Below, piece after piece: positions 1 through 64,000 of a stretch of 64,000 nucleotides of DNA. Origin of the DNA: a virus (taxonomy: Duplodnaviria > Caudoviricetes); the IMG/VR virus record IMGVR_UViG_3300050821_001527, positions 96,001-160,000 of that record. One strand, written 5' to 3'. The notes under the pieces were generated by a model that was not told the origin of the DNA, did no database searches, and saw only the letters and a list, made by a program, of their open reading frames with translations. How positions within the stretch are numbered: the stretch's first letter is position 1; each line of letters starts with the position of its first letter. A program made the translations under genes and the position numbers.

Positions 1-55
1 AACCCTGAGAAAGTCGCAGCGGTTGAATGTCGGAAGAACCGCAGATATGAGTCCC

Positions 56-691
56 TTAGTATTCATGCACGAATTTGAATTCAACCGGATGTTCGGAAAG
101 GAATCTTTCCATCGTCAGGAAGGTCTGCTTGATTCCATTATCACAAACGTTCCATGTGTGTCCGTGGCCGACTATAACATCTGCTTCCGGCGCAGCTTCG
201 TCTTTCAGGTTCCAGTTATAGATGACGCTTTTGATTTTTGATTCAGATGGAATAAACCCCTTGAACATTTCATGTGTGTAGAAATGGGAGTATCCAAGAG
301 ACTCCAAGGCTGGGTAGATTGTTCTGTTGCAAGTCCACTGTGGACAGCGGAATGCTTTGACGAAAGGAAGCCCAGCGTTACCAAATTCCCTCTCAGCCGC
401 GCCAATCGTATCCCTTGATTCGGCGTAGCTCTTATCCTTAAACTCCTCGGTAGAATGAAAAAGTCCATGAACCGCCAAACAGATATTGCCAGAAGATATG
501 AAACTTCGGATTGCATCGCACCATTTCCTGTTCCTAGACAACGGAAGGTAACTGTGCATTGGAGTGCAGAAAAAAGACATCTTGATACTTGGATACCTGC
601 TGACTGCCTTCTCAATAACATCGAGGCAGTTCTCCGGGCTTTTCCAATGCAAGTCGTCGTATTCGAGTATTAGGGTTTTCTTACCAGACAT
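56..691 (-). CDS. Polysaccharide deacetylase-like protein (NodB/DUF2334-type)
   Basis: N-terminal YDD motif, SFFCTP strand, AVHGLFH and GHGH metal motifs; in glycan operon. Confidence 0.65.
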   Translation of the reverse strand: MSGKKTLILEYDDLHWKSPENCLDVIEKAVSRYPSIKMSFFCTPMHSYLPLSRNRKWCDAIRSFISSGNICLAVHGLFHSTEEFKDKSYAESRDTIGAAEREFGNAGLPFVKAFRCPQWTCNRTIYPALESLGYSHFYTHEMFKGFIPSESKIKSVIYNWNLKDEAAPEADVIVGHGHTWNVCDNGIKQTFLTMERFLSEHPVEFKFVHEY

Positions 692-1173
692 GATGTTAGG
701 TTGTCGGTTGATGTAACATGAAGGATGTCAAAATACGGGCTAAACAGTTCTCGCATTCCGTCCTTGCTGATTCTCCAATAATCTCCGAATCCGGGTTCTG
801 CATGGTATGGATATAACCAAGGTGTGTCAACAATGGCATATCCTCCCCTGCATAGAATCCTGTTGATTTCTTTGGGGGCTGTCCAGATGGACTTTACATG
901 TTCCAAAACCTGAACACACACCACTACCCCCCATTCTCCGTCCTCAAACGCGGTTTGCGTTATGTCTCCAACAATGTCTGGGCGAAAGGAGGCATTAACG
1001 TCGAACGTCTTAACCTGAAAGTCTCCCCTGAACAAAGGTGTGTATTCGCCTCCGGGCGGGTCGCCAGCGATGCCCACATAGAGCATGTTCTTTTTCTCTG
1101 GTGGGTTCTTCTTTATTTCCTTCGTGTAGAAGGCCACGGCGTTGTCACAATCAATTCTGGTTTTGCTTCTCAT
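670..1173 (-). CDS. Class I SAM-dependent methyltransferase
   Basis: LYVG motif I variant, DIVGDI and CVQVLEHV motifs, L.RGG. Confidence 0.75.
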   Translation of the reverse strand: MRSKTRIDCDNAVAFYTKEIKKNPPEKKNMLYVGIAGDPPGGEYTPLFRGDFQVKTFDVNASFRPDIVGDITQTAFEDGEWGVVVCVQVLEHVKSIWTAPKEINRILCRGGYAIVDTPWLYPYHAEPGFGDYWRISKDGMRELFSPYFDILHVTSTDNLTSCLVRKP

Positions 1174-1853
1174 TAAAATCGTCCTTTGAAATAGGCTTCC
1201 CCGTATCGGGCGTGTTGACCCAAAGTGCTTTCCTGATGCTCTACAATTAGGGCGTTCTCCAAGTAATACATCGGGATGTTATTCCTGCCGCAGAACTGGG
1301 AAGTCTCCGTGTCCTCCATCCTGCCATCCGAGAAATTAACCTGCTGCAAGAGATTGGTGGGGATGATTTTGGCAAAGCCCCCTATGTGGTGGACTTTTCT
1401 GAATATGTAATACGTGTCCGTGTCCGGGGAGTATTTGACGGAATGGTCTTTGGATAACACTCCACCGGGGTTATTGATTAACCCAACTGGATACGGGCTA
1501 AACATGGCATTGGGAACCAGCTTGTTAATGGCCAGCACATGATTGAAGTAATCAGGGCTTCTCATTACCGCATCGTCGTCCATCTTCATGGTTAGCGGGA
1601 ACACGCACTTCTTTTTGAGGATGTTCATTGCTGCCCCGTCTTGCTTGACATCCTCCCAATGTTCAGTAGTTATCTTACTGGCGAAGCTAAGATTACTGAT
1701 GAACTTCTCCATATCCGGCGTTGGTCGCGCACCCATGAAAATCAAAAGGTGTTGGAAATCGCAGGCGGTAACATTGCCAAGCTGCTCCATAGACAGTAAC
1801 AGCTTTTTCAGGTAGTATTCCCTACTTATCGTTTTGGTAATAATGCTTATCAT
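1173..1853 (-). CDS. Glycosyltransferase, GT-A fold (GT2-like)
   Basis: MISIITKT..R start, MDDD DxD motif, EDTE; start moved to ATG 1853. Confidence 0.65.
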   Translation of the reverse strand: MISIITKTISREYYLKKLLLSMEQLGNVTACDFQHLLIFMGARPTPDMEKFISNLSFASKITTEHWEDVKQDGAAMNILKKKCVFPLTMKMDDDAVMRSPDYFNHVLAINKLVPNAMFSPYPVGLINNPGGVLSKDHSVKYSPDTDTYYIFRKVHHIGGFAKIIPTNLLQQVNFSDGRMEDTETSQFCGRNNIPMYYLENALIVEHQESTLGQHARYGEAYFKGRF

Positions 1854-2545
1854 ATAACAGACCAATCAATTACTGGCGACACCCAAGGCTCGTCAGCGTG
1901 AGTTGAATAACCCGGAATCGGGGTGTATAACTTTCTCCCCATTCTTGCCAACTCAAGAAATTTGTCATGGTCGCGTGTTATCGGCCCCATAGTGGAAAAT
2001 CTCTTATGAATTTCCATGTCCTTCATCAGAGTCCCAAAGCGACACGCGTATGTATTAGTGGTTGACGGCGTAGTTCTCCAATGGGAACTCTTTGTCACCC
2101 TAACCTCGGACAAAATCGGCGGATAATACAGAGCCTCGCTGTATTTGTCCGCATGGTCAAACAACGATATATAGTCGGCCTTTAGCTCGTCAATGCCTTC
2201 CAGCAGAATCGTGGGCCATCCGGGTCTATGCAGATAATCGTCTTCAACGATGTAGATTATTGTATCGTCAGGGAACTTAAACGACTTAACAAAATCCAAT
2301 AAAGATAGGAAGGCCGAGGCTTCGGTTCCGCAATTAGCAATCATGTTGGCTTTTCCGTTAAGGAAGTGCCCTTCGATTCCTCCCGCCGCCTCGTCGTAGA
2401 AAAAGTGCAAATCTGTCACCGACCTGTCCGCGCTCTTGAGCAGATTTTCAAAGCATCTCTCCCTGCTAAACCACGCAGGCTTTTCCTTGCTGGCCCCAAC
2501 ATCGGAGAAGTAGCAATGTCTGTTAAATACTTGTAGTCTTTTCAT
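1850..2545 (-). CDS. Glycosyltransferase, GT-A fold (GT2-like)
   Basis: IYIVEDDYLH DxD motif; start moved to MKRLQV at 2545. Confidence 0.65.
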   Translation of the reverse strand: MKRLQVFNRHCYFSDVGASKEKPAWFSRERCFENLLKSADRSVTDLHFFYDEAAGGIEGHFLNGKANMIANCGTEASAFLSLLDFVKSFKFPDDTIIYIVEDDYLHRPGWPTILLEGIDELKADYISLFDHADKYSEALYYPPILSEVRVTKSSHWRTTPSTTNTYACRFGTLMKDMEIHKRFSTMGPITRDHDKFLELARMGRKLYTPIPGYSTHADEPWVSPVIDWSVI

Positions 2546-3179
2546 GCAGCATGGATAGGTATTCTTTGTGCCAAGGCAAATGCCTGCCGTGGAACCCGAA
2601 TGAGTTTTTTGGCTGGTTTTCCTCCACATCATTCTCCAAAGCAAAGCGAGCGGCCACTTCAACAGGGGCGAATTTTATTCCATTTTTTTGTAAATAAATT
2701 CGGTTATGCAAACACAGAATGTTATCCTCTGGTTCCTTGTAGTCGAAAGTCGCGGGAACATTTTGGTTCAGGAGTTTCTTGCTCCTTAATGAAAACCCAC
2801 CATTGCCGACTCTGGCTATGCGGTTGGGCCATTGCCTCGGCCAAGGCGCACCGATGTAATCGTATTTGAGAAATTCCTTGTCCCACAGATGGGGATTGAC
2901 GATAAAACCATCCCACTGGACGAGAAGAACAAAGTCAGCCCCAACGTAACTCCCCAACTCACAGAGCATGAACTTGTTATATCCCACCAAATCCAATGGC
3001 TTTATTTTAACATGTAGAATTCTCGGGTCACGTAAGGGGTCAATGGGGGAAAGCAATCTGACGGAATTGAAGGTCATGCCCTGAGTCGAATGAATTAAGG
3101 CTCTGGATGAAGCGGCGACTTTATCGTCCTCGCTCCTTCCGTCCACGCAGATAAGGTCAACGTTGGTTAGGTCTTGCAT
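2523..3179 (-). CDS. DUF5672-family glycosyltransferase-like protein
   Basis: QWDGFIVNP, YDYIGAPW, VGNGGFSLRSKK, ED, FGFH motifs. Confidence 0.75.
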   Translation of the reverse strand: MQDLTNVDLICVDGRSEDDKVAASSRALIHSTQGMTFNSVRLLSPIDPLRDPRILHVKIKPLDLVGYNKFMLCELGSYVGADFVLLVQWDGFIVNPHLWDKEFLKYDYIGAPWPRQWPNRIARVGNGGFSLRSKKLLNQNVPATFDYKEPEDNILCLHNRIYLQKNGIKFAPVEVAARFALENDVEENQPKNSFGFHGRHLPWHKEYLSMLHEKTTSI

Positions 3180-3919
3180 GGCTTCATATTTGCCCTGACA
3201 ACATCCAAGGAGTAGTTCGGGTGCCAAGAGGCTGTCCCGTATTCTTGGGTGGCGTCGTTCATAGTTATGATTTCGACTTCCGCCTCGGGGCTGGCTAACG
3301 CTCCAATCCAAAATGAATATGAACCAAGGGACAAAACCATCTTGCGGTGGGAGGCTCCTATGACCAAGGTTTCGGAGGCGTTGTTGTATTTTAGTGTCTT
3401 GAACCCATATTTCTTCACCAGAGCGCGGGTGATGTCGTCATTCTCGTCGTGGCTGGCTATTACCCCGTTCTTAAAATCCATCAACGATAATCTGCGGTCA
3501 TAGTATTCAAACGGAAGGACACATGACTTTGGGACGGGGGCGGCAGGGCAACTATTCCTAATATGGATGAACACTGTCTCCGGGTCTGTATCCACCTTCT
3601 TGAAGGAAAACAGGTCGGCTAAATGCTCACCAAAGGCTCGGTGATTAACAACGGAAGGTTGTTGGCAATACGAGAGAATCATGGCTCCTCCATTCAGTTT
3701 CCTATCCATGAACTCGCCAGCGTTGTTTTCGTCTATTCGGTGGACTATCGAAAGCTTTCTTCCGAGTCTCAAGAATTTTGAACGCGCCAGATTGAAGGAC
3801 TGTTCGATGTCGCAATCCCAATACAGGTCGTTATTCTTGGATAGAAAACTAGCGTAGGCGTGGCGAAAAAGCTTGTTGCCTAAGTTAGTGTTCCATATCC
3901 CGAATGGGACGGTAATCAT
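3167..3919 (-). CDS. GT11 (alpha-1,2-fucosyltransferase)-like protein
   Basis: NLGNKLFRHA, FIHIR, GSYSFWIGAL motifs. Confidence 0.7.
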   Translation of the reverse strand: MITVPFGIWNTNLGNKLFRHAYASFLSKNNDLYWDCDIEQSFNLARSKFLRLGRKLSIVHRIDENNAGEFMDRKLNGGAMILSYCQQPSVVNHRAFGEHLADLFSFKKVDTDPETVFIHIRNSCPAAPVPKSCVLPFEYYDRRLSLMDFKNGVIASHDENDDITRALVKKYGFKTLKYNNASETLVIGASHRKMVLSLGSYSFWIGALASPEAEVEIITMNDATQEYGTASWHPNYSLDVVRANMKPCKT

Positions 3920-4260
3920 TACGGGCCTTTCGCTTGAGGGTGTGGCTTCTTCGTTCTCTTGGAATAGTCCGACTTGGCCTTTTCCTTGATTGGGTCATTG
4001 CCTAAAACACGCGCCCTCTTTTCGGACATTTCCGCACTCTTATCCCACATATCCCCTATCGTGTAATTCTTCTTGGAGGTTTTATCCGTGAAGTCTTTTT
4101 GGGAATGAGGATTGATTTTAGTGTCAATGGAGGCGTTGGGAATTGTGAAAATCCTATTCCATTTCACTCCGTTCTCCTCAAAGGTATGCGACTCGTTCAC
4201 TCTTTGAACGATTTCTCTGACCTCTTTCGAGGATGGGTGCTGGAATATGTAGATTGGCAT
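3919..4260 (-). CDS. FmdB-like (MPIY.F) small protein
   Basis: MPIYIFQH start typical of FmdB zinc-ribbon family but Cys ligands missing. Confidence 0.45.
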   Translation of the reverse strand: MPIYIFQHPSSKEVREIVQRVNESHTFEENGVKWNRIFTIPNASIDTKINPHSQKDFTDKTSKKNYTIGDMWDKSAEMSEKRARVLGNDPIKEKAKSDYSKRTKKPHPQAKGP

Positions 4261-4445
4261 TAGTTAGCCCAAATGAACTTCACCTTTTCAAGCGGGACGG
4301 TCACCCACTTGTTTTCCTTGTTCAAGACTTCCACGGTGACCTGTTCGGTTTTTCCGATAATCTTAGGCTCGCTGCAAGCCAGTTGATTGACCAAAATACC
4401 GGCGACTTCCGCCCCGGTTAGTTCTGCGCTAATGTTGAGTTTCAT
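4260..4445 (-). CDS. Hypothetical protein
   Basis: Fills operon gap, abuts neighbours. Confidence 0.55.
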   Translation of the reverse strand: MKLNISAELTGAEVAGILVNQLACSEPKIIGKTEQVTVEVLNKENKWVTVPLEKVKFIWAN

Positions 4446-4446
4446 G

Positions 4447-4755
4447 TTATTTTAGATGCTTCCCTTCGACGCCACGTTGCTGACGCTCATACGTCCTCGA
4501 TTGCTGGGCATATAATGCCGACTTGAGATGACCGATAGAGCAAAGAGTTTCCTCGGACGGGAACTTGTTGTAGAGACTCTGCATACGGTCAATCAACATT
4601 TTGAGGACTTCCTCGTTGGTTGTCCCGTCGTTGAGGGTGACAAGCTCGCCGGGATTGGCCGTAGGAGTCTTCTCGATAAACTGGATGGTCTGTCCAGCTT
4701 CCTTGTTCTCGAAATTCTCAAGAACGTATTTGTGTCCGGGTGTTAGGATTTTCAT
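4447..4755 (-). CDS. Tad1-like anti-defence (signal sponge) protein
   Basis: GH.Y..., I.F, G.TNEEVL..LIDR, FP..E, R..R..RGVEG pattern recalls Tad1/Acb2-hairpin family. Confidence 0.65.
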   Translation of the reverse strand: MKILTPGHKYVLENFENKEAGQTIQFIEKTPTANPGELVTLNDGTTNEEVLKMLIDRMQSLYNKFPSEETLCSIGHLKSALYAQQSRTYERQQRGVEGKHLK

Positions 4756-4758
4756 AAA

Positions 4759-5100
4759 TTAGTCAACCTTGAAGTGCATCAGTTCTCCGATGGGAGCCTT
4801 TGCTTCGGTTTCTACTGCAAGTTCCGATAAACGTGCGGGTGCGCCGTTTTGCTCCATGCAGGCGACGGCGATTCCGGCAATTTTTCTGATATTGTCCAGA
4901 CTTGGCCTTTCCGCTACCGGGCCTGAATCTGACTCCTTGATATACGCATCCTCCGCTTTTCGCAGGTAGGCGCGAAGGATGGTCAGATACTCACCGACAC
5001 GCTTGGGGTCAATCCAACCGTTTTCCTTGATAAGAGCGTCCTGATAATCCCTTTCGCCGTCAATCAGGGAGTAAACTTGCTGTCTAGTTAGAGGGTTCAT
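4759..5100 (-). CDS. Hypothetical helical protein (possibly MazG-like NTP-PPase fold)
   Basis: ERDYQD and IRKIAGIAVACME helices. Confidence 0.5.
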   Translation of the reverse strand: MNPLTRQQVYSLIDGERDYQDALIKENGWIDPKRVGEYLTILRAYLRKAEDAYIKESDSGPVAERPSLDNIRKIAGIAVACMEQNGAPARLSELAVETEAKAPIGELMHFKVD

Positions 5101-5818
5101 AATTTCTTGATTTCAAATCTTCCACGTCAAATGCGTCCGTCAGTTTATTCTTTGAGAAAAATCCCAAGAATCCAAAATTTTGTCCCTTGTCTTTCAGTTC
5201 AAGAACAAGGTTATCGGAGAATCCAATGGACGCCAGCTTGGACTTCAAATATTTAAGCTCGTTCGGGGAGTGTGGAATTTCAAAACATACGTTCTCCACG
5301 TTCCCAAAAGCCTGCTCATTCAACGATACGAAATCAAACAGGTAGGCACCAATGTTGATTTTTAAAAGATTGATACGCTGCTCGGTTATTAGTCCTTGTA
5401 GTATCTCAATCATGGACAGGGACAGAACATTCTCTCCGCTATCCGACGGCTGGATAGTCCCGTAGTCGAGGACGTGTTGGGAATTGATTTTTGGTTCAGG
5501 AAGCTTGAACGTGGTGTGTCTGTGAAACGCGGCAATCTGGTAAGGCGAAACTGCGTCAGTGAATACTTCCGTATTCTTCAACAGCATCCTGTAATTGTCC
5601 GCGAAAGGCTCGAAGGCGTAGCATTTCGTGTAATTCGCGGCCAAAGCAGCCAGAACAAAATACCCGCAATGTGCCCCAATATCAACAGCCACTATCCTGC
5701 TTCCGGCTTGGGGGTCAACATCCAATTTCTTGAGGCGATAAAAATTGGAATAAAATACCTTGTCCAAGTAATACTGGTCAGTGGAGTAGCTGCGGATATG
5801 GATGTTAGGCGTTTGCAT
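5084..5818 (-). CDS. FkbM-family methyltransferase
   Basis: VDIGAHCG, YAFEP, LLKINIG, CFEI motifs. Confidence 0.8.
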   Translation of the reverse strand: MQTPNIHIRSYSTDQYYLDKVFYSNFYRLKKLDVDPQAGSRIVAVDIGAHCGYFVLAALAANYTKCYAFEPFADNYRMLLKNTEVFTDAVSPYQIAAFHRHTTFKLPEPKINSQHVLDYGTIQPSDSGENVLSLSMIEILQGLITEQRINLLKINIGAYLFDFVSLNEQAFGNVENVCFEIPHSPNELKYLKSKLASIGFSDNLVLELKDKGQNFGFLGFFSKNKLTDAFDVEDLKSRNYEPSN

Positions 5819-6914
5819 CGAAGGTCTTGATTATGGATTCAGCGAGCTTCTCCTTGGAGAATTGGGTTTGTAACTTGAGTCCGGGAGAATTGAGTCTGCT
5901 CTGACCGACTCGCGCAATCACCTTTTCACATGCCGCGATAAAGGCTTCCTCGTCCCAAGTGAAGATGGAGCCTTGGTTGAATGGCTGTCCCTTTTGGAAG
6001 AACATTCCGTCGTATGCTTCTTCCTTGCCGTTAGTAGGAACGATAACAGAGTTTGACTCGTTTGACCAATCCGAATATCCGGGGCCGTCGAGGATTACCG
6101 CGTGTTTTCCGAGGGCGACAGATTGGAACTCTGGTAGCCCCCAGCCTTCGCCACCAGACATGCCAAGCACAATATCTCCCGAGTTGAGGAACTCGTTATA
6201 CGAGGCGTTTTCCTGCATGGAAGGAAGGAAAGTAACGTTGAACGGCTTTGGCTTTCCTTCAAGAATCAGATTGGCCGCGATATGGTTATTCTGTTGAGCG
6301 TTGATGAAGGGGTTGTAGATGGCACATTGCAGGGCGTAGCGGGAGTTGTTCCCATATTTCTTAATCCAAGCCTTAATCATCTTCAAGTGCTGCTTGCGCT
6401 TTTCAAACTTTCCGCAAATATTGAACACGATTCTCCCGTCGGGGAAGTATGTCTTGTTCGTGTTTTGGAAGTTATAAGAGTCGAACGCCAGCGGCATGTG
6501 CGACGTTTCAACCCCGAATTTCTTGAAGACTTCGCAGGTAAACTTGCTTGAGAAGAACGTCTTGTTATTTCTGGCGATGTTAAGCTCGACTGGCGTGGGA
6601 GCATCAAGTTCATAGAATGATAACAGGGTTTGCTTCTCCGAGAACGACTCCATTGAGCCATTAAGATGCCACAGCTTGAAAATGGGATTCGAGCGTTCGT
6701 GCATGTTGTAGGCTGCGTGAATACAGTCCTCCAACCATTTGAGAAATTCAGGGTCTTGCTTTTGAGAGGCGAGGTCGTATCCGCCACCCACCGGGAAAAG
6801 CCTGACATCATAATCTGCGCCCGTCTTTATCAGGTCATAGATAGTCCTGAGAATCAATACGGATGTTTGTCCGAACGATACTCCATTAACGGGTAGATTG
6901 AATGTCAGAATCAT
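5805..6914 (-). CDS. Glycosyltransferase family 4 (GT-B)
   Basis: GKFEKRK, SGGEGWGLPEFQSVALGK (Ex7E-like) motif. Confidence 0.8.
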   Translation of the reverse strand: MILTFNLPVNGVSFGQTSVLILRTIYDLIKTGADYDVRLFPVGGGYDLASQKQDPEFLKWLEDCIHAAYNMHERSNPIFKLWHLNGSMESFSEKQTLLSFYELDAPTPVELNIARNNKTFFSSKFTCEVFKKFGVETSHMPLAFDSYNFQNTNKTYFPDGRIVFNICGKFEKRKQHLKMIKAWIKKYGNNSRYALQCAIYNPFINAQQNNHIAANLILEGKPKPFNVTFLPSMQENASYNEFLNSGDIVLGMSGGEGWGLPEFQSVALGKHAVILDGPGYSDWSNESNSVIVPTNGKEEAYDGMFFQKGQPFNQGSIFTWDEEAFIAACEKVIARVGQSRLNSPGLKLQTQFSKEKLAESIIKTFDANA

Positions 6915-7116
6915 TTTTTCTTTGTTCGAGCGTTGATTTTATCTCGGCCCATAGGGTTTCCCATCGCTCCTTGAAGATTCCGCCTTTCGCATATCCATCT
7001 TCTCGGATTTTATCCACTCTCCAATAGCATGGAGAGCAGTAAAGGGCGTCCGTTGGTATCCTACACGGACATAGTAGGCAAACTTTCATAAGCGAAACGG
7101 GCGGCGGGATTGCCAC
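6886..7116 (-). CDS. Small Cys-rich hypothetical protein
   Basis: CxxC..CxxC, operon position. Confidence 0.4.
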   Translation of the reverse strand: MAIPPPVSLMKVCLLCPCRIPTDALYCSPCYWRVDKIREDGYAKGGIFKERWETLWAEIKSTLEQRKNDSDIQSTR

Positions 7117-7133
7117 CGCCCGTCACGAAGACA

Positions 7134-7451
7134 TTAAATGTCCAGTTCGGTCGGTTCGAGGACGGGCGCGGCAGCAGGCTTCGCGGCTGGTGCCTGAGCC
7201 TTCGGAGCCGGGGATGCGGCGGCAGGAGCGGGCTGACCGTTCCCTTCGCGGTTGGACAGGTAAATCTTGAAGTCCGGGTGCTTTGGTTCCTTCTTACCCT
7301 TGTTCTTGAATGCAACAAGGTTTACCTTCTGGTTGATTCCCCACTGATTGAGGTCAATGGAGAGAGAGATGAACTGTGCGCCGGATGCGGCCTTCTTGAC
7401 CCATACTGCGCCCAAGTCCTTCTCGAACTGCTTTTCATTTGGATTTTCCAT
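7134..7451 (-). CDS. DUF736-like (PC4/SSB-like) protein
   Basis: LGAVW.K..SG..FISL, K.P.HPDF.IY, Pro/Ala-rich tail with acidic end. Confidence 0.6.
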   Translation of the reverse strand: MENPNEKQFEKDLGAVWVKKAASGAQFISLSIDLNQWGINQKVNLVAFKNKGKKEPKHPDFKIYLSNREGNGQPAPAAASPAPKAQAPAAKPAAAPVLEPTELDI

Positions 7452-7467
7452 GTTATTTAGTTTCGGT

Positions 7468-8070
7468 TTATACTATGTCAGCGAAGTCCGTGCTACGGAG
7501 CTTCGTGCGAAGAAAATTCATTCCTCGCTCATGTAGATTGATTACCGTCTGAGACGAAATATTCATTTTTTCTGCAATTTGTTTCCACTCCTTCTTTTCC
7601 GGGGACAAATGGCGCATTTCAATGATTTGCGGGATTCTCTTATCCTTCATTTGGGACAGTAGATTTTTCAGGAAGTCGTAAGTCTCTTTGTTTTCCTCTT
7701 TCTCCCTTGAGCCGTGCATGGAGTCTGCATTATCCAGCATTTCCCTCATTTCGTCAGTGTCAACACTTATCAGACACTTCCTCTTGGTTATCGAATTCAG
7801 ACACAGAAATCTCGCGTAGTTGCAGATGTGGGTGGACAATTTCGCGCCCCTTTTAGGGTCGTATGTTTTAATGCAGTTAAATATAATGATATTTTTCTCA
7901 TTAAATATGTCCGTCGGACTGATACCTGAGTTGATTAACGCCGGGGTAAATTTGTGGCACATCTTGTAAAAGACGTTTTCATACCTTCGGCATAGTTCGA
8001 GGAAACTGTCATTACAACCGTCCTTCTTGACTCTACGAATCAAGGTTTTATCGGGGATATTGGTCATCAA
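7468..8070 (-). CDS. Sigma-70 family RNA polymerase sigma factor
   Basis: Region 2 YDPKRGAKLSTH; region 4 HTH WKQIAEKMNISSQTV. Confidence 0.85.
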   Translation of the reverse strand: MMTNIPDKTLIRRVKKDGCNDSFLELCRRYENVFYKMCHKFTPALINSGISPTDIFNEKNIIIFNCIKTYDPKRGAKLSTHICNYARFLCLNSITKRKCLISVDTDEMREMLDNADSMHGSREKEENKETYDFLKNLLSQMKDKRIPQIIEMRHLSPEKKEWKQIAEKMNISSQTVINLHERGMNFLRTKLRSTDFADIV

Positions 8071-8519
8071 TAAGGATAGACCATTTTTTTGAAATAAAAT
8101 TCACGAACGCACGGGACTGCCCCTGTATGATGTTTCTTAGCAAATATAGGCAGACATCCCCTTACCGGAGTAATGGTTACACTACTCTAGTAAGGAGATT
8201 CTGTATGCCGTTTCTTGAGGGCTTGAAATATTTAATGTGGTAAGCCACTCCACGCAGCATTGAAACTTTGTTAGTCAGCAGCTACCGGAAGTCCGGGGAT
8301 GCGAAAGGTCTTAAAACGCATTTACGCTGCCGTCCCCGTGCTTACGCACAACGGCGGGTGAGCCTCTACGATTTCTCGTAGCCTTTTTATTTTCTCGTCA
8401 AATCGAGAGCCTAGCCCTTGTTGCGTCTGTTTGGCTTCAGCGCGTCCGCGATGGAGCAACGTGGGAAAACCTTACTGTTTGTTCTCAGCAGGCTGAAAAT
8501 GGATACAACCATTTGTTCT

Positions 8520-8548
8520 ATACTACGGAAAGTTTACAAAGGAGTCAA
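8520..8548 (-). promoter_or_regulatory. Sigma70-type promoter of the minus-strand operon
   Basis: TTGACT-17-TAGTAT on minus strand. Confidence 0.6.
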
Positions 8549-8598
8549 GGATAAAATTCCGCTTGACAAAACTTCTGGTTATCAATTACACTTGAAAG

Positions 8599-8679
8599 GT
8601 GAACATTGGCCCTTTAATATTCTTCGGTTTGATTTTCTTGTATGCGGCTATTTTCTTCGCTAATATAAGGAAGACATGA
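8599..8679 (+). CDS. 26-aa membrane micropeptide
   Basis: GTG start 6 nt after TTGACA-18-TACACT; hydrophobic; ATGA overlap with next gene. Confidence 0.45.
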   Translation: MNIGPLIFFGLIFLYAAIFFANIRKT

Positions 8680-9029
8680 TAGACCAATTTCTAATTTGGG
8701 CGGTAGCTCTGGTGATGATTTTCATTTGGCTGGACACGGACGCGGTTGTGGAATATGCGGTTTTGCTCAATATTCCGCTGCCCCTCATCGTGGATTATCT
8801 GGCTTACAAGCAAACCCAAAACGTAACTTACCCCGATTTCCTAGCGTTTCACATGAATTCGTTCGGAACCCGCCTGCTGACGTGCCCATATTGCCTCACC
8901 GTGGTCTTGAACGCCATGTTCTACAGCATCTACGCGGGACTGCATTATACTTTCAACCCCATCGTCCTGTGTGTAAACATTGTAGTAGGGTGGGCGGTTT
9001 ACCCGTTCTTGTCCAAGGTCAGCAAGTAA
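8676..9029 (+). CDS. Membrane protein (DUF1360-like CPYC motif)
   Basis: Hydrophobic segments, LLTCPYC. Confidence 0.6.
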   Translation: MIDQFLIWAVALVMIFIWLDTDAVVEYAVLLNIPLPLIVDYLAYKQTQNVTYPDFLAFHMNSFGTRLLTCPYCLTVVLNAMFYSIYAGLHYTFNPIVLCVNIVVGWAVYPFLSKVSK

Positions 9030-9030
9030 A

Positions 9031-9507
9031 ATGCAGAGATTCATTAACAGGCTTAACGCCCAAAAGAGGGCGAATATAGGAGAACCTGTTGCAGCAAAGC
9101 AGACCGGGCTGGACGATACCTGTGCCTCCCAAACGGTTCTCGATGAGCCGCTATCAGCAAAAGAGATTGAATTTTATTTAAAAAAATTGGACACGCAAGC
9201 CAACACTTTACCGGAGAATACGGTTGTTTTTGACTCAATACAGGCTTTCGCGTCTTGGTATGAGGGTAATAAGCATAGCTTTAACGATAAACAGAACGTG
9301 GCCTTGGGAACGCTCGTCACCGTAAGGAACCAAATCAACCTCGGGTGTTCGTGCCGACTGCATATTCGTCAAAACATGGGCAACGATTACTTCAAGCACT
9401 TCTTCATTAAGAACGCTAATACCGACATTATTCCCTCCATCAAACAGGCGTTCGCAGGTCAAAACGTCATCTTGAAAGTCGGAGACGTTGAGTTCATGCG
9501 AATCTGA
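9031..9507 (+). CDS. Hypothetical protein
   Basis: 158-aa ORF in operon. Confidence 0.65.
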   Translation: MQRFINRLNAQKRANIGEPVAAKQTGLDDTCASQTVLDEPLSAKEIEFYLKKLDTQANTLPENTVVFDSIQAFASWYEGNKHSFNDKQNVALGTLVTVRNQINLGCSCRLHIRQNMGNDYFKHFFIKNANTDIIPSIKQAFAGQNVILKVGDVEFMRI

Positions 9508-9586
9508 TACACCTAATTCCAACAGTGGGAGTTGCTACGAAACAATTCTTTACACTCATGGAAAAATGCTGTAATATCTTCTTGCA

Positions 9587-12166
9587 ATGGATAATAAATT
9601 TGGTTACGAAGAATCTCTGGAAGCCTCGATTTCTTACTTTAACGGCGATGAACTGGCCGCGAAAGTCTTTCTCGACAAATACGCCCTGAAAAACGAGCAG
9701 TCCGAAATCTTGGAGAAGTCGCCGTATATGATGCACAGCAGACTGGCGAAGGAGTTTGCCCGCATCGAGAAAAACAAATTCAAGGTCGCCCTCACCGAAG
9801 CTGAAATATTTTCGTTCTTCGACAGGTTCAAATACATCGTCCCTCAAGGGTCGCCGATGTTCGGCATCGGTAACAATTTCCAAATCATTTCGCTGTCCAA
9901 CTGCTACGTTGTGGAAACGCCGAGTGACAGCATCGGCGGCATTCTAAAGACCGACCAGCAGCTTGCTCAGATTTCCAAGCGCAGGGGCGGCAATGGAGCA
10001 TCACTCAATTCACTTCGCCCTTCCGGTGCGCCGACCAAAAACTCCTCCCGTTCTTCAACCGGAGTTCCGTCTTTCGCAGAAAGATACTCCAACACGATTC
10101 GTGAGATTGGACAGTCTGGTCGTCGTGGAGCCTTGATGCTTACCTTGTCAGTTCATCACCCGGACTGCTGCAAGATTGACGACGCCCAATGGGAATCTCC
10201 TAAGAAAATCGTTCTCAAGGGTGACGCCGAAAAACAGGAGCGCGACATTGTTACCGACTCCCGATTCTACGACGAGAACAACGTTGACTTTTGCTCAATG
10301 AAGTTAAACAGAAAGAAAGTCACGGGAGCAAATATCTCCATCCAGCTTTCGGACGAGTTTCTCAACGCCGTTAAGAAGGGCACAAAATACGAGCAGCGTT
10401 TCCCTCTCGACTATAAGGAGAAGGGTGTCAAGCCGATGGTATCGAAGATGGTTGACGCCCGCAAGGTGTGGCAAAAAATCATTCATTGCGCGTGGCAGTC
10501 TGCCGAACCCGGATTGCTTTTTTGGGATTTGATTAGACAGTTCAACGCGGTTGACTGCTATGCAAAACATGGGTTCGCCACGGAGTCCACAAACCCTTGT
10601 TCCGAATTGCCGCTCTGCATACTCGACTCTTGCAGGCTGATGGTGCAGAACCTATACTCTTACGTTCTCCATCCGTTTTCCAAAGACGCAAGGTTTGACT
10701 ACGACTTGTTCTACGCCCACGCGAAAATCTCGCAGAGGCTCATGGATGATTTGATTGACCTTGAACTCGAAAAGATTTATCAGATTATCGCCAAAATCAA
10801 GTCAGACCCGGAACCCGAAGAAATCAAGAGAGAAGAACTGACGCTGTGGGAAAAGATAGCTGAGAAATGTTCCTCTGGTCGAAGGACTGGGCTTGGCGTT
10901 ACTGGTGAAGGCGATGCCATTGCCGCCGTAGGTCTGAAATACGGTTCCGACGAAAGCATTAAGTTCGTGGAAAAAATCCACAAGACTCAGAAACTTGCCT
11001 CATTCGATTCGTCCTGTGAAATGGCCCAAGAGATTGGGGCTTTCCCTGTTTGGGATTGGGAATTGGAAAAGGATTCGGCGTTTCTTCTTCAAATCAAAAA
11101 GGAGGATGAAGCTCTTTATGAGCGCATCAAGAAATACGGACGCCGTAATATTGCGAACCTGACGATTGCCCCTGCGGGAACAGTTAGCATTATGACGCAG
11201 ACTACTTCCGGCGTAGAGCCGTTGTTCGACATTAAGCCATACGAACGCCGCAAGAAAATCAACCCCAACGACAGTTCCTCTAGGGTGGACTTCACCGATA
11301 CTAACGGAGACAAGTGGCAGAAGTTCGAGGTTAAACATCCCAAGCTCCAAATATGGATGGATGTAACCGGGGAGAAGGACTGGAAGAAGTCCCCTTGGTA
11401 TGGTTCCTGCGCTCCTGATATTGACTGGAAGCAGCGCGTCAAACTGCAAGCCGCCGCGCAGAGGCACATTGACCACGCCATTAGCAGCACCATCAATCTC
11501 CCGGCAGAAGTCACCGAAGAAAAGGTAGCCGAGATTTATCTTGAGGCTTGGGAGAGTGGGTGCAAGGGGATTACGGTTTATCGTGAAGGATGCCGTAGTG
11601 GAGTCCTTATCCGCAAGGACAAGGAAGAAGGCCCGAAGATTACCAAGACCGTAGCTCCTAAAAGGCCAAAGAGTCTGGAAGGAAAGCTTCACTTCTTCAA
11701 TTTCCGTGGCGACAAGTATTTCGTTGCCGTGGGGTTATTGGGTGGAACACCGTATGAAATCTTCACCGGATTCAACAGCGAGAAAAAGCGCGACTTTATC
11801 CCGAAAGACTGTAATACTGGGCAAATCAAAAAGCACCGCAGAGGGCATTATGTATTCGAGTCCGCAACGGATGGCGAGACGTATGCTCTTAACAATGGTC
11901 ACTCCGACGACAACGCCGACGCTTTGACCCGCATGATTTCTTGCAGTCTTCGCCACGGCAGCGACATTGCCTTCGTCATTCACCAGCTTGAAAAAACTTC
12001 CGGCGACTTGTCCTCGTTCTCGAAGTGCTTGGCTAGAACGCTAAAGTGCTACGTCGAAAACGGTAAAGAGGTTTCCGGCGAAGAATGTTCGGAATGCGGA
12101 AGCAAGCTCCACAGGGAGAACGGCTGCATTATTTGCAAGAACTGCGGAAACTCAAAATGTGGATAA
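9587..12166 (+). CDS. nrdJ: Class II (adenosylcobalamin-dependent) ribonucleotide reductase with C-terminal TSCPD and Zn-ribbon
   Basis: SNCYV, RRGA, TNPCSE catalytic motif, IAPAGT, TSGVEP, CKGITVYR, C-terminal CxxC pairs. Confidence 0.95.
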   Translation: MDNKFGYEESLEASISYFNGDELAAKVFLDKYALKNEQSEILEKSPYMMHSRLAKEFARIEKNKFKVALTEAEIFSFFDRFKYIVPQGSPMFGIGNNFQIISLSNCYVVETPSDSIGGILKTDQQLAQISKRRGGNGASLNSLRPSGAPTKNSSRSSTGVPSFAERYSNTIREIGQSGRRGALMLTLSVHHPDCCKIDDAQWESPKKIVLKGDAEKQERDIVTDSRFYDENNVDFCSMKLNRKKVTGANISIQLSDEFLNAVKKGTKYEQRFPLDYKEKGVKPMVSKMVDARKVWQKIIHCAWQSAEPGLLFWDLIRQFNAVDCYAKHGFATESTNPCSELPLCILDSCRLMVQNLYSYVLHPFSKDARFDYDLFYAHAKISQRLMDDLIDLELEKIYQIIAKIKSDPEPEEIKREELTLWEKIAEKCSSGRRTGLGVTGEGDAIAAVGLKYGSDESIKFVEKIHKTQKLASFDSSCEMAQEIGAFPVWDWELEKDSAFLLQIKKEDEALYERIKKYGRRNIANLTIAPAGTVSIMTQTTSGVEPLFDIKPYERRKKINPNDSSSRVDFTDTNGDKWQKFEVKHPKLQIWMDVTGEKDWKKSPWYGSCAPDIDWKQRVKLQAAAQRHIDHAISSTINLPAEVTEEKVAEIYLEAWESGCKGITVYREGCRSGVLIRKDKEEGPKITKTVAPKRPKSLEGKLHFFNFRGDKYFVAVGLLGGTPYEIFTGFNSEKKRDFIPKDCNTGQIKKHRRGHYVFESATDGETYALNNGHSDDNADALTRMISCSLRHGSDIAFVIHQLEKTSGDLSSFSKCLARTLKCYVENGKEVSGEECSECGSKLHRENGCIICKNCGNSKCG

Positions 12167-12168
12167 TT

Positions 12169-12372
12169 ATGGACGAGCAACTTACATTTCCCTTCGATAA
12201 AAAGGTATTCGCCACGCAATTCCTTAGTGGGCTTGATATAAAATGCAATTTATCGAAAGCACTTGGCAAGGCTTACTGCCCCAAATGCGTCATCAGGCAG
12301 GTAGGAACCTGTAGTTGCCGTTTCTGCATGATTTGCCCAAAGTGCGGCGGGCACATGGAAGAAATTACTTGA
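12169..12372 (+). CDS. Small Cys-rich (Zn-finger) protein
   Basis: CPKC, CSCRFC, CPKC. Confidence 0.55.
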   Translation: MDEQLTFPFDKKVFATQFLSGLDIKCNLSKALGKAYCPKCVIRQVGTCSCRFCMICPKCGGHMEEIT

Positions 12373-12401
12373 CTTAAACCGCAATCCGTGTAGAATAGTA
12401 T

Positions 12402-12602
12402 ATGAAGAAGTCATTTGATTACGCCATCGGCGAGACAGTGGAATGGAACGGCATGACGTTGGTAAAGACCGTTCAAGGCACGGGTGAATTGACCAACCAA
12501 GAATCGGAAGAAATTTGGAAGTGCAAGAAGTCGGGGAAGAAGTATTCCCCCGCACTCCGATTCGAGCAGGGGTTGAGTGGCCCTGACTTCGAGAGTTACT
12601 AA
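12402..12602 (+). CDS. Hypothetical protein
   Basis: ATG 5 nt after TTGACT-16-TAGAAT. Confidence 0.55.
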   Translation: MKKSFDYAIGETVEWNGMTLVKTVQGTGELTNQESEEIWKCKKSGKKYSPALRFEQGLSGPDFESY

Positions 12603-12617
12603 TTTGTTCTTTGTAAT

Positions 12618-13001
12618 GGGGACGTAATGGTTTCGACATTTATTGTTGAAAGCCGAACGCAAGCACGGGATGATTGTTGGCCCGTTAAAAATTCAATCAA
12701 AACATAAATGCTAACAAAGTAGCACTTAGAAATGCAGTTGACTGCGGAGTAGTTCGCGGTTTTGCAGCATTTGCGATGGCTTAATGCCGTCCCGTCCACC
12801 ACTCCGATTCTCGCTACGAGTGAATGGGCGTAAAAACAGCGGGAAAAAACCCTAGAGCCGGTTCGAGGGTAACGGAACCGGATATTGATGGTGAGTTTTG
12901 CTGCCAGTGTAGCCAATCAAGAATATCAAAGGCTGATAAGCTTGTAGTGTTTTTCTTGCAAACGTAAGTGGACGCGGGTTCAACTCCCGCCGTCTCCACC
13001 A
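12618..13001 (+). ncRNA. ssrA: tmRNA; tag ANKVALRNAVDCGVVRGFAAFAMA* (12710-12784)
   Basis: GGGGACG..TGGTTTCGAC 5' end, T-arm GCGGG-TTCAACT-CCCGC, G3:U70, ACCA end, 384 nt, Ala-Asn-initiated tag. Confidence 0.95.
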
Positions 13002-13006
13002 TTTTC

Positions 13007-13122
13007 GGGGCTACTGGTCAGACTTGATGAACGAAAGCTAATACCGACAAACCGGATTGCTAGAGAATAGCATTTACGCAGGCCGTCATTGAGGCACGGT
13101 TTAACTCCGTGTAGCTCCACCA
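13007..13122 (+). ncRNA. Mini-tmRNA-like RNA (116 nt) with short frame ANTDKPDC*
   Basis: GGGGCTA/TAGCTCC acceptor with G3:U70 and ACCA, stemless D loop CTGGTCAGAC, P2-like helix, T-arm CACGG-TTTAACT-CCGTG. Confidence 0.75.
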
Positions 13123-13123
13123 A

Positions 13124-13504
13124 TTACGCCTGCTGGTTTACTTCGACATTGACTCCCAATGCCTTCAAACGGCTGACGAGAGAATCAACTTCCGCGCTTG
13201 CGGCATCAGCGGCAGTCTTAACGGCTTGTTGGGCGGTTGCTTGAGCAGTCTGGATGGCATCCTTGGCCACCTGAACCGGCTGATACTTTTCCTGAAACTT
13301 GGTCAACTGGTGACTGGCAATGCCGATTAACAGCAGCTTCCAATTCGCCTGAGTCAAATCAGCCCCGCTGGATTCGATAGCCGCCTTCACTTGAGGGAAC
13401 AGCGCGGTCAAGGTCGTGAGCAAAGCAATAACACGGCCCATTGAAATGTTGCCTTCCCCGTCCCCAAGGCCAAGGGTGTGCAGAAAATTCTGGAGTGCTT
13501 TCAT
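13124..13504 (-). CDS. Holin-like membrane protein
   Basis: Two hydrophobic helices, ISMGRVIAL motif, GTGTAATA promoter 6 nt upstream. Confidence 0.5.
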   Translation of the reverse strand: MKALQNFLHTLGLGDGEGNISMGRVIALLTTLTALFPQVKAAIESSGADLTQANWKLLLIGIASHQLTKFQEKYQPVQVAKDAIQTAQATAQQAVKTAADAASAEVDSLVSRLKALGVNVEVNQQA

Positions 13505-13510
13505 ACCTTT

Positions 13511-13518
13511 TATTACAC
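13511..13518 (-). promoter_or_regulatory. Phage GTGTAATA promoter motif
   Basis: 6 nt upstream of ATG 13504. Confidence 0.65.
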
Positions 13519-13543
13519 TAAAAGTAAATAAAAATTCAATTTA

Positions 13544-13831
13544 ATGGGTCTATTAGGTATGGAACTTGATAAATCATCGGTGGCCGAGAAGGATATATTT
13601 AACACCTTGCTCGCGCTGAAAAGTGTGACGTTTTTGGAGGAAGAATCCGCAAAGCTTCTCCGAAAGATGGACAGGCTTGAAGTGAGGCGTTCACTGAGCC
13701 GAGATTATGCGGAAAGGGAGCGTCTCTTGGCGCAGATAGAATCCCACCTACCCCAGTTGAGAGTCCTCAAGGCCAGATGTGACGTGGAGTATAGAAATAT
13801 TACCAACCTGTCTCGCCGCAAGATACAATAG
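13544..13831 (+). CDS. Coiled-coil hypothetical protein
   Basis: ORF, operon position. Confidence 0.55.
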   Translation: MGLLGMELDKSSVAEKDIFNTLLALKSVTFLEEESAKLLRKMDRLEVRRSLSRDYAERERLLAQIESHLPQLRVLKARCDVEYRNITNLSRRKIQ

Positions 13832-13978
13832 TCGTGAAAGACTATATTCTGGTTCTTGAAAAGAAAAAGCGTTACCAATACGGAGCCTTCCCCCGCACGA
13901 AGGCCGGTAGGGAGAACGCGAAGAAATACGTGAAGAAGCTTAAAAAGGAACACAATATGGACTTCGTTTTGAAGTAAC

Positions 13979-14164
13979 ATGAAAGACCTTGACGACATTA
14001 TTGCCCTTTTGAACGACATCATTCTGGTAAGCCGCGTCCAAGATGCGAAGCTTGACCCCATGAGGCCGGGGGAGGGTTTCGTGACTTTTCATATCAAGCT
14101 GGTGCGAGACAGATTACAGGAGATGAACGCCGGTTCGGGCAATCAGGAGACGAAAACATGCTAA
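13979..14164 (+). CDS. Hypothetical protein
   Basis: ORF, operon position. Confidence 0.55.
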   Translation: MKDLDDIIALLNDIILVSRVQDAKLDPMRPGEGFVTFHIKLVRDRLQEMNAGSGNQETKTC

Positions 14165-14439
14165 CGGTTGGGGTAATCAGGGAGTTGAATTTCATGTCAG
14201 AGTTGACCAGCCTGCCGCTCAAGGCGGATTTGTGCCTTTCTGACGTTTTGTGCCTGACGGTCAATATATCGAATAAAATTCTGACCGTCCATCACGAAGG
14301 GGAACTCATTTGGGAGGAGTCCTTGGATGATGAATTTGGGAACTTTGGCATCGAATCCTGCCACCGTATCGCTCAAATTCTGCAAGCCAAACACTCCAAA
14401 AGTGACTATAAACACCTGATTTACAGAGAAAAATCTTGA
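14158..14439 (+). CDS. Hypothetical protein
   Basis: Overlaps previous stop. Confidence 0.5.
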   Translation: MLTVGVIRELNFMSELTSLPLKADLCLSDVLCLTVNISNKILTVHHEGELIWEESLDDEFGNFGIESCHRIAQILQAKHSKSDYKHLIYREKS

Positions 14440-14473
14440 CCGTAACGGAAAACTCGTATATGCTGGTATTACG

Positions 14474-15061
14474 ATGTCGTGTGAAAAAACTCTGATTGAA
14501 AGAATCCAGACTGGGAAAGATGAAAAAGCGTTTGAAGAACTTATGGAGTTACATAGGGAAAGAACGCTTGGCTCCATAAAAAGCCAATGCCGTTTCTCTC
14601 CGGTTGACCCAAATGAAGTCTGGAATATCGCGCTCGTCAAGGTCTGGAACTCAATCGGGGCTTTTCGAGGCGACAGCAAATTCAGCACATGGCTGTATCA
14701 TATTGTCCGAAACGTCATTTATAATGAGTGGGCCAAACTGAATCGAATTTCCCGCAACGAGGTTCATCTTGAAAATATTGACACTCAGACCAGCGAATTT
14801 TCCACGTCAGAAACCCCGTTGTCAACAATTTCCAAGGAGGAATTTCAAGCCGAACTGGGTAATAGAATTTGCGGGTTGAAAATGGAGTTGGGGGAAAAGC
14901 ACAGGAAGGTTTTTGAATTAGTGTTTGAACAGGGCAAGTCTTACTCCGAAGTCGCGCAGTTGCTTGATTGCCCGCGTGGAACCGTAATGAGTCGAGTCTT
15001 TGCTGTCAGGAGAAAACTCCAAGCCGCCCTTGAAAAATATGAACATATTACAGCTAACTAA
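14474..15061 (+). CDS. ECF-type sigma factor (RpoE-like)
   Basis: AFEELM, FRGDSKFSTWLY.I..N, GKSYSEVAQLLDCPRGTVMSR. Confidence 0.9.
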   Translation: MSCEKTLIERIQTGKDEKAFEELMELHRERTLGSIKSQCRFSPVDPNEVWNIALVKVWNSIGAFRGDSKFSTWLYHIVRNVIYNEWAKLNRISRNEVHLENIDTQTSEFSTSETPLSTISKEEFQAELGNRICGLKMELGEKHRKVFELVFEQGKSYSEVAQLLDCPRGTVMSRVFAVRRKLQAALEKYEHITAN

Positions 15062-15587
15062 CAGCCCCAGCCGAATCGTGGTTGATTACGCGCTTCCCAA
15101 TCTTCCCGAGGAAGTCAAGGCTGCGGTTGCCGCCCCGGAATACTGCTTCTATGTCATGGGGTTCTTGGAGGCGAATACTATGTATGATTTCTCCGCTCAA
15201 CAGCTTTACAAGAAAAAAAAGGACGGCATCGAGGCCACGTATCACACCGGGATAATATTCTTCGGCGACACGTTCTACCTTGAAGGAGCCAAAGACCTGA
15301 ACCTTATCTACCGCGCTGTTTTTCACAAGGGAGTCCTTGAAGAAATTGAATTGCATTCGGCGGAATGGTATGACAATTCGGAACGAAAGCGCACGATGAA
15401 AAAGGTCATCGCCCGAATCGAGAACAAGGGCAAGCTGGAAAAGAACTGTCTCTATCGCTGGCTCTACGTTCCCTATAAGGTTTGCGCGGACGTTGTGCTG
15501 AAACTTGTCAGAACCTTGTTGTTCCTGATTTTTAGCTGGATTGATTATGGGTTTCTGTGGCTGCACAATCTTTTGACTCCGCTGTGA
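15039..15587 (+). CDS. Hypothetical protein with C-terminal hydrophobic helix
   Basis: Start MNILQ at 15039. Confidence 0.6.
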   Translation: MNILQLTNSPSRIVVDYALPNLPEEVKAAVAAPEYCFYVMGFLEANTMYDFSAQQLYKKKKDGIEATYHTGIIFFGDTFYLEGAKDLNLIYRAVFHKGVLEEIELHSAEWYDNSERKRTMKKVIARIENKGKLEKNCLYRWLYVPYKVCADVVLKLVRTLLFLIFSWIDYGFLWLHNLLTPL

Positions 15588-15605
15588 AAATCCGTATGAT
15601 AGACT

Positions 15606-15830
15606 ATGGAAACCGCTCCTAAAATTAAACTCGATGAAATGGAAGAATTGAACTGTGGCTCTTGCGGCCATAACCGATTTGTCCAGAAGATTACCATGCG
15701 CCGAATCAGCCCGCTTCAAATGACCGCCCTGACCGGGGGCGCGACGGACGCGAAGATTCAACCCTTCGGAATCATCTGCTGCGACAAGTGCGGAGCCATC
15801 TACGAAGCTCCCAAAATCATCACGAAATAA
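15606..15830 (+). CDS. Zn-ribbon protein
   Basis: CGSC and CDKC. Confidence 0.65.
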   Translation: METAPKIKLDEMEELNCGSCGHNRFVQKITMRRISPLQMTALTGGATDAKIQPFGIICCDKCGAIYEAPKIITK

Positions 15831-15840
15831 GGGCAATCTG

Positions 15841-15848
15841 GTGTAATA
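15841..15848 (+). promoter_or_regulatory. Phage GTGTAATA promoter motif
   Basis: 6 nt upstream of ATG 15855. Confidence 0.65.
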
Positions 15849-15854
15849 GATAGT

Positions 15855-16442
15855 ATGCCCATCCCAACACCTAGAACCGGCGAGCAGCAAAAGGACTTCA
15901 TCAACCGATGTATGTCGGACAAGACCATGATGGGGGATTTTACTCAGAACGACCAGCGTTTCGCCGTGTGCATCAACAAATGGGAAAAGTCGCATCTGAA
16001 AGAAAACTCCACCGCTGGACTCAGCATTGACGCTACCCAGCCCTTCAAAGTCCAGTTTTCCATCGAAGCCTCAACAGGAACCGAGGTACTCGGAAACGTT
16101 CTTACCAACATCATCCAGATGCAGGAACAGTTCCGCCTTTTTCGTTACAACCATAAGGCCAACGCAAGTGTTCTGGCCGCTTACGACAAGATGGACAAGG
16201 AGCTTGGAAGCATGGTTGACTATTTCATTGATACCTTTGGCAAAAGTCTGAAAGACTCCGAAGTCGAAATCAATGTGCTGGATTTCAAAAGCGGCCTTGC
16301 TCGTCAAGCCGTTGCCCGTCAATACAAGGACTACATGGTAAATATTCCCCAATTCCTGTCCGTGGGGTATGCCGAAGTCTTAGCGTTCAGGGATAGGGTC
16401 GTGGATGACCTTAGCGAGCTACAAACACTTTTAAGCGCGTGA
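15855..16442 (+). CDS. Phage protein: MPIP.P..E...FI.RCM...QR.AVC N-terminal motif plus ferritin-like helical domain
   Basis: N-terminal motif recurrent in phage head-associated proteins. Confidence 0.55.
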   Translation: MPIPTPRTGEQQKDFINRCMSDKTMMGDFTQNDQRFAVCINKWEKSHLKENSTAGLSIDATQPFKVQFSIEASTGTEVLGNVLTNIIQMQEQFRLFRYNHKANASVLAAYDKMDKELGSMVDYFIDTFGKSLKDSEVEINVLDFKSGLARQAVARQYKDYMVNIPQFLSVGYAEVLAFRDRVVDDLSELQTLLSA

Positions 16443-16984
16443 AACTAACCGCAAAGCTTTGCACTATCCTTCTGCTATTTTTGGCCTGCCAGTCTTTCGC
16501 CGGGACAAACTCTTGGTTCACCACGTTTAAGCAAAGGGTTCTTCTCTCCACCAACCAGTTCTATGCCGCGAAGGAGATGACTTATGAAATCACTCCTACG
16601 ATTTCCGCCCCCTCTTTCTTAGGCAAGCCCAATTACACCATTGGTATGTCTATGGAATATGAGTATTGGCAGACCCCAAGCATGGGCACGGGAATGGAAA
16701 TCGGCACCTACGACTACAAGCACTTCGTTGACCATATTTCTGTGATGGAAGATTACCGTATCGTTCCGTTCATTTCCCCGATTTGGAACCGCGTGGCTTT
16801 GGAGGGCAAGATTGCCACCGAACACTTCTTCGTGGACAACTCCCACGACATTGGATTCGGCCTTGGAGTGGACTTTGCTTTCACCAGAAGGATTCGAGGG
16901 GAGTTCGATTTCATGCAGCATTACCGCCTAGATAGCTCGAAAAACGGGGCTACTTTAAGGGTGGGACTGCAATGGGTATTTTAA
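16439..16984 (+). CDS. Secreted outer-membrane beta-barrel-like protein
   Basis: Signal peptide, alternating strands, terminal GLQWVF. Confidence 0.65.
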   Translation: MKLTAKLCTILLLFLACQSFAGTNSWFTTFKQRVLLSTNQFYAAKEMTYEITPTISAPSFLGKPNYTIGMSMEYEYWQTPSMGTGMEIGTYDYKHFVDHISVMEDYRIVPFISPIWNRVALEGKIATEHFFVDNSHDIGFGLGVDFAFTRRIRGEFDFMQHYRLDSSKNGATLRVGLQWVF

Positions 16985-17006
16985 TTTGGATTTTGGATAG
17001 GAGGTT

Positions 17007-17014
17007 GTGTAATA
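17007..17014 (+). promoter_or_regulatory. Phage GTGTAATA promoter motif
   Basis: 6 nt upstream of ATG 17021. Confidence 0.65.
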
Positions 17015-17020
17015 TAGGTT

Positions 17021-17518
17021 ATGAAATATTTCAATAAATTCATTCTCGGTTTGGCCTTGGTTGCCTCGCTGTTCCTTGGTGTTGGCTGTGCCACTGGCCC
17101 TCAAATCAACCCAGCCTTGGAACAGGCCGGTATCACCACGGCTGCTGCCGTTGGAACGCAAATCGCCATTACCCCGCCAACGGGTAACGCTGCAAATATC
17201 CCTTATTTCAAGGCCGGGGAAAGCGCCCTGAACGTCCTTTCGGGCGAAACCAACCAGCTTTCCATCGCGGATATTACTGCCGCCTTGGATAAGGCCATCG
17301 GCAACAACCAATATGCGAATCTAATTGCCCCATTGGTTTTGAACATCCTGAACGCTGACTTGCAGAACACTGGCACCAACTCTGTCGTCCAGAACCAGCA
17401 ATTACGCGATGCCTGCGGTTGGATTGCCACGGGTATTGGTGAAGGTTTGGGCAACGCCAATCTGCCACCGGCTTCCGTCGCGCTCAAGTTGAGCCTCGTC
17501 AAGCCGAACAAGAAGTAA
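17021..17518 (+). CDS. Lipoprotein
   Basis: Basic N-terminus, hydrophobic core, lipobox LGVGC. Confidence 0.7.
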   Translation: MKYFNKFILGLALVASLFLGVGCATGPQINPALEQAGITTAAAVGTQIAITPPTGNAANIPYFKAGESALNVLSGETNQLSIADITAALDKAIGNNQYANLIAPLVLNILNADLQNTGTNSVVQNQQLRDACGWIATGIGEGLGNANLPPASVALKLSLVKPNKK

Positions 17519-18426
17519 TGAAAGCGTTGTGCTTGCAGGGTGGCGGTATCCTCGGATACGGCCAGTCTGTGATGTTGAGCGAGCTAGAGTCGGGGCTTAA
17601 CAGCCCTAGCTCTGGCTTGTTTGACATTATAGGGGGCACATCTGTTGGTTCTATCGTCGGAGCGCACCTAGCTCTTGGCATCCCCGCCTCTACCTGCAAG
17701 CAGTTCTTTACTACTCACTCTCCGCTTATCTTCAAGAAAAACTGGCTTTCGCTTATCTCGGTGTTATGGGGAGCTAAATACAATTCCTCAATTATCGAAG
17801 CAAAGCTTCAAGAATGTTTGGGTGATGCAACCCTTGCAGATTGCAAGACCAGATTTATCGCCACGTCCTACGATTGGGCAACCGACAGGCCGGTCTATTT
17901 CAAGTCGTTCGAGAAGTCTTCTGAAACGAAAGATTGGGTGGTCTTGGGCTACGATAGCCCGATAAAGCTTTGGCAGGTTTGCCGAGCGTCGTCAGCCGCC
18001 CAAACCTATTTCCCGGCCTACAAGTATCAAGATATGATTTTGATGGACGGCGGGAACATCGGGGATAACGCCTGTGACATGCTCGTTATCTCAGAGTGCG
18101 CTCAAATCGCGCCATTGACCGAATGGCAGGTTTTGTCGCTTGGGGCGGGTGATACCGTCTGGAAGGAGCGTCCGAGCCTCATGGTCAATCCTAGTGCGGC
18201 TGTAGCGGGTTTGGCAACCATCAAAATTATCTTTTCAGCCGGGGAGTCCTCGGACGTTTACAAAGCTTACCAAATACTTGGGGATAAAAATTACTTGAGG
18301 GTGTCGCCTGACTTGGGGAATGGCTATGCTATTGACGACGCTTCCGTGAAAACCTTGAACGCTCTCGGTGCCGCTGCTGACAAAGCAGGAATCTTGAAAC
18401 TGTTCAAAGACTCGTTCGGGGCTTAA
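17518..18426 (+). CDS. Patatin-like phospholipase
   Basis: GGG oxyanion loop, GTSVG nucleophile elbow, SSAA, DGG. Confidence 0.9.
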   Translation: MKALCLQGGGILGYGQSVMLSELESGLNSPSSGLFDIIGGTSVGSIVGAHLALGIPASTCKQFFTTHSPLIFKKNWLSLISVLWGAKYNSSIIEAKLQECLGDATLADCKTRFIATSYDWATDRPVYFKSFEKSSETKDWVVLGYDSPIKLWQVCRASSAAQTYFPAYKYQDMILMDGGNIGDNACDMLVISECAQIAPLTEWQVLSLGAGDTVWKERPSLMVNPSAAVAGLATIKIIFSAGESSDVYKAYQILGDKNYLRVSPDLGNGYAIDDASVKTLNALGAAADKAGILKLFKDSFGA

Positions 18427-19004
18427 TCCAGCCTCAAAATCGAACCAATATAGCCCCCCTGCGTCTTGTTGGCTATAACCTTCACCTTGACTACCCTGTC
18501 CTTTGCCAGAACCCTGAACGTATCTTCTGCGTCAATCCCATCCCTAATACACTCGTTCCAATGAGCCTCTACGCGCTCTCGGTCATCCGGGTGAATAATG
18601 TTCTTCCATCCGTTCCCTAAAAACACCGTCGAACTTTTGCCAAAGAACTGGGCATACTTCTCATTGACCCAAGTGCAGAAACCTGTGGGGTCGCTTTCAA
18701 AAATCGGGATTTCTTGGTTTTCCATAATCCAACGCTGGCGATAGAAGATTTTTTCAGTAAGCTCGTTGTTACGGGTAATGTCTTTCTCCATTTTGGAGAT
18801 TTTATCTTTCAGGGAGGAGCCGTGGTTCGGGGTAAGTTCAGTAAATACAACCATCAGCCTTTCTCTATCCTGCTTGAGAGATACCACAGTTTTTCGCAGC
18901 CACCTAATCATAACATGGCCCGTTTTCCACAGAAAGCCTAGTCCAGCTATGGCAGCAGCGATAGTATAGTAGATATTCTCCGGTGATGTCAAGTGAAAAG
19001 TCAT
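18423..19004 (-). CDS. Membrane protein with C-terminal PAS domain
   Basis: One TM helix, ELTPNHGSSLKD motif, PAS (WVNE, LGNGWKNIIHPDD). Confidence 0.8.
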   Translation of the reverse strand: MTFHLTSPENIYYTIAAAIAGLGFLWKTGHVMIRWLRKTVVSLKQDRERLMVVFTELTPNHGSSLKDKISKMEKDITRNNELTEKIFYRQRWIMENQEIPIFESDPTGFCTWVNEKYAQFFGKSSTVFLGNGWKNIIHPDDRERVEAHWNECIRDGIDAEDTFRVLAKDRVVKVKVIANKTQGGYIGSILRLD

Positions 19005-19167
19005 ATTGTTCCTGCCAATAATTACACACATTGATTGGATAAGAGACATTTGTAGGGTAAATACGGACAAATTTTTTGAATAAAACACCCGTTCCGTGTA
19101 TCATATACTTGAAGGCGGAACTGTGTTCCCCTTCGTAAAAGTCGCCCAAGGGCGCAGAAAGGCAAAA

Positions 19168-20028
19168 ATGTATCGCTACGATACCGAAGTAGAAATACTG
19201 GTCAATGGGAAACCAGTCCGCAAATACTCCCACGAAGGCAAAACCTTCATTCAGGCCAACCGAGGCACTCCCTACGCAATCAGAGTCAAGAACAACTCCC
19301 CAAACAGGCGCATGTTCAATGTTTCTGTTGACGGGGTAAATGTCGTCAACGGTCAGCCCGCAGGTTCCTCGAACCTTGGATACGTCATTCCCGGTTATTC
19401 GTCTTACGAAGTCGTCGGTTTCCGCACGTCCAACGAGGAAGTCCACCCGTTCAAATTCAACATCAAGGAGCGCAGCTATGCCGCGAAATCCGATGAAACC
19501 CAAGGTGATACGTCGAATTGTGGCGTGATTGGGGTTGAGGTTTACGAGGAAAAAGAGAAGCCACAGCCTGTCGTTAAGCACGTTCACCACTACCACAAGG
19601 AGAAGGAATACATTCCTTACGACCCATATCCGTGGCGTTCAAGACCTTGGCGTCCTTGGAGCGAGCCTATCTGGACGTGTAATTTGGGCGACTCTGGTGC
19701 TGGGGAAATGCTCCGCAGTTCTTCCGCGACACGCGGCCTGAGTGCGGGAAACATCACCGCCAAGTGTGCGAACATGAGCTTCTCGGCGGAATCCGCTAAT
19801 CTGGCCGGTGCCGAATCATGGAGTGCCGGGACAGAATTCTCGAAAGATGCTGTGGAAGACCGTGTTACCACAACCAGTTTCGAGATTGGAAGCCTGTTGA
19901 CGACCTTTGAAATCTTCTACGACTTCAAGGAAGGCTTGCTCAAGACTGGCGTTCCTATCACGAAGGAGGCTAAAGTCGCAGCCCCTTCCGCGTTCCCGAG
20001 CCGCTTCTGCAAGCCGCCAAGGGATTAA
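19168..20028 (+). CDS. Conserved phage hypothetical protein
   Basis: VSVDGVNV, GYV, GFRTSN, GVIGVEVYEE motifs. Confidence 0.7.
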   Translation: MYRYDTEVEILVNGKPVRKYSHEGKTFIQANRGTPYAIRVKNNSPNRRMFNVSVDGVNVVNGQPAGSSNLGYVIPGYSSYEVVGFRTSNEEVHPFKFNIKERSYAAKSDETQGDTSNCGVIGVEVYEEKEKPQPVVKHVHHYHKEKEYIPYDPYPWRSRPWRPWSEPIWTCNLGDSGAGEMLRSSSATRGLSAGNITAKCANMSFSAESANLAGAESWSAGTEFSKDAVEDRVTTTSFEIGSLLTTFEIFYDFKEGLLKTGVPITKEAKVAAPSAFPSRFCKPPRD

Positions 20029-20045
20029 AATTCAATAAATATGCA

Positions 20046-20080
20046 GCCCGCCCTTAGAGATGGGGGCGGGTTTTTTCTTT
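20046..20080 (+). terminator. Intrinsic terminator
   Basis: CCCGCCC/GGGCGGG stem then T-run. Confidence 0.8.
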
Positions 20081-20362
20081 TCAGAAAGCCCTTGACACAA
20101 ACAGAAAACTCGCGTAATCTTAGTAAAGATGAGCGAAGTTCGAGAGTCGAAAAAGATTCTTGAAAAAAGTTCAAAAAAGATTTGACATTAGGTGAAAATC
20201 TGTGTAATATAGTTTTGAAGATGAAATTTAGTTCGACAATTAGTAAACAGCGTAGAGGCGAGAGCCTCGATAGGGCTTTGTGCCCCGTGCTGCAAACTAA
20301 TTATGCGTGGACGGGGGAAACTATGGGCGGCTAATCGAACCCTAAAAAGGTAAGAAAGGTCG

Positions 20363-20392
20363 CCCGAGAGAGAAATCTTTCGGGTTTTTTGT
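20363..20392 (+). terminator. Intrinsic terminator after a 37-codon ORF (20221-20334)
   Basis: CCCGA..TCGGG stem then TTTTTT. Confidence 0.65.
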
Positions 20393-20432
20393 TTTGTCGG
20401 TAAGTCGGAAAGTCAGGCAGAAAAGAAAAAGC

Positions 20433-20461
20433 TTGACAAGGTTAGAAAAGTCGGATACAAT
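20433..20461 (+). promoter_or_regulatory. Sigma70-type promoter of the tRNA array
   Basis: TTGACA-17-TACAAT. Confidence 0.75.
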
Positions 20462-20681
20462 GGGTTGAGCGGTGAGTGAAGCTCCCCAAAAAGAATTTAG
20501 GCTTAGACCAGTAGATGTGCCTTAAACATCATGCTGCGTTCGGTATCGCCAGCAGGGTTGTCCCTGAACAGATATTTGAGCGACTGAAACAGGTGTTCTC
20601 CTTGTATCGTTTACCCGAGCAAGTCGAGATACTGTTAAGTGTTATGGGATTCATCAGTCTAGCAGAAAAATCCCAATATTT

Positions 20682-20755
20682 GCGGTAGTGGTGAAATAGT
20701 ATCACACGACGTTGCCAACGTTGAAGCGTCGGGGCAGAACCGACTTACCGCACCA
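20682..20755 (+). tRNA. tRNA-Gly(GCC)
   Basis: Cloverleaf, loop TTGCCAA, T-loop GGCAGAA, CCA. Confidence 0.85.
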
Positions 20756-20833
20756 ATTACTTCTCGCAGGAGTGCGATGGGCCAATCCAAAAGGTTCGCC
20801 CGCTAAAAACTCCCCGTCCAACGACGGGCATAC

Positions 20834-20905
20834 ATCCAGTTGTTCAAGAGAACAATGCGAACTCCAAATCCGCAGAGCAGGGCGCGATACCTTGACTGGA
20901 TGCCA
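20834..20905 (+). tRNA. tRNA-Trp(CCA)
   Basis: Loop CTCCAAA, G73, T-loop CGCGATA, tiny D loop. Confidence 0.75.
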
Positions 20906-20906
20906 T

Positions 20907-21386
20907 TTAATGAGGGTTGTGTTTGACGACCCTTTCGCATAGAGCGATAAACTCGTCAACCGAAAGGTCTTGTTTAGCGTAGTTCACTTCGCTAGTAACC
21001 AAGCCACAGTTCGCCAGAGATGATTCGCCGCCTTTTGAAACTGCGACGATATGGTCTAGGGAATAGGTTTCCGGCTTGGAAATGTCAATTCTTTCACCAG
21101 TAAGATAGCAGCGTGGCTCACTTCCGATTTTATCCTTGAGTTGTTGAACGGTGAATTTGACGACTTTTGGGCGCACAGAACTTCTTCGATTGCCCCTGTA
21201 AAACGTCGCAATCTTAGAAACGAGAGGATTAGTTTCTCGGTAGTTTTTGGTGTTCTTTTGCATAGAAAGCTTTCTGTTCGGGCTGAAACGGTAGATAAGA
21301 GTCCATTTTGAGATTCCGGTTTCCTTGGCAACCGCGTCATAGCTCATTCCGTCAGTAAGCATTTTTTGAATTTTTTCATCGTTCAT
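20907..21386 (-). CDS. HNH homing endonuclease with N-terminal HTH
   Basis: CYLTG, SLDHIVAVSKGG..SLANC, N.AK; GTGTAATA 6 nt upstream. Confidence 0.85.
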   Translation of the reverse strand: MNDEKIQKMLTDGMSYDAVAKETGISKWTLIYRFSPNRKLSMQKNTKNYRETNPLVSKIATFYRGNRRSSVRPKVVKFTVQQLKDKIGSEPRCYLTGERIDISKPETYSLDHIVAVSKGGESSLANCGLVTSEVNYAKQDLSVDEFIALCERVVKHNPH

Positions 21387-21392
21387 ACAAGA

Positions 21393-21400
21393 TATTACAC
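21393..21400 (-). promoter_or_regulatory. Phage GTGTAATA promoter motif
   Basis: 6 nt upstream of ATG 21386. Confidence 0.65.
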
Positions 21401-21437
21401 TTGCAAATTGCCAGTGGGAACTTGCAATGACGATTTT

Positions 21438-21509
21438 GGGCGTGTGTAGAAGGCTACTGGTTTGCTTTGCAAGCAAATTGTCGGGGAGCGTTACCCCGCA
21501 TGTCCACCA
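21438..21509 (+). tRNA. tRNA-Ala(TGC)
   Basis: G3:U70, loop TTTGCAA, T-loop AGCGTTA. Confidence 0.85.
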
Positions 21510-21515
21510 ATTTTA

Positions 21516-21678
21516 CGGGTGTTGGCGAAAGTCAGTCAAGCTGACAGCGGAACCGTTAGAAAACCCGCCAAACGCAACCTCAAGTGTGGAGAATACTGGC
21601 TCATATAATTGCCTGAAAAGGCGATACAATGGGGGTTTTTAATGTCTCCTTGTGGGTATAACTCCCACACACCCGCCA
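21516..21678 (+). ncRNA. tRNA-like RNA with ~110-nt insert replacing the anticodon loop
   Basis: CGGGTGT/ACACCCG-CCA, T-arm GTGGG-TATAACT-CCCAC, inner TAGAAAACCC/GGGTTTTTA helix. Confidence 0.55.
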
Positions 21679-21679
21679 A

Positions 21680-21875
21680 TTTCAGTAGCATTAGCGGTTA
21701 AGGCAATACGATTAGTTACGTGAGCCTCCGTCCACAAGGTAGTGGGTATAATCAAGAAACAAGTGACTCGGTGCCTAAAAGGAGTCATCCCAATGAGCGG
21801 GCGAAAGCTTGTCGCGTTCACCGATTACAAGGTGCATTGGTGCGATAAATGCAGGGTGCGAATCCCAAGCTGAAA
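21680..21875 (+). ncRNA. Structured RNA ending in a T-arm-like hairpin
   Basis: TTTCAG/CTGAAA closing stem, GGG-TGCGAAT-CCC, internal hairpins. Confidence 0.4.
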
Positions 21876-21997
21876 GTATTTCTATCGGCATCAACACAAT
21901 GAACACACCGGCTTAAATGAGTTTCATAACTATGTTGAGTTAGCCGCGTGGTGCTGGTGAGTCGGCGGGTAATCAATCCCGTATGGAGAAAAGTTTC

Positions 21998-22071
21998 GGG
22001 GTTGTGGTTCAATAGCAGAACGGCGGATTCGCAATTCGCAGACGACGGCGCGATACCGTCCTACTCCACCA
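21998..22071 (+). tRNA. tRNA-Ala(CGC)
   Basis: G3:U70, loop TTCGCAA, T-loop CGCGATA. Confidence 0.85.
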
Positions 22072-22081
22072 ATTTCAATTT

Positions 22082-22158
22082 CCGGCCTGCCGTTTGGGTG
22101 CGAGTCCCAAGTTTAAGCAAGTGAAAGCGGCTAACTAGCATAGGTCAATGGTCGGCCA
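22082..22158 (+). ncRNA. Circularly permuted tRNA-like (Y-RNA-like) RNA 1
   Basis: CCGGCC/GGTCGG closing stem; T-arm TTGGG-TGCGAGT-CCCAA precedes D-arm-like TAGCATAGGTCAATG. Confidence 0.5.
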
Positions 22159-22162
22159 ATTT

Positions 22163-22236
22163 GGGGTCATAGTTCAATAGTAGAACGCGAGGCTGGCAGT
22201 CTTGTAATCAGAGTGCGATTCTCTGTGGCTCCACCA
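22163..22236 (+). tRNA. tRNA-Ala(GGC)
   Basis: G3:U70, loop CTGGCAG, T-loop TGCGATT. Confidence 0.85.
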
Positions 22237-22343
22237 ATTTCTGAAACGTTCGGGATGGTGTAACGCGCTTTGGCGGTTCATTCGCCATTGCGAACTTCCG
22301 TTGTATCGAGAGAAGCGAAACGGCGTTTCGGGCAAACTTTAAT

Positions 22344-22437
22344 GGCCGGTGTCCCCATCGGGAGTCTGTAAAACTTCTATGCTTACAAATGTGATGGGAA
22401 GTTGCACCGAAGGAGCGTTACCTTCACCGCGCCACCA
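22344..22437 (+). tRNA. D-armless tRNA-Tyr(GTA)-like RNA
   Basis: Loop CTGTAAA, 10-nt D replacement, 31-nt variable region, T-loop AGCGTTA, ACCA. Confidence 0.6.
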
Positions 22438-22449
22438 ATTTCTTCTTGA

Positions 22450-22648
22450 CCGAAAACCAGACCTGTAAACCGAATGTCCCGGTAGGTTGCACGTATTGGT
22501 GAGTAAGAGGACACAGGAAGGAAAATTTTCATCCACTGGCGCACTGGCGCTAGTGCGAGATTCGGGGTGGGTGGCAATGAAGACCGAAGCCCCGACAACG
22601 CGAAACCTGCAAAAAGTGGTTTAACTACCGAGAGAGAGGACTCGGCGT
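22450..22648 (+). ncRNA. Unknown pseudoknotted structured RNA
   Basis: Crossing pairings CCGAA/TTCGG and GTAGGTT/AACCTGC, nested CCTG/CAGG and TGTCC/GGACA. Confidence 0.4.
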
Positions 22649-22651
22649 AAT

Positions 22652-22727
22652 GGTGGTATTGATGTAATAGTTAGCATCTTCCCCTGTGAAGGGAACTGTG
22701 CGGGTGCGAATCCCGTATATCACCCCA
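22652..22727 (+). tRNA. tRNA-His(GTG)
   Basis: G-1:C73, loop CTGTGAA, T-loop TGCGAAT. Confidence 0.9.
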
Positions 22728-22753
22728 ATTTCATTCACGTAGAACATGAAAGT

Positions 22754-22761
22754 GTGTAATA
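22754..22761 (+). promoter_or_regulatory. Phage GTGTAATA promoter motif
   Basis: 6 nt upstream of ATG 22768. Confidence 0.65.
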
Positions 22762-22767
22762 AAAGTT

Positions 22768-23214
22768 ATGAGCAGCGTTGACTCACTCGAAAACCACGAC
22801 CAGTTCCATTTGGAACAACTGCACAAGCTTTCCTGTCAAAGCGGCTCGAAGGACATTCTCGTTATTGACGATAGCACGGGCGACTTGATGGACATTCAGA
22901 AGATTATGAACCTCAAGTATGCAGACCAATTTCACGTAAGGTATTGTCTGGACGCTGAAAAGGGGATTGAGATTCTCAAGGAAAACAATTTCTTTTTGGT
23001 TTTGCTCGATTTCAAGATGCCGAAGTTGAACGGTCTTGAAGTAATCGAGACGGTAAACAAGATGAAGCAGAACGTTCCGTTCGTAGTTTTGACGGGATAC
23101 GGCGACCCATCCATGCGCGAAGCATTGACAAGATTGGGCGTAATGCTCCTGTTGGACAAGCCAATCACGGAGAAGAAGCTGGACATGCTCCTGACTTTGA
23201 CTCACGCGAAATAA
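22768..23214 (+). CDS. Stand-alone response-regulator receiver (CheY-like)
   Basis: ILVIDD, LLD.KMP..NG, VVLTG, DKP. Confidence 0.9.
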   Translation: MSSVDSLENHDQFHLEQLHKLSCQSGSKDILVIDDSTGDLMDIQKIMNLKYADQFHVRYCLDAEKGIEILKENNFFLVLLDFKMPKLNGLEVIETVNKMKQNVPFVVLTGYGDPSMREALTRLGVMLLLDKPITEKKLDMLLTLTHAK

Positions 23215-23219
23215 TTTCT

Positions 23220-23296
23220 GGCCGCATAGCTCAAATAGATAGAGCAGCACCCCGCGAAGGTGAAGGTTGTAGGTGCGACTCCTACTGTGGCTACCA
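23220..23296 (+). tRNA. tRNA-Arg(GCG)-like with 6-nt anticodon loop
   Basis: CACC-CGCGAA-GGTG lacks U33; rest of cloverleaf intact. Confidence 0.6.
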
Positions 23297-23493
23297 TTTT
23301 CCCGCATAGTCCGTTGAGCAGCCCCGTAGCAACGAGGAAACAAAAGCTTGATGGTTCAGCCAAGCCGTGCGCCAGCGCGGTATTTGCGTGGTGCGAGTCC
23401 ACGGGGAACGATTTATCCCCCTGCTGGTATAGTCCAGCGAAGTAGGTGAGGCTAACCTATGAGTGGTTCGTAACGCACAAGAGGGAATTTTAT

Positions 23494-23576
23494 GGGCATG
23501 TAACCGAAGCAGTCCTCGAAACTGATTAACCGTAATTATGTTGCAAATGTGGGTGAGATTCCCTCCATGCCTACCA
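23494..23576 (+). tRNA. D-armless tRNA-Arg(TCG)-like RNA
   Basis: GGGCATG/CATGCCT-ACCA, CAGT-CCTCGAA-ACTG, long variable region. Confidence 0.55.
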
Positions 23577-23662
23577 ATTTCTCTGTTTGACAATCGAGCC
23601 TAAATAGTCTGCACAGACGGCGCGGGTTCGTAGATGTTGTGCGAAACGGAGGATTCATTTCT

Positions 23663-23755
23663 GTTCCCGTAGCTGAAAGACAGCCGGTGCCCTTATAAAG
23701 CACTTAATCGCTAGATTGGCGTAAGACTCAGGAGCGTTACCTGACGGGAATACCA
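23663..23755 (+). tRNA. tRNA with TAT (Ile) anticodon and long variable arm
   Basis: Loop CTTATAA, D arm GCTG-AAAGA-CAGC, V hairpin TAATC/GATTG; 7/5 or 8/4 fold possible. Confidence 0.7.
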
Positions 23756-23762
23756 AATTTTA

Positions 23763-23846
23763 CGCATCGTGACATAAGCGCGAATAGCACAGCCACACGT
23801 CTCAAAAATGTGAGTTTTAAGGGTGCGAGTCCCTTCGATGCGACCA
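23763..23846 (+). tRNA. tRNA-Leu(CAA), short V, expanded D region
   Basis: Loop CTCAAAA, T-loop TGCGAGT. Confidence 0.7.
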
Positions 23847-23852
23847 ATTTAT

Positions 23853-23928
23853 GTGCCTATGATGGAATAGCATACATACCAGCCTCAGAAGTTGGGTTTT
23901 GCAGGTGCGAGTCCTGCTAGGCATACCA
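23853..23928 (+). tRNA. tRNA-Leu(CAG), short variable loop
   Basis: Loop CTCAGAA, V=GTTTT. Confidence 0.8.
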
Positions 23929-23933
23929 TTTCC

Positions 23934-24017
23934 CGCTCCGTGACCTTGTAGCGAACAGCACAGCTTGCCGTCTTAGACACGGTGGTTTTGCAGGTGCGAG
24001 TCCTGTCGGAGCGACCA
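23934..24017 (+). tRNA. tRNA-Leu(TAG), short V, expanded D region
   Basis: Loop CTTAGAC, T-loop TGCGAGT. Confidence 0.75.
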
Positions 24018-24022
24018 ATTTA

Positions 24023-24110
24023 GCCAGTGTGGTGAAAGAGCAGACACACCATCTTGAGAAGGTGGCGCGAATAAAGTAGCGTGTAGGTGCGAATCCTATC
24101 ACTGGCACCA
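24023..24110 (+). tRNA. tRNA-Leu(GAG)
   Basis: Loop TTGAGAA, long V arm. Confidence 0.9.
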
Positions 24111-24192
24111 ATTTCCTAATGGAAGGTCTGTTAGGACACAGTAGCAGTCGAGATTCTAACCGCCTCGCCGGGGCGTTGCTACACGGCATTAC

Positions 24193-24267
24193 GGTCTATT
24201 GTTGAATGAGTTATCATAGTTCCCTGTCACGGAGCAATAACGGGTGCGAGTCCCGTATAGACCGCCA
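24193..24267 (+). tRNA. tRNA-Asp(GTC)
   Basis: Loop CTGTCAC, G73. Confidence 0.9.
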
Positions 24268-24345
24268 TTTTACGGCTGAGTTAGCGATTCCTGCGCGTGG
24301 GAACGAGACGATTCACTTCGTTTAACTGATGAAGCCGCCAATTTT

Positions 24346-24422
24346 GGGATAGAAGGTAAAGTAGTGGAACCGTTCCGTTGTCTGCGGAAAAAAAGTGGGT
24401 GCGACTCCCATCTATCTCGCCA
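24346..24422 (+). tRNA. tRNA-Asp(GTC), atypical loop TTGTCTG
   Basis: Cloverleaf, G73, U37. Confidence 0.75.
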
Positions 24423-24517
24423 TTTTGTCAGAGAAGTCCGTCAACCATGCGGTTGACCCGTATGGAGAACGTCGAGTTCAGACATATTGTATAGCTGGCC
24501 ACTTAGGACTTCCGTTC

Positions 24518-24595
24518 AGTCAGTGAGGGAGTAAGATAACCCCGACGCCTGCAAAGCGTTTCGTATAGTCGGAGCATTACCGACACTGACTTCCA
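24518..24595 (+). tRNA. tRNA-Cys(GCA)
   Basis: Loop CTGCAAA, U73, T-loop AGCATTA. Confidence 0.85.
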
Positions 24596-24599
24596 TTTC

Positions 24600-24676
24600 G
24601 TCCTAATGGTGTAAGGGAATTACAACACGGTAGTCTTCGGACTACAGATGCAAGCCAACTATTGCAAGGGACTCCA
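24600..24676 (+). pseudogene. Degenerate tRNA-like gene with anticodon arm capped by C-TTCG-G
   Basis: D arm and CCA present; GTAGTC-TTCG-GACTAC; 8-nt T-loop. Confidence 0.45.
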
Positions 24677-24680
24677 ATTT

Positions 24681-24757
24681 CGGTTTGTCGCCTAGTGTTC
24701 ATGGCACTCGCCTTGGGAGCGAGCATAACGCGGGTTAAAATCCCGCCAAGCCGACCA
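24681..24757 (+). tRNA. tRNA-Pro(TGG)
   Basis: CGG start, loop CTTGGGA, T-loop TTAAAAT. Confidence 0.85.
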
Positions 24758-24765
24758 TTTTTTAG

Positions 24766-24843
24766 ACGGGGTATAATGTCAGCAGCTAGACGGCTCCCTT
24801 CGGAGGGGAGAGGCCGTGGGTGCGAATCCCACTACCCCGACCA
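24766..24843 (+). tRNA. tRNA-Pro(CGG)
   Basis: Loop TTCGGAG, T-loop TGCGAAT. Confidence 0.9.
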
Positions 24844-24847
24844 TTTA

Positions 24848-24919
24848 TGCAGGAAGAATGAGATTCAAGCGGGCCTCATAAGCCTACCCCCGTGGACGCG
24901 ACTTCCACTCCTGCTTCCA
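24848..24919 (+). tRNA. tRNA(CAT)-like, reduced D arm
   Basis: Loop CTCATAA, T-loop CGCGACT. Confidence 0.55.
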
Positions 24920-24963
24920 TTTTTTATCGAACAGAAACCGTTCTCCGATATAATAGATATTTA

Positions 24964-25041
24964 CGCGGGGTGGACAAGTAGTAAGTCGTTGGCCTCATAA
25001 GCCAAATATCGTCAGGTGCGATTCCTGACCTCACGCAACCA
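24964..25041 (+). tRNA. Initiator-type tRNA-fMet(CAT)
   Basis: CGCGGGG start, C1:A72 mismatch, loop CTCATAA. Confidence 0.8.
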
Positions 25042-25044
25042 TTT

Positions 25045-25461
25045 ATGGAAGACGCCGTTCTCAACACGCAAAAAGCCTTGGACACCGCATTGGCATCATT
25101 GAATGCGCTGGCTAAAAAAGATTACGTTCCTCCGACAACCCCCGACATTGACCCCGAAACTGAAATGCCGATTAAAGGGAATGGCACGGAAGAATATGAT
25201 ACCGAAGACGCTTACGAGGATGGGGAAGAAGCAGTCCGTCTGTGCATTGAAATTGCCCAGTTGAGGCTAGAGGTCGAGGGCCAGCCCCGCCGTGCTATCG
25301 TCAACACGGAAAAGGCGGCAGAAATCCGAGCAAGGGGAGCGATTGACAAGGTAAGACCAGAGCGTCACCTGAGCGTTTCTCCCGAACTTATCAAGAGTAT
25401 CGAACATTCCGTAGCTAAACCGGAAATGATGTTCTTCGTTTTGGAAGAACCCAAGGAATAA
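25045..25461 (+). CDS. Acidic hypothetical protein
   Basis: 138-aa ORF between tRNAs. Confidence 0.65.
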   Translation: MEDAVLNTQKALDTALASLNALAKKDYVPPTTPDIDPETEMPIKGNGTEEYDTEDAYEDGEEAVRLCIEIAQLRLEVEGQPRRAIVNTEKAAEIRARGAIDKVRPERHLSVSPELIKSIEHSVAKPEMMFFVLEEPKE

Positions 25462-25467
25462 GATTTC

Positions 25468-25542
25468 GCGTTGTTGGCAGAGAAGTGATGCGCTTGCCTT
25501 CCAAGCAAGTTTAAGTGGGAGCATTACCCACACAACGCTCCA
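25468..25542 (+). tRNA. tRNA-Gly(TCC)
   Basis: Loop CTTCCAA, U73. Confidence 0.9.
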
Positions 25543-25545
25543 ATT

Positions 25546-25970
25546 TGTCCGAAGCTATAATCCCCGTGCGTAATAGCACTAAGCGCAAGTAGGCCGAAAG
25601 GCAGAACCGTGATGGTGGATGAACTGCTCGTCTAAAATATCGGCTACATAATTTAGTCAGGTCGTCGGTCTGTCGTTGCGGTGAGCAATCACCAAGCCTA
25701 TGGGACGGCGGCTCGAAAAGGTATCCGTAAGCTGGCAGGAATCGCTTGTGCAAGATTCCACTACCGAAGGAGAATGCGGCGAAAGCCAAGTTCGTTCGCA
25801 CTTGTAGTAGGTCAGTCATCTCAGCCGAGGCAGGCATTTTCAAAATCGTTAGGGTTAGTCCAACCACGGTAAAACGTGAGAGGGGTCATAAAAGACTGCA
25901 AGCGTCACCCTGCCTAAAACCCCCTGTTGGTGAGTGGATAGTTGAAAACGAGGTCAGCGATGACCTGACT
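25546..25970 (+). ncRNA. Candidate large (~425 nt) structured ncRNA
   Basis: No credible ORF or tRNA; GNRA-capped hairpins at 25593, 25680, 25778, 25952. Confidence 0.55.
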
Positions 25971-25973
25971 TTT

Positions 25974-26049
25974 AGCCGCATGGTGAAATTACAATCACAC
26001 AATCCTGCGAAGATTGAAGTCCCGGTGAGATTCCGGGTGCTGGCTACCA
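25974..26049 (+). tRNA. tRNA-Arg(GCG)
   Basis: Loop CTGCGAA, T-loop TGAGATT. Confidence 0.85.
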
Positions 26050-26053
26050 TTTT

Positions 26054-26128
26054 GCGACATAGGTGTTTATAGATACACGCGAGTCTTCCAAACTTGAGTA
26101 GTGAGTGCGATACTCACACGTCGCTCCA
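26054..26128 (+). tRNA. tRNA-Gly(TCC)
   Basis: Loop CTTCCAA, U73. Confidence 0.85.
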
Positions 26129-26192
26129 ATTTATGCACCCAAAACTTGCAAGTTACTCGACCCATGAATCGAGTGTGGTGCAACCAATTTAT

Positions 26193-26267
26193 TCCCTAGT
26201 AGTGTCAAAGTAGCACGTCTCCCTGTTAAGGAGTTTAGTGTTGGTGCGAGTCCAACCTTCGGAACCA
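26193..26267 (+). tRNA. tRNA-Asn(GTT), mismatched acceptor
   Basis: Loop CTGTTAA. Confidence 0.7.
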
Positions 26268-26279
26268 TTTAGTCAGCAT

Positions 26280-26364
26280 TCCAGAGTAGGAGAATTGGTA
26301 AACCCAGCGGACTGTTAATCCGCCGCGAAAGCAACTGCTCGTTCAAGTCGAGCCTCTGGAGCCA
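26280..26364 (+). tRNA. tRNA-Asn(GTT) with long variable arm
   Basis: Loop CTGTTAA, V hairpin GC-GAAA-GC, canonical GG/TTC elbow, G73. Confidence 0.85.
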
Positions 26365-26474
26365 TTTTCAAGACATTTCCCCTGACGAAAGCTCTACGAT
26401 GTAGAACATCGCACCAGCAAGTCATGGTTACATGACGTGTCCGTGGACGCACGGAAGCGGGGAGTTTGAATTTT

Positions 26475-26552
26475 GCATCCGTCAACCAAACGCGTAAATG
26501 ACTCGGGCTTTTAACCCAAAGGATGTGGTCACGCAAGCCACCGGATGCACCA
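26475..26552 (+). tRNA. tRNA-Lys(TTT)
   Basis: Loop CTTTTAA, T-loop CACGCAA. Confidence 0.75.
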
Positions 26553-26670
26553 ATTTCTACCTGAACACAAGTGCTATGTCATCGAGCCAAGTCACGGTTA
26601 TTGTGTATCGTGAAAATTCCGTTGACAATGTAGCAATGCGCGAGAAAGACGCGCACGGGTTCCTTTTCAT

Positions 26671-26744
26671 AGGGATATAGTATAAAAGTAGAACGGCACC
26701 CTGACACGGTGAAGGCGAAGGAGCGTTACCTTCTATCCCTACCA
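26671..26744 (+). tRNA. tRNA-Val(GAC)
   Basis: Loop CTGACAC, T-loop AGCGTTA. Confidence 0.9.
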
Positions 26745-26750
26745 TTTTAT

Positions 26751-26831
26751 GAGAATCGAGACGCGGGTGCATATCCCGCCTGCCTGTTTAAATACTTGCA
26801 GTAGCTTAGTAGCAGAGCGCGATTCGTCTCC
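26751..26831 (+). ncRNA. Circularly permuted tRNA-like (Y-RNA-like) RNA 2
   Basis: GAATCG/CGATTC closing stem; T-arm, loop-closed CTGC/GCAG acceptor, then D arm TAGCTTAGTAGCAGAGC. Confidence 0.75.
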
Positions 26832-26838
26832 CTTTTAC

Positions 26839-26917
26839 GGAACGGTAACTCAAATGGGTCAAGAGTGTTCGCCCGATTAGCGAAAGGTTGTGGACTCCCA
26901 AGCCACTCGTTCTACCA
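26839..26917 (+). tRNA. tRNA-Ile(GAT), loop CCGATTA
   Basis: Cloverleaf with irregular T-loop. Confidence 0.65.
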
Positions 26918-26922
26918 ATCAC

Positions 26923-26995
26923 GGTTCCATACGATAAAGCAGTCCCCATGCCCGATTAGCGTGGTGTCTTGGTGCGAGTCCAAGTGGAACTACCA
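26923..26995 (+). tRNA. tRNA-Ile(GAT), loop CCGATTA
   Basis: GGTTCCA/TGGAACT, T-loop TGCGAGT. Confidence 0.7.
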
Positions 26996-27000
26996 TTTAC

Positions 27001-27076
27001 TGCCCTTTAGCTCATTCAGCAGAGCGGCGTCTTGATAAGGCGAAGGTGGTCGGGGCAGAGCCGACAAGGGCAACCA
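27001..27076 (+). tRNA. tRNA-Ile(GAT)
   Basis: Loop TTGATAA, T-loop GGCAGAG. Confidence 0.9.
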
Positions 27077-27079
27077 ATT

Positions 27080-27244
27080 ATGAAACCATACGGATTGACA
27101 AAGAAAATCCTACACAACCATCCCGATGTTCACCCGCCGAAGGGCTGGGTCAACTGGTGGGAAAGCGAAACGAGGGACTGTCTCCGCAAGAAAGCAGAAC
27201 GCCAACAGGCGAAAAAACAGATTTTACAAGATTTGGCTTCGTAG
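27080..27244 (+). CDS. Small basic hypothetical protein
   Basis: MKPYG start; stop TAG is nt 8-10 of tRNA-Lys. Confidence 0.6.
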   Translation: MKPYGLTKKILHNHPDVHPPKGWVNWWESETRDCLRKKAERQQAKKQILQDLAS

Positions 27245-27311
27245 CTCAAGCGTCAAGAGCAGCCGCCTTTTAAGCGGAAGCGTCCGGGCAGTCAATCCGG
27301 TGGGGCCACCA
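27235..27311 (+). tRNA. tRNA-Lys(TTT)
   Basis: Loop CTTTTAA, T-loop CAGTCAA. Confidence 0.85.
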
Positions 27312-27457
27312 ATTTATAAACACCTAGACCGTGTGCGATACCGGCATGGTTTCGTGAGTCGGCTATGTCGAAGCCGAAGAAGATTCGCGGGACTTGGAGT
27401 GTGAAAGAAGCACGGGTGTATTTTTTTGAATAAAAAGCGGATTCGTTTATCATAGGT

Positions 27458-27835
27458 ATGCAAAACGTTTATCTGAACCGCGACGAACTCCTGCCGATTG
27501 TCAAGGAGAACAAGCAAAAGCACGACAACATTTTTTCCACAGCCGTTTCCGGCTATTGGGTCAAGGCCGAAGAAATCCTGAACGGCAAACTGAACAAGGT
27601 CAAAGCCAAGCAGCAAGTTGACAATTACCTTGGACTCAGCTATCCCGAAGACCATTCTGATGAATATGACCGAGTAATCAGGATGCTGGAACTTTCGTCT
27701 GATGACAAGATTCAGCTTACGTCTTCCGAGTTTGATTGCTATGTTCGCAATCAATGGAACTGGCGCAAGGCGTTCTTGACGGTCAATTCAACATACATTT
27801 CGGACTGGAACCCCATTTCCGGGGCTTCATTCTAA
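27458..27835 (+). CDS. Conserved-looking phage hypothetical protein
   Basis: P.DHSDEYDRVIRMLE motif. Confidence 0.7.
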   Translation: MQNVYLNRDELLPIVKENKQKHDNIFSTAVSGYWVKAEEILNGKLNKVKAKQQVDNYLGLSYPEDHSDEYDRVIRMLELSSDDKIQLTSSEFDCYVRNQWNWRKAFLTVNSTYISDWNPISGASF

Positions 27836-27915
27836 CAGTCTTGGTCGAGGCGTGGGTTCGATTCCGCCGTGTGGCTCCATGCCGCACGTAGCTTAGTGGC
27901 AGAGCGCGACCTGTT
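27834..27915 (+). ncRNA. Circularly permuted tRNA-like (Y-RNA-like) RNA 3, Thr/Gly-type acceptor
   Basis: 3' half (GGTCG, TTCGATT T-loop, CGTGTGGC-TCCA), 1 nt, then 5' half (GCCGCACG, D arm, CGACC); ends pair AACAG/CTGTT. Confidence 0.8.
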
Positions 27916-27916
27916 C

Positions 27917-27991
27917 GGGGCTATGGTGCAGAAGTAAGCACGTTAGGTTCTCAACCTGAAAACGTCGGAGCGTTACCGACTAGCCCTACCA
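27917..27991 (+). tRNA. tRNA-Glu(CTC)
   Basis: Loop TTCTCAA, T-loop AGCGTTA. Confidence 0.85.
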
Positions 27992-27997
27992 ATTTAC

Positions 27998-28073
27998 GGG
28001 GGAGTGGTGCATAAGTAAGCACGGTTGGCTTTCACCCAGCAGAAGCTCGGAGCGTTACCGGCCTCCCCTACCA
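27998..28073 (+). tRNA. tRNA-Glu(TTC)
   Basis: Loop CTTTCAC. Confidence 0.85.
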
Positions 28074-28078
28074 TTTCT

Positions 28079-28156
28079 GTAGCTGACCAGTAAGTCGTCG
28101 TCTGCTCTGGCTTTCAACCAGATGTGTAGTGGGTGCGAGTCCCACCAGCTATGCCA
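28079..28156 (+). tRNA. tRNA-Glu(TTC)
   Basis: Loop CTTTCAA, irregular D arm. Confidence 0.75.
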
Positions 28157-28219
28157 TTTCCGGGGTGCGCCTCGTCAATTCGTTGATAGGACGGCGAATA
28201 TATCACCCCACTTTTTCTC

Positions 28220-28297
28220 GGTTCCGTGGTGTAAATGGATTAAGCACAAGAGACTTTGACCCTCTTAGCTCCGGGTGCCAGCCGGACGGAACTGCCA
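28220..28297 (+). tRNA. tRNA-Gln(TTG)
   Basis: Loop CTTTGAC. Confidence 0.8.
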
Positions 28298-28304
28298 TTT
28301 TTAT

Positions 28305-28380
28305 TCCCTCTTGGATTGTAATAGTAGCAACTCGGGCTTTGAACCCGAAAGCGGTGGGGCAGAACCATCAGAGGGAGCCA
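28305..28380 (+). tRNA. tRNA-Gln(TTG)
   Basis: U1:A72, loop CTTTGAA, G73. Confidence 0.9.
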
Positions 28381-28465
28381 TTTATCGGGGTAAGGGTGTA
28401 TTCGTGTAACGACCACTCGGAAGGAGTCTGGAAGCTTACGGACAAACTTCGTCCCCATCTATTTT

Positions 28466-28541
28466 CGGAGTGTATTGTCAACAGCAGACGGCCCGCCTTG
28501 GAAGTGGGAGGTAGTTGGGGCAGCACCAACCATTCCGACCA
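28466..28541 (+). tRNA. tRNA-Pro(TGG)
   Basis: Loop CTTGGAA, T-loop GGCAGCA. Confidence 0.9.
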
Positions 28542-28545
28542 ATTT

Positions 28546-28728
28546 ATGAACACTGAAAAAATCGTAGGTCAAGAATATCCAGCCGAATGTCTCGTTGATT
28601 CCAAGACGGGTCTGCCGGTGATGATTCGTCATACCGAAGATTCGGACAGGATTCGTCAGTTGGCGAAGGCCAGCGCGGAGAACCTTCTGAGGGCTTTGCG
28701 AGACGAAACGGGGCTGACGCCCATTTAA
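28546..28728 (+). CDS. Hypothetical protein (60 aa)
   Basis: ATG just after tRNA-Pro. Confidence 0.55.
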   Translation: MNTEKIVGQEYPAECLVDSKTGLPVMIRHTEDSDRIRQLAKASAENLLRALRDETGLTPI

Positions 28729-28733
28729 TTTAC

Positions 28734-28809
28734 GGGTCTATAACTCAAATAGATAGAGCCTCGCCTTCTAAGCGATGGGATTCAGGTGCGACTCCTGATA
28801 GACCTACCA
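28734..28809 (+). tRNA. tRNA-Arg(TCT)
   Basis: Loop CTTCTAA, T-loop TGCGACT. Confidence 0.9.
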
Positions 28810-28852
28810 TTTCTAGTATAGCCACATGGCGTTTCACAAGTGCTTCAACTAG

Positions 28853-28860
28853 GTGTAATT
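28853..28860 (+). promoter_or_regulatory. Phage GTGTAATT promoter motif
   Basis: 6 nt upstream of ATG 28867. Confidence 0.6.
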
Positions 28861-28866
28861 CTAGGT

Positions 28867-29343
28867 ATGGGCCACAAAGCTACAAACGAACAACTGGCGG
28901 TTATTATCGCAGAGTCTATTTCCTTCTCTGAGGCAATGAGAAAATGCGATATGAAGCCAAGGGGAGCGTCTTACCAATGGTTTCAAAAACGAGTTAAGAA
29001 GCTCGGATTAGACACGTCTCATTTTAAGGGATACTCGGCTGGTGGTCTGGAAAGGGCCAAGCAGATAAAGAAGCATTGGTCGGAGATTCTTGTTTTAGGA
29101 GACGGTTCGGGCAGAGAAAGGTCAGAGCCTCTTAGGAGGGCTTTTAAAGAATACTGCTTAGAGCAGGCAGTCCCACATATTTGCAACGTCTGCAACGTCT
29201 GCAAGATGGAACCAATTTGGAATGGCCAGCCAATGATATTTCAAATTGACCACATCAATTCAATCAATTTCGATAACAGACCGCTGAACCTTCAATGGAT
29301 TTGCGGCAACTGTCATCAACAGAAAAATTCTAACGGCTACTAA
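28867..29343 (+). CDS. HNH homing endonuclease
   Basis: LGLDTSHF.G N-terminus, CxxC, QIDHINSI..DNR..NL..ICGNCH. Confidence 0.9.
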   Translation: MGHKATNEQLAVIIAESISFSEAMRKCDMKPRGASYQWFQKRVKKLGLDTSHFKGYSAGGLERAKQIKKHWSEILVLGDGSGRERSEPLRRAFKEYCLEQAVPHICNVCNVCKMEPIWNGQPMIFQIDHINSINFDNRPLNLQWICGNCHQQKNSNGY

Positions 29344-29410
29344 GCTAATCAAGTGAAAGCAGCGGACTGAAAATCCGTGGAGTTTGGCGCGATACCAAAA
29401 GTAGCCACCA
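29335..29410 (+). tRNA. tRNA-Phe(GAA)
   Basis: Loop CTGAAAA, T-loop CGCGATA. Confidence 0.9.
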
Positions 29411-29415
29411 ATTTT

Positions 29416-29563
29416 GGGTATATGTTGTAATGGCAGCAAAAAGGGCGGGAGAGTCGAGGGAATAGCAGACCAACTATAGCTCTGTAAGCCTAGTAGCTCG
29501 ATTTGAAAACCTGAATACTCGTCTATACGAGTGGCCTCGGTTCGATTCCGGGTATATCCACCA
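29416..29563 (+). tRNA. tRNA with ~52-nt hairpin insert in the anticodon loop, long V arm, G3:U70
   Basis: GGGTATA/TATATCC-ACCA, D arm with GG, ACTCGT/ACGAGT V arm, TTCGATT T-loop; identity unresolved. Confidence 0.65.
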
Positions 29564-29567
29564 ATCT

Positions 29568-29646
29568 CCGTCAGTAGCTCAAATGTGGTAAGAGCGTTGG
29601 TTTGAAACACCAAAGGTTGTCGTTCCCCAAACGACTTGACGGGCCA
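29568..29646 (+). tRNA. tRNA-Phe(GAA)
   Basis: Loop TTGAAAC, T-loop TCCCCAA. Confidence 0.75.
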
Positions 29647-29666
29647 TTTTAAGTGTATAATTCTGT

Positions 29667-29921
29667 GTGGAAGCACTAGCAAAACAGACCCTTCAATGTG
29701 ATGACTGCAAGAAAGTCATTGACACCCGCCGCGATACTGACCTTGAGGACAGCATCCAAGCGAAGTTGAAGAACCTCAAGGGCGACCCGCAGGTTTATCA
29801 TTTCTGCGCGGAAAGCTGCCTTGCCTCCTTTTTGCAGAAGCGCATCAAGAAAAAGAACGCCCGCGCCTCATACGACGCTTTCGCCTACGAGATTGATTTG
29901 TCCGGGGCAAAGGTTAAATAA
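29667..29921 (+). CDS. Small Cys-containing hypothetical protein
   Basis: CDDC, FC..SC. Confidence 0.6.
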   Translation: MEALAKQTLQCDDCKKVIDTRRDTDLEDSIQAKLKNLKGDPQVYHFCAESCLASFLQKRIKKKNARASYDAFAYEIDLSGAKVK

Positions 29922-30130
29922 TGAAATTTTCATCTTTCGCCAAGCTTGTGTTGATTTTCGGGGCAGCGATTATGCTCCTTGATGGTTGCGCTCTCGTTGG
30001 TTGTAATCACGCATTCCCGCAAGTCGAATGGTATTGGTCAGCCGATGCTAAAGCCTGTCGCAAGGAACACGCGATGGAAGCCCAGTGGCGACAGTCCGCA
30101 ACAAACAATTTAAGGCAGTCGTTCAAGTGA
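29921..30130 (+). CDS. Small lipoprotein-like protein
   Basis: Signal peptide with LDGC; stop lies in next tRNA. Confidence 0.55.
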   Translation: MKFSSFAKLVLIFGAAIMLLDGCALVGCNHAFPQVEWYWSADAKACRKEHAMEAQWRQSATNNLRQSFK

Positions 30131-30184
30131 ACAAGATGCTCTCATAAGGCGTCAAGGATGGAGCGTTACCATCGTCTGCTACCA
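30114..30184 (+). tRNA. tRNA(CAT) elongator Met or Ile2
   Basis: Loop CTCATAA, 4-nt D loop. Confidence 0.75.
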
Positions 30185-30189
30185 ATTTC

Positions 30190-30266
30190 GGATTCGTAGC
30201 TCAAATGCTAAGAGCAGCCGGTTCTTACCCGGAAGGTTGTGGCTCGTCAAGCCACCGAGTCCACCA
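30190..30266 (+). tRNA. tRNA-Lys(CTT)
   Basis: Loop TTCTTAC, T-loop TCGTCAA. Confidence 0.85.
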
Positions 30267-30344
30267 TTTATGGCCGTCAGCCTGAACCCCATCAGGCTAG
30301 TCCACCAAGGACGATGCAGAGGGTTATGCAACGGCATCCATTTC

Positions 30345-30416
30345 GCCAGTGCCGTCAGCACGGATTCGAGTTTTGTAAACTTGAAGCAGTCGGGGCAGCA
30401 CCGACCTCTGGCTCCA
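30345..30416 (+). tRNA. tRNA-Thr(TGT)
   Basis: Loop TTTGTAA, CAGC D tetraloop, U73. Confidence 0.8.
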
Positions 30417-30420
30417 TTTC

Positions 30421-30556
30421 GCCGTTCTAGTTCAATGTAGAACACGTCTCTCGAAAAGCCGATAGGCTCCCTGAACGGAGCAGTTAGTGGGGTGTTTGCC
30501 CTGCGATGTAATAAGGCCAGATGAACTGCTGGTGCCAAGTCCAGCGAACGGCTCCA
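30421..30556 (+). tRNA. Thr-type tRNA body with ~62-nt insert in the anticodon loop
   Basis: GCCGTTC/GAACGGC-TCCA, D arm GTTC/GAAC, anticodon stem CGTCT/AGATG. Confidence 0.7.
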
Positions 30557-30626
30557 AACTAGGCTGCGCGTGGTAGCCTCAGAGGGGTGAAAGTCCCTAA
30601 CCACGACAAATTTAATTCAATTTAAT

Positions 30627-30701
30627 CGCCCGTTCTGAATAATAGTAGTTCGTCGCGCTCTGAACGCGAAGGCGGTGGGGCAGAACCATCACGGGTGGCC
30701 A
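30627..30701 (+). tRNA. tRNA-Gln(CTG)
   Basis: Loop CTCTGAA, G73. Confidence 0.85.
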
Positions 30702-30706
30702 TTTAC

Positions 30707-30780
30707 GCGGGATTAGCTCAAAAGTAGAGCGAGTCGTTTACACCGACAGGACGAGGGAGCATTACCTTCATTCCGCACCA
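30707..30780 (+). tRNA. tRNA-Val(TAC)
   Basis: Loop TTTACAC. Confidence 0.9.
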
Positions 30781-30785
30781 TTTAC

Positions 30786-30862
30786 GCAATCGAAGCTACA
30801 GCAGACCGGCTCCCGGCTCTTAACCGGATTTGGTGAGGTTGCAACTACCTCCGATTGCACCA
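30786..30862 (+). tRNA. tRNA-Lys(CTT)
   Basis: Loop CTCTTAA, T-loop TGCAACT. Confidence 0.8.
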
Positions 30863-30866
30863 TTTC

Positions 30867-30946
30867 GCGGTCTTAGCTTAAACGGATAAAAGCCCTTCGC
30901 TCTTAACGAATGAGATGTCGCCCTCCAAGCAGGACAGACCGCACCA
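30867..30946 (+). tRNA. tRNA-Lys(CTT), aberrant T arm
   Basis: Loop CTCTTAA, 3-bp T stem with large loop. Confidence 0.65.
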
Positions 30947-31006
30947 ATTTGATTACACCCCTGCCGCCTCTTGACAATGCGTAATCGCAGGGGTTTTTCC
31001 ATTTAT

Positions 31007-31092
31007 GGCCGTGTGTAGCGTAAGGGAAAAGCAGAACCGATAGACTTAAAATCTGTTGCTACTTGAGGGTGCAAGACCGTCCACGGCTACCA
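31007..31092 (+). tRNA. tRNA-Leu(TAA), expanded D region, 8-nt V
   Basis: Loop CTTAAAA, T-loop TGCAAGA. Confidence 0.75.
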
Positions 31093-31111
31093 ATTTAGTG
31101 TAATGTTTGTC

Positions 31112-31189
31112 ATGGACAACTCAAAGCCTTGGTGGAAAGAAGAATGGTTTGAAACTTGGCTGAAAATTGCCCGCCGTCAGTTCTCGTAA
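31112..31189 (+). CDS. 25-aa Trp-rich micropeptide
   Basis: ATG 6 nt after GTGTAATG (31098-31105). Confidence 0.45.
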   Translation: MDNSKPWWKEEWFETWLKIARRQFS

Positions 31190-31193
31190 ATGC

Positions 31194-31201
31194 GTGTAAT
31201 A
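31194..31201 (+). promoter_or_regulatory. Phage GTGTAATA promoter motif
   Basis: 6 nt upstream of ATG 31208. Confidence 0.65.
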
Positions 31202-31207
31202 AGAAGT

Positions 31208-31966
31208 ATGGGAAAGTTACTAAGACTCGGAAGAAAGCAAGCCCGCTTCGACAAGCGCACTTTGAAGCTGGAAGACTACATTTCTGCTGATTTACAGTTC
31301 CCCCGCAAGGTTGTTTGGCAGAACAAGATTCCAAATTGGGGCATGATGCTTAACGACCAGTTGGGAGATTGCACCTGTGCCGCTGCCGGTCACATGATTA
31401 TGAACTGGACGGCCAATGCGGGCGTCCTCGTCACCCCAAACGACAACCAAATTCTTTCCGCTTACGAAGCCGTTGGGGGATACAACCCAAATGCCGCTCC
31501 CGACGCCAATGGAAACAACCCAACCGATAACGGTGCCGTTGAACTTGACGTTTTGAAGTATTGGCAGGGAACCGGAATCGCCGGTCACAAAATCGGGGCT
31601 TACGTCAGCATTGACCCGAAGAACAGACGCCACTTGAAGTTGGCTATCTGGCTGTTTGGGGGAATTTACACAGGTGTCAACCTCACGCAAGCGGACATGG
31701 ACGCCACCAACGCAAACCAGCCTTGGAAATACACCACCGGTTCCTCGATTGGCGGTCACGCCATTCCTGCCTTGGGATTCAACCAGCACGGCTTTCAATT
31801 CATTACATGGGGAGCCGTTCAAACGGCCACTCCTGAATGGGTCGCCAACCAAACCGAAGAAGTTTACGCCTTGATTTCCGCAGATTGGCTTGAAAACAAT
31901 GGCAATGCTCCCTCTGGTTTTGATGCTCAACAACTTGCCGCCGACTTAAAAAGCGTCCAAAACTAA
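31208..31966 (+). CDS. Papain-like (C1-type) cysteine peptidase
   Basis: DQLGDCTCAA catalytic Cys, GGHAI catalytic His, ITWG. Confidence 0.8.
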   Translation: MGKLLRLGRKQARFDKRTLKLEDYISADLQFPRKVVWQNKIPNWGMMLNDQLGDCTCAAAGHMIMNWTANAGVLVTPNDNQILSAYEAVGGYNPNAAPDANGNNPTDNGAVELDVLKYWQGTGIAGHKIGAYVSIDPKNRRHLKLAIWLFGGIYTGVNLTQADMDATNANQPWKYTTGSSIGGHAIPALGFNQHGFQFITWGAVQTATPEWVANQTEEVYALISADWLENNGNAPSGFDAQQLAADLKSVQN

Positions 31967-32010
31967 TTCAAAATATTTGCTTGGGCCAAGCCATCCGGGT
32001 ATAATATGGC

Positions 32011-33357
32011 ATGAGTCCGTCGTCTAATGCCGTTCAGCCGCTCAAGGTAGTTTTTTGCACTACCTGCAAGGGCCGCGTAAGTCACATCAAGAAAACCCTC
32101 CCCAAGAATTTGGCCGATAATCCCGGCGCGACCTTTATCCTTCTGGATTACAATGATAGTGGTGAATTAGCTTACCACGTCCGCAACGCCTGCCAGTCCG
32201 AAATTAAAGAGGGCAGGCTGGTGTATTATCAATACCGAGACAATGTTCCCTTCCGCATGGCTCACGCCAAAAACATGGCGCACAGGCTCGGAATCATGGA
32301 AGGCGCGGATATTCTGGTGAACTTGGACGCCGACAATCGCACGGGCGAAGGCTTCGCTGAATACATCGCGGAAAACTTCACCCGCACCCGCAACGACCCG
32401 CAGGAAATTTTCATGTGGAGCAGGATGATTAAAGGGGTTCTGAAACGCGGAATCACCGGGCGCATTGTGGTCAGCAAAAACGCTTTTCTTCTCGCTGGCG
32501 GATACGACGAACAGTATGCCACTTACTCCCCGGACGATAAAGATTTTGAAGCCCGCTTACGCAGACTGGGATTCTGTGCCCAAGAGATTGACAGCAAGTA
32601 TCTGGACGCGGTATATCACGACGACAACGTAAGATTCAAGGAATACGCCCATTTGCTTGAGACGAGCGCAGCATACGAAACCCCCTGCATCTCTCCGCAC
32701 AACCGCGTAGTCAATAACGGTAAATTTGGTTGCGGGGTTGTTTACAAGAATTTCGACGAGACTCCAATCACGCTTGCTCCGGTTCCTACCCGTATTTTTG
32801 GCATCGGGATGCACAAGACCGCAACGACCTCTTTAAGCGAAGCCCTGACCATCCTTGGGCTAAAGTCGGGTCATTGGGAACACCCGCGCTGGGCTAGACA
32901 AGTCTGGTCTGACATGAAGAATGTCGGTAGCTCTCCATCCGTGGAAAAGTATTATGCGCTTAGTGATTTGCCAATCGGAATTCTGTTTAGAGAATTGGAC
33001 GTGGCTTATCCGGGGTCGAAGTTCATCCTGACTGTCCGCGATGAATATGAATGGTTGAAGTCGGTTGAGAAACACTTTGATAGAAACATCAATCCCTACC
33101 GTAATTCATGGGACAACGATGCCTTTACCCACAGACTACACAACGAAATCTATGGACAGAGAAAATTCTCTTACCGTGTGTTCGTGGAGAGATACAGGAA
33201 GCACAACGCGGAAGTCTTGGAGTATTTCAAGGACAGACCGAATGATTTGCTGGTTATGAACGTTGACGATAAGACTGGATGGACAGAGCTATGCGCCTTT
33301 TTGGGCCAGCCAGTTCCTTCTATGAGCTATCCGAGAAAGTTCGTGACCAAGAAATAA
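32011..33357 (+). CDS. Glycosyltransferase (GT2/GT7-like) fused to P-loop sulfotransferase
   Basis: N-terminal LDAD, GGYDE..DD.DF..RL; C-terminal IFGIGMHKTATTSL, P.SKFILTVR, W..LC.FL. Confidence 0.85.
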   Translation: MSPSSNAVQPLKVVFCTTCKGRVSHIKKTLPKNLADNPGATFILLDYNDSGELAYHVRNACQSEIKEGRLVYYQYRDNVPFRMAHAKNMAHRLGIMEGADILVNLDADNRTGEGFAEYIAENFTRTRNDPQEIFMWSRMIKGVLKRGITGRIVVSKNAFLLAGGYDEQYATYSPDDKDFEARLRRLGFCAQEIDSKYLDAVYHDDNVRFKEYAHLLETSAAYETPCISPHNRVVNNGKFGCGVVYKNFDETPITLAPVPTRIFGIGMHKTATTSLSEALTILGLKSGHWEHPRWARQVWSDMKNVGSSPSVEKYYALSDLPIGILFRELDVAYPGSKFILTVRDEYEWLKSVEKHFDRNINPYRNSWDNDAFTHRLHNEIYGQRKFSYRVFVERYRKHNAEVLEYFKDRPNDLLVMNVDDKTGWTELCAFLGQPVPSMSYPRKFVTKK

Positions 33358-33370
33358 ATTGAATTTTATT

Positions 33371-33460
33371 GGAAGATAAAGTAGTGAGGCAGCTACAACG
33401 CGGTGCTAACGCGATTGCCCCTCTAAAGGGGGTGGGGTTCGAGTCCTCTATCTTCCGCCA
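33371..33460 (+). tRNA. tRNA-Ser(GCT)
   Basis: Loop GTGCTAA, long V, TTC T-loop, G73. Confidence 0.9.
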
Positions 33461-33465
33461 AATTT

Positions 33466-33678
33466 ATGACCACTAACGAAAAAATACTAGCGACACTCGG
33501 CGAGATGCCAGCGGGCGCGAAAATCATGTATTTCGCATTTGACGGCGACACGGGAGAGCTTTTGTCTGCTGTATATTTCAACAAGACGTATTTCCTGAAT
33601 GGACGAGAGGACGTGGCCGAAAAAGCTGCCGAACGCTTGGGTTCGGAAGTCTGCTCCAAGATGCCAGAAGCTCCATAA
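33466..33678 (+). CDS. Hypothetical protein
   Basis: ATG right after tRNA-Ser. Confidence 0.6.
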   Translation: MTTNEKILATLGEMPAGAKIMYFAFDGDTGELLSAVYFNKTYFLNGREDVAEKAAERLGSEVCSKMPEAP

Positions 33679-33718
33679 ATTTCTTGACTTCCCATGAAAA
33701 TTTTCATAGGATAATGGG

Positions 33719-34432
33719 GTGTTAATCAAGACTTACAAGGCCAGCGATGAAGTAAAAATCGTTACGATAAACGTGACGAAATTTCCACTGGTCATAATCA
33801 CAGACAGCCATACGAACGTAGCCAACGTCCGTCAACTCAAGGAGTTGTATCCAGACAGTCCGTTCGTTAGTCTCGGAGACATTACTTTTCTCTTTGCCAA
33901 ACCGGGCGAAAAATACAACGCAAGGTCTGTCCAGTATTTCATTGACAACAAAATCCCCTGCCTCAAGGGAAACCATGAAGAACACCTTGTCTCCTGCGCG
34001 GCCTCTGATAACGGGGACAGTCTGGTGATTTTCAAGGCCATCCCGCGATTCGACGAGCATTCCAGCCTGTATGACAAATACGACCTGTCGCAGCAGCATA
34101 CGGATTATCTCAAGGGTCTGCCAATGGGCTTCAAGCTGGTTTTGCCGAATAAGGACGAGTATCTTTGCTTCCATAACCGTCCGTCCGATTTGTGGAGTTT
34201 CACAGAGGAAGCCTTTACACAAGAAGCCTTTGAAAAGACCTACCCGCTTTCGGAGCGAACCAAGTCGGTTATCATTGGCCACAATCATCGCCATTTTGTC
34301 AAGCAATATCCTTCCGGCAAGAGCCTGACGTGTATCGGCAGGTTGAGCGTTGACGGCGATTATGCGCTCTTGACCGAGCGAGGGATTGAGCAAAAAAGGC
34401 TCCCGAAGTCCTTGACTTACTTAGAAAAGTAA
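33719..34432 (+). CDS. Calcineurin-like metallophosphoesterase
   Basis: DSH, GD, GNHE, FH, GHNH motifs. Confidence 0.85.
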   Translation: MLIKTYKASDEVKIVTINVTKFPLVIITDSHTNVANVRQLKELYPDSPFVSLGDITFLFAKPGEKYNARSVQYFIDNKIPCLKGNHEEHLVSCAASDNGDSLVIFKAIPRFDEHSSLYDKYDLSQQHTDYLKGLPMGFKLVLPNKDEYLCFHNRPSDLWSFTEEAFTQEAFEKTYPLSERTKSVIIGHNHRHFVKQYPSGKSLTCIGRLSVDGDYALLTERGIEQKRLPKSLTYLEK

Positions 34433-34448
34433 CGTAGTATCATTTTAC

Positions 34449-34526
34449 GCATCAGTATTGGCACTCTTTCCTAAAGAGGACGCGCATAATTGGACGATGT
34501 GGGTTCGACTCCCTCCTGATGCACCA
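34449..34526 (+). tRNA. D-armless tRNA-Arg(CCT)-like RNA
   Basis: GCATCAG/CTGATGC-ACCA, CTCT-TTCCTAA-AGAG, 8-nt D replacement, 20-nt V. Confidence 0.6.
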
Positions 34527-34532
34527 ATCTAC

Positions 34533-35006
34533 ATGAAAGAAACCATTTGCCCATCTTGCGAGAACGAGATAGACCCCGAGGTTTGTCATTGCGGAGACGC
34601 AATCAAGAATCACTCGTTTCTCAACAGTAACCACGGCCCAATCCCTATGGGATGCACCTGTGGATACGCAGAACCGCCGCCGAAGCCGCTCAAGATGTAT
34701 ATTTTGGTCAAGGCGTCCCTGCCGTCTCACAAGATGATTGTGGTCGCCCACGGGGTTCTAATGGCTCACAAAGCCTTCTCTCACCTGATGTTCGAGAACA
34801 CGAAGACCTACCACGAATGGTTGGAAAAATCCTTCCGCAAGGTGGTCTGCGAAGTGAGCGATGGAGATTTTGAAAGGTTCAAGCAGTTCGATGACAAGGT
34901 GATTGTCACCGAATCCGGCTTGGATAACATGGAAGTCGGGATGGTGTTTTGCCCCCGACAGGAATGGCCGAAAGCCTTCAAGTTCCTCTCCATGAGCAAA
35001 TACTGA
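34533..35006 (+). CDS. Peptidyl-tRNA hydrolase 2-like protein with N-terminal Cys/His finger
   Basis: KMYILVK, VAH, W....RKVVC, terminal P..F..L pattern of Pth2. Confidence 0.7.
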   Translation: MKETICPSCENEIDPEVCHCGDAIKNHSFLNSNHGPIPMGCTCGYAEPPPKPLKMYILVKASLPSHKMIVVAHGVLMAHKAFSHLMFENTKTYHEWLEKSFRKVVCEVSDGDFERFKQFDDKVIVTESGLDNMEVGMVFCPRQEWPKAFKFLSMSKY

Positions 35007-35078
35007 TTTACGATAGCCGTCACACGCCCGCTGGCGGTCAATCCAGATTGCGGGCTTTAGAGTTCTCTGGAATTGTAT

Positions 35079-35153
35079 GCCTTGTTCGTCTAAAAGTAAA
35101 GACACGTCATTGGTAATGATGAAACGACGGAGCGTTACCGTCACTCGGCTCCA
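35079..35153 (+). tRNA. tRNA-Thr(GGT)
   Basis: Loop TTGGTAA, U73. Confidence 0.85.
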
Positions 35154-35157
35154 TTTT

Positions 35158-35603
35158 ATGAAACTCTTATCCCAAGAGGAAGCGGACGAGCAGAAAGCCC
35201 AAGAAAACTTTGAGAACCAAATCAGAGATACTTGCAGGGCGTTCTGTCGCGGTTTGCTAGACCGTCAGAAGCTCGCTGGTTATCACGGCTGGAATTTGAG
35301 CAACACAACACTCGAAACCGCTTACAGTATCGGCTGGAACTATGATTTCTCCAAGCCGTTATGAAAAAACTTTGCCCGAAATGCAAGGTCGAACTGGAAT
35401 TAGTTCCGGCCTGCCCGACTGGTTGGAGCGACGAGCATCTAGCCTGTCCGAAATGCGACGGGACATTCAATCTCGGTGATGGGACGTATATGCTCATGCC
35501 CGATGACGAGTGGGAATGGCTTAAAAAAGTGAGGGCGCAATGGAAAGCTTCCGCCGAATTTGGTTGGAAGGGCACCTACGACGATGTTGATTACATCCGT
35601 TAA
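35158..35603 (+). other. Two small hypothetical CDS (35158-35364; 35361-35603, the second Cys-rich)
   Basis: ATGA-coupled ORFs. Confidence 0.55.
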
Positions 35604-35643
35604 AAGACTTGACAATCCCTGAAAATACCCCTAATATCAGAAG

Positions 35644-36183
35644 ATGACAGGAATCCTTAGTAAAACTAAAGTCTATACCATCGGAGCGATGCAGTATGAG
35701 AATGGCGAAGGTTGGCGCAACAGGGTGAAGGAAGTCCTTTACCCAATGGGAGTCACGGTTTTCGACCCCTATCACAAGCCGTTCATCAACGAAGTCAAAG
35801 AGGACGAGGAAGCCCGCTCCTGCCTTAAAGAGTGGATGGAGAACGGCGAGTTCGACAAGGTGGCCGGAAGGATGAAGGCCGTTCGTCGTGATGATTTACG
35901 CTTGGTTGACTTGAGCGATTTTTTCATCGTTTACATCAACCCGACGATTGCCTCTTGGGGCAGCGCCGAGGAACTGTATTGGGCGAACCGCTTGAAGAAA
36001 CCCATCTTCATTTGCATCGAAGGCGGAAAGAAAAAGACGCCTTACTGGTTGATGGGCACAGTCCCGCACAAGTATATCTATGATGACTTGGAAGATATTT
36101 TGACAGTCCTCACCAAAATCAACGACGGTGAGAAGGTCATTGATAATGACAGATGGCGTTTGCTCAAGCCGGAATACCGATAA
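35644..36183 (+). CDS. Nucleoside 2-deoxyribosyltransferase-like protein
   Basis: VYTIGAM, WR, FDPY, DL..VD.SD, GSAEEL. Confidence 0.75.
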   Translation: MTGILSKTKVYTIGAMQYENGEGWRNRVKEVLYPMGVTVFDPYHKPFINEVKEDEEARSCLKEWMENGEFDKVAGRMKAVRRDDLRLVDLSDFFIVYINPTIASWGSAEELYWANRLKKPIFICIEGGKKKTPYWLMGTVPHKYIYDDLEDILTVLTKINDGEKVIDNDRWRLLKPEYR

Positions 36184-36186
36184 TTT

Positions 36187-36468
36187 ATGCCATACATTGA
36201 GAAGAAAGACCGAGAAAAACTCGATTCCGAAATCGAGGACGTTATTGACGCTCTCACCAACCACGGGTTTAAAACCGCAGTCGTGGGGGACGTGAACTAC
36301 GTTTTCTCCAAAATCATCTGGACGTTGTTCCAGAAAAACCGCAGCTACACGAACGGTAACAACCTAGTCGGGGTGCTGGAATGTGTGAAGCAAGAGTTTA
36401 TCCGCCGTCAGCTTAATCCCTACGAGAACGAGAAGATTGCTCAAAACGGGGACATTTGTGAAGCTTAA
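36187..36468 (+). CDS. Conserved phage protein (MPYI...R; GDVNY; PYE..K...NGD)
   Basis: Recurrent motif family usually next to NDT-like genes. Confidence 0.7.
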   Translation: MPYIEKKDREKLDSEIEDVIDALTNHGFKTAVVGDVNYVFSKIIWTLFQKNRSYTNGNNLVGVLECVKQEFIRRQLNPYENEKIAQNGDICEA

Positions 36469-36623
36469 ATGCGACAGATGTAAAAAACCCATTAAGCACC
36501 CCGGCGCGTTGGTTTTCAGTCCACCAAAGGGAAAAAACTGTCAGAAGTTCCACATTTGCGAATATTGCTGGTTTGAATTGAATCTTTGGGTTCAAGGAAT
36601 CCAATACCGCAGGATAATTTAAC

Positions 36624-36695
36624 GCCTTTGCCTTCAGCAAGGCCACCGCTTTCGTAAAGCGGCGGAAGTCGGGGCAGCACCGACCATTGGCTCCA
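36624..36695 (+). tRNA. tRNA-Thr(CGT)
   Basis: Loop TTCGTAA, CAGC D tetraloop, U73. Confidence 0.85.
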
Positions 36696-36698
36696 TTT

Positions 36699-36899
36699 AT
36701 GTTCTGGTTCACCAAAAAGACAATATGCCCAAGCTGCATCAAGGATAAAACCGTGCCAGCCGACGCCCGACTGCAACTCTGCAAGTCCTGCGCGAAAGAC
36801 TCCGAGTATTTCGTATTCCGCCTGCCGGGAGACAAGTATATCGTCATCGTGGCTCTCAAGGCAAGGAAGCAAGCCTTTACCGTCAAGAAGGTGAATTAA
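36699..36899 (+). CDS. Small Zn-finger hypothetical protein
   Basis: CPSC, CKSC. Confidence 0.55.
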   Translation: MFWFTKKTICPSCIKDKTVPADARLQLCKSCAKDSEYFVFRLPGDKYIVIVALKARKQAFTVKKVN

Positions 36900-37024
36900 A
36901 ATTCAATTTATACCCGTTCCGAATGAGAGAGACGAGAATTCCGTCTCATGGCAGAAAGGTCGCCCCTTACGAGTCATAATCTTGGCAGCGGACAGAGATG
37001 GTGCGATGCCCGTCTCCGGGGTTT

Positions 37025-37115
37025 GGATAGTCAACCAGTCAGGGCTACTGGAACCGTCTCGAAAGCGGATTGTCCCCGATGAGGGGATGGGTTTCGATTA
37101 CTCGGCTATCCGCCA
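37025..37115 (+). tRNA. tRNA-Ser(CGA)
   Basis: Loop CTCGAAA, long V, G73. Confidence 0.85.
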
Positions 37116-37261
37116 TTTATGCACCCGGAAATTCGTTGCGACAAGTGCAAGCATTGGACATTAACCAAGCCAGAGGTCAAACACGGCTGGTGCAACGTGT
37201 TCCAATACCAAACTGAAGCCGGTGCGGGAGTCAGGTTGAGCAGCCCGAGAAAATTCATCCC

Positions 37262-37582
37262 ATGTCCGTCATTCCAGAAACTAAAGTCGTAAATATCCGT
37301 TTCGAGCCTTACGACGTTTACGTTGGCCGCGCCGGGATGGGACTGTCAGGAGAGTTTGGGAACTCGCATCCCGTGGACAAATATTGCTGGCTCTGTAAAA
37401 AGGTGCATAACCGAAAAGAGTCCATCGAGGCTTTCCGAAAAGATTTTCAGAAACAAATCCAAGACCCGGTATTTCGAGCGCGAGTATTGACGCTGAAAGG
37501 GAAAAAGCTTGGTTGTTTCTGCCACCCGGCCCCGTGTCACGCAGGCGTTTACAAAGAGTGGCTTGATAATTTGGTAGAGTAA
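37262..37582 (+). CDS. DUF4326-family protein
   Basis: YDVYVGR, FGN, L.GKKLGCFCHP.PCH. Confidence 0.85.
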   Translation: MSVIPETKVVNIRFEPYDVYVGRAGMGLSGEFGNSHPVDKYCWLCKKVHNRKESIEAFRKDFQKQIQDPVFRARVLTLKGKKLGCFCHPAPCHAGVYKEWLDNLVE

Positions 37583-37666
37583 ATAATCCGGCGATTATCA
37601 CCGCCTTGAAAGCGGCTGGAACGTGCTAATACCACGTTTGGGGGTCGGCACCTCACTTTACCGCCA
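37573..37666 (+). tRNA. tRNA-Ser(TGA)
   Basis: Loop CTTGAAA, long V, G73. Confidence 0.85.
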
Positions 37667-37731
37667 ATTTGGATTACGTCCGATATATGTTACATAATGT
37701 CGCTTAACGACTCATATATAAGACGTTATCT

Positions 37732-37825
37732 GGAACAGACAAGCCGTGGAGAACGGTCTGTGATTGGAAATCACAAGGCTCGCGCTTATACCGCGAGTTC
37801 GGAGCGTAACCGAGTTGTTCCGCCA
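37732..37825 (+). tRNA. tRNA-Ser(GGA)
   Basis: Loop TTGGAAA, long V, G73. Confidence 0.85.
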
Positions 37826-37830
37826 TTTTA

Positions 37831-37864
37831 GCCCTTACCCCTTGACCGGGGTAGGGGCTTTTTT
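37831..37864 (+). terminator. Intrinsic terminator closing the tRNA array
   Basis: GCCCTTACCCC/GGGGTAGGGGC stem then T-run. Confidence 0.85.
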
Positions 37865-37907
37865 ATTGCCTTGACACCAACAGAAAACGCGGCTATTATT
37901 GATAATA

Positions 37908-38435
37908 ATGAGCCACGAAAGACGTTCAGTATTGCAGGACTGGGTGATGGAATTGCCGTTCATGCAGCAGTCGGTATTGATTGCCGCCATGCGCGGAGCC
38001 GACGGCGTGAACAAGATGCACCCTTCAAAGTATTTGGGCCGCTGGCTTCGACGCTGCATTGTTATTTCAGCTTTTGACCGCAAAGCCTTGGATGACCCTT
38101 ACTATCCCGGTGGAGGCTCCTATACCGGCCCTAGCGTGACTGGTGACGAACTGGGTGCCTCTACGGATTGGGAAAAGCCCATGAATAAAAAGGTCAAGGC
38201 TTACATGGACAGCATGGATGAAATTCCGCTCCATTATCACTTGCACCTGCTTCACGCGGTTGAAATTTTGGGATACAAGCATTCCAACGAGCGAGTCAGG
38301 GCTTGGTGGTTACAGACTTACAAGGCTCTCGCGCACGACATGCACTTGGCGGTGGAAACCGAAGAACAACTCAATGCCCGCCTGAACGATAACGAGTCCG
38401 ACTGGCGCAAGGACGAAACCAGATTTAAGAAATGA
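37908..38435 (+). CDS. Conserved phage hypothetical protein
   Basis: QQSVL..A.RG.DG, P.HY..HL.HA..ILGY. Confidence 0.7.
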   Translation: MSHERRSVLQDWVMELPFMQQSVLIAAMRGADGVNKMHPSKYLGRWLRRCIVISAFDRKALDDPYYPGGGSYTGPSVTGDELGASTDWEKPMNKKVKAYMDSMDEIPLHYHLHLLHAVEILGYKHSNERVRAWWLQTYKALAHDMHLAVETEEQLNARLNDNESDWRKDETRFKK

Positions 38436-38861
38436 ACCTCCCACACAAAACCGCCCTGCACGAAATTTCGCTTAACCTTTCTACCCCCAATATGGGAGAG
38501 CGCGAGAAGTCGTGGCGCAAATTCGCCGCAGGCATGGAGAATTTTATCATGGGACTCCGCAAGCCCTGCGAATACGCGGTTCCATGCAAGTTTTGCGATA
38601 CGTGTAAAACCAATAGCGAGATTGAATCATTTCTGGCCAAGTAAAATGCACCTATGGGAAATATATTGGTTGTGTGCCGCGCTCCTGACTTGGATGTTTG
38701 AGTTAAGGGCTTACCTTGCTGGTGAATACGGCCAGCAGAGGGATATGTTCAATATTGACTACGAGAAGGTAGGGATAATGGGTGTGTGCCTGTTCTTCTT
38801 TTGCTTGGTGTTTTGGTGGACTTTTTGGTTGGCGATGATTTTCGGTAGGATTAAGCGATGA
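38432..38861 (+). other. Two small CDS (38432-38644; 38646-38861 membrane)
   Basis: Coupled ORFs. Confidence 0.55.
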
Positions 38862-39676
38862 AAACGAAATGGATAATTGAAAACTTCACGGATTCCGAAG
38901 ACTACCGCGAGCTTATTCAGGCGGTGAAAGATTCGGGACGCTCCTGCTTTGTCATTGATAAAAACAATCATTTTGACTTTGACCCGTCCGGGTTCGCAGA
39001 GAACGACAGGGTTATTGTCCAAGGCTCTATCCAGATGACAAAGAACATCGGAAGTCGTCTGCCCAAAGGTTGTTTTCCTGTCGCTTTTTCTTCGTGGGAG
39101 AACTATCTATGCACGTCCTATTACCCGCATTTCCGCAGATTTTTGTTCAACGATAATCATGCGGTTACGACTGTAGCCAATCTGAAAGAGGACAAGTTCT
39201 ACTTTTACAAGACATTCGGCAAGGACGCCCTTATCTTTATTCGTCCCGACAGCGGGGAAAAAAGCTTTTCTGGCCAGCTTCTCGACCTGCAAGATTTTGA
39301 TAGGTTTTGGAAGGGCGCGGTTCATGGCGGCGGAAACTGTGCCGACAATGACACTATTTTCGTTTCAACCCCCAAGAATATCAACGGGGAATGGAGATTC
39401 GTGTGCGCTCCGGGTGAGATTATCGCTTACTCGACTTATCAATACCAAGGCCAACGCACTCTTATTCCTTCCGCTCCAACCGGGGCCATTGATAAGTGCA
39501 AGGAAATTTTGGCCGTGGGCTACTATCCCGACCCGATTTTTTGCGTGGATATTTGCGAGGACGCGGACGGTAATTTCTGGCTGCTTGAACTTACGTCGTT
39601 CTCGTCTGCCGGACTATATGCTTCCGACAAAAGAAAAATTGTCGCTAAGGTCAATGAAATCGTAGAATCATTATGA
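38858..39676 (+). CDS. ATP-grasp protein (R2K/DUF4343-like)
   Basis: FIRPDSG.K.F.G, EWRF, CVDI, LLE..SFS.AGLY. Confidence 0.8.
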   Translation: MKTKWIIENFTDSEDYRELIQAVKDSGRSCFVIDKNNHFDFDPSGFAENDRVIVQGSIQMTKNIGSRLPKGCFPVAFSSWENYLCTSYYPHFRRFLFNDNHAVTTVANLKEDKFYFYKTFGKDALIFIRPDSGEKSFSGQLLDLQDFDRFWKGAVHGGGNCADNDTIFVSTPKNINGEWRFVCAPGEIIAYSTYQYQGQRTLIPSAPTGAIDKCKEILAVGYYPDPIFCVDICEDADGNFWLLELTSFSSAGLYASDKRKIVAKVNEIVESL

Positions 39677-40110
39677 GCCGTGATATACGCTGCCGAGTAT
39701 GGCACCCCGAGCATGACAGGATGATTTACTTTCATCCCCTCTATATGATTTTTGAGGGAGAGAGGCACATACTTACTGCCGACGCGGTTAAAGACCTACC
39801 ACACACTTTCATGGCCGAAGATGCCCCGGTGATGCTCTCTACTGGTCTGAAAGACAAGAACGACAAGGAAGTTTTCGCCGGGGATATTGTCGTGCTGGAC
39901 GAGGAATACGAAGGTAGGGAAGCCTGCTCTCCGACCATCCCCGGAAAGAGTCAGGCGATGGAAGTCTATTACGACGAAGAATTTTCGATGTTCAAGCTTC
40001 GTCGCGGGGCCGAAAGGAACTATCTGCCGATTTCTTGGCGCAGTAAATACGTCGTTGAAGTTATCGGCAATGTTTACGAGAACCCCAAGCTTTTGAAGGA
40101 GACTAAATAA
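39673..40110 (+). CDS. YopX-family protein
   Basis: TGLKDKN.KEVF.GDIV, EVIGNVYENP.LL. Confidence 0.85.
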   Translation: MSRDIRCRVWHPEHDRMIYFHPLYMIFEGERHILTADAVKDLPHTFMAEDAPVMLSTGLKDKNDKEVFAGDIVVLDEEYEGREACSPTIPGKSQAMEVYYDEEFSMFKLRRGAERNYLPISWRSKYVVEVIGNVYENPKLLKETK

Positions 40111-40394
40111 TGTTCGATATATTGAAATTTTTTAAGCCGAAGGTAGGACAAAAGACTTCCTACAATCCAAGTAGCCGCCGCGCCTTTTTCAGAAAACTGG
40201 GCGGGGCCGCAATCGTTGCAACGGTGGCTCCGAAGTTGATTGCCACGCAGAAAATCACCCCTGAGAATTACGAGTCAACGTTTAAGGCCAATTCCCGTCC
40301 CGCCTTGGATGGCATTTATTGCTCAGGCGTATCATCGGGGGTATCTGGCCGATACTATATTACGGGCATGGGCGGCTTTCCGTTTTCGGGATAA
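40110..40394 (+). CDS. Small protein with twin-arginine-like signal
   Basis: SRRAFFRKLGGAAIVA. Confidence 0.55.
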   Translation: MFDILKFFKPKVGQKTSYNPSSRRAFFRKLGGAAIVATVAPKLIATQKITPENYESTFKANSRPALDGIYCSGVSSGVSGRYYITGMGGFPFSG

Positions 40395-40397
40395 TCT

Positions 40398-41260
40398 ATG
40401 CAAGACTGGATTTTCAAAGTCGGCAACTCCATCAATCGAATCGCCACTCACGATTCCAGTGACGGCGGGACGTGGAACGACGGCACCATATTGACGGAAT
40501 ATGGCATGGTAGATTGTATGGCCCAAGGTTCAAGCAATTTTACGCCGCACAGCCGATTTGATTTCGTCCACAAGGGTAAATGCTACAGCCGTTCTTACGA
40601 CAGGCGTTTTACCAAGCGTGGCCTGTCCATGATTGCAAAACGCTTTGCCAAGGAAATTTCGGAAACAAGATAACATGAAACTCACCAAAAAACTCATATC
40701 GCGCTGTGCCCCCATCATCAAATACAACGAAGCGGGGGAACGCCTGCTCGTCGGATACCGCCGCAAGTCCTCGGTGTCCAAAAAGGCCCGCGATACCTAC
40801 ATGCTTTCGATGCCGCAGGTTTTACCGCCAGTCATTGCACCGGACGGAAACCCGCTCTCGAAAATCGTAAGGGATTTGGTCGAGAAGGCCCAATCGGAAA
40901 TTGACAAGGAAAAACTGGAACAAGCCCTAAAGGAAGCCGAAGCCAATGAAAAAGCATCTTAACAAGATTATCGCCCTGTTCGCGGCGGGAGGGCTAGTGA
41001 TAGGTGGCTATCATTTCGGCTCTCAAAGCAAACCTCGCCCGCGCATAATGCTCTATTGGACGAATCCCATGTCGGCCAATACGAATGCGTTCGTCGAGAT
41101 ATGGGCGACCACCAACCTGCATAACTGGAACCTCAAGACTACCATCCCGTCCAGTCAAACCAATATCTACTTCCCGACCACGGAGATTGCGGAATTTTTC
41201 CGACTCAGAAATGCCTTGGTTTCTGGAAGTGTGACGCAGTATTCGGGCTGGAACCAATAA
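40398..41260 (+). other. Three hypothetical CDS (40398-40673; 40675-40962; 40946-41260 membrane-anchored)
   Basis: Contiguous same-strand ORFs. Confidence 0.55.
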
Positions 41261-41838
41261 TGAAAATCACCCCCAACAGTTTCTTCGACGGGGATTTCTA
41301 TAAGATAAATCTCAACGTTTATCTGTCGAACGGAGGCTTCAAGGATTGCCAGAAGCCCGAAGTCGCGCAAAGGCTGATAAACAAGTTGGGGCGTTTGACG
41401 TGGGGCGGATACGGGGAAAACCGCAAGGATATTTTTCAAAACAGTTATCTGGCCAAGACGGGGAACTTTTATCACTTGGGGGTTGACATTAACGTTCCAA
41501 AGGGAACGCCGGTTAAGGCTCCATTCGATTGCGAAGTCCTGCAAGCGTGGCCCGACCCCGATACCGACATTGGTTGGGGCGGAAGGGTCATCCTCAAGGC
41601 AAGCGATTGGCTACCGTTGCTTGTTCTCGGTCATTTGCACCCAAAGAAACTGCCCTTTTGCCGAGCCTACAAACAGGGAGAAGTTCTTGGGGAAGTCGGG
41701 ACATGGCCGCTCAACGGGAACACGTTTGAACATCTGCATGTCCAATGTATCAAGCATAATAAATTCGATAAATTTGACGGCTACGGAAGTCTTGCCCAGT
41801 TGAGGCACAACCCCGACCCGATGGAAGTAGATTTTTAG
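41260..41838 (+). CDS. M23-family peptidase-like protein
   Basis: HLGVDI...GTPV.AP, GH, G.VG..NG...HLH. Confidence 0.8.
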   Translation: MKITPNSFFDGDFYKINLNVYLSNGGFKDCQKPEVAQRLINKLGRLTWGGYGENRKDIFQNSYLAKTGNFYHLGVDINVPKGTPVKAPFDCEVLQAWPDPDTDIGWGGRVILKASDWLPLLVLGHLHPKKLPFCRAYKQGEVLGEVGTWPLNGNTFEHLHVQCIKHNKFDKFDGYGSLAQLRHNPDPMEVDF

Positions 41839-41840
41839 GC

Positions 41841-41869
41841 TTGACAACAACCGAATGATTTGATAGATT
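41841..41869 (+). promoter_or_regulatory. Sigma70-type promoter of rnpB
   Basis: TTGACA-17-TAGATT. Confidence 0.7.
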
Positions 41870-41871
41870 GA

Positions 41872-42140
41872 GGGTTCTGTTTTAAGAGCAAGTCCTACGC
41901 TGTGACGGGTGTAAGCCCCGGCATAGAGGACAAGTTCTCGGCTCTACAGCAGCCGTGGGAGGGAAAACCCGCTATTCACCACATGGTATGAGCAATCCTA
42001 AAGTCCCAAAGGCTAGTGCTGGCCGTAGTAAAGGGAAGGTTGGAGCAGCGACTATTAGCACGTCGCCACCGTAAGGTGAGAAAAATGTAGGACACCCGCA
42101 AGGGAACATAACCGAGGCCATTGCTCTTAAAACAGAATCT
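41872..42140 (+). ncRNA. rnpB: RNase P RNA, reduced (~269 nt)
   Basis: 19-bp P1, P2 GTCCTAC/GTAGGAC, GAGGACAAGTTCTCGG / AACATAACCGAGGC P4, P18 GTAA loop, J18/2 AGAAAAAT, P19 GCAA loop. Confidence 0.9.
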
Positions 42141-42161
42141 TTGGTAGCGAGTTGGTTTTTG

Positions 42162-42169
42162 GTGTAATA
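42162..42169 (+). promoter_or_regulatory. Phage GTGTAATA promoter motif
   Basis: 6 nt upstream of ATG 42176. Confidence 0.65.
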
Positions 42170-42175
42170 TCAGGT

Positions 42176-42787
42176 ATGAACAGTGGTATCTACTTGATAA
42201 CCAACATAATCAACGGCAAGAAATACATCGGGTCTTCGTCAAGATTGCATAGGCGTTGGCGCGAACACGTTAGAGATTTGGAGAGGGGAGTTCATCAAAA
42301 CCCCTATTTTCAAAAGGCATGGGACAAACATGGCCTTGCGAGCTTCCAATATTCCGTGCTTGAGGAATGTGATAGGACTCAACTCCTTGCGAGAGAGTCA
42401 TTTTGGATAGAAGCCCACCAGAGCTTTCAGAGGGAATTGGGATATAACCTATGCCGATTCCCTCAACATTATGCCCTTGGCCTCAAACGCCGTCCTGAAA
42501 CGATTGCCCGTATGAGCAAAGCTCTTAGCGGCCAAAACCATCCCGGTTGGGGCAAGAAGCTCCCCAAGTCTCAAGTTAAAAAAATGGCAGATGCTCAACG
42601 AGGGGTTTCTAAACCTACTTCCGGCAGCGAAAGGAAGATATTTGAATTGCTGTCGCCCGAAGGCAAACTCTTGAGAATAAAGGGATTAAGAGTATTTTGT
42701 CGTGAGCAAGACCTTAGCCCTTCCATGATTTGTCGGGTTCTCAGTGGGAAACAGGCCGTTCATAAAGGGTGGTCACTATCTTCTTAA
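42176..42787 (+). CDS. GIY-YIG homing endonuclease with NUMOD3-like repeats
   Basis: SGIY.I.N..NGKKYIGSS, R..H, GYN, N.P.WGKK. Confidence 0.9.
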   Translation: MNSGIYLITNIINGKKYIGSSSRLHRRWREHVRDLERGVHQNPYFQKAWDKHGLASFQYSVLEECDRTQLLARESFWIEAHQSFQRELGYNLCRFPQHYALGLKRRPETIARMSKALSGQNHPGWGKKLPKSQVKKMADAQRGVSKPTSGSERKIFELLSPEGKLLRIKGLRVFCREQDLSPSMICRVLSGKQAVHKGWSLSS

Positions 42788-42811
42788 AACAGTGTAATAA
42801 AAGGTAATAAT

Positions 42812-43477
42812 ATGAAATATTTTACCTTATTGGTGTTGGCCCTTTGTTTGGGATTCGGGTTTCAATCCTATGCGGGTTTTTCGTTTTCGGTCAAGCCACG
42901 TCATTCCATTTTCGCGCCTGCCGCAGCCCCAACGACTGCTTTGCAGCTTCAATTACTGGCTTTACAGCAACAGTTTAACACCCAAAGCCGCAAACTGGAT
43001 TTGGTCAATCAGGCTAAAAACCTCGTAAATGGCAACGCTTTAGACAAGGTTGACCTCATGTGCCTCGAATTGGAAGCCGTGAGCCGTATTGAGAAACTTC
43101 CTTATATCAAGGACGGGCCGAGTGATACTTTGGCTGATTTGCCGAACTGGACTGTCCATGTCATGTCTTTTCTCCCGCCGCCCATTTCCTCGACCAACCC
43201 GCCAGTCGGAACCGCTGCCCAATTACAGGCTCAAATCAGCAGCCTCGAAATCCAAGTAACCATTCAGGAACAACAACTTCTGGAGATTCAGGCGTCGGCC
43301 AACAACCCGTCTCAAATCGTCAATGACGCTTGGTGGCAGAGCCAAGTGGACTGGGCAGCTTGGACGATGGCGTCTGTGGCTCAAACCCTTGCATTGCCGG
43401 TCAGCACCCCCATTTCTAACCTTCCTGCTTGGGCAGCTTCCGTCATGCTTCGTTTGCCACCCAATACCAAACTCTAA
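42812..43477 (+). CDS. Secreted protein with repeated LP.W motif
   Basis: Signal peptide; two similar coiled-coil halves. Confidence 0.6.
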   Translation: MKYFTLLVLALCLGFGFQSYAGFSFSVKPRHSIFAPAAAPTTALQLQLLALQQQFNTQSRKLDLVNQAKNLVNGNALDKVDLMCLELEAVSRIEKLPYIKDGPSDTLADLPNWTVHVMSFLPPPISSTNPPVGTAAQLQAQISSLEIQVTIQEQQLLEIQASANNPSQIVNDAWWQSQVDWAAWTMASVAQTLALPVSTPISNLPAWAASVMLRLPPNTKL

Positions 43478-43482
43478 AACGT

Positions 43483-43653
43483 ATGAGGGTTATCCTTCTC
43501 TTGATAGCCTTGCTAACGTGTTCTGGTTGCGAGAGTTACTCTCATACCGGAAAGTGGGCACCTGACGGCTTTAATTTCACCGAATATCACGCCCTTGGCA
43601 CACCATTTAGGGGAGACACCCTTGCTGCCGGTTTTAGTTGGAGCCTCAAGTAA
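43483..43653 (+). CDS. Small lipoprotein
   Basis: MRVILLLIALLTCSGC. Confidence 0.55.
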   Translation: MRVILLLIALLTCSGCESYSHTGKWAPDGFNFTEYHALGTPFRGDTLAAGFSWSLK

Positions 43654-43695
43654 CTTCTCCTTGACAATCCCTGAAAATCTCCCTAGTATTTAGGG

Positions 43696-44331
43696 ATGAC
43701 TGATTTCTTAGACAGAAGCACCGTTTTGGTTCTGAACTCGCTCTATCAACCGATAGGGACGATTTCTCCCAAGAAGGCGCTGGTTGCCCTTAATTCGGCC
43801 TCAGACCAATGTGATATAGCCGCCAAAGCTATTGACATTCAGTATGCTGTAGGCGAAGACGGCAAGTATGACCTCGAAACCGTGGAGACGTTTACTCCAT
43901 GTTCTTTTGAGGAATGGCTGAACGTTACTGTTCGTCCGGGGCTTGACCAGATTATTCACACGTCGAAGATGCAGATTCGCTGCCCGACTGTGGTAATCAC
44001 GAACTACAGCAAGATTCCCATGCGTCGTTTCAGGGCCACGAAGTCCGTCCTTTACGAAATGCAGAAGGGCATCTGCGGTTATTCGGGCGTCAAGTGCAAC
44101 CCGAAGCAACTCAACATCGAACACAAGCTTCCGCGCAGCAAGGGCGGGAAGGACACGTTCGAGAACCTGATGCTCGTCAAGAAGGAAATCAACTTCGCTC
44201 GCGGCAACAAGCCGATGAAGGAACTTGGCCTCAAGCCGCTGTTCCGCCACCAAGAGCCGAAGCCGATTCCGGCGAGCTTCACAATCAAGACGGCTGTGCA
44301 TCCTGATTGGGGTTATTTTATTCAAAAATAA
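43696..44331 (+). CDS. HNH endonuclease (McrA-like)
   Basis: VLVLN..Y.PI, CGYSG, NIEH.LPRSKGG.DTFENL, N..RGN. Confidence 0.85.
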   Translation: MTDFLDRSTVLVLNSLYQPIGTISPKKALVALNSASDQCDIAAKAIDIQYAVGEDGKYDLETVETFTPCSFEEWLNVTVRPGLDQIIHTSKMQIRCPTVVITNYSKIPMRRFRATKSVLYEMQKGICGYSGVKCNPKQLNIEHKLPRSKGGKDTFENLMLVKKEINFARGNKPMKELGLKPLFRHQEPKPIPASFTIKTAVHPDWGYFIQK

Positions 44332-44410
44332 CCAATAAAATTCAGAGCGGGGTCATCGAAAGGTGGCCCCGCTTTTTTGTTAGTATGGGCGGGGACGAGA
44401 TAGAATAGGT

Positions 44411-45011
44411 ATGGAAATTAAGCATACGGACGGCAAAGTCACGGATACCAGTGACATGGATGACATTACGGCGATGATTTTGGAGAAGGCCGAGGAATTT
44501 CGCATTATGTGCAATGAAAACGGGCGTCCTTTCGTGCTTATCGTCGAAGCCAACCCCAAGAAAGTCCACCACAATATGTTTTGGGGCTTGAACCGCGCCG
44601 GTCTGCATCCCGGCAAGAACGAGAAAGACAGCCAAACCTGTTTTAACAACATGATGGAAATGGTCAATGGCTTCGTCAGGCACATTTCCAACGGGGTATT
44701 CACAATCGGCAGACCGCAGCAATAATTTACTTGACTTTGCCCGAACAAGGGTATATCATCAGGTAATGAAACTTAAATTTATCCTATCCTTGGTCGTCCT
44801 TGCCTTTTACGCCCTCGGACTCAAATTGGTGGACTTCTTCTACTCCCCGATTACCGGCACACTTTCCGCACAGCAAGTGAATGACTCCACCACCGATTAC
44901 GCATTAGCCAAGTTTGTCCGTGACGGGCATCTTCAAGGCTCCATGCTCATTCTCACGGTGCTGGCCATCGTCCTGATTTGGCTTATCGTCCCCAACCGCA
45001 AAACCGTTTAA
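44411..45011 (+). other. Two CDS (44411-44725; 44766-45011 two-TM protein)
   Basis: ORFs with promoter-proximal starts. Confidence 0.55.
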
Positions 45012-45039
45012 CTGTCCCTAATCAAAAAAAACAAAAACA

Positions 45040-46059
45040 ATGAAAACACTAAAGTCCCTGCTCATGCTCGCAATGCTCGGCGGTCTGTTGACCGTCACGG
45101 GCTGTATCAAACCCCCGAAGGTGCCAACCTGCGTCGAAATCAAGCCGAATGCTACGGCATGGGTTATCCCGCTGGACGGGAACTCCCAATCAGGACAGGC
45201 TCAGTTCAACTCCGTTGCCTTCTTGGAGGCCAAGAAAGTCGCCACCAAGCGCATCTGGATTGACAAGGTGGAACAGCCCATTGGCCGTTTCAGTTGGGAA
45301 ATTCAATGGATTGATGCCGTCAGGGTTATCGCTGTTGACCGCTCCCTCGTTACCCGCGAATGGACTGCCGATGCCGAAACCGGGACTGCTCAAGCCGACC
45401 AGAGCATCCACGTTAATACCAAGGACAACATCGGTTTGAAAATCGGCATTAACATCACTGTCAGCATTGACGAAAGTGACGCCTCGACGTATCTGTATTA
45501 CCACGGCGAACGCCCTTTGGCTGACGTGACCGACCAGAACCTACGTGGTTTCGTCCTGACAACCTTGAGTGGCGAAGTGGCATCCATGAATCTTGTGGAC
45601 TTCCAAGAAAATCAGGCGGTTATCTACAAAAAATTGTCTGACGTTGTGACCGCCGAATGCAAGAGCAAGGGTATCACCGTGCAGAGTATCGGCAACGCGA
45701 AGGGCTGGCAGTTCATTGACCCGAAGATTCAGGAGTCAATCAACAAGAGTTACATCGCTCAACAGGACAACAAGACGGCGGAAATGGAACAGAACGCCAC
45801 CAAGACGCGCAACGCCACCGCCGTCCTCGTCAATGCGAACGAGAACTCCATCAAGGTCGCTACCGCGCAGGCCCAAGCTGACGCAGCTATCAAGCTCGCG
45901 TCTGCCAAGGAAGCCGCCTCGTTCCAGAACGAGTTGCAAATCAACCTGCTGCTCGCGCAAGCGAAAATGGCGATGGCTACCAAGTGGAACGGCTCGATGC
46001 CCGCGAGCATCCTACCAAGCACGTCACCGCTGCTGTTGAACCTTGGCGACGGCAAGTAA
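45040..46059 (+). CDS. SPFH/Band-7 domain lipoprotein
   Basis: Lipobox VTGC, TKDNIGL.I.I, DP.IQESI, Ala-rich coiled coil. Confidence 0.75.
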   Translation: MKTLKSLLMLAMLGGLLTVTGCIKPPKVPTCVEIKPNATAWVIPLDGNSQSGQAQFNSVAFLEAKKVATKRIWIDKVEQPIGRFSWEIQWIDAVRVIAVDRSLVTREWTADAETGTAQADQSIHVNTKDNIGLKIGINITVSIDESDASTYLYYHGERPLADVTDQNLRGFVLTTLSGEVASMNLVDFQENQAVIYKKLSDVVTAECKSKGITVQSIGNAKGWQFIDPKIQESINKSYIAQQDNKTAEMEQNATKTRNATAVLVNANENSIKVATAQAQADAAIKLASAKEAASFQNELQINLLLAQAKMAMATKWNGSMPASILPSTSPLLLNLGDGK

Positions 46060-46158
46060 AGTTTATCAGCCAATACCCGAGACGCCCGCCAGCGAAAGTT
46101 GGTGGGCGTTTCCTATTTTTACTTGACATTTATTGCCATTTATCGTATTATTTTGAAT

Positions 46159-47151
46159 ATGGAAACCAACGAACGAATCTCTACGCCCAAACTCGAATCC
46201 CTTATGGAATATCTGGAATACCAGTATCCGGCCACCAAGGGGGATATTAAATTGAAACACTTGTGCGCGGAAATTTCGTGCCTCGCCGGGGAGCGCGACA
46301 CCTACAAGGAAGTTTACGAAAGCGCGGTGAAGGACTTGAGCGACCTGCGAGTATTTTTGAGTGGGGGAACGCCGGAAACTTATTCCCTGCACATCAAAAT
46401 CTTGGCAGACACGCTGCTCAAACAGGCAAGAGATTTATTATTCACCAAAAGGCTTATCGCCACCCAAGCCCTTTGGAATTGGCAGACGGGCGACCTTGTG
46501 CATGTGGTCAGTTCCAATAGGACGTATGTGCAAGCCTGCGTTGACCGCTATAACGACAATTTGGGGGCGAGCAATCGCCTCCGCGCCACGGTTGTCCCCG
46601 CCAACGACGCTGCAAGGGTCATTTGGATGCTTGAAAATGAGTCTTGAGGAACTAATTTGGAGAAAATACCACGAATACTTCCATGAGCTTGGGGTCGCTC
46701 CAAAGACCCTTTCCCTTAGCTATCAAACGTATTACAGGGAATTCCATCAGACTCTCGCCCTACATGACTGGATTGGGCTTGGGTGTCATAGAGGACAGGA
46801 ATTTAGAGGCATGAAAATCAAATGGGTGCAGAAAAAGGGCCATATTCAATGCCTTCCGCGCCCGAAAAAGTATTTGACTTATGCAGAAACGTCAGCTAGT
46901 ATGAATGTATGACTAGATACTCTGGAAAAGCTTGGGCCGAAATCCTCAAGGTCGAGATTCTCGAACCGACGGGATGGGATAACGCCACGCACTATGAAAA
47001 CGGCTTGATTGGCAAGCTGGAATTCTGCAATCGCGCTTCCAACAGCAAGCTCAAGACCCAAACCGCCTCGACCCGCCGCGAAGCTTCTGAGAAGCTCCAA
47101 CAGCACTTCAAGAATAATGAGTTGCTGAGAAAATCCGCCGAATCGAAATGA
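46159..47151 (+). other. Three hypothetical CDS (46159-46647; 46637-46912; 46909-47151)
   Basis: Coupled ORFs. Confidence 0.55.
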
Positions 47152-47498
47152 TTAGGCTGGCAATCATAGGCGGGAGGGATTTTGAGGACTGGGACTCTGC
47201 CAAGCTGTTTTTTGACCGTTGGTTTTTCGGTCGAAAGCTGGAATGTATCGTCTCTGGCGGGGCCGTGGGTGCTGACGCCATTGGTGCGCGACTGGCGAAG
47301 TTATATGATATTCCGCTAGTCGAATACCTTCCCGATTGGGCGACCTACGGTAAACGTGCTGGCTTCATGCGTAACGAGACAATCATCAGAGATTGCACCC
47401 ACGTCCTCGCCTTTTGGGACGGCGTGAGCAAGGGCACGAAGAACAGCCTCGGATGGGCGAAACTTCTCAAGAAGCCTACATTTATTTCATTTTATTGA
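47148..47498 (+). CDS. SLOG-superfamily (YspA/DUF2493-like) protein
   Basis: AIIGGRDF, IVSGGA.GAD, W..YGKRAG..RN, AFWDG.SKGT. Confidence 0.85.
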   Translation: MIRLAIIGGRDFEDWDSAKLFFDRWFFGRKLECIVSGGAVGADAIGARLAKLYDIPLVEYLPDWATYGKRAGFMRNETIIRDCTHVLAFWDGVSKGTKNSLGWAKLLKKPTFISFY

Positions 47499-47503
47499 AT
47501 TTT

Positions 47504-48549
47504 ATGTTTAAACAAGCATACTACTTTTTCGACAGGGAAGTCTTTAGCAAGCTCCCGTATGGCACCACGACCAAGACAAGCAAGCTCTTTGAAAGGGCGG
47601 AAATGGTCATTGGGGAGGACGGGAAGATTCTCAAGGGTGGGGTTGGCCTTATCGGTTGGCTGGCTCCCGAAGCCCTTGGGATATTGAGGAAAAGCTATCG
47701 CGGGCAAATCGTGTTGACGGCGGCACCTTTATGAAAAAATTTAAAGGTGTGCCGGTCAAAGTTCTTCGCCCTCTGGTTGTAAAACAGCCTTACGTCGCCG
47801 GTAAGCCCCAACAAGGGACTCCCATCGTGGACAAGGAAGGCACTTGGGTTCAAGTCGAAATACTCCGTGGTGTTGATAAAGGAAATCGCAGGCCGCTAAC
47901 TTTGGAACAACTAACATGAAACAATCACCCTTTCAAAAATGGTATGTAAAAAACATCAAGGGCACCAGTATGGATTTGGGCGTGGGTGACGGAGCAACCC
48001 GAGGATGGAACGGGGCCATTCTGAAAATCCTTCGTCGCATCCAATACCGAAATCGTATTTTCGAGGGAAACTGGCAGCACGAAGATATTGACACCCTAAT
48101 ATCCGAATTGAAAGAAATGCTTGAAGAATGAGTAAAACCTACGCCATTTCCGAGGAACACTACGAGGCAATCAAGAAATTTGCCCGTAATTTCGCCTACC
48201 ATGACAGGGATTGCGGAATGCACCCGAGTAACATGATGTCCCTAGAGGACTATTGCACTTGCGGATATTCCGACTGGATTGCCTATTTGAAGAAAAAGGA
48301 AGCCACCTTAAAGGAAATTGACCCTTCCAAAATTCTCGCATGATACCCGACCATCTACAAGCCCTTCTGGACAAGCTCTCATTAGATAAACTTGATTACA
48401 GGGAGGAGGGTAACTTTTATCACCACCTTGCGGAAGTGACCGGCGCGGCTGATGCCGAGTGTCTGGACAAGTGCGTGGAAAGAATTTTGGGAGCCTCCCA
48501 CGCCGACTTTAGAAAGGCGTTCGACCTGACTATCGGTAAAACTCCTTGA
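47504..48549 (+). other. Five small hypothetical CDS
   Basis: 47504-47734, 47731-47919, 47916-48131, 48128-48343, 48340-48549, ATGA-coupled. Confidence 0.55.
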
Positions 48550-48608
48550 CTTATACCGCATTTTCCTCTATCATAAAAGAAAAAGAAAAAGAATAAAAGA
48601 GGAAAAAG

Positions 48609-49247
48609 ATGAGAACATTTTTTACATCGGATACACACTTTCACCATGCCAATATTATCAAGTATTGCAATCGTCCATTCAGGGACACGGCTGAAATGAA
48701 CAACACCATTATCACCAACTGGAACGCAAAAGTTGGGGGGAATGACCTGATTTACCATTTGGGAGATTTCGCCTTCGGGCGCGAGGACTGGCATCTGACC
48801 ATGCTCCTTGAAAAGCTGAAAGGCAAGATTATCTTCCTCAAGGGGAACCACGACAGACTCGCTTGGCGCAACCGTCAGCGTTTCTTCGCCTGCTCTGACT
48901 CGTATCGAGAGATTGAAGTCAACGGCCAAGAGATTACCCTGTGTCATTACGCTTTGCGCGTTTGGAACAAGAGCCATCATGGAGCATGGCACCTTTACGG
49001 GCACAGCCACGGCACCCTGCCCGATGACCCGCATTCCCGCAGCTTCGATTGTGGAGTGGACAGCCATAACTTCACGCCATTATCGTTCGAGGAAGTCAAG
49101 GTTATCATGGATAAGAAACTTTGGAAGCCGATTGACCACCACGGCGAAAGACAGGAAGGCGGCGGGGTTGGTCTAAGCGCAGAAGATTACGCGAAGGCAG
49201 ACCGTAAACGCCAGTATGAACAACTGAAAAAGGAATTTGAATTATGA
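48609..49247 (+). CDS. Metallophosphoesterase
   Basis: FTSDTHF.H, HLGDF, GNHD, LCHY, LYGHSH, DCGVD. Confidence 0.9.
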   Translation: MRTFFTSDTHFHHANIIKYCNRPFRDTAEMNNTIITNWNAKVGGNDLIYHLGDFAFGREDWHLTMLLEKLKGKIIFLKGNHDRLAWRNRQRFFACSDSYREIEVNGQEITLCHYALRVWNKSHHGAWHLYGHSHGTLPDDPHSRSFDCGVDSHNFTPLSFEEVKVIMDKKLWKPIDHHGERQEGGGVGLSAEDYAKADRKRQYEQLKKEFEL

Positions 49248-49660
49248 GTTGGAAATTTTGGAAGAAAAAAGTCACACCAGCACCAAAGCCAGAGCCGGTA
49301 ATTCCCGTGCCCGAGCCTCGTTGTTACGTTAAGGCTATCTTGAAAGACCTTGACGACAAGGTTAATTGGGAAGCAAAATACGAGGGCGATTCGAGATTTC
49401 TGTCCTACTCGAACAAGTCCCCAAACCAATACAGACTCCATATCTCAAATAGCGGTTGGTATAGCGGCTGCTACGTCTATGTCAGCTTGGAAGGAATTTC
49501 TTCCAGCGAAATGCAATTCACCGCTCACGAAAGGGAGCTTGTTGGGGAAAAAGCCGCCAAGTTACTCAAATGGATGGACGAAAAACTTTCCCAGTCCAAG
49601 GTGGAGGCAGACGAGAAAAAGTTGAAGAAGCTGTTCCCCGAATGCTATCCGCGCAAATGA
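49244..49660 (+). CDS. Hypothetical protein
   Basis: Coupled ORF. Confidence 0.55.
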   Translation: MSWKFWKKKVTPAPKPEPVIPVPEPRCYVKAILKDLDDKVNWEAKYEGDSRFLSYSNKSPNQYRLHISNSGWYSGCYVYVSLEGISSSEMQFTAHERELVGEKAAKLLKWMDEKLSQSKVEADEKKLKKLFPECYPRK

Positions 49661-50052
49661 TTTACTACCTATTCTTAGACGACGTTCGTAAGCCGTTCCA
49701 AGTCACATGGGAGGAACTCCCCTTGGTGAACTGGACTGTCGCCAGAAGCTATGACGACTTCGTAAAGCTTGTAACTTTGATGGGCGTCCCGTCCTGCGTG
49801 TCCTTCGACCACGACTTAGCGGACGAACATTACGAGGATTACCGCGCCGTGGCCCCAAACGAGGCGAGAATCATTGACCCCCTCAAATTAAATTACAAAA
49901 AATATAAAGTCAAAAGTGGATACCACGCCGCCAAGTGGCTCGCGGCCTACTGCGCCAAGCATAAGCAACCCATCCCCGAATACCATATCCACACACTCAA
50001 TCACATAGGCCGACGCAATATCAGCAACCTTCTGGAAGGGGCCAAGAAATGA
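49657..50052 (+). CDS. Cyclic-phosphate-processing receiver-like domain protein
   Basis: LFLDD.R, ARSYDDF, SFDHDL, GY..A.WL, H..N..GR.NI. Confidence 0.75.
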   Translation: MIYYLFLDDVRKPFQVTWEELPLVNWTVARSYDDFVKLVTLMGVPSCVSFDHDLADEHYEDYRAVAPNEARIIDPLKLNYKKYKVKSGYHAAKWLAAYCAKHKQPIPEYHIHTLNHIGRRNISNLLEGAKK

Positions 50053-50270
50053 AATACGTCTGCTACATGAATTACTACGGGTGGGCGAAGTTCGATGAAT
50101 ACAATGTCTTGATGTTTACTGACAGGGATATTGACCACGCCACCGAATTCAACAATGAGGATGCCGCGTATGCAGCACTCTGGAAGAATTCCGGTTACGA
50201 AGGCCACGTCCTGCAAAAGACTGAAAGCACCCGCATGATTGGACTTGACAGCCCGGAATATAAGAGGTAA
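50049..50270 (+). CDS. Hypothetical protein
   Basis: Coupled ORF. Confidence 0.5.
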   Translation: MKYVCYMNYYGWAKFDEYNVLMFTDRDIDHATEFNNEDAAYAALWKNSGYEGHVLQKTESTRMIGLDSPEYKR

Positions 50271-50279
50271 TATTGGTAT

Positions 50280-51056
50280 ATGATTGAACAGCTTTCGAGC
50301 AAGAATCAGCGCATCCTTGTTTTCGCCGACCCGCATCAGGAGATTGACAAGGTGAGCAACATTCTGAAAAGGGAACAGGCCGACAAGGTGGTTTGTTTGG
50401 GTGACTGGTTTGACAGTTTTCATCTTGAGAACGTCCGCTACAGCATCAAGACCGCCGCCTATCTTCAAAAGCTGGTCTTCCAACCCAACTTCCTTACCCT
50501 GTTCGGGAACCACGACGTTCATTACTTTTGGGGCAAGAACGAACACGCGCTTTGCAGCGGGTGGACGAAGGATAAGGACAAGGCCATCATAGGCGCGTTC
50601 GAGGGCAAGATGGCGGAAGTCAGGGACAAATTTCAGTGGTTCGTCTGGATTGACGACTATCTTTGCACCCACGCCGGGGTTCATCCTTACCACTTCCCTC
50701 CCATGCTTGAAGCCGACAAGAAAGGCATCAGCACATGGTTGAAGAAAGCCGGTGAACACGCAGAATTGAGTCTCGCCAGTGGAGGCTCGCATTGGTTCTT
50801 CCGTGCCGGGGAAGCCAGAGGCGGCAGTCAAAGAATCGGCGGAATCGTTTGGGCGGATTTTGATGACGAGTTTGAACCGATTGACGGGGTTAAGCAGTTG
50901 GTGGGCCACACCTATCATCGCCGCGCCGTCACGCATTACTCGAACAGGAATCTCGCCCGTGCCGAAGCGAACGATTTGGACATTGACTGCAATCTAACGG
51001 AGTATCTAATCATTCACAACGGCAAACTCGAAATCAAATCCTACTACGATTTATGA
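50280..51056 (+). CDS. Metallophosphoesterase
   Basis: D.H, LGDWFD, GNHD, THAG, QLVGHT, DIDC. Confidence 0.85.
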   Translation: MIEQLSSKNQRILVFADPHQEIDKVSNILKREQADKVVCLGDWFDSFHLENVRYSIKTAAYLQKLVFQPNFLTLFGNHDVHYFWGKNEHALCSGWTKDKDKAIIGAFEGKMAEVRDKFQWFVWIDDYLCTHAGVHPYHFPPMLEADKKGISTWLKKAGEHAELSLASGGSHWFFRAGEARGGSQRIGGIVWADFDDEFEPIDGVKQLVGHTYHRRAVTHYSNRNLARAEANDLDIDCNLTEYLIIHNGKLEIKSYYDL

Positions 51057-51318
51057 TGGCAACCCTGAAAAAGTCCGTAGAAGTCGAAGGCCAGAAACTC
51101 GAAAAGGGAGCATTCGGGAAAGTCCTTGGTCATTGCTGGAATGAGGCCCATGAGGATTCTGTCTATGTCGAATTCCCAGCGGGAAAATTTCCTGTGGATA
51201 AAGCCTTGGTTGACTTAAAATAATCATGGGCAGAATCTTGGAATACTTTTCTGAACCACCGAATGAGAATGATTTCTTCGGAGTAAATTTACGCGAAACA
51301 ATACAAACACTTCCTAAA

Positions 51319-53711
51319 ATGAGCAAAGCAACAAAAATCCTACTCGTTCTGTCCCTTCTAACGGTCATTTGGACAGCAGACGTAATCGTCGGCCACTACC
51401 ACCACCCTGTCGCCCCGGCCCCTTCACAAAGGTCGCTGGTTTATGGTGTGAGCAATTACATCAAGGACGCCAACCACATTATCCTTCTTGGCAACCGCAT
51501 TGGAGTCGTGGGAACGAACAACCTGTTCATTTTGGGAGGATGGGACGCCAGCCTGCCGGTTATCTCCACCAAGATTAGCGAAAGCGAGTTTCAGACAATC
51601 AGCAACGTTATTGTGAGGGCGGCAATCGAAAAAAGCAAGCAACCACGCCCGCAAGCCAAGGTTGTTCCCGCGCCCGCAGCCCCAACCAACGCTCCAAACC
51701 CACTCGACCACCCCTAATGAAGCTCTATGTAGTCCAAAATCGTGAAGGTAAGTTCTTCCGTTCGGTAGGCTACAACGGAGGACATACGGGCGGTGTCAAG
51801 GGGAACTGGGTTGACACTCTCGACAAGGCGAAATTCTATGCCAAAATCGGTCAGGCCAAAAGCCGAGTCACTTTCTTCTACAAGGCGTGGCCATCGTTCG
51901 GATGCCCCGATATTCTCGAATTTGAGATAGACGTGGCGATGGCGAAAGTCCTCGACATGAAGGCTGCTACTGACAAGAAAATTGCCAAGGCCCGCAAGGT
52001 TGAAGCAGAAAAACAGAGCGAACGCGCCGAAAGACACAGGCAATATCTGGAAAGTGAGCAGGCCAGAATCGCCAGCGAGCTTAAAAAATTGAATTAAATA
52101 TGGACAAGGAAATAGCTCTTGACCTTCTCAAAGATACCTTTGACGAGGAAATTGCCCATTTGAGGTTGCGTATCATTCGTGACGCGCAGGCTCCGCGTTT
52201 TGAGGCTTTACGTGCCACGCACCCGGAAATCCACGCGGATTTTGTGAAGGCGCGAACCGGCCCGCATGAAGTGCTGCTGCAAGCCCGCAGAAAACGCATA
52301 CAAGTTCTCACCAAGCTTATCGAAAATGGATAAACCCACACAATCAGGCGCGGGTAAAGGAGACAAACCCCGCCCAACCAATCCAAAAGTTTTCGCGGAG
52401 AATTTTGATGCGATTGATTGGGGACATGCCCCCAAAATCACGGATGCCGCGCTCCATCAGTTTTATAAGAACACCTGTAACACCCGACAGGTTTCATTCG
52501 CGGAATTCAAAAGGAACTATTATGCTACTAGCAGCCCTAACAGGTAGGGAGATTTTTGCGGTGCTGTTTTGGGCCATGCTGATTGTTTCCGCATTTATGT
52601 GTGGAAAGGAAAGCTCTTGACAACCAAAGAGTAATGGGATAATATTAGGTATGACTTTTCTTAATGTCGAACAAGTAATGGACGGGCAGAACGGGACTAT
52701 TACAAGAGCCATCATCTGCACCGCAGTCGTCGCGGAAACCTTCGTGGAAGCGATTCAGAAGTTGAAGGACAACGCTGCCAGGATAAATCTCAAATGGGAA
52801 GTCGAGAAGGAGGACGACCAAGACTTTGAATACGTCATTAAGCAGGCGTATCCGGTCTATGGCTCCATGAAGAATCGCCAGTTGAGGATTATATGATATT
52901 AATTCTTACCGAGCAGCCCATGAATGGCTCGAAATCAATGGCCGTTTACACAACGGGCGTCGAGGCTGACTCTTTCAAGGAGGCTGTGGCGCGTGTTAAA
53001 AACGCCGGGGCGGAAAAGAATCTCAAGCCTGTAATCCATTCGGATAACGATGCGGAATTTTCATTTACCATTCCGTCCGATATGTTTCCGATATTTGGGG
53101 TCATGCGTAACTCGGCTCTGAAAATGCTATGAGCAAGCTCAATAACACCGTGGTCTGTAAACATTGTCAGGCCGAAATGAAGGCAATTTACGCGGTCTGC
53201 CCGGTTTGCGGCATGAGACAGGACGGCAAGAATACAACCGAGCTATGTCAGAAGTGCGGGACGCAATATCTCAAGGGCGGCTCCTGCGATTGCGAGGGCG
53301 AGACACGATTGTTCTTTGGTCGCCCGATTAGGAAAGATACCACGGCGCAGTTTTTCCAAGACCCGTTGACCATCGAAGAATTTAAGGCGACCATCGCAGG
53401 CAGCTTCGACGCTTTCGCGCAGAACATGAAAACTATCGGTCATGCCGGGGACAAACACGTCGAGCTATGGGCCGAGCAATACCTTGCGTGGCTGGAAATT
53501 GAACAGGAACGATAATATGGACTGGTGCTGCGAAGATTTGAAAAGAAATTTCACGCTGTCTGTGGATTACCAAGACATTCGTGAACTCTATAATGGCAAG
53601 TGTCCGTATTGCAAATCCGTAGCGAAGATTGGAGCGGAAAGGCCGGTTGGCAGAGTCATCCCCATGTCCGAGTTAAAGGCTTGGGCCGAAAAAACGTGGA
53701 GTCCTCTATGA
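51319..53711 (+). other. Run of small hypothetical CDS (51319-51717, 51717-52097, 52100-52333, 52651-52896, 52893-53132, 53129-53515 and shorter)
   Basis: Contiguous coupled ORFs; 52651 and 52893 products resemble each other. Confidence 0.5.
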
Positions 53712-54094
53712 GAGAGATAAGATTCCGCGTTTGGGACAAAAAGTATCAGCGATTCGTCAGCATCGAACCATTTGATACTGACCTGAACGACACGTTCGCC
53801 AACGACTCTTTCATCTTCCAGCAATGGACTGGCCTGCAAGACAGGAATGGCAAGGATATTTACGAAGGCGACATAGTTAGTGTCTATGACCCGGACAACA
53901 AGTTCGTGGTATCTTTTGGGAAAACGGAAAGGCAAGTTCTTTCCTATGATGGGCACACGATATTGCCCATTGAAATCGTTGGGTTCTATTTCAAGGCTCT
54001 GGATAACGGTCAGCCTTACTATAGCATCACCAATAATACCTTGGGCGAACACGACCTTAAAGGCACAATAGTCGTAGGACACGTTTTAAGCTAA
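53708..54094 (+). CDS. YopX-family protein
   Basis: MREIRFRVWD, QWTGLQDRNGKDIYEGDIV. Confidence 0.9.
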   Translation: MREIRFRVWDKKYQRFVSIEPFDTDLNDTFANDSFIFQQWTGLQDRNGKDIYEGDIVSVYDPDNKFVVSFGKTERQVLSYDGHTILPIEIVGFYFKALDNGQPYYSITNNTLGEHDLKGTIVVGHVLS

Positions 54095-54100
54095 CACAAT

Positions 54101-55192
54101 ATGAACAACACCGACCAAGAATACTTCCGTCTCCTGCGCCTTATCCTCGATAATGGCCGCACGAAAGTCAATCGAACCGGCGTGGATACCATCGGCGTTT
54201 TCGGCGCACAGGCGCGTTTCAATCTCGCCGAAGGCTTCCCACTTCTAACTACCAAGAAAGTCTTTCTCAAGGCCATCATCCACGAACTGCTCTGGTTCAT
54301 CAAGGGCGACACGAATATCAAGTATCTGGTTGATAACGACGTTCACATTTGGGACGAGTGGGCCTACAAGCGTTTCTGCGATGCTCAAAAAGGGACGGAC
54401 GGAGTTATTACGAAAGCCCTTATTGACCAAAAGCAATTCATTCAGAATATCAAGGAATTTCCTGAATTTGCCGCTAGATGGGGCGACCTTGGAGAAGGCA
54501 CCTACGGAGGCATGTGGAGGGCGTTTCCTTACTACCGCGAATACGATGACGGCGAGGATGGTTCCGACTGCGCTACTATACAACGCGCCCATGAAACGAT
54601 TGACCAACTCAAAAAAGTCGTGGATAAGCTGAAAACCAATCCCGATGACCGTCGCATGATTGTCAGCGCGTGGCATCCTTACTGGGTTGACCATTGTGCC
54701 CTACCGCCGTGTCATTGTCTTTTCCACTTCAACACGGAAGAACTAACCGTCTCTGAGCGACTGGACGTGTATCACAAGGGAGGCTACAACTTGCTTCCGA
54801 AGTATCTTGGCGCGGACGATGCCACGGCGCACAAGAATCTGGATGATATTGGCGTTCCCAAACGCAGGCTTAACTGCTTGCTCTATCAACGCTCCTGTGA
54901 CACGTTCTTAGGCGTTCCATTCAATATCGCCAGCTACGCGCTCTTGACGAGCATGATTGCCAAGGTGGTCAACATGGTTCCCGGCGAGTTTGTCCACACC
55001 TACGGCGACTTGCACATTTACAAGAACCATCTGGAACAGGTCAAGGAACAGCTTTCGCGCAAACCGTTCGACAAGCTTCCTACCTTGAAACTGAACCCCG
55101 CCGTCACCGATTTATTTCAATATAAATACGAGGACATTTCAGTCATGGGATATGAATGTCATCCCGCCATCAAAGCCCCCATCGCTGTCTAA
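54101..55192 (+). CDS. thyA: Thymidylate synthase
   Basis: [46 protein letters not shown]. Confidence 0.97.
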
Positions 55193-55193
55193 T

Positions 55194-55648
55194 ATGAAAA
55201 CCAACGAACGTAAAGACGCGGAAGAAATCGTCAGAAGGCTGCGCGAGCGCAATCCCGCAGCTTTCAATGGACTCATAGACGAGAACATTACATTGGAGGA
55301 CTTCGCTGAAATAGTCATTGTCCAATACAAGGCTTTCAACGCGGGAGCCAAAGAGTTGAGGCCCGACAAGAACGTAAAGGTTCCAGATTACGTTTGGTCA
55401 ACCGAAGGCTACGACCCAAGCAGATTGCCAAAATGAAATTCGACCACGAACATTGCGATAAGTGCGAGAAAGTAACCCCGCACTACAACGGGAAGTGCGG
55501 CCCCTGTGAAACGGCAGCGGGAAACAAGGCCCGCCGCCTGCACTTTGCTTCCCTAAAGGGCTTGACAGTTGAGGAAAGGCTTGATAGGATTGAAAAGTGG
55601 CAATACGAAATGCAAATCAGTCCCCCGTGGATTGAGCCAACCTACTAA
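55194..55648 (+). other. Two small hypothetical CDS (55194-55436; 55433-55648)
   Basis: Coupled ORFs. Confidence 0.5.
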
Positions 55649-55857
55649 ACCATGAACTACCGAAACGAAATACCTGCTGGAATCCCCCGAAATAAGACCG
55701 AACTGCGAGAAATGCAAGCCGCCCAAGTCAAGACCCCTCCGCTTACGGCTGGATTGGTTATTTTGGGTGCGGCGTTCGTCATTTTACTGGGCGTTTTGAC
55801 GATTATCCACATGGTTCGCTAATACGAATCAATAAAATTCAATAAATTGAAATAAAT

Positions 55858-56361
55858 ATGGCAACTTTTCGCGCAATCGTGGCAATGGGTGAAAATCGTG
55901 AAATCGGCGAGGGAGACAAGATTCCTTGGCGTCTCAAGGCCGATATGCAGCACTTTAAACGCACCACCATGAACGGCCATGTCCTTTTTGGCCGCAAGAC
56001 GTTTGATTGCCTGCCCAATAAGACCCTCGTAAACCGCACCATTTGGGTTCTGACGCGCCGTAACCCTGACGGATGGACTAAGACGACCAACCACGGTCTG
56101 ACGCTCTCCTGCGCCACCAACGTCGTGGAATCGCTATCCCAGCTTCCCGACGGACAGGACTATTGGGTTTGTGGAGGTTCTCAAATCTATTCCCTGCTCT
56201 TGGACAAGCTGGACGAGGTAGTCTGCACCCATGTTTCGGGTAAATTTTCCCAAGCGGACGCCCACATGTCTGCATTCGAGCATCTTTTCGCCCGAAAAGA
56301 CATCTTGACTACCGGCGAAGGATACAGTATCGTCAGGTATTATGATAAGATTACTGGTTAG
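55858..56361 (+). CDS. folA: Dihydrofolate reductase
   Basis: IG..IPW.L..DM.HFK..T, GRKTF, LP..R, GG.QIY. Confidence 0.93.
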   Translation: MATFRAIVAMGENREIGEGDKIPWRLKADMQHFKRTTMNGHVLFGRKTFDCLPNKTLVNRTIWVLTRRNPDGWTKTTNHGLTLSCATNVVESLSQLPDGQDYWVCGGSQIYSLLLDKLDEVVCTHVSGKFSQADAHMSAFEHLFARKDILTTGEGYSIVRYYDKITG

Positions 56362-56636
56362 AATTTTCTGCGCTTTAGTTTTTGGGAAGCAGCCCCATTT
56401 TCATACGTGGGGCAAATGGGAAACTGAATGCCGCAGCACTTGGTCAAGACAGCATCGCCAATGTCGCACCTGTGGCAAGGAACAATCTAGGATATTTTAA
56501 GTGTTGAAGATGGCCCTGCCGATGCCTTTGACGAAGAACCAAAGGTTATTCCAGCGCAGGACGAGAATGCTCAATAGGAAGCATTGAACATTGAGTAGCA
56601 AACTTTCGAGACGTTCGTTCACTTATTATATTACAC

Positions 56637-57227
56637 ATGGATGGCCTGAAAAACAGAACTGGTTGGCAGAATGCCAGCAGCCTCAAAGCTTCCGCGACTG
56701 AAAGCAGCTTCGCACAGGCCATGAGCGCGGCTTTCGTGGGAACGGATTTTCGTTTGAGGCATAAGCCAAGGGAGTTCCGAAACATCTATCTACAAATTCC
56801 CTTGGATGCAGCCATCGCCGCCTCCATTTATCAGCCGATTAAGCCTTACAAGCACGGTGTTATTCCCGACTATGCCATTGACAACATTGTCACTGGGAAA
56901 ACGCTCTACGTCGAAGTCAAACGTCAGGATGGCTGGGTGGAGGGAAAGACCAGTTCGGCAGGGAGAGGAAACGCCCATGAAAGGTCTTGTAAATTCTTTA
57001 CGCCCGGATTGCTGCAAATTTTAAGGGCCAAAGGGAAGCTGGATGATTCAGTTTTGCCGTTTTGGGCCGTATATCAGGGAGATATTGCGCGTGACCCGAA
57101 GCGTGTCCGTGAAATCCATTGCTGGTTCAGCGGGTATTCCAACCACTTCTTTCTGTGGCAGGACATAAATATCTCGCATCCTTTAGTTACCCATTTTCAA
57201 ACCAAACTGAAACAAATCCTCGAATGA
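56637..57227 (+). CDS. MunI-like type II restriction endonuclease
   Basis: PD..EVKRQDGWVEGK..SAGRGNAHERSCK.FTPGLL, PFW.V..GDI.RDPKRVREI as recalled for MunI. Confidence 0.85.
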   Translation: MDGLKNRTGWQNASSLKASATESSFAQAMSAAFVGTDFRLRHKPREFRNIYLQIPLDAAIAASIYQPIKPYKHGVIPDYAIDNIVTGKTLYVEVKRQDGWVEGKTSSAGRGNAHERSCKFFTPGLLQILRAKGKLDDSVLPFWAVYQGDIARDPKRVREIHCWFSGYSNHFFLWQDINISHPLVTHFQTKLKQILE

Positions 57228-58798
57228 ATCCCATCCCTCTAATCCCGTTCGACAAACCCGAGTGGCGCGTGGTCAAAGAAAAGCACGTCCGCTACAAGAT
57301 TGTCAACTACAAGAAATATTACCAGCGTTCGCCCGGAACACCGCGCAACGGCAAGACGATTTTCGTTTATGACTTCGGTGACGGGTTGAACGTCATTCGC
57401 ATGAGCTATTCCGCCTCCAAGGGTGCAACCGGAGTGGAATTCGCCCGCCAAGGAGCCGACACGTTTCGTTTGCGTGTCAGGAACGGCAGGCTGGTCATTT
57501 GGAAAACCCAACTTACCCCGGACAGGGGCCGCATCGTCCGCAATGTTTCCAACCGCATTGACGACCTGAAAAGAATTTTGCTGAACTTTGGCAATAAGAA
57601 TACCTATTCCAAACCTTTCCAGAAGCCTGAACCAAAGCCTAAGCAGGAACAGTCCGATGAAATCCCCCTGAGCCACAGAATCTCCGAGCTTATGGACAGT
57701 AGTAGCGACTGGCCAGAAGTTACGAAAACCCAAGTGCGTGTGATTAAGTCTGTAAACGCACGTCTGAACAAGATTTTGATTCACTTCCTCAAGCGTCACG
57801 GAATCAAGTTCAAATACGGCAGGGACTTCTTCGAGAATCTGCGTGTCGCCTGCTATCCCTTCACGGAAGGTTTCGCCCTCAAGAGCAATTCGCTCAACGC
57901 GGTTTACTCGCGCCATTTTATTCACGGGGACATTAAGCATGTAGTCAAGAAATGCTTCGGCACGGACGGCGGAAAGCTTACCCGCATGGTCTGCGAACGA
58001 ATCCGTAAAGACCAAAACTTCGATGTTCTGTGTCTAGGCGCGGTCATCAAGGGACTCATGCCCGTGGATTATGTCTATCAGGCTTTGGAGAAGGCCAACG
58101 TCACCAAAATCAAGGACGTTGACAAAAATCGAGTAGGCGTCAAATTGAACGTCGTCAGGGCATTACTCAAGAACTACAACGCCTCCCGCGTTTTGAAGCT
58201 CGTTCTCGACGAGAATTTCGGAGAATGGTATTTCAACGACTCCATCATCATTTACGGCCAGCGTAAAGCCGAGCCTGACTTCCAGATTATCGAAAAGCCG
58301 AAAAGCTGGCAGGAAATACACGACTATCTCGCGCCCCGCCGTCTAGCAGCTTCCGTCAAGACCGAAGAAATGGAACTGCCCGTCTCGCCGAAATACAAGG
58401 AGATAGACGGATTGGAATACGAAGGATTCAAGATAGAAGTCCCCAAGCACACGAACGACCTTGTTTCCTACGCCAACCAGATGCAGAACTGTATTCGCTG
58501 GTATGGCTCACAGGTAGTCGCCAAGCAATGCAACATCCTTGGTATCTACAAGGAGGATAAGCTGGTTTACAACATTTCGATTCGCAGCAAGGTCATTGAC
58601 CAGTTCAGGGGTAAGTGTAATTCCGAACCAGACCCGGAGGATAAGTCAAAGATTCTCAAGGCTCTCTTGGAGAAGGGAATCATTTCCTCGCTACCCGACG
58701 ACAGACGAGACTCTTTGGCTCTGGCCCGCGCAGTTATCGCCCCGCCCGTCCCGGTTCCCCTTGTAGTGGCAAACGACGACGGAGGCGTTCCATTCTAA
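57224..58798 (+). CDS. Large protein with C-terminal PcfJ-like domain
   Basis: P....DL..YA.QM.NCI..Y, I.QFRG..N. Confidence 0.75.
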   Translation: MNPIPLIPFDKPEWRVVKEKHVRYKIVNYKKYYQRSPGTPRNGKTIFVYDFGDGLNVIRMSYSASKGATGVEFARQGADTFRLRVRNGRLVIWKTQLTPDRGRIVRNVSNRIDDLKRILLNFGNKNTYSKPFQKPEPKPKQEQSDEIPLSHRISELMDSSSDWPEVTKTQVRVIKSVNARLNKILIHFLKRHGIKFKYGRDFFENLRVACYPFTEGFALKSNSLNAVYSRHFIHGDIKHVVKKCFGTDGGKLTRMVCERIRKDQNFDVLCLGAVIKGLMPVDYVYQALEKANVTKIKDVDKNRVGVKLNVVRALLKNYNASRVLKLVLDENFGEWYFNDSIIIYGQRKAEPDFQIIEKPKSWQEIHDYLAPRRLAASVKTEEMELPVSPKYKEIDGLEYEGFKIEVPKHTNDLVSYANQMQNCIRWYGSQVVAKQCNILGIYKEDKLVYNISIRSKVIDQFRGKCNSEPDPEDKSKILKALLEKGIISSLPDDRRDSLALARAVIAPPVPVPLVVANDDGGVPF

Positions 58799-59265
58799 TG
58801 CAAAACAAAACATTCGGTTTCCAAACCCAAATGGCGATAGGCGACAAGGGAGAGCAGGACTTCAAACAATACTACGCTCATCTAGGCCCGGTCAAAAGCG
58901 AGGATAGGGCGATTGACTTCATTCTGGCCGATGGCACGACTGTCGAACTAAAATCCGACAGCTACCCGATGGAAAAGACCGAGAACTTTTTCATGGAAAC
59001 TTTGAGCGATACCAAGTCCGGCAAGCTTGGGGGTGTCTTTAGGGCAAGGAATGATAAAATTCATTTTTTTGTATATTATTACCCCGCCAACAAGACGTTC
59101 TTCTGGTTCGAGGTTGAAAAACTTTGTGCCGAAGTCGAAAGGCTGATTGGCACCGGAAAATACAGGGTCAAGTCCATCAAAAACAGGTCATGGACTACCG
59201 AGGGTTACGCCCTGTCCCGCAGCCTGTTCGAGAAGGTCATGCTGAGAAAAGACGTTTTTCCTTGA
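58798..59265 (+). CDS. PD-(D/E)XK nuclease-like protein
   Basis: GE..F, DF...VELKSD, N.F.E. Confidence 0.6.
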   Translation: MQNKTFGFQTQMAIGDKGEQDFKQYYAHLGPVKSEDRAIDFILADGTTVELKSDSYPMEKTENFFMETLSDTKSGKLGGVFRARNDKIHFFVYYYPANKTFFWFEVEKLCAEVERLIGTGKYRVKSIKNRSWTTEGYALSRSLFEKVMLRKDVFP

Positions 59266-59296
59266 CTTTAGGCGTAAATACTGTCAATATCAGTAA

Positions 59297-60466
59297 ATGA
59301 AAATCTACGCCGAAAACACTCGCGTCCCAATCAAGTCTTGGTGTGAAAACCCGGAAGCCGGGGCTATCAAGCAGGCCGAGAACATGGCCAACCTGCCATT
59401 CACTTTCAGACACGTCGCCCTCATGCCCGACACCCATCAAGGCTTTGGTATGCCTATCGGTGGAGTTCTGGCTACCGATAACGTCATCATTCCGAACGCT
59501 GTCGGAGTTGACATTGGGTGCGGTATGTGTTCCATCGAATCCAACATCCAAACTTGGGACAGGGAACTGTTGACGGAAGCCATCAAGGAAATCCGCTACA
59601 ACGTTCCTGTCGGATTCAGCCGCCATCTTACCGCGAAGCCTGTGGACAAGCTGCCCGCCAGCACGTCCCCGAACGCCTACTATGAGAAGTTCCTTGAGCC
59701 GTCCCTGTTCCAACTCGGAACCTTGGGCGGCGGGAATCACTTCATCGAATTACAGAAGAACCCGAACGGAAATCTGTGCGTGATGATTCACTCTGGTAGC
59801 CGCAACATCGGGAAGCAGGTTGCCGACTATTACAACAAGCTCGCCCTCGCTCTGAACCAGCGTTATTTCAGTCAGGTCACGAAGGAAACCGACTTGGCGT
59901 TCCTGCCGCTTGACTCTGCCGAGGGTCAGGCTTACTTGGCGGAAATGACTTACTGTGTCGCGTTTGCCTTGGCGAACCGCATGGAAATGATGAACGCTTG
60001 CCAGCAAGCCATCTACAAGGTTTTCAAGCCTTTGCAACAGGTCGAGTTCACGAACTTCATCAACATTCCGCACAATTATGCGAAGGTTGAAAAGCACTTC
60101 GGCAAGGAAGTCGTCGTCCACCGCAAGGGCGCGACGAATGCCAGCGAGGGCGTCATTGGGCTAATCCCCGGCTCGCAGGGCACCAAGAGCTACGTGGTGC
60201 GCGGCAAGGGTAATCGTGAGAGCTTCGAGAGTTGCTCCCACGGCGCAGGCCGCAAGATGGGCCGCATGGTCGCCAAACGCACTCTGAACATCGAAGACGA
60301 GCAACGCAAGCTGGACGAACTTGGAGTCATTCATGCCGTCCGCGCCAACTCTGACTTGGACGAGGCTCCGGGTTCCTATAAGGACATTGACGTGGTTATG
60401 AGCGAGCAAACCGACCTGATTGACGTTATCGAAGAACGCACTCCTTTGGGAGTCGTGAAGGGGTAA
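59297..60466 (+). CDS. rtcB: RtcB RNA 3'-phosphate/5'-OH ligase
   Basis: MPDTH.G.G.PIG, GVDIGCG, GTLGGGNHFIE, HSGSR, HN, HRKGA, SHGAGR, DEAP.SYK. Confidence 0.97.
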   Translation: MKIYAENTRVPIKSWCENPEAGAIKQAENMANLPFTFRHVALMPDTHQGFGMPIGGVLATDNVIIPNAVGVDIGCGMCSIESNIQTWDRELLTEAIKEIRYNVPVGFSRHLTAKPVDKLPASTSPNAYYEKFLEPSLFQLGTLGGGNHFIELQKNPNGNLCVMIHSGSRNIGKQVADYYNKLALALNQRYFSQVTKETDLAFLPLDSAEGQAYLAEMTYCVAFALANRMEMMNACQQAIYKVFKPLQQVEFTNFINIPHNYAKVEKHFGKEVVVHRKGATNASEGVIGLIPGSQGTKSYVVRGKGNRESFESCSHGAGRKMGRMVAKRTLNIEDEQRKLDELGVIHAVRANSDLDEAPGSYKDIDVVMSEQTDLIDVIEERTPLGVVKG

Positions 60467-60823
60467 GGGGGCTATCCCCCATTTACGTTATGGGCTAATC
60501 GTGCTATGATGGAGTATGAAGTCAAAAATGAAAAAATTAGTCCATCAATGTTCAGCCGCAATATACGCGGCGACCAGCATTAAACCCGAGTTCACTGAAC
60601 TTGGGGAGTTCGTGTTATGGCAAATCGCGGTGGGTGTCGGCGATAAGGAGTCTTATCTCGACGCCCCGCGACCATGCCACAAAGACAGATAAATATGAGC
60701 AGACGATACAAGCAAGACGACGATACGACCCTGATGGGGATTGGGATGTTTTTCTTGTTCGTGGTTATCTCCTGAGTAGAAACCCTTGACACCAACCGAA
60801 AGCTGGGCTATTATTATAGAACG

Positions 60824-61243
60824 ATGAAAATACAGCAAAAATCTCCCCCTCCCGAAAAGCGAATTCTCGACAGCGGTTCCCGCCAGCAGTTTAAAACCGG
60901 CTCAGTCCGTGACACTTCCGAGGGTAAGGGGCGATTCGATTTGCTCCCGTTTTACGCTCTTTTGAAGGTCGCGCAGCACTTTGAGGAAGGTGCGAAGAAA
61001 TACGCGGAAGACAACTGGCGCAAGGGCCAGCCCGCTTCCCGCCTGTTTGATAGCTGCCAACGTCATTTGGCGAAATACGCAATGGGGTTCGAGGACGAGC
61101 CGCATTTGACCGCTGCCGCGTGGAATCTGCTTGCGCTTATCGAAACGCTCAAGCGAGTTGAGCTTGGTCAACTTCCGGCTGAACTAAACGATTTCCCGCG
61201 TGTCAAGATGGAATTTGACACCAAAGAGGACAAGAAAATCTAA
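60824..61243 (+). CDS. dATP/dGTP diphosphohydrolase-like (DUF5664-type) protein
   Basis: GK.RFDLLP, GAKKY..DNW.KG, RHL, HL.AAAWN. Confidence 0.85.
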   Translation: MKIQQKSPPPEKRILDSGSRQQFKTGSVRDTSEGKGRFDLLPFYALLKVAQHFEEGAKKYAEDNWRKGQPASRLFDSCQRHLAKYAMGFEDEPHLTAAAWNLLALIETLKRVELGQLPAELNDFPRVKMEFDTKEDKKI

Positions 61244-61458
61244 TGGAAAAGCATGGTTTAATGGCGCGATACCCGAGGGACACAGGACACCACTCTTGGG
61301 CGAGCCGTGACTATGAGGATGTGGATTGCAAGGCGGTTGGATGCCTTTTCAATCTACAAGAGAAATGTTCCGTTCCGTCCAGATGCAAGATAAATAGCGA
61401 AGGAAGATGCGAGGGATTTATGGCGCGTCCGACGCCCAAAAAAATTGACGGAGATTAA
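61243..61458 (+). CDS. Small Cys-rich protein
   Basis: C....C, C, C, C spacing. Confidence 0.5.
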   Translation: MEKHGLMARYPRDTGHHSWASRDYEDVDCKAVGCLFNLQEKCSVPSRCKINSEGRCEGFMARPTPKKIDGD

Positions 61459-61625
61459 CATGCCCAAGACACAAGAACGTCCCAGTAAGAAAAAGGTGGA
61501 GAAATCCAGCCAACCCAAATCCGCGCCCGCAACGGAGCGCACGTCTCCGCGTCATTTGGGGTTTGGGCTTTACGATACGAGTGGCGGGCATTTAGGCTTT
61601 GGACTCTACAAGGTGGACAGATAAC

Positions 61626-62258
61626 ATGACAGACCGAGAACGCATCCTTTCAGCCGTGGTTTCCGAACTGGCAACGACACAACTTTTGTGTCGTGGCGGG
61701 TATTCGGAGCAGGATTTTAAGGGGCGTGGCTTGGGTGATACAGATGCTCCTTACGTTCATTTTGCGTATTATCGTGAGCCTGTCGCGGGTGATTTGGTCT
61801 TAGCTAAGACCGGCCATAACAGCGAGTGGAAAATTGGCTGGTATGTTCGCCGTCTTGATGCAGCTTTGGGTGGAGCAGTTATCCGCGAAATTGGTTCTGA
61901 AAGACTTTGTAACTACAGTAACGAGGGATTTGTCCCTATCGTTGGCATGTATAAGTCGGAAATACTGGAAGGGTTGCAATATAAGATTTCCAGACTCGTT
62001 CAGATGGCCTTTAAGAAGGGTGACGAATATTCCTACAGGTTTGCGGGAGTAGAATTCGTTGAAGGAAATAAGGCGATTATTTGGGTGCGTGAAGTTTGGG
62101 GCGGTTTATCCAAGCCTTCAAAACCGTTCTCAATCGAACTGATTTACGACAAGAAGACGACTATCAAGAAGATTCTGGAAGTCCTCCGCGCTGGCGGATA
62201 CGGAACAAGAAAATTCGAGTTGGTGAATCCCGACCCGTCCCCAAATTTAATTCAATAA
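61626..62258 (+). CDS. Hypothetical protein
   Basis: 210-aa ORF. Confidence 0.65.
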   Translation: MTDRERILSAVVSELATTQLLCRGGYSEQDFKGRGLGDTDAPYVHFAYYREPVAGDLVLAKTGHNSEWKIGWYVRRLDAALGGAVIREIGSERLCNYSNEGFVPIVGMYKSEILEGLQYKISRLVQMAFKKGDEYSYRFAGVEFVEGNKAIIWVREVWGGLSKPSKPFSIELIYDKKTTIKKILEVLRAGGYGTRKFELVNPDPSPNLIQ

Positions 62259-62260
62259 AT

Positions 62261-62881
62261 ATGAGAATGCAAACAGTAAGATACAAGGCGTTTAATCCCG
62301 AGCTTCCCGTCATCGCCCCCAAGCGTGGGACTGCGAGTGCTGCCGGTTATGATTTGACCTACGTGGGCTATCCGGTCATTCTTGAACCGGGCAAGCGTTA
62401 TGCCTTTCCCACGAATCTCATTCTTGAAATACCTGAGTCGTTTTACGGACGCATCGCCCCTCGTTCCGGCCTCGCCTTCAAACAGGGCATTGATGTTCTC
62501 GCCGGGGTCATAGACTCTGACTACAGGGGCGAAGTCAAGGTAATCCTCGTTAATTTGGGGGACAAGTCAGCTTCGTTTTTGAACGGGGACAAGATTGCTC
62601 AAATAATCTTTGAGCGTTATTACGACTTCGTGGTTGAGCCTGCCGACCAGCTTGAGGAATCCGAGCGCGGCGAAGGCGGTTTCGGAAGCACCGACAAGAA
62701 AAGCAAGGTAGAGTTACTCTGCAAAATCTGCGGAGGCTCATGGGATAAAGCGCACAGTGATACGGTGGGGTGTCCTGTCAAGAATGAGGAAGTAGTCTGC
62801 GCGACTTGCGGGGCACCCCCGGCATTTCCTACGGCTGTCAAAACGCCTTATTACTGCTCGTCTTGTCAAGGAATGGCCTAA
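62261..62881 (+). CDS. dut: Trimeric dUTPase with Cys-rich C-terminal extension
   Basis: AGYDL, APRSGLA, GVIDSDYRGE, IAQ, RGEGGFGST. Confidence 0.95.
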   Translation: MRMQTVRYKAFNPELPVIAPKRGTASAAGYDLTYVGYPVILEPGKRYAFPTNLILEIPESFYGRIAPRSGLAFKQGIDVLAGVIDSDYRGEVKVILVNLGDKSASFLNGDKIAQIIFERYYDFVVEPADQLEESERGEGGFGSTDKKSKVELLCKICGGSWDKAHSDTVGCPVKNEEVVCATCGAPPAFPTAVKTPYYCSSCQGMA

Positions 62882-62884
62882 TTT

Positions 62885-63739
62885 ATGAATACGACAGTCA
62901 TCTATCATCGTGCTGACTATGACGGGATTTTCTCCCGCGAAGTAGCCAAGCGTTTCCTTCCGGCCACGACCAATTACATTGGTTGGGACTACGGCGACCC
63001 CGTGCCGGAAATTCCGCTGGATACTAAGTTGTATATGATTGACCTGTCTATTGACGCCTTAATGACCTTTCCGGGGCTTATCTGGATTGACCATCACAAG
63101 TCGGCGATTGAAAAGTTTCCCGCCGCGCTCAAGGGCTATCGCATTGACGGGGTGGCGGCTTGTCGTTTGGCCTATCAATGGTTCCTGAAAGAACAACGCG
63201 ACCTTGCCGGGATGGTTTGGATGCTCCCCGACAAGCTGGAATTTGATGAACGCAGGGTTGAAGAACCCCTTGCACTTACTCTGGCGGGTGAATACGATGT
63301 TTGGGTGCATAAGGGTGATGGCGCGGTAGAGTTCCAATTTGGCCTTGACGCCCAACCGGAACTTGATTGGGACGAGCTATTCGACTCAGCCGATTACGTC
63401 AACAAGCTTGTCGGCGAAGGAGCGATTGCCATGCGTTGTTACACCAAGCGTGACGCCGTGAATGTCACGGAGCGCGGGTTCATTCACCAATGGGAAGGTC
63501 TGAATTTCCTCACGTTGAATACCGTTCGCAGCAACTCGAACAGCTTCGCCGCAAGGGACGTTCCTGAAACCGGCCACGACGCTTTGATGACCTACTTCTG
63601 GAATGGCAAGGTCTGGACATTCTCGCTCTATCACGCGAAGCACAACAAGGAAATTGACCTTTCCGCCATCGCCTCGAAATACAAGGGTGGCGGGCACAAA
63701 GGAGCCTGTGGATTCCAGTTGGCCCAACTCCCGTTCTAA
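62885..63739 (+). CDS. DHH/DHHA1 phosphoesterase
   Basis: IYH.AD.DG, D.S, IDHH.S, GGGH.GA.GF. Confidence 0.88.
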   Translation: MNTTVIYHRADYDGIFSREVAKRFLPATTNYIGWDYGDPVPEIPLDTKLYMIDLSIDALMTFPGLIWIDHHKSAIEKFPAALKGYRIDGVAACRLAYQWFLKEQRDLAGMVWMLPDKLEFDERRVEEPLALTLAGEYDVWVHKGDGAVEFQFGLDAQPELDWDELFDSADYVNKLVGEGAIAMRCYTKRDAVNVTERGFIHQWEGLNFLTLNTVRSNSNSFAARDVPETGHDALMTYFWNGKVWTFSLYHAKHNKEIDLSAIASKYKGGGHKGACGFQLAQLPF

Positions 63740-63740
63740 C

Positions 63741-64000
63741 ATGAAATTTTTCAAAAATCTGTTCGCCAAACGTCCACCATCCGAAAAACCCTCACCACCG
63801 AAGGCCGGGGACAGATTCGTGGACAAGGTTTGGGGCGATACCATTCTCGCCATTACCCAAATAAGCGATAAGGGCGACCTGATTCGCTACAGGTTCGACC
63901 AGATTGATGGCAAGAACTACGAAGGCTTGAAATATCGCAGCCTATGCACTATGCCCGTTTGGTTGCTGAAAAGTCAATATAAGTTCCTTGACAGGAAGTA
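63741..64000 (+). CDS. Hypothetical protein, truncated by window edge
   Basis: Open frame from ATG 63741 to end. Confidence 0.5.
   Translation, partial: MKFFKNLFAKRPPSEKPSPPKAGDRFVDKVWGDTILAITQISDKGDLIRYRFDQIDGKNYEGLKYRSLCTMPVWLLKSQYKFLDRK

Follow-up and report, generated by a model that had tools for sequence, protein, structure and literature searches.

What is the second RNA gene that directly follows the tmRNA gene of a large soil phage? The window analysed here is a stretch of 64 kb, bases 96001–160000 of a 202,882-bp IMG/VR virus record (CheckV completeness estimate, 91%), and its source is a soil phage of ~203 kb with a long tRNA array (ARAGORN, Rfam). In this window, the gene for a class II ribonucleotide reductase (RNR, 9587–12166) is followed by two small ORFs and then, on the plus strand, by a full-length tmRNA gene (12618–13001). 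A sequence-only reading of the locus had proposed that a 116-nt mini-tmRNA with a non-degron tag stands in tandem with this tmRNA. The upstream partner of the tandem was confirmed by ARAGORN and by Rfam, where it matches RF00023 over the full model (1–374) with 140.5 bits (E 5.5e-55); its tag is ANKVALRNAVDCGVVRGFAAFAMA*, with the resume codon GCT at 12710. From its CCA end, the 5-nt spacer TTTTC (13002–13006, plus strand) leads to G1 of the second RNA, hereafter called mini (13007–13122, plus strand), and the gene for a 126-aa protein converges on mini from 13504 to 13124. No genes for SmpB, AlaRS or an integrase were found in the phage, and both RNAs must therefore depend on host SmpB and AlaRS.

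The features that the sequence-only reading had listed (acceptor, G3:U70, ACCA, D loop, P2, T loop, frame, hairpin and 5-nt spacer) are all present where it had placed them. On the plus strand throughout, mini opens with the acceptor 5′ strand GGGGCTA (13007–13013), which includes the G3 of G3:U70 and pairs at 7/7 positions with 13112–13118; the acceptor 3′ segment (13112–13122) consists of TAGCTCC with U70, the discriminator A73 and an encoded CCA (ACCA, 13119–13122). Comparison with six clade tmRNAs identifies a stemless D-loop analogue, CTGGTCAGA(C), with GG and the GAC junction motif (13014–13022). It is followed by the 5′ strand of a P2 helix, CTTGATGA-A-CG, with a bulged A at 13031 (13023–13033). 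The 3′ strand of P2, CGTCATTGAG (13084–13093), was placed by the fold and by comparison with the related phage contig L035 and mycobacteriophage DS6A; it leads into a GCAC junction motif and the T arm CACGG-TTTAACT-CCGTG (13095–13111), which both the descriptor scan and the fold recover. Between the strands of P2, which has 10 bp (two of them G.U) and the one bulged A, an interior of ~50 nt (13034–13083) stands in place of PK1, the tag and PK2–4, as judged from the fold and the translations. When only the acceptor and T stem were constrained, RNAfold found P2 unaided (−31.8 kcal/mol; unconstrained MFE, −33.3), and the MFE z-score of mini is only −1.77. The resulting fold, compatible with a tRNA-like domain (TLD), has a 7-bp P1, a P2 of 8 + 2 bp, a 3-bp extension in which GCU 13037–13039 pairs with 13081–13083, a 3-bp hairpin at 13044–13055 and a 5-bp hairpin, TGCTA-GAGAA-TAGCA, at 13058–13072. 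It contains zero pseudoknots; the PK1–PK4 ring is missing.

With this anatomy established, mini is seen to be a tmRNA-derived RNA gene without pseudoknots, a TLD plus a 10-bp P2 closing an interior of ~50 nt. The anatomy thus supports the earlier view of a tmRNA-like TLD that bears alanine identity marks, lacks the pseudoknot ring and stands in tandem with a full tmRNA. The accompanying claim that mini carries every hallmark of such a domain went too far: the features are there, but the D-loop analogue of mini lacks 3 nt relative to each of the six full-length clade tmRNAs (7 vs 10 nt before GAC), its T loop has U at position 56 where clade tmRNAs have C, and no Rfam model matches the whole element.

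Is mini a real gene? We scanned with a descriptor that requires a 7-bp acceptor, directly adjoining it a T stem of 5 bp around a heptamer like that of a T loop, and then NCCA. On the plus strand of the window it returned tRNAs and mini only and on the minus strand nothing, while shuffled sequence gave a mean of 0.035 matches per 64 kb (200 shuffles); mini as a chance pattern is excluded. Genome-wide, G3:U70 frames are limited to the tmRNA, mini, tRNA-Ala, one 239-nt match that reuses tRNA-Ala's own 3′ acceptor strand and is taken for chance, and a further Ala-type RNA of 148 nt in the phage's tRNA array (29416–29563). Annotation tools pass over mini. ARAGORN makes no call on it, and neither ARAGORN nor the Rfam tRNA model RF00005 sees a tRNA, the fold having no anticodon arm. 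On 12950–13200 and on 13003–13126 (124 bases), no Rfam model reaches E≤10 for the whole of mini, RF00023 itself giving no match at E≤10 (gathering score, 47 bits); scores are confined to the T arm and the 3′ strand of the acceptor, with 9.0 and 5.3 bits against permuted-tmRNA models. The locus recurs in a second, independent sample, where a contig is identical over 613 bases and contains the whole element, a 167.8-kb contig from a further sample has the same 522-nt gap without genes, and public runs supply both DNA and RNA contigs that agree with it without a mismatch. Thus, mini is stable across samples and is not an assembly artefact.

Because the spacer is only 5 nt long, it leaves no room for a separate mini promoter. 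A sequence scan found no promoter- or terminator-like site between the tmRNA and mini or just after mini; a sigma-70-like site lies upstream of the tmRNA, at 12369–12396, and mini is apparently co-transcribed with the full tmRNA. The 5-nt spacing, the encoded CCA and the lack of a separate promoter or terminator are the style of the phage's tRNA array. Expression was followed in contigs from three soil metatranscriptomes of different studies (X3, X4 and X5), which carry neither strand nor transcript ends. Two of the three runs cover mini (X3, 12714–13458; X4, 13018–13168), X5 does not, and another X4 contig (12433–12637) reaches from the upstream ORF into the 5′ end of the tmRNA. RNA coverage of the phage is patchy, taking in the tmRNA, the tRNA array and some genes but leaving the RNR gene at zero depth in X3 and at almost zero in X4, so the signal is RNA and not contaminating DNA. 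Both contigs that cover mini pass its 3′ end into the convergent 126-aa gene (the X4 one by 46 nt), and the mRNA of that gene could be a source of antisense reads over mini. In X4, the depth of the mini contig is 2 vs 23.5 for the tmRNA; RNAs as small as mini are usually lost in such libraries. The contig coverage therefore establishes transcription of the mini region on one strand or the other, and a discrete 116-nt RNA would be its predicted product.

Where does mini come from? We reached related phage contigs via proteins 68–82% identical to the RNR and examined the neighbourhoods of nine RNR relatives. A tmRNA directly follows the RNR gene in five lineages, and mini is present in 0/5. Four of them (L026, L027, L028/L029 and L191) have nothing tRNA-like behind the tmRNA; the fifth, L035, has a different 116-nt Ala-type RNA (8542–8657), 9 nt after its tmRNA (8147–8532). 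Further afield, blastn of mini against 50,697 GenBank phages gave no match, a protein-anchored search of IMG/VR no relatives, and three DNA patterns in IMG/VR no homologue. The acceptor-only pattern among these three gave 23 matches, chance occurrences in coding DNA bar one unrelated 108-nt TLD-like RNA (L204). The metagenome and genome scans gave no ortholog of mini among the matches listed, and with no ortholog found, nothing points to purifying selection on the mini RNA itself.

The TLD of mini is nevertheless recognisable, and it establishes tmRNA ancestry. It is of L035 type: the acceptor is identical to that of the L035 tmRNA, the 3′ end agrees at 21/25 positions (p=0.0, 300 shuffles) and the GCAC junction is common to both. 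In the T stem, 3/5 pairs differ between mini and L035 and all three changes (3/3) are compensatory; these changes could be older than the loss of the interior. The phage's own full tmRNA has a TLD of L191 type, with ~30 nt of its 3′ end almost identical to L191, despite RNR proteins that are only 68% identical. The L191-like 3′ end on so distant an RNR, together with the L035-type TLD of mini, points to an exchange or replacement of tmRNA modules within the clade. Given the two TLD types and the compensatory T-stem changes, mini is a diverged tmRNA paralogue and not a recent copy of its neighbour. The GAC…GCAC junction motifs are common to mini, the clade tmRNAs and DS6A, and the acceptor of mini is found in bona fide tRNA-Ala genes as well (e.g., L077). 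Ala-type, TLD-framed RNAs of 100–125 nt with unrelated interiors recur directly after a tmRNA or tRNA-Ala gene in other large phages, and some of them contain nested permuted tRNA-like modules.

What could such an RNA do? The reading that we prefer, with a confidence a little short of an even chance, is that mini acts as a DS6A-type competitor or modulator of tmRNA–SmpB that would need host AlaRS and SmpB. From the anatomy and the locus we infer a course of events in which mini would be transcribed with the full tmRNA from a promoter upstream of 12618 and freed like an array tRNA: RNase P would cut at G13007, and the 3′ end would be trimmed back as far as the encoded CCA. Minihelices with G3:U70 are substrates of AlaRS, and host AlaRS would charge mini via G3:U70 and A73; host SmpB, with EF-Tu, would then bind its TLD. 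Since mini has no credible mRNA-like domain, full trans-translation should not be possible, which would leave it to compete with or modulate the host tmRNA–SmpB system, either by titrating SmpB or by taking the stalled peptide onto alanine without a degradation tag. The sequence-only reading had named an SmpB decoy as one option, and this part of it has, by analogy, a precedent from experiment: in E. coli, a TLD-only RNA similar to that of DS6A acts as an inhibitor of tmRNA (PMC4131195, PMC11915505). The absence of an ortholog, with four related lineages that have a tmRNA and no mini, counts against a competitor. The main difficulty is that a decoy would compete with the phage's own co-transcribed tmRNA too, which is hard to rationalise.

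Is mini instead a relic? It could be the decayed remnant of a second or ancestral resident tmRNA that lost its interior after the other tmRNA took over, functionless now and transcribed only because it lies behind an active gene. We consider this, the main rival, possible, if on the unlikely side. The presence of two TLD types at one locus, L035 type in mini and L191 type in the full tmRNA, suggests just such a replacement of modules; mini is lineage-specific, its depth in X4 is low and it is absent from X5, and its shortened D loop and the change of C56 to U could be signs of decay. Internal deletions would also fit the colinear short matches of the interior to the L027 tmRNA (resume region, 3′ side of PK3 and closing TTGCTA; p=0.04, uncorrected), to which spliced alignment adds a second colinear chain with the phage's own tmRNA (p=0.02, uncorrected). 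This homology is only marginal, however: at uncorrected p values of 0.02–0.04, and with nhmmer and a clade profile matching the 3′ TLD only and not the interior, we did not accept homology of the interior to a tag frame, and by-eye matches of the interior to the tag end and the TGCTA…TAGCA hairpin of the phage tmRNA are unproven. Against decay, moreover, not one of the 12 acceptor and T-stem pairs is broken, and P2, A73 and CCA are likewise whole; deletions, if any, would need to have been confined to the interior; phage genomes purge useless DNA; and positional analogues with quite different interiors occur in other phages, L035 among them.

A role outside ribosome rescue is less likely still, and we regard it as doubtful. 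Mini might serve as a signal for processing or punctuation, RNase P cleavage at G13007 setting the tmRNA 3′ end, or as a stable Ala-type scaffold that carries its hairpins as cargo for some partner. The array-like 5-nt spacing, the lack of a terminator after the tmRNA, the 148-nt Ala-type RNA at 29416–29563 and the 100–125-nt Ala-type frames with unrelated interiors right after tmRNA or tRNA-Ala in other large phages all fit such a role, but relatives mature their tmRNA without any such element, and no partner or target was found for mini. Base pairing of the mini interior with the tmRNA, one candidate, is not significant (p 0.89). The product of the neighbouring 126-aa gene, with two hydrophobic segments and a coiled tail, is a small membrane protein that has no relation to translation. 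The few homologues (77–86 aa) align to its N-terminal 73 residues only, and as a release-factor-like partner it was rejected, with baeRF_family2 at 17.4 bits under a cut-off of 26.9.

Could mini be a working partner of the tmRNA? It would then be an Ala-charged RNA for SmpB-dependent rescue without a degradation tag, or with a non-degron tag of 3–8 residues, and the wider set of 100–125-nt Ala-type frames behind tmRNA or tRNA-Ala, nested double-TLD RNAs included, would be an undescribed class of phage RNA that acts on ribosome rescue. We think this improbable; if it were true, phage proteins made from non-stop messages would escape proteolysis.

The function proposed in the sequence-only reading, a minimal trans-translation RNA, we judge very unlikely. 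Mini charged with alanine would enter the stalled ribosome, resume on ANTDKPDC, ARE or PTNRIARE and stop at a TAG, leaving a non-degron tag. Pseudoknots can be replaced experimentally with activity kept (stated in PMC2481249), tags of 2 aa occur naturally (PMC11915505), and AAAGCTAAT in mini resembles the clade resume region AAATGCTAAC. The frame at 13037–13063 does translate to ANTDKPDC*, but its choice is ambiguous: ARE* and PTNRIARE* are equally open, all three stop at TAGs of the hairpin at 13058–13072, a search for U-A at −5/−4 points instead to PTNRIARE*, and alignment of the TGCTA hairpin with the resume hairpin of the phage's own tmRNA points to ARE*. Three equally open frames in 50 nt that lack comparative support are not evidence of coding, and no homologues were found that could show conservation of a frame. 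Statistics do not secure the likeness of ANTDKPDC to the start of relatives' tags (A-N-T-x-K), and its last two residues are D-C where clade tmRNA tags end in V-A, T-A or M-A.

The resume context argues further against this frame. Before GCU 13037, mini has C−5 and G−4, as against U−5/A−4 in 6/6 clade tmRNAs (TAAAT before GCT). In E. coli, the −4 position is the almost invariant A86; function is lost in A86C and A86U and only just retained in A86G (PMC2481249). In mini, C−5 and G−4 are inside P2, and the GCU, itself paired in the TLD-compatible fold, lies only 3 nt from P2. On structural grounds, a P2-closed loop of ~50 nt would probably not pass through the mRNA channel as the pseudoknot ring does. 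Carsonella has a very short tmRNA that encodes a tag, and even this one, at 202 nt, is much longer than mini with its 116 nt (PMC4131195). The proposed ANTDKPDC* tag is thus unsupported.

Three other origins can be dismissed. A permuted two-piece tmRNA (RF04321) fails on pairing, CGTCTCC of the tmRNA pairing with its own GGGGACG and GGGGCTA of mini with its own TAGCTCC, and the tmRNA–mini junction scores only 19.9 bits (threshold 47); true permuted phage tmRNAs are unlike this locus. An attP-like copy of the tmRNA 3′ end is rejected, both acceptor strands being present in a phage without integrase, and a tRNA with an intron or insert is rejected for want of an anticodon arm.

What does the locus add? 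TLD-only RNA is a kind of phage RNA that is already known, and the function of mini is only predicted. New here are the tandem with a full-length phage tmRNA, apparently co-transcribed, and the larger interior of ~50 nt. Tag-less mini-tmRNAs are almost absent from the literature, where we found one phage case and the organellar forms, and standard annotation tools miss them. At this locus one phage naturally carries a full tmRNA together with a pared-down version of it, apparently in a single transcription unit, which raises the question whether the small RNA competes with or assists the large tmRNA and the host rescue system. If mini is functional, the two RNAs would be a simple pair with which to separate the tRNA-like from the mRNA-like steps of trans-translation, and a system in which to ask why tmRNA genes occur in large phages at all; as a relic, it would document that one tmRNA module took the place of another in a phage lineage.

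How does mini compare with known RNAs? The sequence-only reading knew of no described equivalent and was mistaken in this, since mycobacteriophage DS6A has an 80-nt TLD-only tmRNA of the same plan and tmRNAs without a CDS are known from mitochondria and plastids. Among ordinary RNAs, bacterial tRNA-Ala genes, that of E. coli included, share the acceptor GGGGCUA/UAGCUCC, A73 and CCA with mini; unlike tRNA-Ala, mini has no D stem and no anticodon arm. The 116-nt RNA of L035, for which we found no published description in the literature, resembles mini in position, length, G3:U70 outer acceptor, T arm and ACCA, but inside it has a tRNA-like module in permuted order (a T arm and acceptor stem closed by ACCA + 3 nt) without sequence similarity to the interior of mini. 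Standard tmRNA (RF00023), the clade tmRNAs above all, has a homologous TLD, the common junction motifs and P2; mini is one third its length and has neither PK1–PK4, nor a U−5/A−4 tag frame, nor a hydrophobic C-terminal tag.

The organellar tmRNAs without a CDS, those of jakobid and oomycete mitochondria (RF02544) and of Mallomonadaceae plastids (~65 nt), are like mini reduced to a TLD, and they are thought to act with SmpB and without a tag (PMC11915505). They differ in being organellar, much shorter and the sole tmRNA of their genome, and RF02544 gives no match on 12950–13200 or 13003–13126.

The closest known counterpart is that of DS6A. Hudson, Lau and Williams class DS6A as 'TLD only' and state that a similar molecule is a strong inhibitor of tmRNA, perhaps via SmpB titration (PMC4131195); the 2025 tmRNA database paper repeats the case and adds tags of 2 residues as well as the plastid and mitochondrial forms that lack a CDS (PMC11915505). 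We read the sequence of this element directly (tmRNA Website tmID 11587; JN698994.1 28478–28557, which is L195 179–258). Both RNAs are phage-encoded, with a 7-bp G3:U70 acceptor, a stemless D loop with GG and GAC, GCAC before the T arm, and a short P2 that closes a small interior without pseudoknots. The DS6A RNA has no accepted tag frame, and any tag frame in mini is doubtful. Past this common frame there is no detectable sequence homology. The DS6A RNA has 80 nt, a 5-bp P2, an interior of ~20 nt and a 3′ end ACTA, with CCA not encoded, and stands alone in a 60-kb actinophage, whereas mini, at 116 nt, has a 10-bp P2, an interior of ~50 nt, an encoded CCA, U56 and a D loop that is shorter, and it follows a full tmRNA of a 203-kb phage at a distance of 5 nt.

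How are the tmRNA and the 116-nt mini-tmRNA-like RNA behind it (mini, window 13007–13122) related to each other? Both contain a TGCTA…TAGCA hairpin, which in the tmRNA (TGCTA-N6-TAGCA, 12709–12724) holds the resume codon and in mini is spaced by five nucleotides (TGCTA-N5-TAGCA, 13058–13072), and this hairpin is absent from the tmRNAs of the related phages. The likeness may have arisen by descent from one ancestor or by gene conversion, or it may mark a ligand site that both RNAs have; each of these is unproven. The last ~30 nt of the 3′ tRNA-like domain (TLD) of the full tmRNA (12970–13001) are almost identical to positions 5948–5979 of the related phage contig L191, and the ribonucleotide reductases of the two phages are only 68% identical; the TLD of mini is of the same type as that of L035, another relative. 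Judged from these sequence comparisons, tmRNA modules seem to have been exchanged within the clade.

In relatives, GTGTAATATAAG lies a few bases ahead of tmRNA G1 (L027 7740–7766, L028 5287–5304, L035 8130–8147) and carries a GTGTAAT motif, a candidate for the own promoter of the window's phage. In the window's phage, TGTAAT directly adjoins G1, suggesting that transcription of the tmRNA-mini pair probably starts farther upstream, where there is a sigma-70-like site (12369–12396). Convergent on mini lies a 126-aa ORF (13124–13504, − strand). Its product has two hydrophobic stretches and a coiled tail rich in Ala and Gln, and resembles a small membrane protein of phages; the only homologues, 77–86 aa long, match its N-terminal 73 residues. 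A match of this ORF to Pfam baeRF_family2 (17.4 bits) was under the cut-off and is probably spurious.

Other contigs carry TLD-framed RNAs. A conserved 109-nt Ala-type RNA, present in five viral contigs of 54–303 kb (L220 8293–8401, L226 7997–8105, L230 9690–9798, L234 and L237), lies 7–9 nt downstream of another tRNA-like gene; in four contigs that gene resembles tRNA-Ala(TGC). This RNA is a further mini-tmRNA-like family behind an Ala-type gene. Another family, of 109–112 nt (L066, 109 nt, − strand; L071 4573–4682; L075 1361–1472; L097 2753–2863; L171 9859–9967), lacks a tag region and has a tmRNA-type TLD, P2 (the helix closing the interior) and apparently only the first pseudoknot, PK1. 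Its acceptor and P2 covary across members, and ARAGORN made no call for this family. Three members (L066, L071, L171) sit in tRNA arrays between tRNA-Leu and tRNA-Thr; L171 is the only one of the five contigs classified as viral.

Nested "double-TLD" RNAs were found directly after the tmRNA in L035 (8542–8657), directly after tRNA-Ala in L013 (122 nt, − strand), and directly behind another CCA-ended tRNA-like gene in L222 (113 nt), L224 (110 nt) and L340 (127 nt). The host contigs are phage (51–345 kb) except L340, which is from a prokaryotic genome. In all five RNAs, an outer G3:U70 acceptor (7/7), T arm and ACCA surround a second T arm, and the acceptor 3′ strand of the inner module, with an ACCA-like tail and 3 nt, folds back on a GGG… 5′ strand (6–7/7). 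Because the sequences differ among all five, these pairings covary. We found no published description of this architecture.

The window's phage itself encodes a third alanine-type non-tRNA, a 148-nt RNA (29416–29563) found by an acceptor/T-arm descriptor scan and flanked by two tRNAs of the phage's array. It has a G3:U70 acceptor, a D arm, a T arm and a Ser-like variable hairpin, with a ~60–95-nt insert at the expected place of the anticodon arm. Finally, a TLD-like RNA of 108 nt on the − strand of L204, a 78-kb viral contig, has an acceptor identical to that of mini (GGGGCTA/TAGCTCC) and a T arm, but its interior, with a 6-bp hairpin, is unrelated.

Follow-up and report, generated by a model that had tools for sequence, protein, structure and literature searches.

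A soil phage protein joins the membrane module of small, sometimes lysin-adjacent phage proteins to a cytoplasmic PAS domain

The window analysed here, a stretch of 64,000 nucleotides, comes from a 203-kb soil phage genome (202,882 bp; the record is ~91% complete). On its minus strand, at 18423..19004, lies a coding sequence of 193 amino acids plus a stop, with the ATG at 19004 and the stop codon at 18423-18425 according to ORF calling and translation. It encodes a membrane anchor, a signature motif, a linker helix, and a PAS domain, in that order. A longer reading frame starting with GTG at 19088 is unlikely to be the one used, because 31 homologues in the family alignment (A1) line up from the Met at 19004 and an AGGAA site lies upstream of it. 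Two signals are found 5' of the ATG (19009..19027, minus strand): the Shine-Dalgarno-like AGGAA at 19009-19013 and GTGTAATT at 19020-19027. GTGTAATW has 18 occurrences in the window, where 2.45 would be expected, and sites of this type precede both a nearby lipoprotein gene (17007) and the fusion gene, where the site is a candidate promoter. In soil metatranscriptomes, contigs of 207 and 210 nt identical to parts of the gene were present in one of two runs; such contigs are uninformative about level, strand, and timing, and may reflect DNA carry-over.

The single membrane helix (residues 10-28; 18921..18977, minus strand, as are all parts of the protein below) was placed using the AlphaFold model and the distribution of lysine and arginine. 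It is Ala/Gly-rich and only moderately hydrophobic, with a KD of 1.27 across the best 18-mer. Around the hydrophobic segment (~11-28) there are 0 K/R before and 4 after, and the family means are 0.6 and 3.4. Because this bias is seen in the window protein and likewise across the family, the predicted topology is N-out/C-in. The basic juxtamembrane helix (residues 29-52; 18849..18920), evident from the model and alignment A1, prolongs the membrane helix into the cytoplasm in the model. The linker helix into the PAS domain (residues 69-95; 18720..18800) is seen in the model and in alignments A1 and A3, and its conserved residues are N79, T83, R89, Q90, and W92. The model has a pLDDT of 87.9 overall, with the PAS part above 95, and runs from a helix at 8-57 through a loop at 58-64 holding the motif core to a second helix at 65-95 and the PAS fold at 101-192. 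A homodimer prediction with two copies and alignment A1 scored 0.08, which counts neither for nor against dimerization.

Residues 96-193 (18426..18719) form a complete cytoplasmic PAS domain of the PAS_3 type according to Pfam, the model, and Foldseek. PAS_3 (PF08447) matches with an E-value of 1.4e-10 and 41.8 bits, the cut-off being 25.6, and the PAS_4 and PAS profiles are likewise above their own cut-offs. In the model, strands at 101-104, 110-113, 159-167, 170-181, and 184-192, with helices between them, make up a five-stranded antiparallel sheet. Since the fold ends at the C-terminus, there is no output domain. Pfam and the model thus confirm the original prediction of one transmembrane helix, the motif, and a complete PAS domain lacking an output domain. 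The best Foldseek matches are all PAS domains (PAS/LOV, FixL, ARNT), with TM scores of 0.7-0.8 by target and ~15% identity. C110, W112, W133, and W149 are conserved in the family alignment, and neither the diagnostic LOV flavin-cysteine nor the FixL haem residues were recognised in the domain. Assignment of a ligand from structure was rejected, because at ~15% identity the matches are scattered over LOV, FixL, PYP, and ARNT. The protein shares its PAS fold, an N-terminal helix, and the lack of an enzymatic output with short stand-alone PAS/LOV proteins such as RsLOV, PpSB2-LOV, and the CPS_1291 PAS (Foldseek TM 0.55-0.82 by target, ~15% identity). Unlike these, it is membrane-anchored via a phage-specific module.

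The signature motif ELTPNHGSSLKD (residues 56-67; 18804..18839) is present as a single copy within the 202,882-bp genome, and its PNHGSS core forms the break between the two long helices of the model. Six residues, E56, N60, G62, S64, K66, and D67, do not vary among 32 sequences whose identity is otherwise 33-61%, and the motif is therefore not a chance pattern. Mean conservation is 0.79 in the motif block, 0.59 in the PAS domain, and 0.39 in the membrane helix. The motif block is thus the most strongly conserved portion of the fusion family, which speaks for a functional module rather than a mere anchor. At least 88 protein clusters share the full-length architecture (homologue E-values 1e-21 to 1e-77), and their contigs, where length allows a judgement, measure 80-300 kb. 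A tblastn search of 50,697 GenBank phage records with the whole protein, the relative P0083, and the stand-alone proteins P0109 and P0107 returned nothing usable and no cultured or annotated phage carrying the fusion among them. No paper describing it emerged from full-text searches based on motif strings or on phage lysis proteins with a PAS domain.

The motif, generalised as E-x-[ST]-P-N-[HG]-G-S-S-[LIM]-K-D, also marks small single-pass phage proteins of phrog_9869, a family of unknown function whose members have 60-100 aa, one membrane helix, and the motif EL[KT]PNHGSSLKD. The phrog_9869 HMM matches the window protein at an E-value of 2.6e-5 when the whole protein is used (residues 53-83) and 3.4e-6 with residues 1-95, spanning profile positions 64-95 of 98, and it matches every fusion member tested. 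When the fusion N-termini (A3) were compared with the stand-alone proteins (A2), hhalign gave 97.9% probability and an E-value of 4.3e-13; the aligned core is short, at 29 profile columns. A profile built from both groups (A4) retrieves 204 small one-helix proteins with the motif. The stand-alone proteins are single-pass, have 60-170 aa, and match phrog_9869 at 1e-11 to 1e-13. Both groups in the A4 alignment have a membrane helix, a 20-30-residue helix, the motif, and a further helix, with identical invariant residues. Using residues 1-95 against 1.8 billion representatives, phmmer gave 20 matches, nearly all from the same fusion family, and also found one 104-aa stand-alone protein; an 871-aa repeat protein among the matches was judged spurious. 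Pfam assigned no family, DUF2746 included, to residues 1-95 or to 20 stand-alone proteins.

The window protein and phrog_9869 thus share the N-terminal single membrane helix, the basic juxtamembrane stretch, the motif with its invariant residues, and an amphipathic helix after the motif. They differ in what follows. The phrog_9869 proteins stop 20-40 residues past the motif, whereas the window protein adds the 98-residue PAS domain, and with 193 aa it departs from the small size without a further domain that characterises phrog_9869. The small proteins come from small phage contigs, whereas the fusion belongs to phages of roughly 80-300 kb. We regard the architecture of the fusion protein and the homology of its module as near certain.

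There are six independent cases in which the stand-alone form lies directly beside an endolysin or holin. The P0172 gene adjoins an Amidase_2 gene, the P0154 gene comes after NlpC/P60, Amidase_2, and Phage_holin_9 genes, and the P0177 gene comes after a Phage_lysozyme gene. At locus L058 the stand-alone copy precedes a CHAP endolysin, after which comes a small membrane protein with one helix, and at L046 the copy comes after an M23 lysostaphin-like enzyme. Roughly half of the distinct stand-alone loci inspected have the gene ahead of tail-fibre genes, and a lysin was not seen there; the family is therefore not strictly a lysis-cassette family. The original prediction had called the motif typical of small membrane proteins in lysis cassettes, and this holds for the several members beside an endolysin or holin but not for about half of the inspected loci. 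A PDB sequence search with three unannotated neighbours of stand-alone genes found nothing, and for this reason L054, L044, and L057 were not counted as lysin-adjacent. The gene order at L054 (a 133-aa protein, a 46-aa membrane protein, and the motif protein) resembles a lysis cassette.

The stand-alone proteins of the phrog_9869 type grade into phrog_404/DUF2746, the family of Ms6 Gp5 and LysF1b. P0172, which was found by profile A4, has the canonical motif and matches both phrog_404 (3.4e-7) and phrog_9869 (8.5e-6). Its entire length can be aligned with Che8 gp35 (BLASTP E 2e-12), which itself matches PF10874 at 5.8e-13, serving as the positive control, and phrog_404 at 2.3e-45. The Che8 gp35 gene comes after lysin A, lysin B, and the holin, a post-holin position found in 643 mycobacteriophage records. 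Direct profile comparisons with Che8 gp35 are weak, with probabilities of 1.5% for A3 and 31% for A2, and the PF10874 (DUF2746) model has no match at E up to 10 to residues 1-95 and none genome-wide. Because the direct comparison is insignificant, the link of the window protein to experimentally tested members is transitive. In this transitive sense, through hhalign and the P0172 intermediate, the N-terminal part is probably tied to lysis-associated families.

A part in setting the time of lysis, played at the membrane together with a holin, has been demonstrated experimentally for the Ms6 Gp5/LysF1b family. Ms6 Gp5 binds the holin Gp4, and lysis is delayed upon loss of Gp5 (PMC6116114). Deletion of LysF1b of F1-cluster mycobacteriophages, whose topology is N-out/C-in, abolishes defined lysis triggering, and the charged C-terminal tail is required for complementation by Waterfoul gp32 (PMC13056207), a DUF2746 protein that adjoins the holin (PMC9339283). 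Overproduction of DUF2746 proteins is toxic (PMC9339283, PMC13056207). Like them, the window protein has one N-terminal membrane helix, a predicted N-out/C-in topology, and a cytoplasmic helical region. Che8 gp35 carries a related motif, EQTVNTHDTNMRD, which has diverged from that of the window protein. The highly charged cytoplasmic tail of DUF2746 proteins is absent from the window protein, which has the PAS domain instead. DUF2746 genes lie directly downstream of the holin in phages of actinobacteria, whereas the window gene has patatin and DUF7918 genes as neighbours and its phage probably infects a Gram-negative host, since it carries lipoprotein and barrel genes of its own.

The fusion gene itself is not part of a recognisable lysis cassette. 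No endolysin or holin is recognisable within ~8 kb of it in the window and 33 related loci. Endolysin families PF00959, PF01510, PF01464, and PF13539 have no match in the phage genome, which is not proof of absence because the record is ~91% complete; the only peptidoglycan-hydrolase-like match is an M23 peptidase 22 kb from the fusion gene. The commonest neighbours, ribonucleotide reductase, AAA/MoxR ATPase, and Mom-like genes, constitute a nucleotide-metabolism setting, and in most related loci the fusion gene directly follows ribonucleotide reductase genes. A phage sigma factor is found 2-7 kb away in the window and at least nine loci, and a receiver-only response regulator is encoded at 22768-23214.

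Convergent on the PAS gene and outside it, at 16439..18426 on the plus strand, are genes for a signal-peptide barrel-like protein, a lipoprotein, and a patatin-like phospholipase (patatin E 1.3e-22). In the window the patatin and fusion genes abut in convergent orientation, and the barrel and lipoprotein genes ahead of the patatin gene are conserved. In L027, L028, L029, and L031, barrel, lipoprotein, and patatin genes lie directly upstream of the PAS gene and share its strand, and in L019 a patatin follows a signal-peptide protein; in these five loci 68-125 nt separate the end of the patatin gene from the fusion gene on the same strand. Lipoprotein pairs occur beside the fusion gene in L009, L010, and L012. 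Exported or envelope-directed genes thus lie beside the fusion gene in several lineages, with an enrichment of 9/94 against 11/260 (p 0.07). The patatin cassette is present in about 4 of 22 distinct lineages, with the window counted, and most fusion genes have no patatin nearby. An Atlas search with the small lipoprotein encoded upstream of the L009 fusion gene gave a score of 0.77, which is a lead only.

The analysis shows the architecture and topology of the protein, the homology of its module, the conservation of the family, and the lysis-cassette position of several small relatives; a lysis-timing role for the fusion, like any ligand of its PAS domain, is inferred. The fusion may be a sensor-coupled lysis-timing protein, a reading that we prefer but hold tentatively. 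The protein is bitopic in the inner membrane, with a short outside N-terminus, one helix, a cytoplasmic helix-loop-helix with PNHGSS as the loop, and the PAS domain. In the large-phage clade, a PAS domain has taken the place of the charged coiled-coil tail of the small relatives. The membrane module would do the same job as in the small relatives, either joining a holin-type partner or being one, and so would tune the onset of the membrane lesion. The PAS domain could then tie this timing to something sensed in the cytoplasm, for instance a partner protein, the redox or energy status, or a metabolite or cofactor bound by the domain. The envelope-directed neighbours of the fusion weakly favour a lysis-timing role. 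That the large-phage clade as a whole times lysis or membrane breach via a holin-accessory module under the control of a cytoplasmic PAS sensor is possible, though more doubtful.

Alternatively, the protein might be a membrane-tethered PAS sensor without a lysis role, its module only anchoring, oligomerising, or recruiting a host membrane partner, and it would pass a cytoplasmic signal to phage or host regulators in the early or middle programme (nucleotide metabolism, sigma, receiver). PAS-only proteins commonly work through protein partners, and the reductase genes just upstream in most loci, the nearby sigma factor and receiver gene, and the lack of a lysin or holin seen near the fusion would all fit. 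However, the receiver gene is not kept near the fusion in other loci, and linkage to sigma and reductase genes looks like the gene order of the clade and not coupling. The motif block, moreover, is more conserved than the PAS domain and is common to small proteins that have no sensor and are often in lysis cassettes, which suggests that the module itself has a function in the membrane. We consider a tethered sensor without a lysis role somewhat unlikely, although a serious contender. The patatin cassette raises the further idea that the fusion controls or localises an envelope attack by the barrel, lipoprotein, and patatin proteins, for example with a cytoplasmic patatin held at or released from the membrane on a PAS signal, as a lipid-based step in host takeover or late envelope breakdown. 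The short same-strand spacing in five loci, the convergent abutment in the window, and the GTGTAATW sites ahead of both the lipoprotein and the fusion genes are in keeping with this. Yet so few lineages carry the cassette that the conserved function of the family cannot depend on patatin, making such a role unlikely.

Small single-pass membrane proteins that phages encode outside their lysis cassettes frequently act in exclusion. A superinfection-exclusion or host-takeover protein, acting for instance by blocking DNA entry or host signalling, would have merely an ancestral anchor in common with the lysis-cassette proteins. Many stand-alone relatives adjoin tail-fibre genes and not lysins, and the toxicity of overproduced DUF2746 proteins (PMC9339283, PMC13056207) would be compatible with such an activity, but nothing specific favours it and it is not obvious what a cytoplasmic PAS sensor would do in exclusion; we rate it less likely still. 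Lastly, it is highly improbable that the motif match is due to chance or convergence and that the N-terminus is an unrelated anchor. The aligned core is short and the Pfam DUF2746 model is silent, but the hhalign E-value, the same order and spacing of elements, the shared invariant residues, and the phrog_9869 match to all fusion members tested stand against it.

What determines the moment of lysis is a classic question of phage biology, and the known inputs are holin concentration, membrane potential, and superinfection (T4-like and a few other phages). If the fusion does time lysis, joining a lysis module to a PAS domain would suggest that the state of the host cytoplasm is an additional input, and would give the first lysis clock in phages to take its signal, whether chemical, redox, or light, from inside the cell. 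The closest concept is the T4 antiholin RI, also a single-pass membrane sensor that modulates holin firing (PMC11413866). The analogy is functional and hypothetical. RI has no sequence relation to the window protein, and it senses a superinfection signal in the periplasm, in contrast to the cytoplasmic PAS domain of the fusion. Were the lysis-timing reading true, the phrog_9869/DUF2746 motif would gain a role as the effector end of a switch.

At the level of sequence, one signature motif unites phrog_9869, phrog_404, and Pfam DUF2746, which are catalogued separately. The phrog_404 label of 'minor tail protein' is probably wrong for hundreds of post-holin mycobacteriophage genes.

The fusion gene is a frame of 193 residues on the (-) strand, running from ATG 19004 to a stop codon at 18423-18425 by ORF translation. 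An alternative longer frame is present from GTG 19088; the Met at 19004 is the alignment start for 31 homologues, and an AGGAA site lies 5-9 nt upstream of its ATG. Pfam returned only PAS models for the protein (PAS_3 at E 1.4e-10, with PAS_4 and PAS also above cut-offs), and residues 1-95, the N-terminal module, matched no Pfam family. In an AlphaFold model with 32 family members as input (mean pLDDT 87.9), a membrane helix continues into the cytoplasm (residues 8-57) and is followed by a loop of lower confidence (residues 58-64) that coincides exactly with the P-N-H-G-S-S core of the motif E-x-[ST]-P-N-[HG]-G-S-S-[LIM]-K-D (residues 56-67). A second helix (residues 65-95) leads to a complete PAS fold that ends the protein (residues 101-192). 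Because no Lys/Arg precedes the hydrophobic segment and four follow it (family means 0.6 and 3.4), the N-terminus lies outside the cell, with the motif and PAS domain facing the cytoplasm. One transmembrane helix, the motif and a complete PAS domain with no output domain is what the original prediction described, and the reading frame, Pfam and the model bear it out throughout.

This architecture and topology belong to a conserved family. A protein search recovered 88 clusters of approximately 200 residues with a shared layout (E 6e-21 to 4e-77, plus one weak outlier), and a scan of viral contigs added 33 further fusion loci, on contigs that, where long, span 80-300 kb. E56, N60, G62, S64, K66 and D67 are invariant in an alignment of 32 sequences, 33-61% identical to the window protein. 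Mean major-residue frequency peaks in the motif block at 0.79; the PAS domain averages 0.59 and the membrane helix 0.39. Within the genome, a viral record of 202,882 bp with an estimated completeness of 91%, the motif occurs only once. Two divergent fusions (L040:2432-3007 and L041:7842-8417) read LGPNGGKSLYD, with the motif Glu and Lys substituted, and only N, G, S and D are kept across the widest set. The closest homologues (P0003, P0005, P0009, P0012 and P0014, 54-61% identical to the window protein) extend 20-45 residues C-terminal of PAS, with at least four cysteines in a CP-x-C ... C pattern. This tail, perhaps a small element for metal binding or redox chemistry, is absent from the window protein.

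Profile comparisons show that, at the level of sequence, the module is homologous to phrog_9869-type proteins, small one-helix phage proteins with the motif and without a PAS domain. In PHROGs the sole match was phrog_9869 itself (catalogued function unknown), on residues 53-83. HMMER with residues 1-95 against 1.8 billion representatives gave almost exclusively the fusion family, and also one 104-aa protein composed of a membrane helix, EVSPNHGSSMKD and a coiled coil, whose relatives have the motif in common. Fusion N-termini and the small stand-alone family matched in profile-profile comparison at 97.9% probability (E 4.3e-13), and a joint profile gathered 204 proteins of 64-170 aa with an identical plan. 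Stand-alone versions occur at 21 loci in the viral-contig scan, the shortest of 63-65 aa; those tested matched phrog_9869 at 1e-11 to 1e-13. That the motif is typical of small membrane proteins in lysis cassettes, as originally proposed, holds for that good part of this family whose genes adjoin hydrolases or holins. The P0172 gene adjoins Amidase_2, that of P0154 follows NlpC/P60, Amidase_2 and Phage_holin_9, and that of P0177 follows Phage_lysozyme; at L058 the stand-alone gene precedes a CHAP endolysin (4e-21), after which comes a small membrane protein, at L046 it follows an M23 lysostaphin-like enzyme, and mycobacteriophage DUF2746 genes lie directly beside lysis genes (holin). It fails at 8 other distinct viral loci, where the gene borders a block of tail-fibre genes, no lysin could be recognised, and collagen-like fibre genes are the dominant neighbours.

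One small stand-alone relative carries the UniRef label DUF2746. Waterfoul gp32, a one-helix DUF2746 protein encoded right after the holin, is mildly toxic when overproduced (PMC9339283). LysF1b of F1-cluster mycobacteriophages matches PF10874, has one helix oriented N-out/C-in, and is required for defined, timely lysis (PMC13056207); its homologue Ms6 Gp5 binds the holin Gp4, and lysis is delayed without Gp5 (PMC6116114). Gene 35 of the F1 phage Che8 (L005:7205-7579) comes after the genes for lysin A, lysin B and the holin, and its product matches PF10874 (5.8e-13) and phrog_404 (2.3e-45). P0172, which has the canonical motif, aligns full-length with Che8 gp35 (BLASTP E 2e-12), the motif ELSPNHGSSMKD standing opposite EQTVNTHDTNMRD and the C-terminal helices being near-identical. 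Since P0172 also matches phrog_404 and phrog_9869 alike, the families appear to form one continuum, to which, on these alignments, the window module would be linked transitively through intermediates. The Pfam DUF2746 model matched neither the window protein nor the genome, and direct profile comparison with Che8 gp35 was not significant. Joining phrog_9869, phrog_404 and DUF2746 is a new unification. In 643 mycobacteriophage records a DUF2746/LysF1b-type gene neighbours the holin gene, frequently under the label 'minor tail protein'. Given gene position and published deletion phenotypes, this label, used for phrog_404 and in many GenBank records, is probably wrong for the post-holin gene.

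Whereas the small relatives have a charged tail, the window protein has a PAS domain in its place. The most economical mechanism is sensor-coupled lysis timing: the membrane module would work as it does in its smaller counterparts, partnering a holin-type protein or serving as one and so determining when the membrane becomes permeable, and the PAS domain would make this step responsive to a cytoplasmic cue. We put this forward tentatively. Foldseek matched the domain to PAS domains of every ligand class (LOV, FixL, PYP, ARNT, MmoS) at ~15% identity. Conserved residues include C110, W112, W133 and W149 and a stretch, GNGWKN-x-IH-x-x-DRERV, typical of PAS_3; with matches so spread, structure and conserved residues assigned no cofactor. 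The 25 neighbour families listed for related fusion loci include no endolysin or holin, the commonest being ribonucleotide reductase (10/99 neighbour proteins), AAA/MoxR ATPases (7/99) and Mom-like proteins (4/99). Four common endolysin families had no match in the genome, and the sole peptidoglycan-hydrolase-like match among families tried was an M23 metallopeptidase (41470-41760 in ORF 41260-41838, (+); 38.6 bits, E 1.7e-10), 22 kb away. The fusion gene therefore lies outside any lysis cassette that can be recognised. Lysis genes are dispersed in large T4-like phages, however, so this negative carries limited weight. A GIY-YIG/HNH homing endonuclease (42152-42787) follows the M23 gene.

Within 9 kb of the fusion gene are a sigma-70-family factor (14474-15061, (+)), ribonucleotide reductase, homing endonucleases and a receiver-only response regulator (22768-23214, (+); Response_reg E 2.5e-18). 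The nucleotide-metabolism setting favours the main rival, a membrane-tethered PAS signalling protein with no relation to lysis, which we consider rather unlikely. Synteny with the PAS gene holds in many relatives for the sigma factor gene and not for the receiver gene. Several relatives (L013, L017, L030, L036, L037) have split or interrupted ribonucleotide reductase genes just upstream of the fusion gene, and five neighbour proteins have Intein_splicing matches. In the window, a patatin-like phospholipase gene (E 1.3e-22) runs convergently towards the fusion gene, with lipoprotein and barrel-like signal-peptide genes ahead of it (together 16439-18426, (+)); a divergent DUF7918 gene forms the fusion gene's other flank. 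The same cassette lies directly upstream on the fusion gene's strand in L027/28/29 and L031 (L027:2790-4850, L031:5931-7880), and L019:6537-7933 has patatin with a preceding signal-peptide protein only. A role bound to this cassette is improbable for the window protein and impossible for the family at large, most of whose members are without that neighbour. The cassette's signal-peptide protein has an aromatic C-terminal residue, as in outer-membrane barrels, and the patatin is cytoplasmic.

Upstream of the fusion gene in L009, L010 and L012 are a lipoprotein or barrel protein and then a 60-64-aa protein, which with a 113-127-aa lipoprotein forms a pair directly before the fusion gene (L009:7422-7953, L010:7419-7950, L012:7439-7955). 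The smaller protein is hydrophobic at its N-terminus and ends in a charged tail, and the 3' end of its gene is overlapped by the lipoprotein gene; the lipoproteins have the motif DNGERNSG in common. The overlap recalls spanin gene pairs; an Atlas search, scoring only 0.77, gave no identification. Within 1.5 kb of the fusion gene, exported-protein genes are mildly over-represented (9/94 versus 11/260, p 0.07), which amounts to a trend and not to proof.

A literature full-text search found no paper on the motif or on a PAS-bearing lysis-cassette protein, and public annotation of the fusion proteins reads 'PAS domain-containing' only. The fusion is a new domain combination, although its wider kind is already known, if barely characterised. 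Upstream of the fusion ATG, at 19020-19027, is the word GTGTAATT, an instance of GTGTAATW, which has 18 copies in the window versus 2.45 expected from shuffles and may be a phage-specific promoter element. Its positions include 13511, 15841, 17007, 19020, 21393, 22754 and 42162; many copies closely precede start codons, and the ATG of the PAS gene is 15 nt after one. Parts of the fusion-gene stretch are contained in soil metatranscriptome runs.

Follow-up and report, generated by a model that had tools for sequence, protein, structure and literature searches.

A conserved folded RNA of tRNA-like outline in the tRNA arrays of soil jumbo phages

The tRNA array of a soil jumbo phage contains, between tRNA-type units, a 163-base stretch that is a genuine, conserved folded RNA and belongs to an uncatalogued phage family. 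Judged from its sequence and those of its homologues, this stretch (shell 1) reads as a non-decoding, cloverleaf-shaped carrier RNA and not as a tRNA with introns, because the interior strands are conserved, the shell around them drifts, no tRNA or intron model matches, and a CCA end is encoded in one of four members. Two stretches that follow it directly, shells 2 and 3, are probably lineage-specific units on the same plan, candidates by virtue of their outline. For the three together, we lean toward the view that they belong as units to a long transcript of the tRNA array, have retained the tRNA end module and do not decode. The window, i.e., the whole stretch of 64,000 nucleotides that was analysed, comprises bases 96001-160000 of the virus record (a single record of 202,882 bp, with a completeness estimate of 91%), and the sequencing runs that hold it are soil metagenomes. 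The initial annotation had described three consecutive tRNA-like shells with large internal domains, and every one of the pairings it listed is present in the sequence.

ARAGORN finds a tmRNA and 17 tRNAs in the window; at the Rfam threshold there are 20 tRNAs, with more below it. Searching for a T-arm of 5 pairs with 7 bases, a discriminator and CCA behind it gives about 55 tRNA-type units between 20682 and 37825, which abut one another and mostly terminate in N-CCA-ATTT. Since the + strand has 26 copies of CCAATTT from 21507 to 31090, N-CCA-ATTT, with the next unit a few bases on, is regarded as the punctuation of the array. The T-loops are mostly of the form NGCNNNN, not TTCRANN, and the T-loop motif GGTGCGANTCC occurs 17 times against 0.09 expected, always on the + strand and within the array. 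The odd T-arm together with the punctuation (GGAGCGTTACC, 11 bases, CCAATTT) is found in more than 118 IMG/VR stretches, and hence tRNAs of this style occur widely among uncultured phages. Other genes of the phage code for an RtcB ligase and, at genome position 9726-10106, for a protein of the PolyA_pol/CCA-adding family, a homologue of the CCA-adding enzyme. Immediately upstream of the shells, the opposite strand carries a homing-endonuclease-like gene.

Searches from the rest of the region gave little. The array compared with GenBank phages by blastn returned ordinary tRNAs only, and scans for consensus promoters and terminators stayed at chance level. The HNH ORF, used as a probe for kin, led to unrelated loci only; the response-regulator ORF (22768-23214) and a 448-aa ORF have no relatives in IMG/VR. 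The relatives of RtcB are not close kin of the phage, since their identity is at most 58%.

The features of the region are as follows.

21438-21509, + strand: upstream neighbour, a 72-base tRNA-type unit with the anticodon loop TTTGCAA (script call Ala-UGC) and the end A-CCA-ATTT
21516-21678, + strand: shell 1, read from its fold, homologues and covariation as a 163-base cloverleaf-shaped, apparently non-decoding RNA
21516-21522, + strand: 5′ strand of the acceptor stem, CGGGTGT, pairing with ACACCCG at 21669-21675, after which comes CCA-ATTT
21523-21527, + strand: 5′ strand of the D-like stem, TGGCG, pairing with CGCCA at 21566-21570 and enclosing a 38-base insertion
21531-21545, + strand: hairpin GTCAG/CTGAC within the D-like insertion, 100% paired, three of five pairs changed on both sides
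21551-21564, + strand: invariant strand AACCGTTAGAAAAC (alignment A4), partly a search pattern and thus biased
21575-21587, + strand: invariant strand CAACCTCAAGTGT, part of the connector that leads from the D-like to the anticodon-like stem (alignment A4), partly a search pattern
21588-21592, + strand: 5′ strand of the anticodon-like stem, GGAGA, pairing with TCTCC at 21645-21649, 100% paired, four of five pairs changed on both sides
21593-21599, + strand: invariant strand ATACTGG, 5′ side of an internal loop (alignment A4), in no search pattern
21600-21633, + strand: Px stem CTCAT/ATGGG with a capped hairpin of variable length, 100% paired, four of five pairs changed on both sides
21633-21644, + strand: invariant strand GGGTTTTTAATG, forming the internal loop on its 3′ side (alignment A4)
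21652-21668, + strand: T-arm GTGGG-TATAACT-CCCAC, stem 100% paired, three of five pairs changed on both sides
21676-21678, + strand: encoded CCA, then the array punctuation ATTT, in the window copy only
21680-21875, + strand: shell 2, candidate 196-base unit with a 7-pair closing stem, a T-loop motif and four to five internal hairpins
21879-21989, + strand: shell 3, candidate 111-base unit with a 7-pair closing stem and an atypical terminal hairpin, CGGG-TAATCAAT-CCCG
21998-22071, + strand: downstream neighbour, a tRNA (Rfam 51.4 bits) with the end A-CCA-ATTT

Homologues of shell 1 were recovered in two ways. BLAST of the shells against array-type loci found a copy in an IMG/VR record, L157 (minus strand, 2183-2359), and a pattern of two conserved blocks found copies in the metagenome contigs L208 (630-795) and L209 (230-405). 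L209 is identical to L207. In addition, a 151-base record in the soil DNA run X1 represents a fifth, partial variant, in which the hairpin is AACAG/CTGTT and hence compensated. Under a covariance model (R1) the four full members, which are the only ones and three of which came through patterns taken from the family itself, score 164-184 bits; their length ranges from 163 to 177 bases. All of the full copies lie between tRNA-type units of tRNA arrays (IMG/VR and metagenome phage contigs). The tRNA just upstream of the L209 copy is the counterpart of 20682-20755 in the window. What comes after shell 1 differs: a tRNA 7 bases on in L208, about 45 bases and then a tRNA-type unit in L157, and in L209 an unrelated region, 385 bases long, with a closing stem of 15 pairs.

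A 17-base shell 1 probe in IMG/VR retrieved L157 and two chance matches only, and two probes matched nothing in 185,579 prokaryote genomes. Applying model R1 to about 1.2 Mb of loci added no member; one match to it, in L098 (19 bits), was rejected, as it spans ordinary tRNAs. The stretch 21516-21997 has no blastn match in 50,697 GenBank phage records, and the shells have none in Rfam, whether the cut-off is the gathering threshold, E up to 1 or E up to 10. A homologue search, one of the checks named in the initial annotation, has therefore yielded three full relatives and a partial one for shell 1 and none for shells 2 and 3.

The secondary structure of shell 1 is supported by covariation. Six helices hold in the four sequences: acceptor, D-like, the hairpin within the D-like insertion, anticodon-like, Px and T-arm. 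In an alignment that was fitted to the covariance model by realigning the four members to it, and so leans to that model, 95.5% of the cells are paired and 22 of 33 pairs are changed on both sides; the pairs are legible in a plain MAFFT alignment as well. None of 500 shuffles is as high on any measure, and slid partners are only 40-49% paired. In the acceptor stem, 8 of 8 aligned pairs have changes on both sides. The stems that vary read as follows.

Acceptor stem: window CGGGTGT/ACACCCG; L157 TGGG(C)GAG/CTCCCCA; L208 CAACTATG/CATAGTTG; L209 TGAATACT/AGTATTCA
T-arm stem: window GTGGG/CCCAC; L157 GAAGG/CCTTC; L208 GAAGG/CCTTC; L209 ATTGG/CCAAT
Anticodon-like stem: window GGAGA/TCTCC; L157 GGAGA/TCTCC; L208 GAAGA/TCTTC; L209 ATCGG/CCGAT
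Px stem: window CTCAT/ATGGG; L157 TCCAA/TTGGG; L208 CCAAT/ATTGG; L209 CTAGT/ACTAG
5′ hairpin: window GTCAG/CTGAC; L157 GTTAG/CTGAC; L208 GTTAG/CTAAC; L209 GTTGT/ACAAC

The D-like stem is less well supported. It is paired in 90% of cells and has one C-G to U-A change (in L209, seen by eye with a one-base shift), and its GCG could instead pair with CGC at 21573-21575, which would fit the change in L209 equally. RNAalifold also suggested that the acceptor 5′ strand pairs with CGCCAAACGC; this helix was rejected, since it holds in the window and L157 and fails in L208 and L209.

The single-sequence fold agrees with the comparative one in its closure. The minimum-energy fold of shell 1 closes via the acceptor and the T-arm, with z = -3.4, and 1 of 200 shuffles is as good. 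The acceptor has 7 pairs in the window as against 8 in the homologues (7 with a bulge in L157). Thus, the closure by acceptor stem and T-arm that had been proposed from the sequence of shell 1 is borne out both by its folding energy and by covariation in four homologues. The more general proposal, a tRNA end module around an interior that is not that of a tRNA, holds for shell 1 by the covariation, and it fits the punctuation of the array.

The interior is conserved in a different manner. Four single-stranded strings are invariant across the four members, AACCGTTAGAAAAC, CAACCTCAAGTGT, ATACTGG and GGGTTTTTAATG. The invariance of the first two was partly selected by the search pattern; ATACTGG and GGGTTTTTAATG are free of that, and the latter is kept in the metagenome homologues though it was absent from the pattern that recovered them. 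Around these strings much is free to change: the interior of the Px hairpin is different in length and sequence in every member, the T-loop drifts (TATAACT, CGCAATC, TCAAGT, TAAAAAT) and is not T-loop-like in sequence, and the conserved GG or AG pair of the D-loop is absent in shell 1 members. CCA is encoded in the window copy, and the trailers of the other three begin with TAT. Since the helices of the shell drift and co-vary while the interior strands stay invariant, we take the interior to be the functional part. The strand CGTTAGAAAACCC (21554-21566) is complementary to GGGGGTTTTTAATG (21631-21644) at 12 of 13 positions, and the two are paired in the single-sequence fold of shell 1. If the D-like stem forms, this pairing may be a long-range pseudoknot that ties the two expanded arms together. 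Covariation cannot test it, because both strands are invariant.

How close shell 1 comes to a tRNA can be stated by element. It has the cloverleaf plan, with four stems round one junction, three of which co-vary strongly. It has neither a 7-base anticodon loop nor the conserved T-loop/D-loop elbow bases: in each of the four members 52-66 bases lie within the anticodon-like stem, and none has a 7-base anticodon loop, which upholds the earlier claim that shell 1 has no anticodon. The stem leads into a conserved, asymmetric internal loop that bears the variable capped hairpin. The connector between the D-like and the anticodon-like stems is 17 bases, as against 1 in a tRNA. The tRNA model RF00005 (threshold 29 bits) finds nothing in 21516-21997 even at E up to 10, whereas the neighbours score 51-55 bits, and ARAGORN calls no tRNA there. 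Shell 1 fails membership in tRNA, tmRNA and YrlA. The initial annotation had likened the shells to the tmRNA tRNA-like domain, an acceptor and T-arm without an anticodon; that module is present in shell 1, and the cloverleaf-like four-way junction, with insertions in D-like and anticodon-like stems, goes beyond it.

The outline of shells 2 and 3 is present, in part more loosely than had been described. The closing stem of shell 2 pairs TTTCAGT (21680-21686) with GCTGAAA (21869-21875), 7 pairs with one G-U, and its GGTGCGAATCC (21855-21865) is the T-loop motif of the array, identical to that of working array tRNAs. The T stem has 3 clean pairs only, with 2 unpaired bases before the acceptor strand. 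In shell 3 the closing stem pairs TTTCTAT (21879-21885) with ATGGAGA (21983-21989), including two G-U pairs, and the CGGCATC/GGTGCTG helix is present. What had been called a T-like arm is a terminal hairpin with a 4-pair stem and an 8-base loop that is not T-loop-like. Each of the two, folded alone, closes as described, with z = -1.5 and -1.4, respectively, both within the range of shuffles. Thus, when folding is judged against shuffled controls, shell 1 beats them and shells 2 and 3 do no better and are not established. The same can be said of the two further stretches considered similar, at about 23299-23411 and 36911-37024: their minimum-energy folds close likewise, with ordinary values (z = -1.3 and -1.1).

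Relatives of shells 2 and 3 were sought widely. BLAST and nhmmer gave none in about 2.6 Mb of related loci, nhmmer with shells 2-5 against all loci had no match, and neither the whole contig record of L157 nor the GenBank phages contain one. Exact-word probes in IMG/VR (18 bases for shell 2, 17 for shell 3) led to unrelated contexts only. The region after the L209 copy of shell 1 aligns to shells 2 and 3 no better than shuffles do.

Other readings of shell 1 have to be weighed against that of a carrier RNA. It might be a tRNA interrupted by introns, a Lys-UUU (TTTTTAA) or an ACU reader (ATACTGG), perhaps spliced by RtcB. ATACTGG and TTTTTAA do resemble 7-base anticodon loops (U at position 2, purine at 6) and flank the anticodon-like stem, RtcB is encoded by the phage itself, and oversized tRNA genes with conserved 'introns' exist in Lak megaphages (PMC6784885). 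We consider this reading very improbable. It needs three separate removals (the 38-base D-loop insertion, the 17-base connector and the 52-base anticodon-loop insertion), and conservation runs in the reverse of the expected direction: the inserts are the most conserved parts, and the 'exons' (acceptor, T-arm, T-loop, discriminator, CCA) drift. No group I intron (Intron_gpI) or other Rfam family matches shell 1, inspection reveals no bulge-helix-bulge motif, and no joined form is seen in the contigs of two metatranscriptome runs, which as contigs only are weak evidence. The array already has two Lys-UUU, two Lys-CUU and Ser-GCU tRNAs, and in the L157 record a Lys-UUU tRNA lies alongside the shell 1 copy. 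Only a slim chance can likewise be given to an aminoacylated tRNA mimic of the type of the tmRNA domain or the plant-virus ends, charged at its CCA and acting on the ribosome or a synthetase. The window copy terminates in CCA-ATTT exactly as the array tRNAs do, it possesses the acceptor/T-arm module, and the phage also encodes a genuine tmRNA (12618-13001); but CCA is absent in three of four members and, because the discriminator and acceptor sequences are not conserved, shell 1 has no stable set of synthetase identity elements. It lacks a G3-U70 pair (the window copy has G-C as its third acceptor pair) and any Rfam tmRNA match, and the short ATG frame of the window copy is not conserved in the homologues.

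The doubts that concern the ground after shell 1 are of another order. That the whole three-shell pattern is chance folding of intergenic DNA is a negligible prospect, even if a loose closing-stem-plus-hairpin is common, at 4.6 per kb beyond the array and about 5 per kb when either strand of the window is counted. For shell 1 it is ruled out by six-helix covariation and high-scoring homologues in phage tRNA arrays; against it for shells 2 and 3 stand a tiling test and the T-loop motif of shell 2. In that test, whose criteria were chosen after seeing the data, the 319-base gap is tiled exactly by two loose units in 3 of 5000 dinucleotide shuffles and in none of 5000 with the ends kept. A more serious possibility, which we doubt without dismissing, is that the 320 bases after shell 1 are one larger folded RNA, or a decaying spacer with a relic tRNA T-arm. 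Folded whole, 21677-21997 prefers a helix of about 19 pairs between the 5′ portion of shell 2 and the 3′ portion of shell 3, which merges the two (-94.4 vs. -87.3 kcal/mol). The indifferent z-scores of the separate units (-1.5 and -1.4), the empty outcome of every search made for homologues, the frequency of the loose pattern by chance, and the fact that the other three arrays carry something else after shell 1 all point the same way. However, exact tiling by two units is rare in shuffles, and the motif at 21855 is the same as in working array tRNAs. Each of the two units begins 2-4 bases past the end of the preceding one, as array tRNAs do, and the + strand of shells 2 and 3 folds more stably than the - strand, by 7 kcal/mol.

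We therefore return to the preferred reading, in which the three stretches are non-decoding units of a long tRNA-array transcript, and consider how they might be processed. Bacterial RNase P recognises an acceptor/T-stem stack with a short single-stranded leader. Shell 1 has that geometry, a stack of about 12 pairs (7+5 in the window, 8+5 in L208 and L209, 7+5 with a bulge in L157) with a single-stranded leader, which measures 6 bases after the preceding CCA. Non-tRNA substrates of the enzyme include tmRNA, phage M3 RNA, C4 RNA and viral tRNA-like ends (PMC11143913), and RNA embedded in the tRNA body of engineered scaffolds is processed and stable in bacteria (PMC3753655). Going solely by such known substrate rules, release of the shell RNAs by RNase P, as the initial annotation had proposed, is plausible. 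The enzyme would cut the 5′ end of shell 1 after recognising its acceptor/T-arm stack, and a 3′ nuclease would trim the trailer. CCA would be either encoded, as in the window copy, or added by a CCA-adding enzyme; T4 tRNA precursors without CCA require the host enzyme (PMC11143913), and here the homologue of the phage could finish the CCA-less ends. The released RNA would be stable and tRNA-shaped and would bind a partner through its conserved strands; our guess is that the partner is a tRNA-binding factor of the host or the phage. It should be noted that efficient recognition by RNase P and the CCA enzyme is not guaranteed, because in L157 the acceptor is bulged and CCA is missing.

As to transcripts, one metatranscriptome contig (2,848 bases, covering 21000-23155) is continuous over the region and takes in an opposite-strand gene; for these reasons it may be either precursor RNA or DNA carried over. 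The assembled contigs of the RNA runs X3 and X4, which by their nature cannot show ends, strand or level, hold no joints. Run X5 contains a small share of the words, none of them touching the shells.

The nearest precedents in phages are RNAC and RNAD of T4, which we take to have tRNA-like paired ends and to depend on RNase P. These RNAs, also called species 1 and species 2, come from the T4 tRNA cluster; they are small and stable, are not tRNAs, and are of unknown role (PMC3014915; PMC9697503). Shell 1 is likewise a non-tRNA RNA encoded inside a phage tRNA cluster, but it has no sequence similarity to them, its plan is a four-way junction with three expansions, and it belongs to soil jumbo phages whose tRNA T-loops are altered. 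The tRNA-like domain of tmRNA (RF00023), a known RNase P substrate (PMC11143913), shares with shell 1 an acceptor stem on a T-arm, the want of an anticodon and a large interior. In tmRNA there are, however, a conserved Ala identity pair, a CCA end, pseudoknots and a tag frame, none of which is conserved in shell 1; shell 1 for its part keeps D-like and anticodon-like stems, and RF00023 has no match on the shells. The Lak megaphages have 'enigmatic', highly conserved introns in their tRNA genes (Devoto et al., 2019, PMC6784885). These, too, are oversized tRNA-type genes of huge phages with a strongly conserved insert, but, to go by their description, they have a single intron and an assignable anticodon, whereas in shell 1 there are three insertions, the shell drifts and no anticodon loop is usable.

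Other systems resemble shell 1 in design or in setting. The engineered tRNA scaffold (Ponchon and Dardel, PMC3753655) carries its cargo in the anticodon arm of a tRNA body and is processed and stabilised by tRNA enzymes; it is man-made and has normal D and T arms, whereas shell 1 is natural and would hold cargo in the D-loop as well. YrlA and the other bacterial and phage Y RNAs (RF02553; PMC4201824) are non-decoding tRNA mimics, some of them phage-borne, but they have a Ro60-binding stem and a tRNA-like part arranged differently from that of shell 1, and RF02553 does not match in 21300-38000 at E up to 1. GOLLD and ROOL are structured phage RNAs near tRNA islands, of unknown function (PMC12286853); they are far larger (>500 bases), lack the acceptor/T-arm closure, and have no Rfam match on the shells. 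In sum, no sequence relationship links shell 1 to any of these systems, and its kind is barely described in the literature.

A more specific view of the family can be put forward, tentatively and as rather unlikely: that shell 1 is a class of effector RNA, in which the tRNA chassis presents a conserved, pseudoknotted interior (CGUUAGAAAAC paired with GUUUUUAAUG, beside AUACUGG and CAACCUCAAGUGU) to a specific host target. If so, the RNA might act on a defence nuclease directed at tRNAs, on a modification enzyme or on the ribosome. Its chassis would serve only to borrow the tRNA maturation and protection machinery of the cell, and shells 2 and 3 would belong to the same toolkit as additional members that evolve fast.

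Pieces of long phage tRNA arrays that tRNA finders skip are treated as spacer by annotators. Shell 1 shows that at least some of this 'spacer' is selected, folded RNA that keeps only those parts of a tRNA needed for processing. A conserved cargo in a drifting shell suggests that the interior performs a specific molecular task. With about 165 bases, six supported helices and four invariant strands, the family is a compact, testable case for a question that has stood since T4 RNAC and RNAD, namely, the role of non-decoding, tRNA-shaped RNAs in phages.

In nearly all units of the tRNA array (about 55 tRNA-type units at 20682-37825), the T-loop has the form NGCNNNN, with G at the site of the universal U55. 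Positions 54 and 58 of these loops covary (TGCGA, AGCGT, AGCAT, CGCGA, GGCAG), and TTC is kept in only about five of the units. More than 118 IMG/VR stretches carry the array-type T-arm together with CCAATTT as punctuation. The array is broken up by two protein genes and also contains a candidate structured RNA; these and two further RNA units in the window are as follows:

20907-21389, minus strand: HNH/HTH homing-endonuclease-like ORF
22768-23214, plus strand: stand-alone response-regulator receiver domain (PF00072, E = 2.5e-18)
25659-25966: raiA-motif-like RNA (Rfam RF03072), within the tRNA array
13007-13122: 116-base unit, six bases 3′ of the tmRNA
29416-29563: 148-base unit

The raiA-motif-like RNA scores 54.9 bits against RF03072 (E = 3.7e-11); the threshold for that family is higher, at 101. 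The unit next to the tmRNA is a further shell-type RNA: it has a perfect acceptor stem of seven pairs (GGGGCTA/TAGCTCC), a TTTAACT T-loop, an A-CCA end and an interior without recognizable tRNA features. The 148-base unit has a normal-looking acceptor stem, a D-arm with GG in the loop, a long hairpin resembling a variable arm, a canonical T-loop (TTCGATT) and CCA; about 70 bases occupy the expected site of the anticodon arm.

In shell 1, the non-decoding cloverleaf-shaped RNA at 21516-21678, an alternative hairpin is possible around 21588-21599: the invariant sequences AGTGT and ATACT, which flank the anticodon-like stem on its 5′ strand, could pair with each other around that strand. The RNA may thus have two conformations.

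The surroundings of shell 1 copies were seen in two other phage contigs. In L209, from a related phage, 385 bases without genes (406-790) directly follow the copy and fold as a single unit, with a terminal stem of 15 pairs as its closing helix (z = -2.5); no sequence similarity was found between this stretch and shells 2 and 3, the candidate units at 21680-21875 and 21879-21989. Upstream of the copy in L157 (2480-2890, minus strand), about 330 bases separate the 5′ half of a normal tRNA (GGGGGTAGCTCAGTAGTAGAGC...) from a canonical T-arm (GTAGG-TTCGAAT-CCTAC) that comes after it and lacks a matching acceptor 3′ strand. Either a large insertion into a tRNA gene or the breakage of one could explain this arrangement.

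A match to the sequence word GCGGGTAATCAATCCCG lies, in five unrelated IMG/VR contigs (L215, L219, L225, L226, and L231), within a longer common block that contains ...CCGCGCGAG...GTAGCCTCCGGCGGGTAATCAATCCCGAA... and is positioned upstream of an ORF start. The block has no relation to shell 3; its appearance is that of a leader RNA motif under conservation.

Two protein genes elsewhere in the phage genome are as follows:

59297-60466 of the window: RtcB-type RNA ligase (PHROG 1075, E = 3.6e-113)
9726-10106 of the genome, outside the window: CCA-adding/poly(A) polymerase family protein (PF01743, 77.6 bits)

As a pair, these proteins make up a phage kit for tRNA repair and maturation.

What the first reader, a model, noticed from the sequence alone, without database searches (positions are those of the whole stretch)
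22082..27915. Three circularly permuted tRNA mimics (Y-RNA/YrlA-like)
Seen at 22082-22158, 26751-26831 and 27834-27915: order is anticodon-stem 3' strand, T-arm, loop-closed acceptor stem, D-arm, anticodon-stem 5' strand, so the free ends sit where the anticodon should be. Copies 2 and 3 share the D arm TAGCTTAGTRGCAGAGCGCGA and an NTCGAGRC 5' motif. Copy 3 keeps a TCCA joined by 1 nt to its 5' G. Bacterial YrlA Y RNAs have this topology and occur with Rsr and RtcB; RtcB is here (59297) but no Rsr/TROVE gene is in the window. Alternatives: anticodon-less decoys for anticodon nucleases, or permuted pre-tRNAs ligated by RtcB.
Basis: partly seen in the sequence, partly recalled or inferred. Interest (0 to 1): 0.85.

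Follow-up and report, generated by a model that had tools for sequence, protein, structure and literature searches.

The report
Two minimal Y-RNA-type tRNA mimics
Two of the three flagged stretches in this soil jumbo phage's tRNA gene cluster are real genes for back-to-front tRNA look-alikes related to bacterial Y RNA (YrlA), but they lack both the usual protein-binding stem and the partner protein Ro60; the third stretch is not supported.

Summary
The window lies in a 203-kb IMG/VR phage record whose array of about 50 tRNA and tRNA-like genes is all on the + strand.

- **Copies 2 and 3 are real.** Copy 2 (26751-26830) and copy 3 (27834-27915) fold as circularly permuted cloverleaves: closing stem, 4-nt AGRC, T arm, loop-closed acceptor stem, UA, D arm, closing stem. 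A model built from copy 2 alone finds copy 3 (46.6 bits).
- **They belong to a wider family.** The same model finds full-length permuted elements in unrelated phage contigs. Covariation is strong: 95.8% of cells paired, and 15 of 20 pairs changed on both sides.
- **The family is YrlA-like.** One member lies 230 nt after a Ro60/TROVE gene. Several members give full-length but sub-threshold Rfam YrlA hits.
- **Copy 3 is conserved.** A colinear relative carries an ortholog at the same site before tRNA-Glu, with compensatory changes. Copy 2 is absent there.
- **They differ from YrlA.** Neighbouring tRNAs leave no room for a Ro-binding stem, and the phage has no TROVE gene.
- **Copy 1 (22082-22158) is not supported.** It has only a closing stem and a T-arm hairpin.
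- **Reading.** These are handle-less, Ro60-independent Y-RNA-type tRNA mimics, not pre-tRNAs. A decoy role is inferred, not shown.

This scan has noted similar phage Y-like RNAs on other DNA.

The parts
26751..26830 (+). Copy 2: permuted tRNA-like module. Closing helix GAGAATCG (26751-58) pairs with CGATTC-G-TC (26820-28). Then AGAC (26759-62), T arm GCGGG/TGCATAT/CCCGC (26763-79), and the loop-closed acceptor CTGCCTG-TTTAAATA-CTTGCAG (26780-26801, 5 of 7 pairs, no CCA). Then TA, D arm GCTT/AGTAGCA/GAGC (26804-18) and G26819.
   Evidence: Cloverleaf minimum-free-energy fold. Source of model R1. 67.3 bits on family model R2, of which it is a training row. Bounded by the tRNA-Val CCA at 26744 and by a tRNA-like gene starting at 26839.
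27834..27915 (+). Copy 3: permuted tRNA-like module. Outer AACA (27834-37) pairs with TGTT (27912-15), with a GTCTT bulge. Closing stem GGTCG (27843-47) pairs with CGACC (27907-11). Then AGGC, T arm GTGGG/TTCGATT/CCGCC (27852-68), acceptor GTGTGGC (27869-75), loop TCCAT, GCCGCAC (27881-87). Then G, TA, D arm GCTT/AGTGGCA/GAGC (27891-27905) and G27906.
   Evidence: 46.6 bits on the copy-2 model; YrlA model positions 30-81, 15.9 bits. Syntenic ortholog in L048. Ends 5 nt before tRNA-Glu at 27917.
22082..22158 (+). Copy 1: a 91-nt spacer (22072-22162) between two tRNAs. It has a 6-bp closing stem CCGGCC/GGTCGG, a T-arm-like hairpin at 22094-22110, and a tRNA-style 3' end CCAATTT. It is not a demonstrable permuted cloverleaf and not a member of the copy 2/3 family.
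27917..28073 (+). tRNA-Glu(CTC) and tRNA-Glu(TTC) directly after copy 3. The same pair follows the ortholog in L048. RNase P cleavage at 27917 would set copy 3's 3' end (inferred).
26671..26744 (+). tRNA (anticodon loop CTGACAC, so Val GAC) with its CCA, directly before copy 2. In L048 this tRNA abuts the next tRNA, with no copy 2 between them.
59372..60463 (+). RtcB RNA ligase gene (389-aa frame). It is in the same genome but 31 kb from the modules.

Best explanation
Copies 2 and 3 are genes for small, stable, non-decoding RNAs of the Y-RNA (YrlA) tRNA-like-module type. Each presents a tRNA elbow (D and T loops) and an acceptor-like helix. Its two ends meet in the stem that corresponds to the anticodon stem, so there is no anticodon.

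They are transcribed with the tRNA array. The enzymes that trim their neighbours would free them: RNase P at the next tRNA's 5' end, and tRNA 3' processing at the preceding CCA and trailer. This step is inferred.

Unlike YrlA they have no Ro60-binding stem, and the phage has no Ro60, so they act without it. The most likely role is as tRNA mimics that occupy tRNA-binding proteins. Candidates are host anticodon nucleases or other tRNA-directed defence enzymes, and processing or modification enzymes. This role is inferred, not shown.

Copy 3 has a 7-8 bp acceptor helix and an encoded CCA. RNase P may open it as it opens M. smegmatis YrlA, which is also inferred. Copy 1 is not part of this.
For: **Shown: structure and family.**
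- Permuted cloverleaf folds.
- The copy-2 model finds copy 3 at E 8.6e-10.
- It also finds full-length permuted elements in unrelated viral and metagenome contigs: L020, L059, L048, L033, L015, L022 (two), L016 and L038.
- On 11 members, 95.8% of cells pair and 15 of 20 pairs change on both sides. No shuffle of 500 reaches this, and slid partners give 33-49% paired.

**Shown: link to YrlA.**
- The Rfam YrlA consensus has the same order of parts and a similar D arm.
- Members score 25.6-32.9 bits full-length on YrlA.
- In record G001 the member at 8150-8216 lies 230 nt after a TROVE ORF at 6598-7920.

**Shown: conservation and elbow.**
- The colinear relative L048 has a copy-3 ortholog 11 nt before the same tRNA-Glu pair. 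Its closing pair is A-U instead of G-C, and its acceptor sequence is wholly different but still paired.
- Copy 2 carries A18 with G55 and copy 3 carries G18 with U55. This matches the rule seen across the array's own tRNAs.

**From papers.**
[quoted passage not shown] TruB and DusA modify Salmonella YrlA (PMC4201824).
- A competitive-inhibitor role against an anticodon nuclease has been proposed for YrlA's tRNA-like domain (PMC7790460).
Against:
- Copy 2 is absent from the one relative available. It has a weak acceptor (5 of 7 pairs) and T at T-loop position 58.
- Copy 3 has a 1-nt slip in its T arm compared with the ortholog.
- The covariation alignment was fitted to the model, and part of the covariation could be inherited from ancestral tRNAs.
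- The decoy function has no direct evidence here.
Confidence: 0.6

Rival explanations
1. Non-functional leftovers. Tandem duplication and deletion within a fast-changing tRNA array left a 3' half followed by a 5' half of the same tRNA. Such a remnant folds as a permuted cloverleaf by descent alone.
For: - Copy 2 is missing in relative L048.
- Copy 2's acceptor and copy 3's T arm are imperfect.
- Tail-to-head junctions of adjacent ordinary tRNAs also score on the models: L057, L042, window 29527-29601.
- Copy 3 keeps a CCA, as a recent duplicate would.
Against: - The same architecture, with a near-invariant D arm and the AGRC motif, recurs in unrelated phages with all other helices covarying.
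- Copy 3 has a syntenic ortholog whose acceptor is rebuilt but still paired.
- Copy 2 has the coordinated 18/55 swap.
- Both break points fall exactly at the anticodon-stem ends in every member.
Confidence: 0.12
2. Cis-acting processing or stability elements. The tRNA-shaped fold serves the neighbouring genes. For example it could protect the 3' end of the upstream ORF mRNA (27458-27835) after RNase P cuts at tRNA-Glu, or act as a spacer that guides array processing.
For: - Copy 3 starts 8 nt after the ORF's stop codon and ends 5 nt before tRNA-Glu.
- No terminator-like site separates them.
- Copies 1 and 2 are followed by tRNA-style trailers, CCAATTT and CCCTTTTACG.
Against: - In L048 the ORF is absent but the element is kept.
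- Most family members elsewhere are free-standing RNAs with their own long terminal helix.
Confidence: 0.12
3. Ordinary Y RNAs that work with a Ro60 supplied by the host, or by the unsequenced ~9% of the phage.
For: - They are homologous to a Ro60-adjacent phage element.
- Two complete phage genomes, G003 and G005, also carry family members without a TROVE gene.
- Copy 3 has a small outer extension, AACA/TGTT with a 5-nt bulge.
Against: - Flanking tRNAs leave 9 nt or fewer (copy 2, 5' side) and 5 nt (copy 3, 3' side). This is too short for the two outer helices of YrlA.
- The YrlA model matches positions 30-81 only.
- Members in G003 and G005 mostly do have long handles, unlike copies 2 and 3.
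Confidence: 0.08
4. Circularly permuted pre-tRNAs. The ends would be joined by RtcB or another ligase to make an anticodon loop, and the acceptor linker removed, giving a working tRNA.
For: - The 3' half lies before the 5' half, and copy 3 encodes N-CCA and a U before G+1.
- RtcB is present in the genome.
- This scan noted a candidate permuted tRNA-Asn in another phage.
Against: - Joining the flanks gives no 7-nt anticodon loop. Copy 3 would give UGUUC plus leader with G at position 33; copy 2 would give about 29 nt.
- The flanks are not conserved between copy 3 and its ortholog.
- Copy 2 and the ortholog have no CCA.
- RNase P leaves a 3'-OH, which is not an RtcB substrate (established enzymology).
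- RtcB is absent from 2 of 3 complete phages with the family.
Confidence: 0.04

Closest known systems
YrlA (Rfam RF02553), the bacterial and phage Y RNA bound by Ro60/Rsr (Chen et al. 2014, PMC4201824)
   Same: - Same order of parts: closing stem, 4 nt, T arm, loop-closed acceptor, UA, D arm, closing stem.
- Similar D arm: GUAGCUnA..GGnAGAGC.
- Homologous to a phage element 230 nt from a TROVE gene.
- Copy 3's 7-8 bp acceptor resembles the M. smegmatis form, which RNase P cuts.
   Different: - No outer Ro-binding helices and no GNCGAAN0-1G motif.
- No Ro60 gene in the genome.
- Far below the Rfam cut-off (15.9 bits against 69).
- Embedded flush between tRNA genes rather than beside rsr.
- Copy 2 uses the phage's own A18/G55 elbow.
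Circularly permuted tRNA genes of Cyanidioschyzon merolae, some green algae and Thermofilum (named from my own knowledge and; the primary paper was not read here)
   Same: The 3' half precedes the 5' half. The acceptor ends are joined by a short linker, which in copy 3 contains CCA.
   Different: No anticodon loop can be formed from the flanks, no conserved splice motif is present, and the family is not tied to any isoacceptor.
Two-piece tmRNA from permuted ssrA genes (from my own knowledge)
   Same: A permuted tRNA-like domain whose acceptor linker is cut out, leaving a CCA end.
   Different: No tag reading frame or pseudoknots here. tmRNA lacks a true D arm, whereas these modules have a complete one.

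Membership tests
YrlA / bacterial Y RNA (RF02553) | tRNA-like domain in the order T arm, loop-closed acceptor, D arm, closed by the anticodon-stem equivalent | tested here: met
   Copies 2 and 3. Copy 1: not met.
YrlA / bacterial Y RNA (RF02553) | Ro60-binding stem formed by the RNA's 5' and 3' ends, with the conserved GNCGAAN0-1G motif | tested here: not met
   The YrlA model aligns positions 30-81 only. tRNAs abut at 26744, 26839 and 27917, leaving no room. Other family members do have long handles.
YrlA / bacterial Y RNA (RF02553) | Ro60/Rsr (TROVE) gene adjacent, or at least present in the genome | tested here: not met
   There is no TROVE match at E <= 1 in the 91%-complete record. A phage Ro60-like protein used as query also finds nothing.
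YrlA / bacterial Y RNA (RF02553) | Score at or above Rfam's gathering threshold of 69 bits | tested here: not met
   Copy 3 scores 15.9 bits; copy 2 has no hit.
   Copy 3 matches the independent copy-2 model. A member adjoins a TROVE gene.
Circularly permuted tRNA gene | Joined termini give a 7-nt anticodon loop with U33 and a defined anticodon, conserved in orthologs | tested here: not met
   Read from the sequence. The flanks differ between copy 3 and its L048 ortholog.
Circularly permuted tRNA gene | A circular or ligated intermediate and a mature tRNA exist as RNA | not testable with these tools

The most novel reading that the evidence does not exclude
Handle-less Y-RNA-type modules form a distinct class of phage RNA that works without Ro60. 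They would be anticodon-free tRNA decoys, made as part of the tRNA array, that blunt host tRNA-cleaving defences. Copy 3 would be opened by RNase P into a two-piece, CCA-ended tRNA shell.
Probability: 0.2. Interest if true: 0.8.

Novelty: new variant of a known kind. Interest (0 to 1): 0.55.

Why it matters
What the tRNA-like domain of bacterial Y RNAs does is still unknown. Here that domain stands alone, without the Ro60-binding stem and without Ro60, inside a phage tRNA array. It is conserved in a relative. This suggests the domain has a function of its own that can be tested directly. It also gives a simple system for testing the published idea that such mimics inhibit anticodon nucleases. 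In addition it marks a class of RNA genes that tRNA finders and Rfam both miss.

Tried and rejected
- **Relatives by protein.** The 125-aa ORF and the receiver-domain ORF found no relatives in IMG/VR or in the species genomes.
  - Homologs of the 125-aa ORF found by the search for homologous proteins are not syntenic with the element.
  - The receiver-domain ORF has one homolog, on a 1.6-kb contig.
- **Relatives by DNA.**
  - BLAST against GenBank phages found nothing.
  - The exact 21-nt D-arm pattern found nothing in IMG/VR. The 18-nt version succeeded.
  - A conserved tRNA-Asn 33-mer found no further relatives. Copy 1's conservation therefore could not be tested.
- **Access.** The records behind L008, L010 and L013 cannot be searched whole.
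- **Strict descriptor.** A tRNA-grade descriptor misses both copies. A relaxed one gives about 2 chance hits per genome, so descriptors alone do not decide.
- **Rejected model hits.** L057, L042, L016:676-740, window 29527-29601, 22034-22192 and 12965-13026 are junctions of two adjacent ordinary tRNAs or tRNA-like genes.
- **L010:9761-9834.** It folds as a permuted cloverleaf in a related contig, but model R2 does not find it, so it is not counted as family.
- **RtcB as obligatory partner.** Rejected.
Full report
**Setting.** The window is bases 96001-160000 of a 202,882-bp IMG/VR virus record that is about 91% complete. All tRNA genes lie on the + strand between about 20.6 and 37.8 kb of the window.
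- ARAGORN finds 17 tRNAs and a tmRNA.
- Rfam finds 26-27 tRNAs.
- An HMM built from those tRNAs finds about 25 further weak tRNA-like stretches.
- Every tRNA gene ends in CCA followed by (A)TTT.

**The observation.** Copies 2 and 3 are as described.
- On their own they fold into a four-way junction in the order closing stem, T arm, loop-closed acceptor stem, D arm.
- They share NTCGAGRC and a 21/22-identical D arm.
- Copy 3 reads GTGTGGC-TCCA-T-GCCGCAC.
- No ordinary tRNA call overlaps them.
- A relaxed descriptor (at least 19 of 21 helix pairs plus a T-loop motif) gives 7 hits in the genome, against a mean of about 2 in block shuffles. Both copies score 19/21 inside the array.
- A covariance model built from copy 2 alone scores copy 3 at 46.6 bits, E 8.6e-10.

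Copy 1 differs.
- Its proposed cloverleaf costs 8 kcal/mol more than its minimum-energy fold.
- The D stem has essentially zero probability, and the fold-energy z-score is +0.27.
- Neither model finds it, and it has no homolog in anything fetched.
- What holds is a 6-bp closing stem, a T-arm hairpin with the array's usual TGCGAGT loop, and a tRNA-style 3' end CCAATTT.

**A family.**
- Among the 90 fetched loci, 55 hits lie in ordinary tRNAs of many isotypes and 35 do not.
- The copy-2 model finds full-length permuted elements in L020, L015 (identical to L021), L022 (two), L016 (identical to L019), L059 (identical to L106), L048, L033 and L038.
- On the 11 distinct members, 95.8% of cells pair and 15 of 20 pairs change on both sides. 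No shuffle of 500 reaches this, and slid partners give 33-49% paired.
- That alignment is fitted to the model, so it leans towards the structure. The size of the effect and the fully different acceptor and closing sequences nevertheless make the structure convincing.
- Hits that span two adjacent ordinary tRNAs were identified and excluded. Chen et al. also warn about these false positives.

**Link to YrlA.**
- Rfam's YrlA consensus has the same order: closing stem, 4 nt, T arm, closed acceptor, UA, D arm GCUC...GAGC, closing stem. Outside that it has two further helices, which form the Ro60-binding stem.
- Family members with long terminal helices score 25.6-32.9 bits full-length on YrlA, below the cut-off of 69.
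- In record G001 the member at 8150-8216 lies 230 nt downstream of a 440-aa TROVE ORF at 6598-7920. This is the arrangement by which Chen et al. defined phage YrlA RNAs.
- The family is therefore of the Y-RNA type.

**What is different here.**
- Copy 2 is confined to 26745-26838, between a tRNA's CCA and the next tRNA-like gene.
- Copy 3 ends 5 nt before tRNA-Glu.
- The YrlA model matches copy 3 over positions 30-81 only, at 15.9 bits, and does not match copy 2.
- The genome has no TROVE match and no match to the phage Ro60-like protein.
- Two complete phage genomes with family members, G003 and G005, also lack it.

**Conservation.**
- L048 (12.3 kb) is colinear with window positions from about 25.7 to 42 kb.
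- It carries a copy-3 ortholog 11 nt before the same tRNA-Glu(CTC)/Glu(TTC) pair.
- In that ortholog the closing stem is GGTCA/TGACC against GGTCG/CGACC. Its T stem is perfect. Its acceptor has a wholly different sequence, still pairs, and is closed by TTTGTT without a CCA.
- Copy 2 is absent from L048: tRNA-Val abuts the next tRNA there.
- The 125-aa ORF upstream of copy 3 is also absent.

**Elbow.** Most tRNAs of the array have G at T-loop position 55 and AG instead of GG in the D loop. The few with U55 keep GG. Copy 2 (TGCATAT, AGTAGCA) follows the first type. Copy 3 and all outside members (TTCGAnT, AGTGGCA) follow the second. This coordinated difference argues that the D and T loops touch in these RNAs.

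**Mechanism.**
- Shown: the structure, the family, the Y-RNA kinship, and the absence of both the handle and Ro60.
- Inferred: the RNAs are released by the trimming of neighbouring tRNAs.
- Inferred: they act as tRNA mimics on tRNA-binding proteins. Hughes et al. proposed that YrlA's tRNA-like domain may competitively inhibit an anticodon nuclease.
- Inferred: RNase P may open copy 3. M. smegmatis YrlA, with a 7-bp acceptor, is cut by RNase P and receives CCA. Copy 3 and members L020, L059 and L016 carry CCA, and AU before G+1, in the linker.
- The pre-tRNA idea fails, because the flanks give no anticodon loop and are not conserved.
- RtcB is distant and is not a constant companion.

**Limits.** No RNA data could be obtained, only one close relative was found, and copy 1's conservation is untested.

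**Earlier notes of this scan.** They describe phage Y-like RNAs with permuted tRNA modules beside Ro60-like genes on other DNA. I used them as leads and tested them here.

**Verdict.** Two of the three copies are real. The kind is known (YrlA-type). The variant appears new: minimal, without Ro60, and embedded in the tRNA array. I found no description of it in the papers I could search.

Noticed in passing
window 25659-25966 (+): Full-length but sub-threshold match to the raiA RNA motif (RF03072): 54.9 bits against a cut-off of 101.3, E 2.7e-11. It lies inside the tRNA array, and part of it is conserved in relative L048.
   Followed up: no
window 20.6-37.8 kb (+): Every tRNA gene is followed by CCA(A)TTT. 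About 25 further weak tRNA-like stretches lie between the called tRNAs. Most T loops have G55 paired with an AG D loop.
   Followed up: partly
window 26839-26920 and 26923-26995 (+): Two tRNA-like genes that ARAGORN and Rfam miss. Their anticodon loop is CCGATTA, which has C33 instead of U33 and anticodon GAT. The first is 88% identical to a counterpart in L048.
   Followed up: no
window 27458-27835 (+): The 125-aa ORF of no known family is an insertion relative to L048. It has its own promoter-like site at 27426-27453. Its homologs sit at varying places in or near the tRNA arrays of related phages, as a mobile small gene would.
   Followed up: partly
window 27356-27414 (+): A non-coding stretch 85% identical to L048, where it lies directly upstream of the copy-3 ortholog. 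Its function is unknown.
   Followed up: no
L010:9761-9834 and about 9846-9925: In a related phage contig, directly after a tRNA, lies a stretch that folds on its own as a permuted cloverleaf (T loop TGCAAAT, AT-only middle hairpin). A possible second one follows it. The family model does not find them.
   Followed up: partly
genome G000:C1:8936-9005, minus strand (outside the window): The best descriptor hit in the genome, with 21 of 21 pairs: T arm ACGGG/TGCAACT/CCCGT and a 7-bp hairpin. It gets only a partial 14.5-bit match on R2.
   Followed up: no
L044 (8.7-11.3 kb) and G005:C1:99104-99730: Clusters of four to six family-like modules in single phage contigs, some with 30-80-nt inserts in the acceptor loop.
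   Followed up: no
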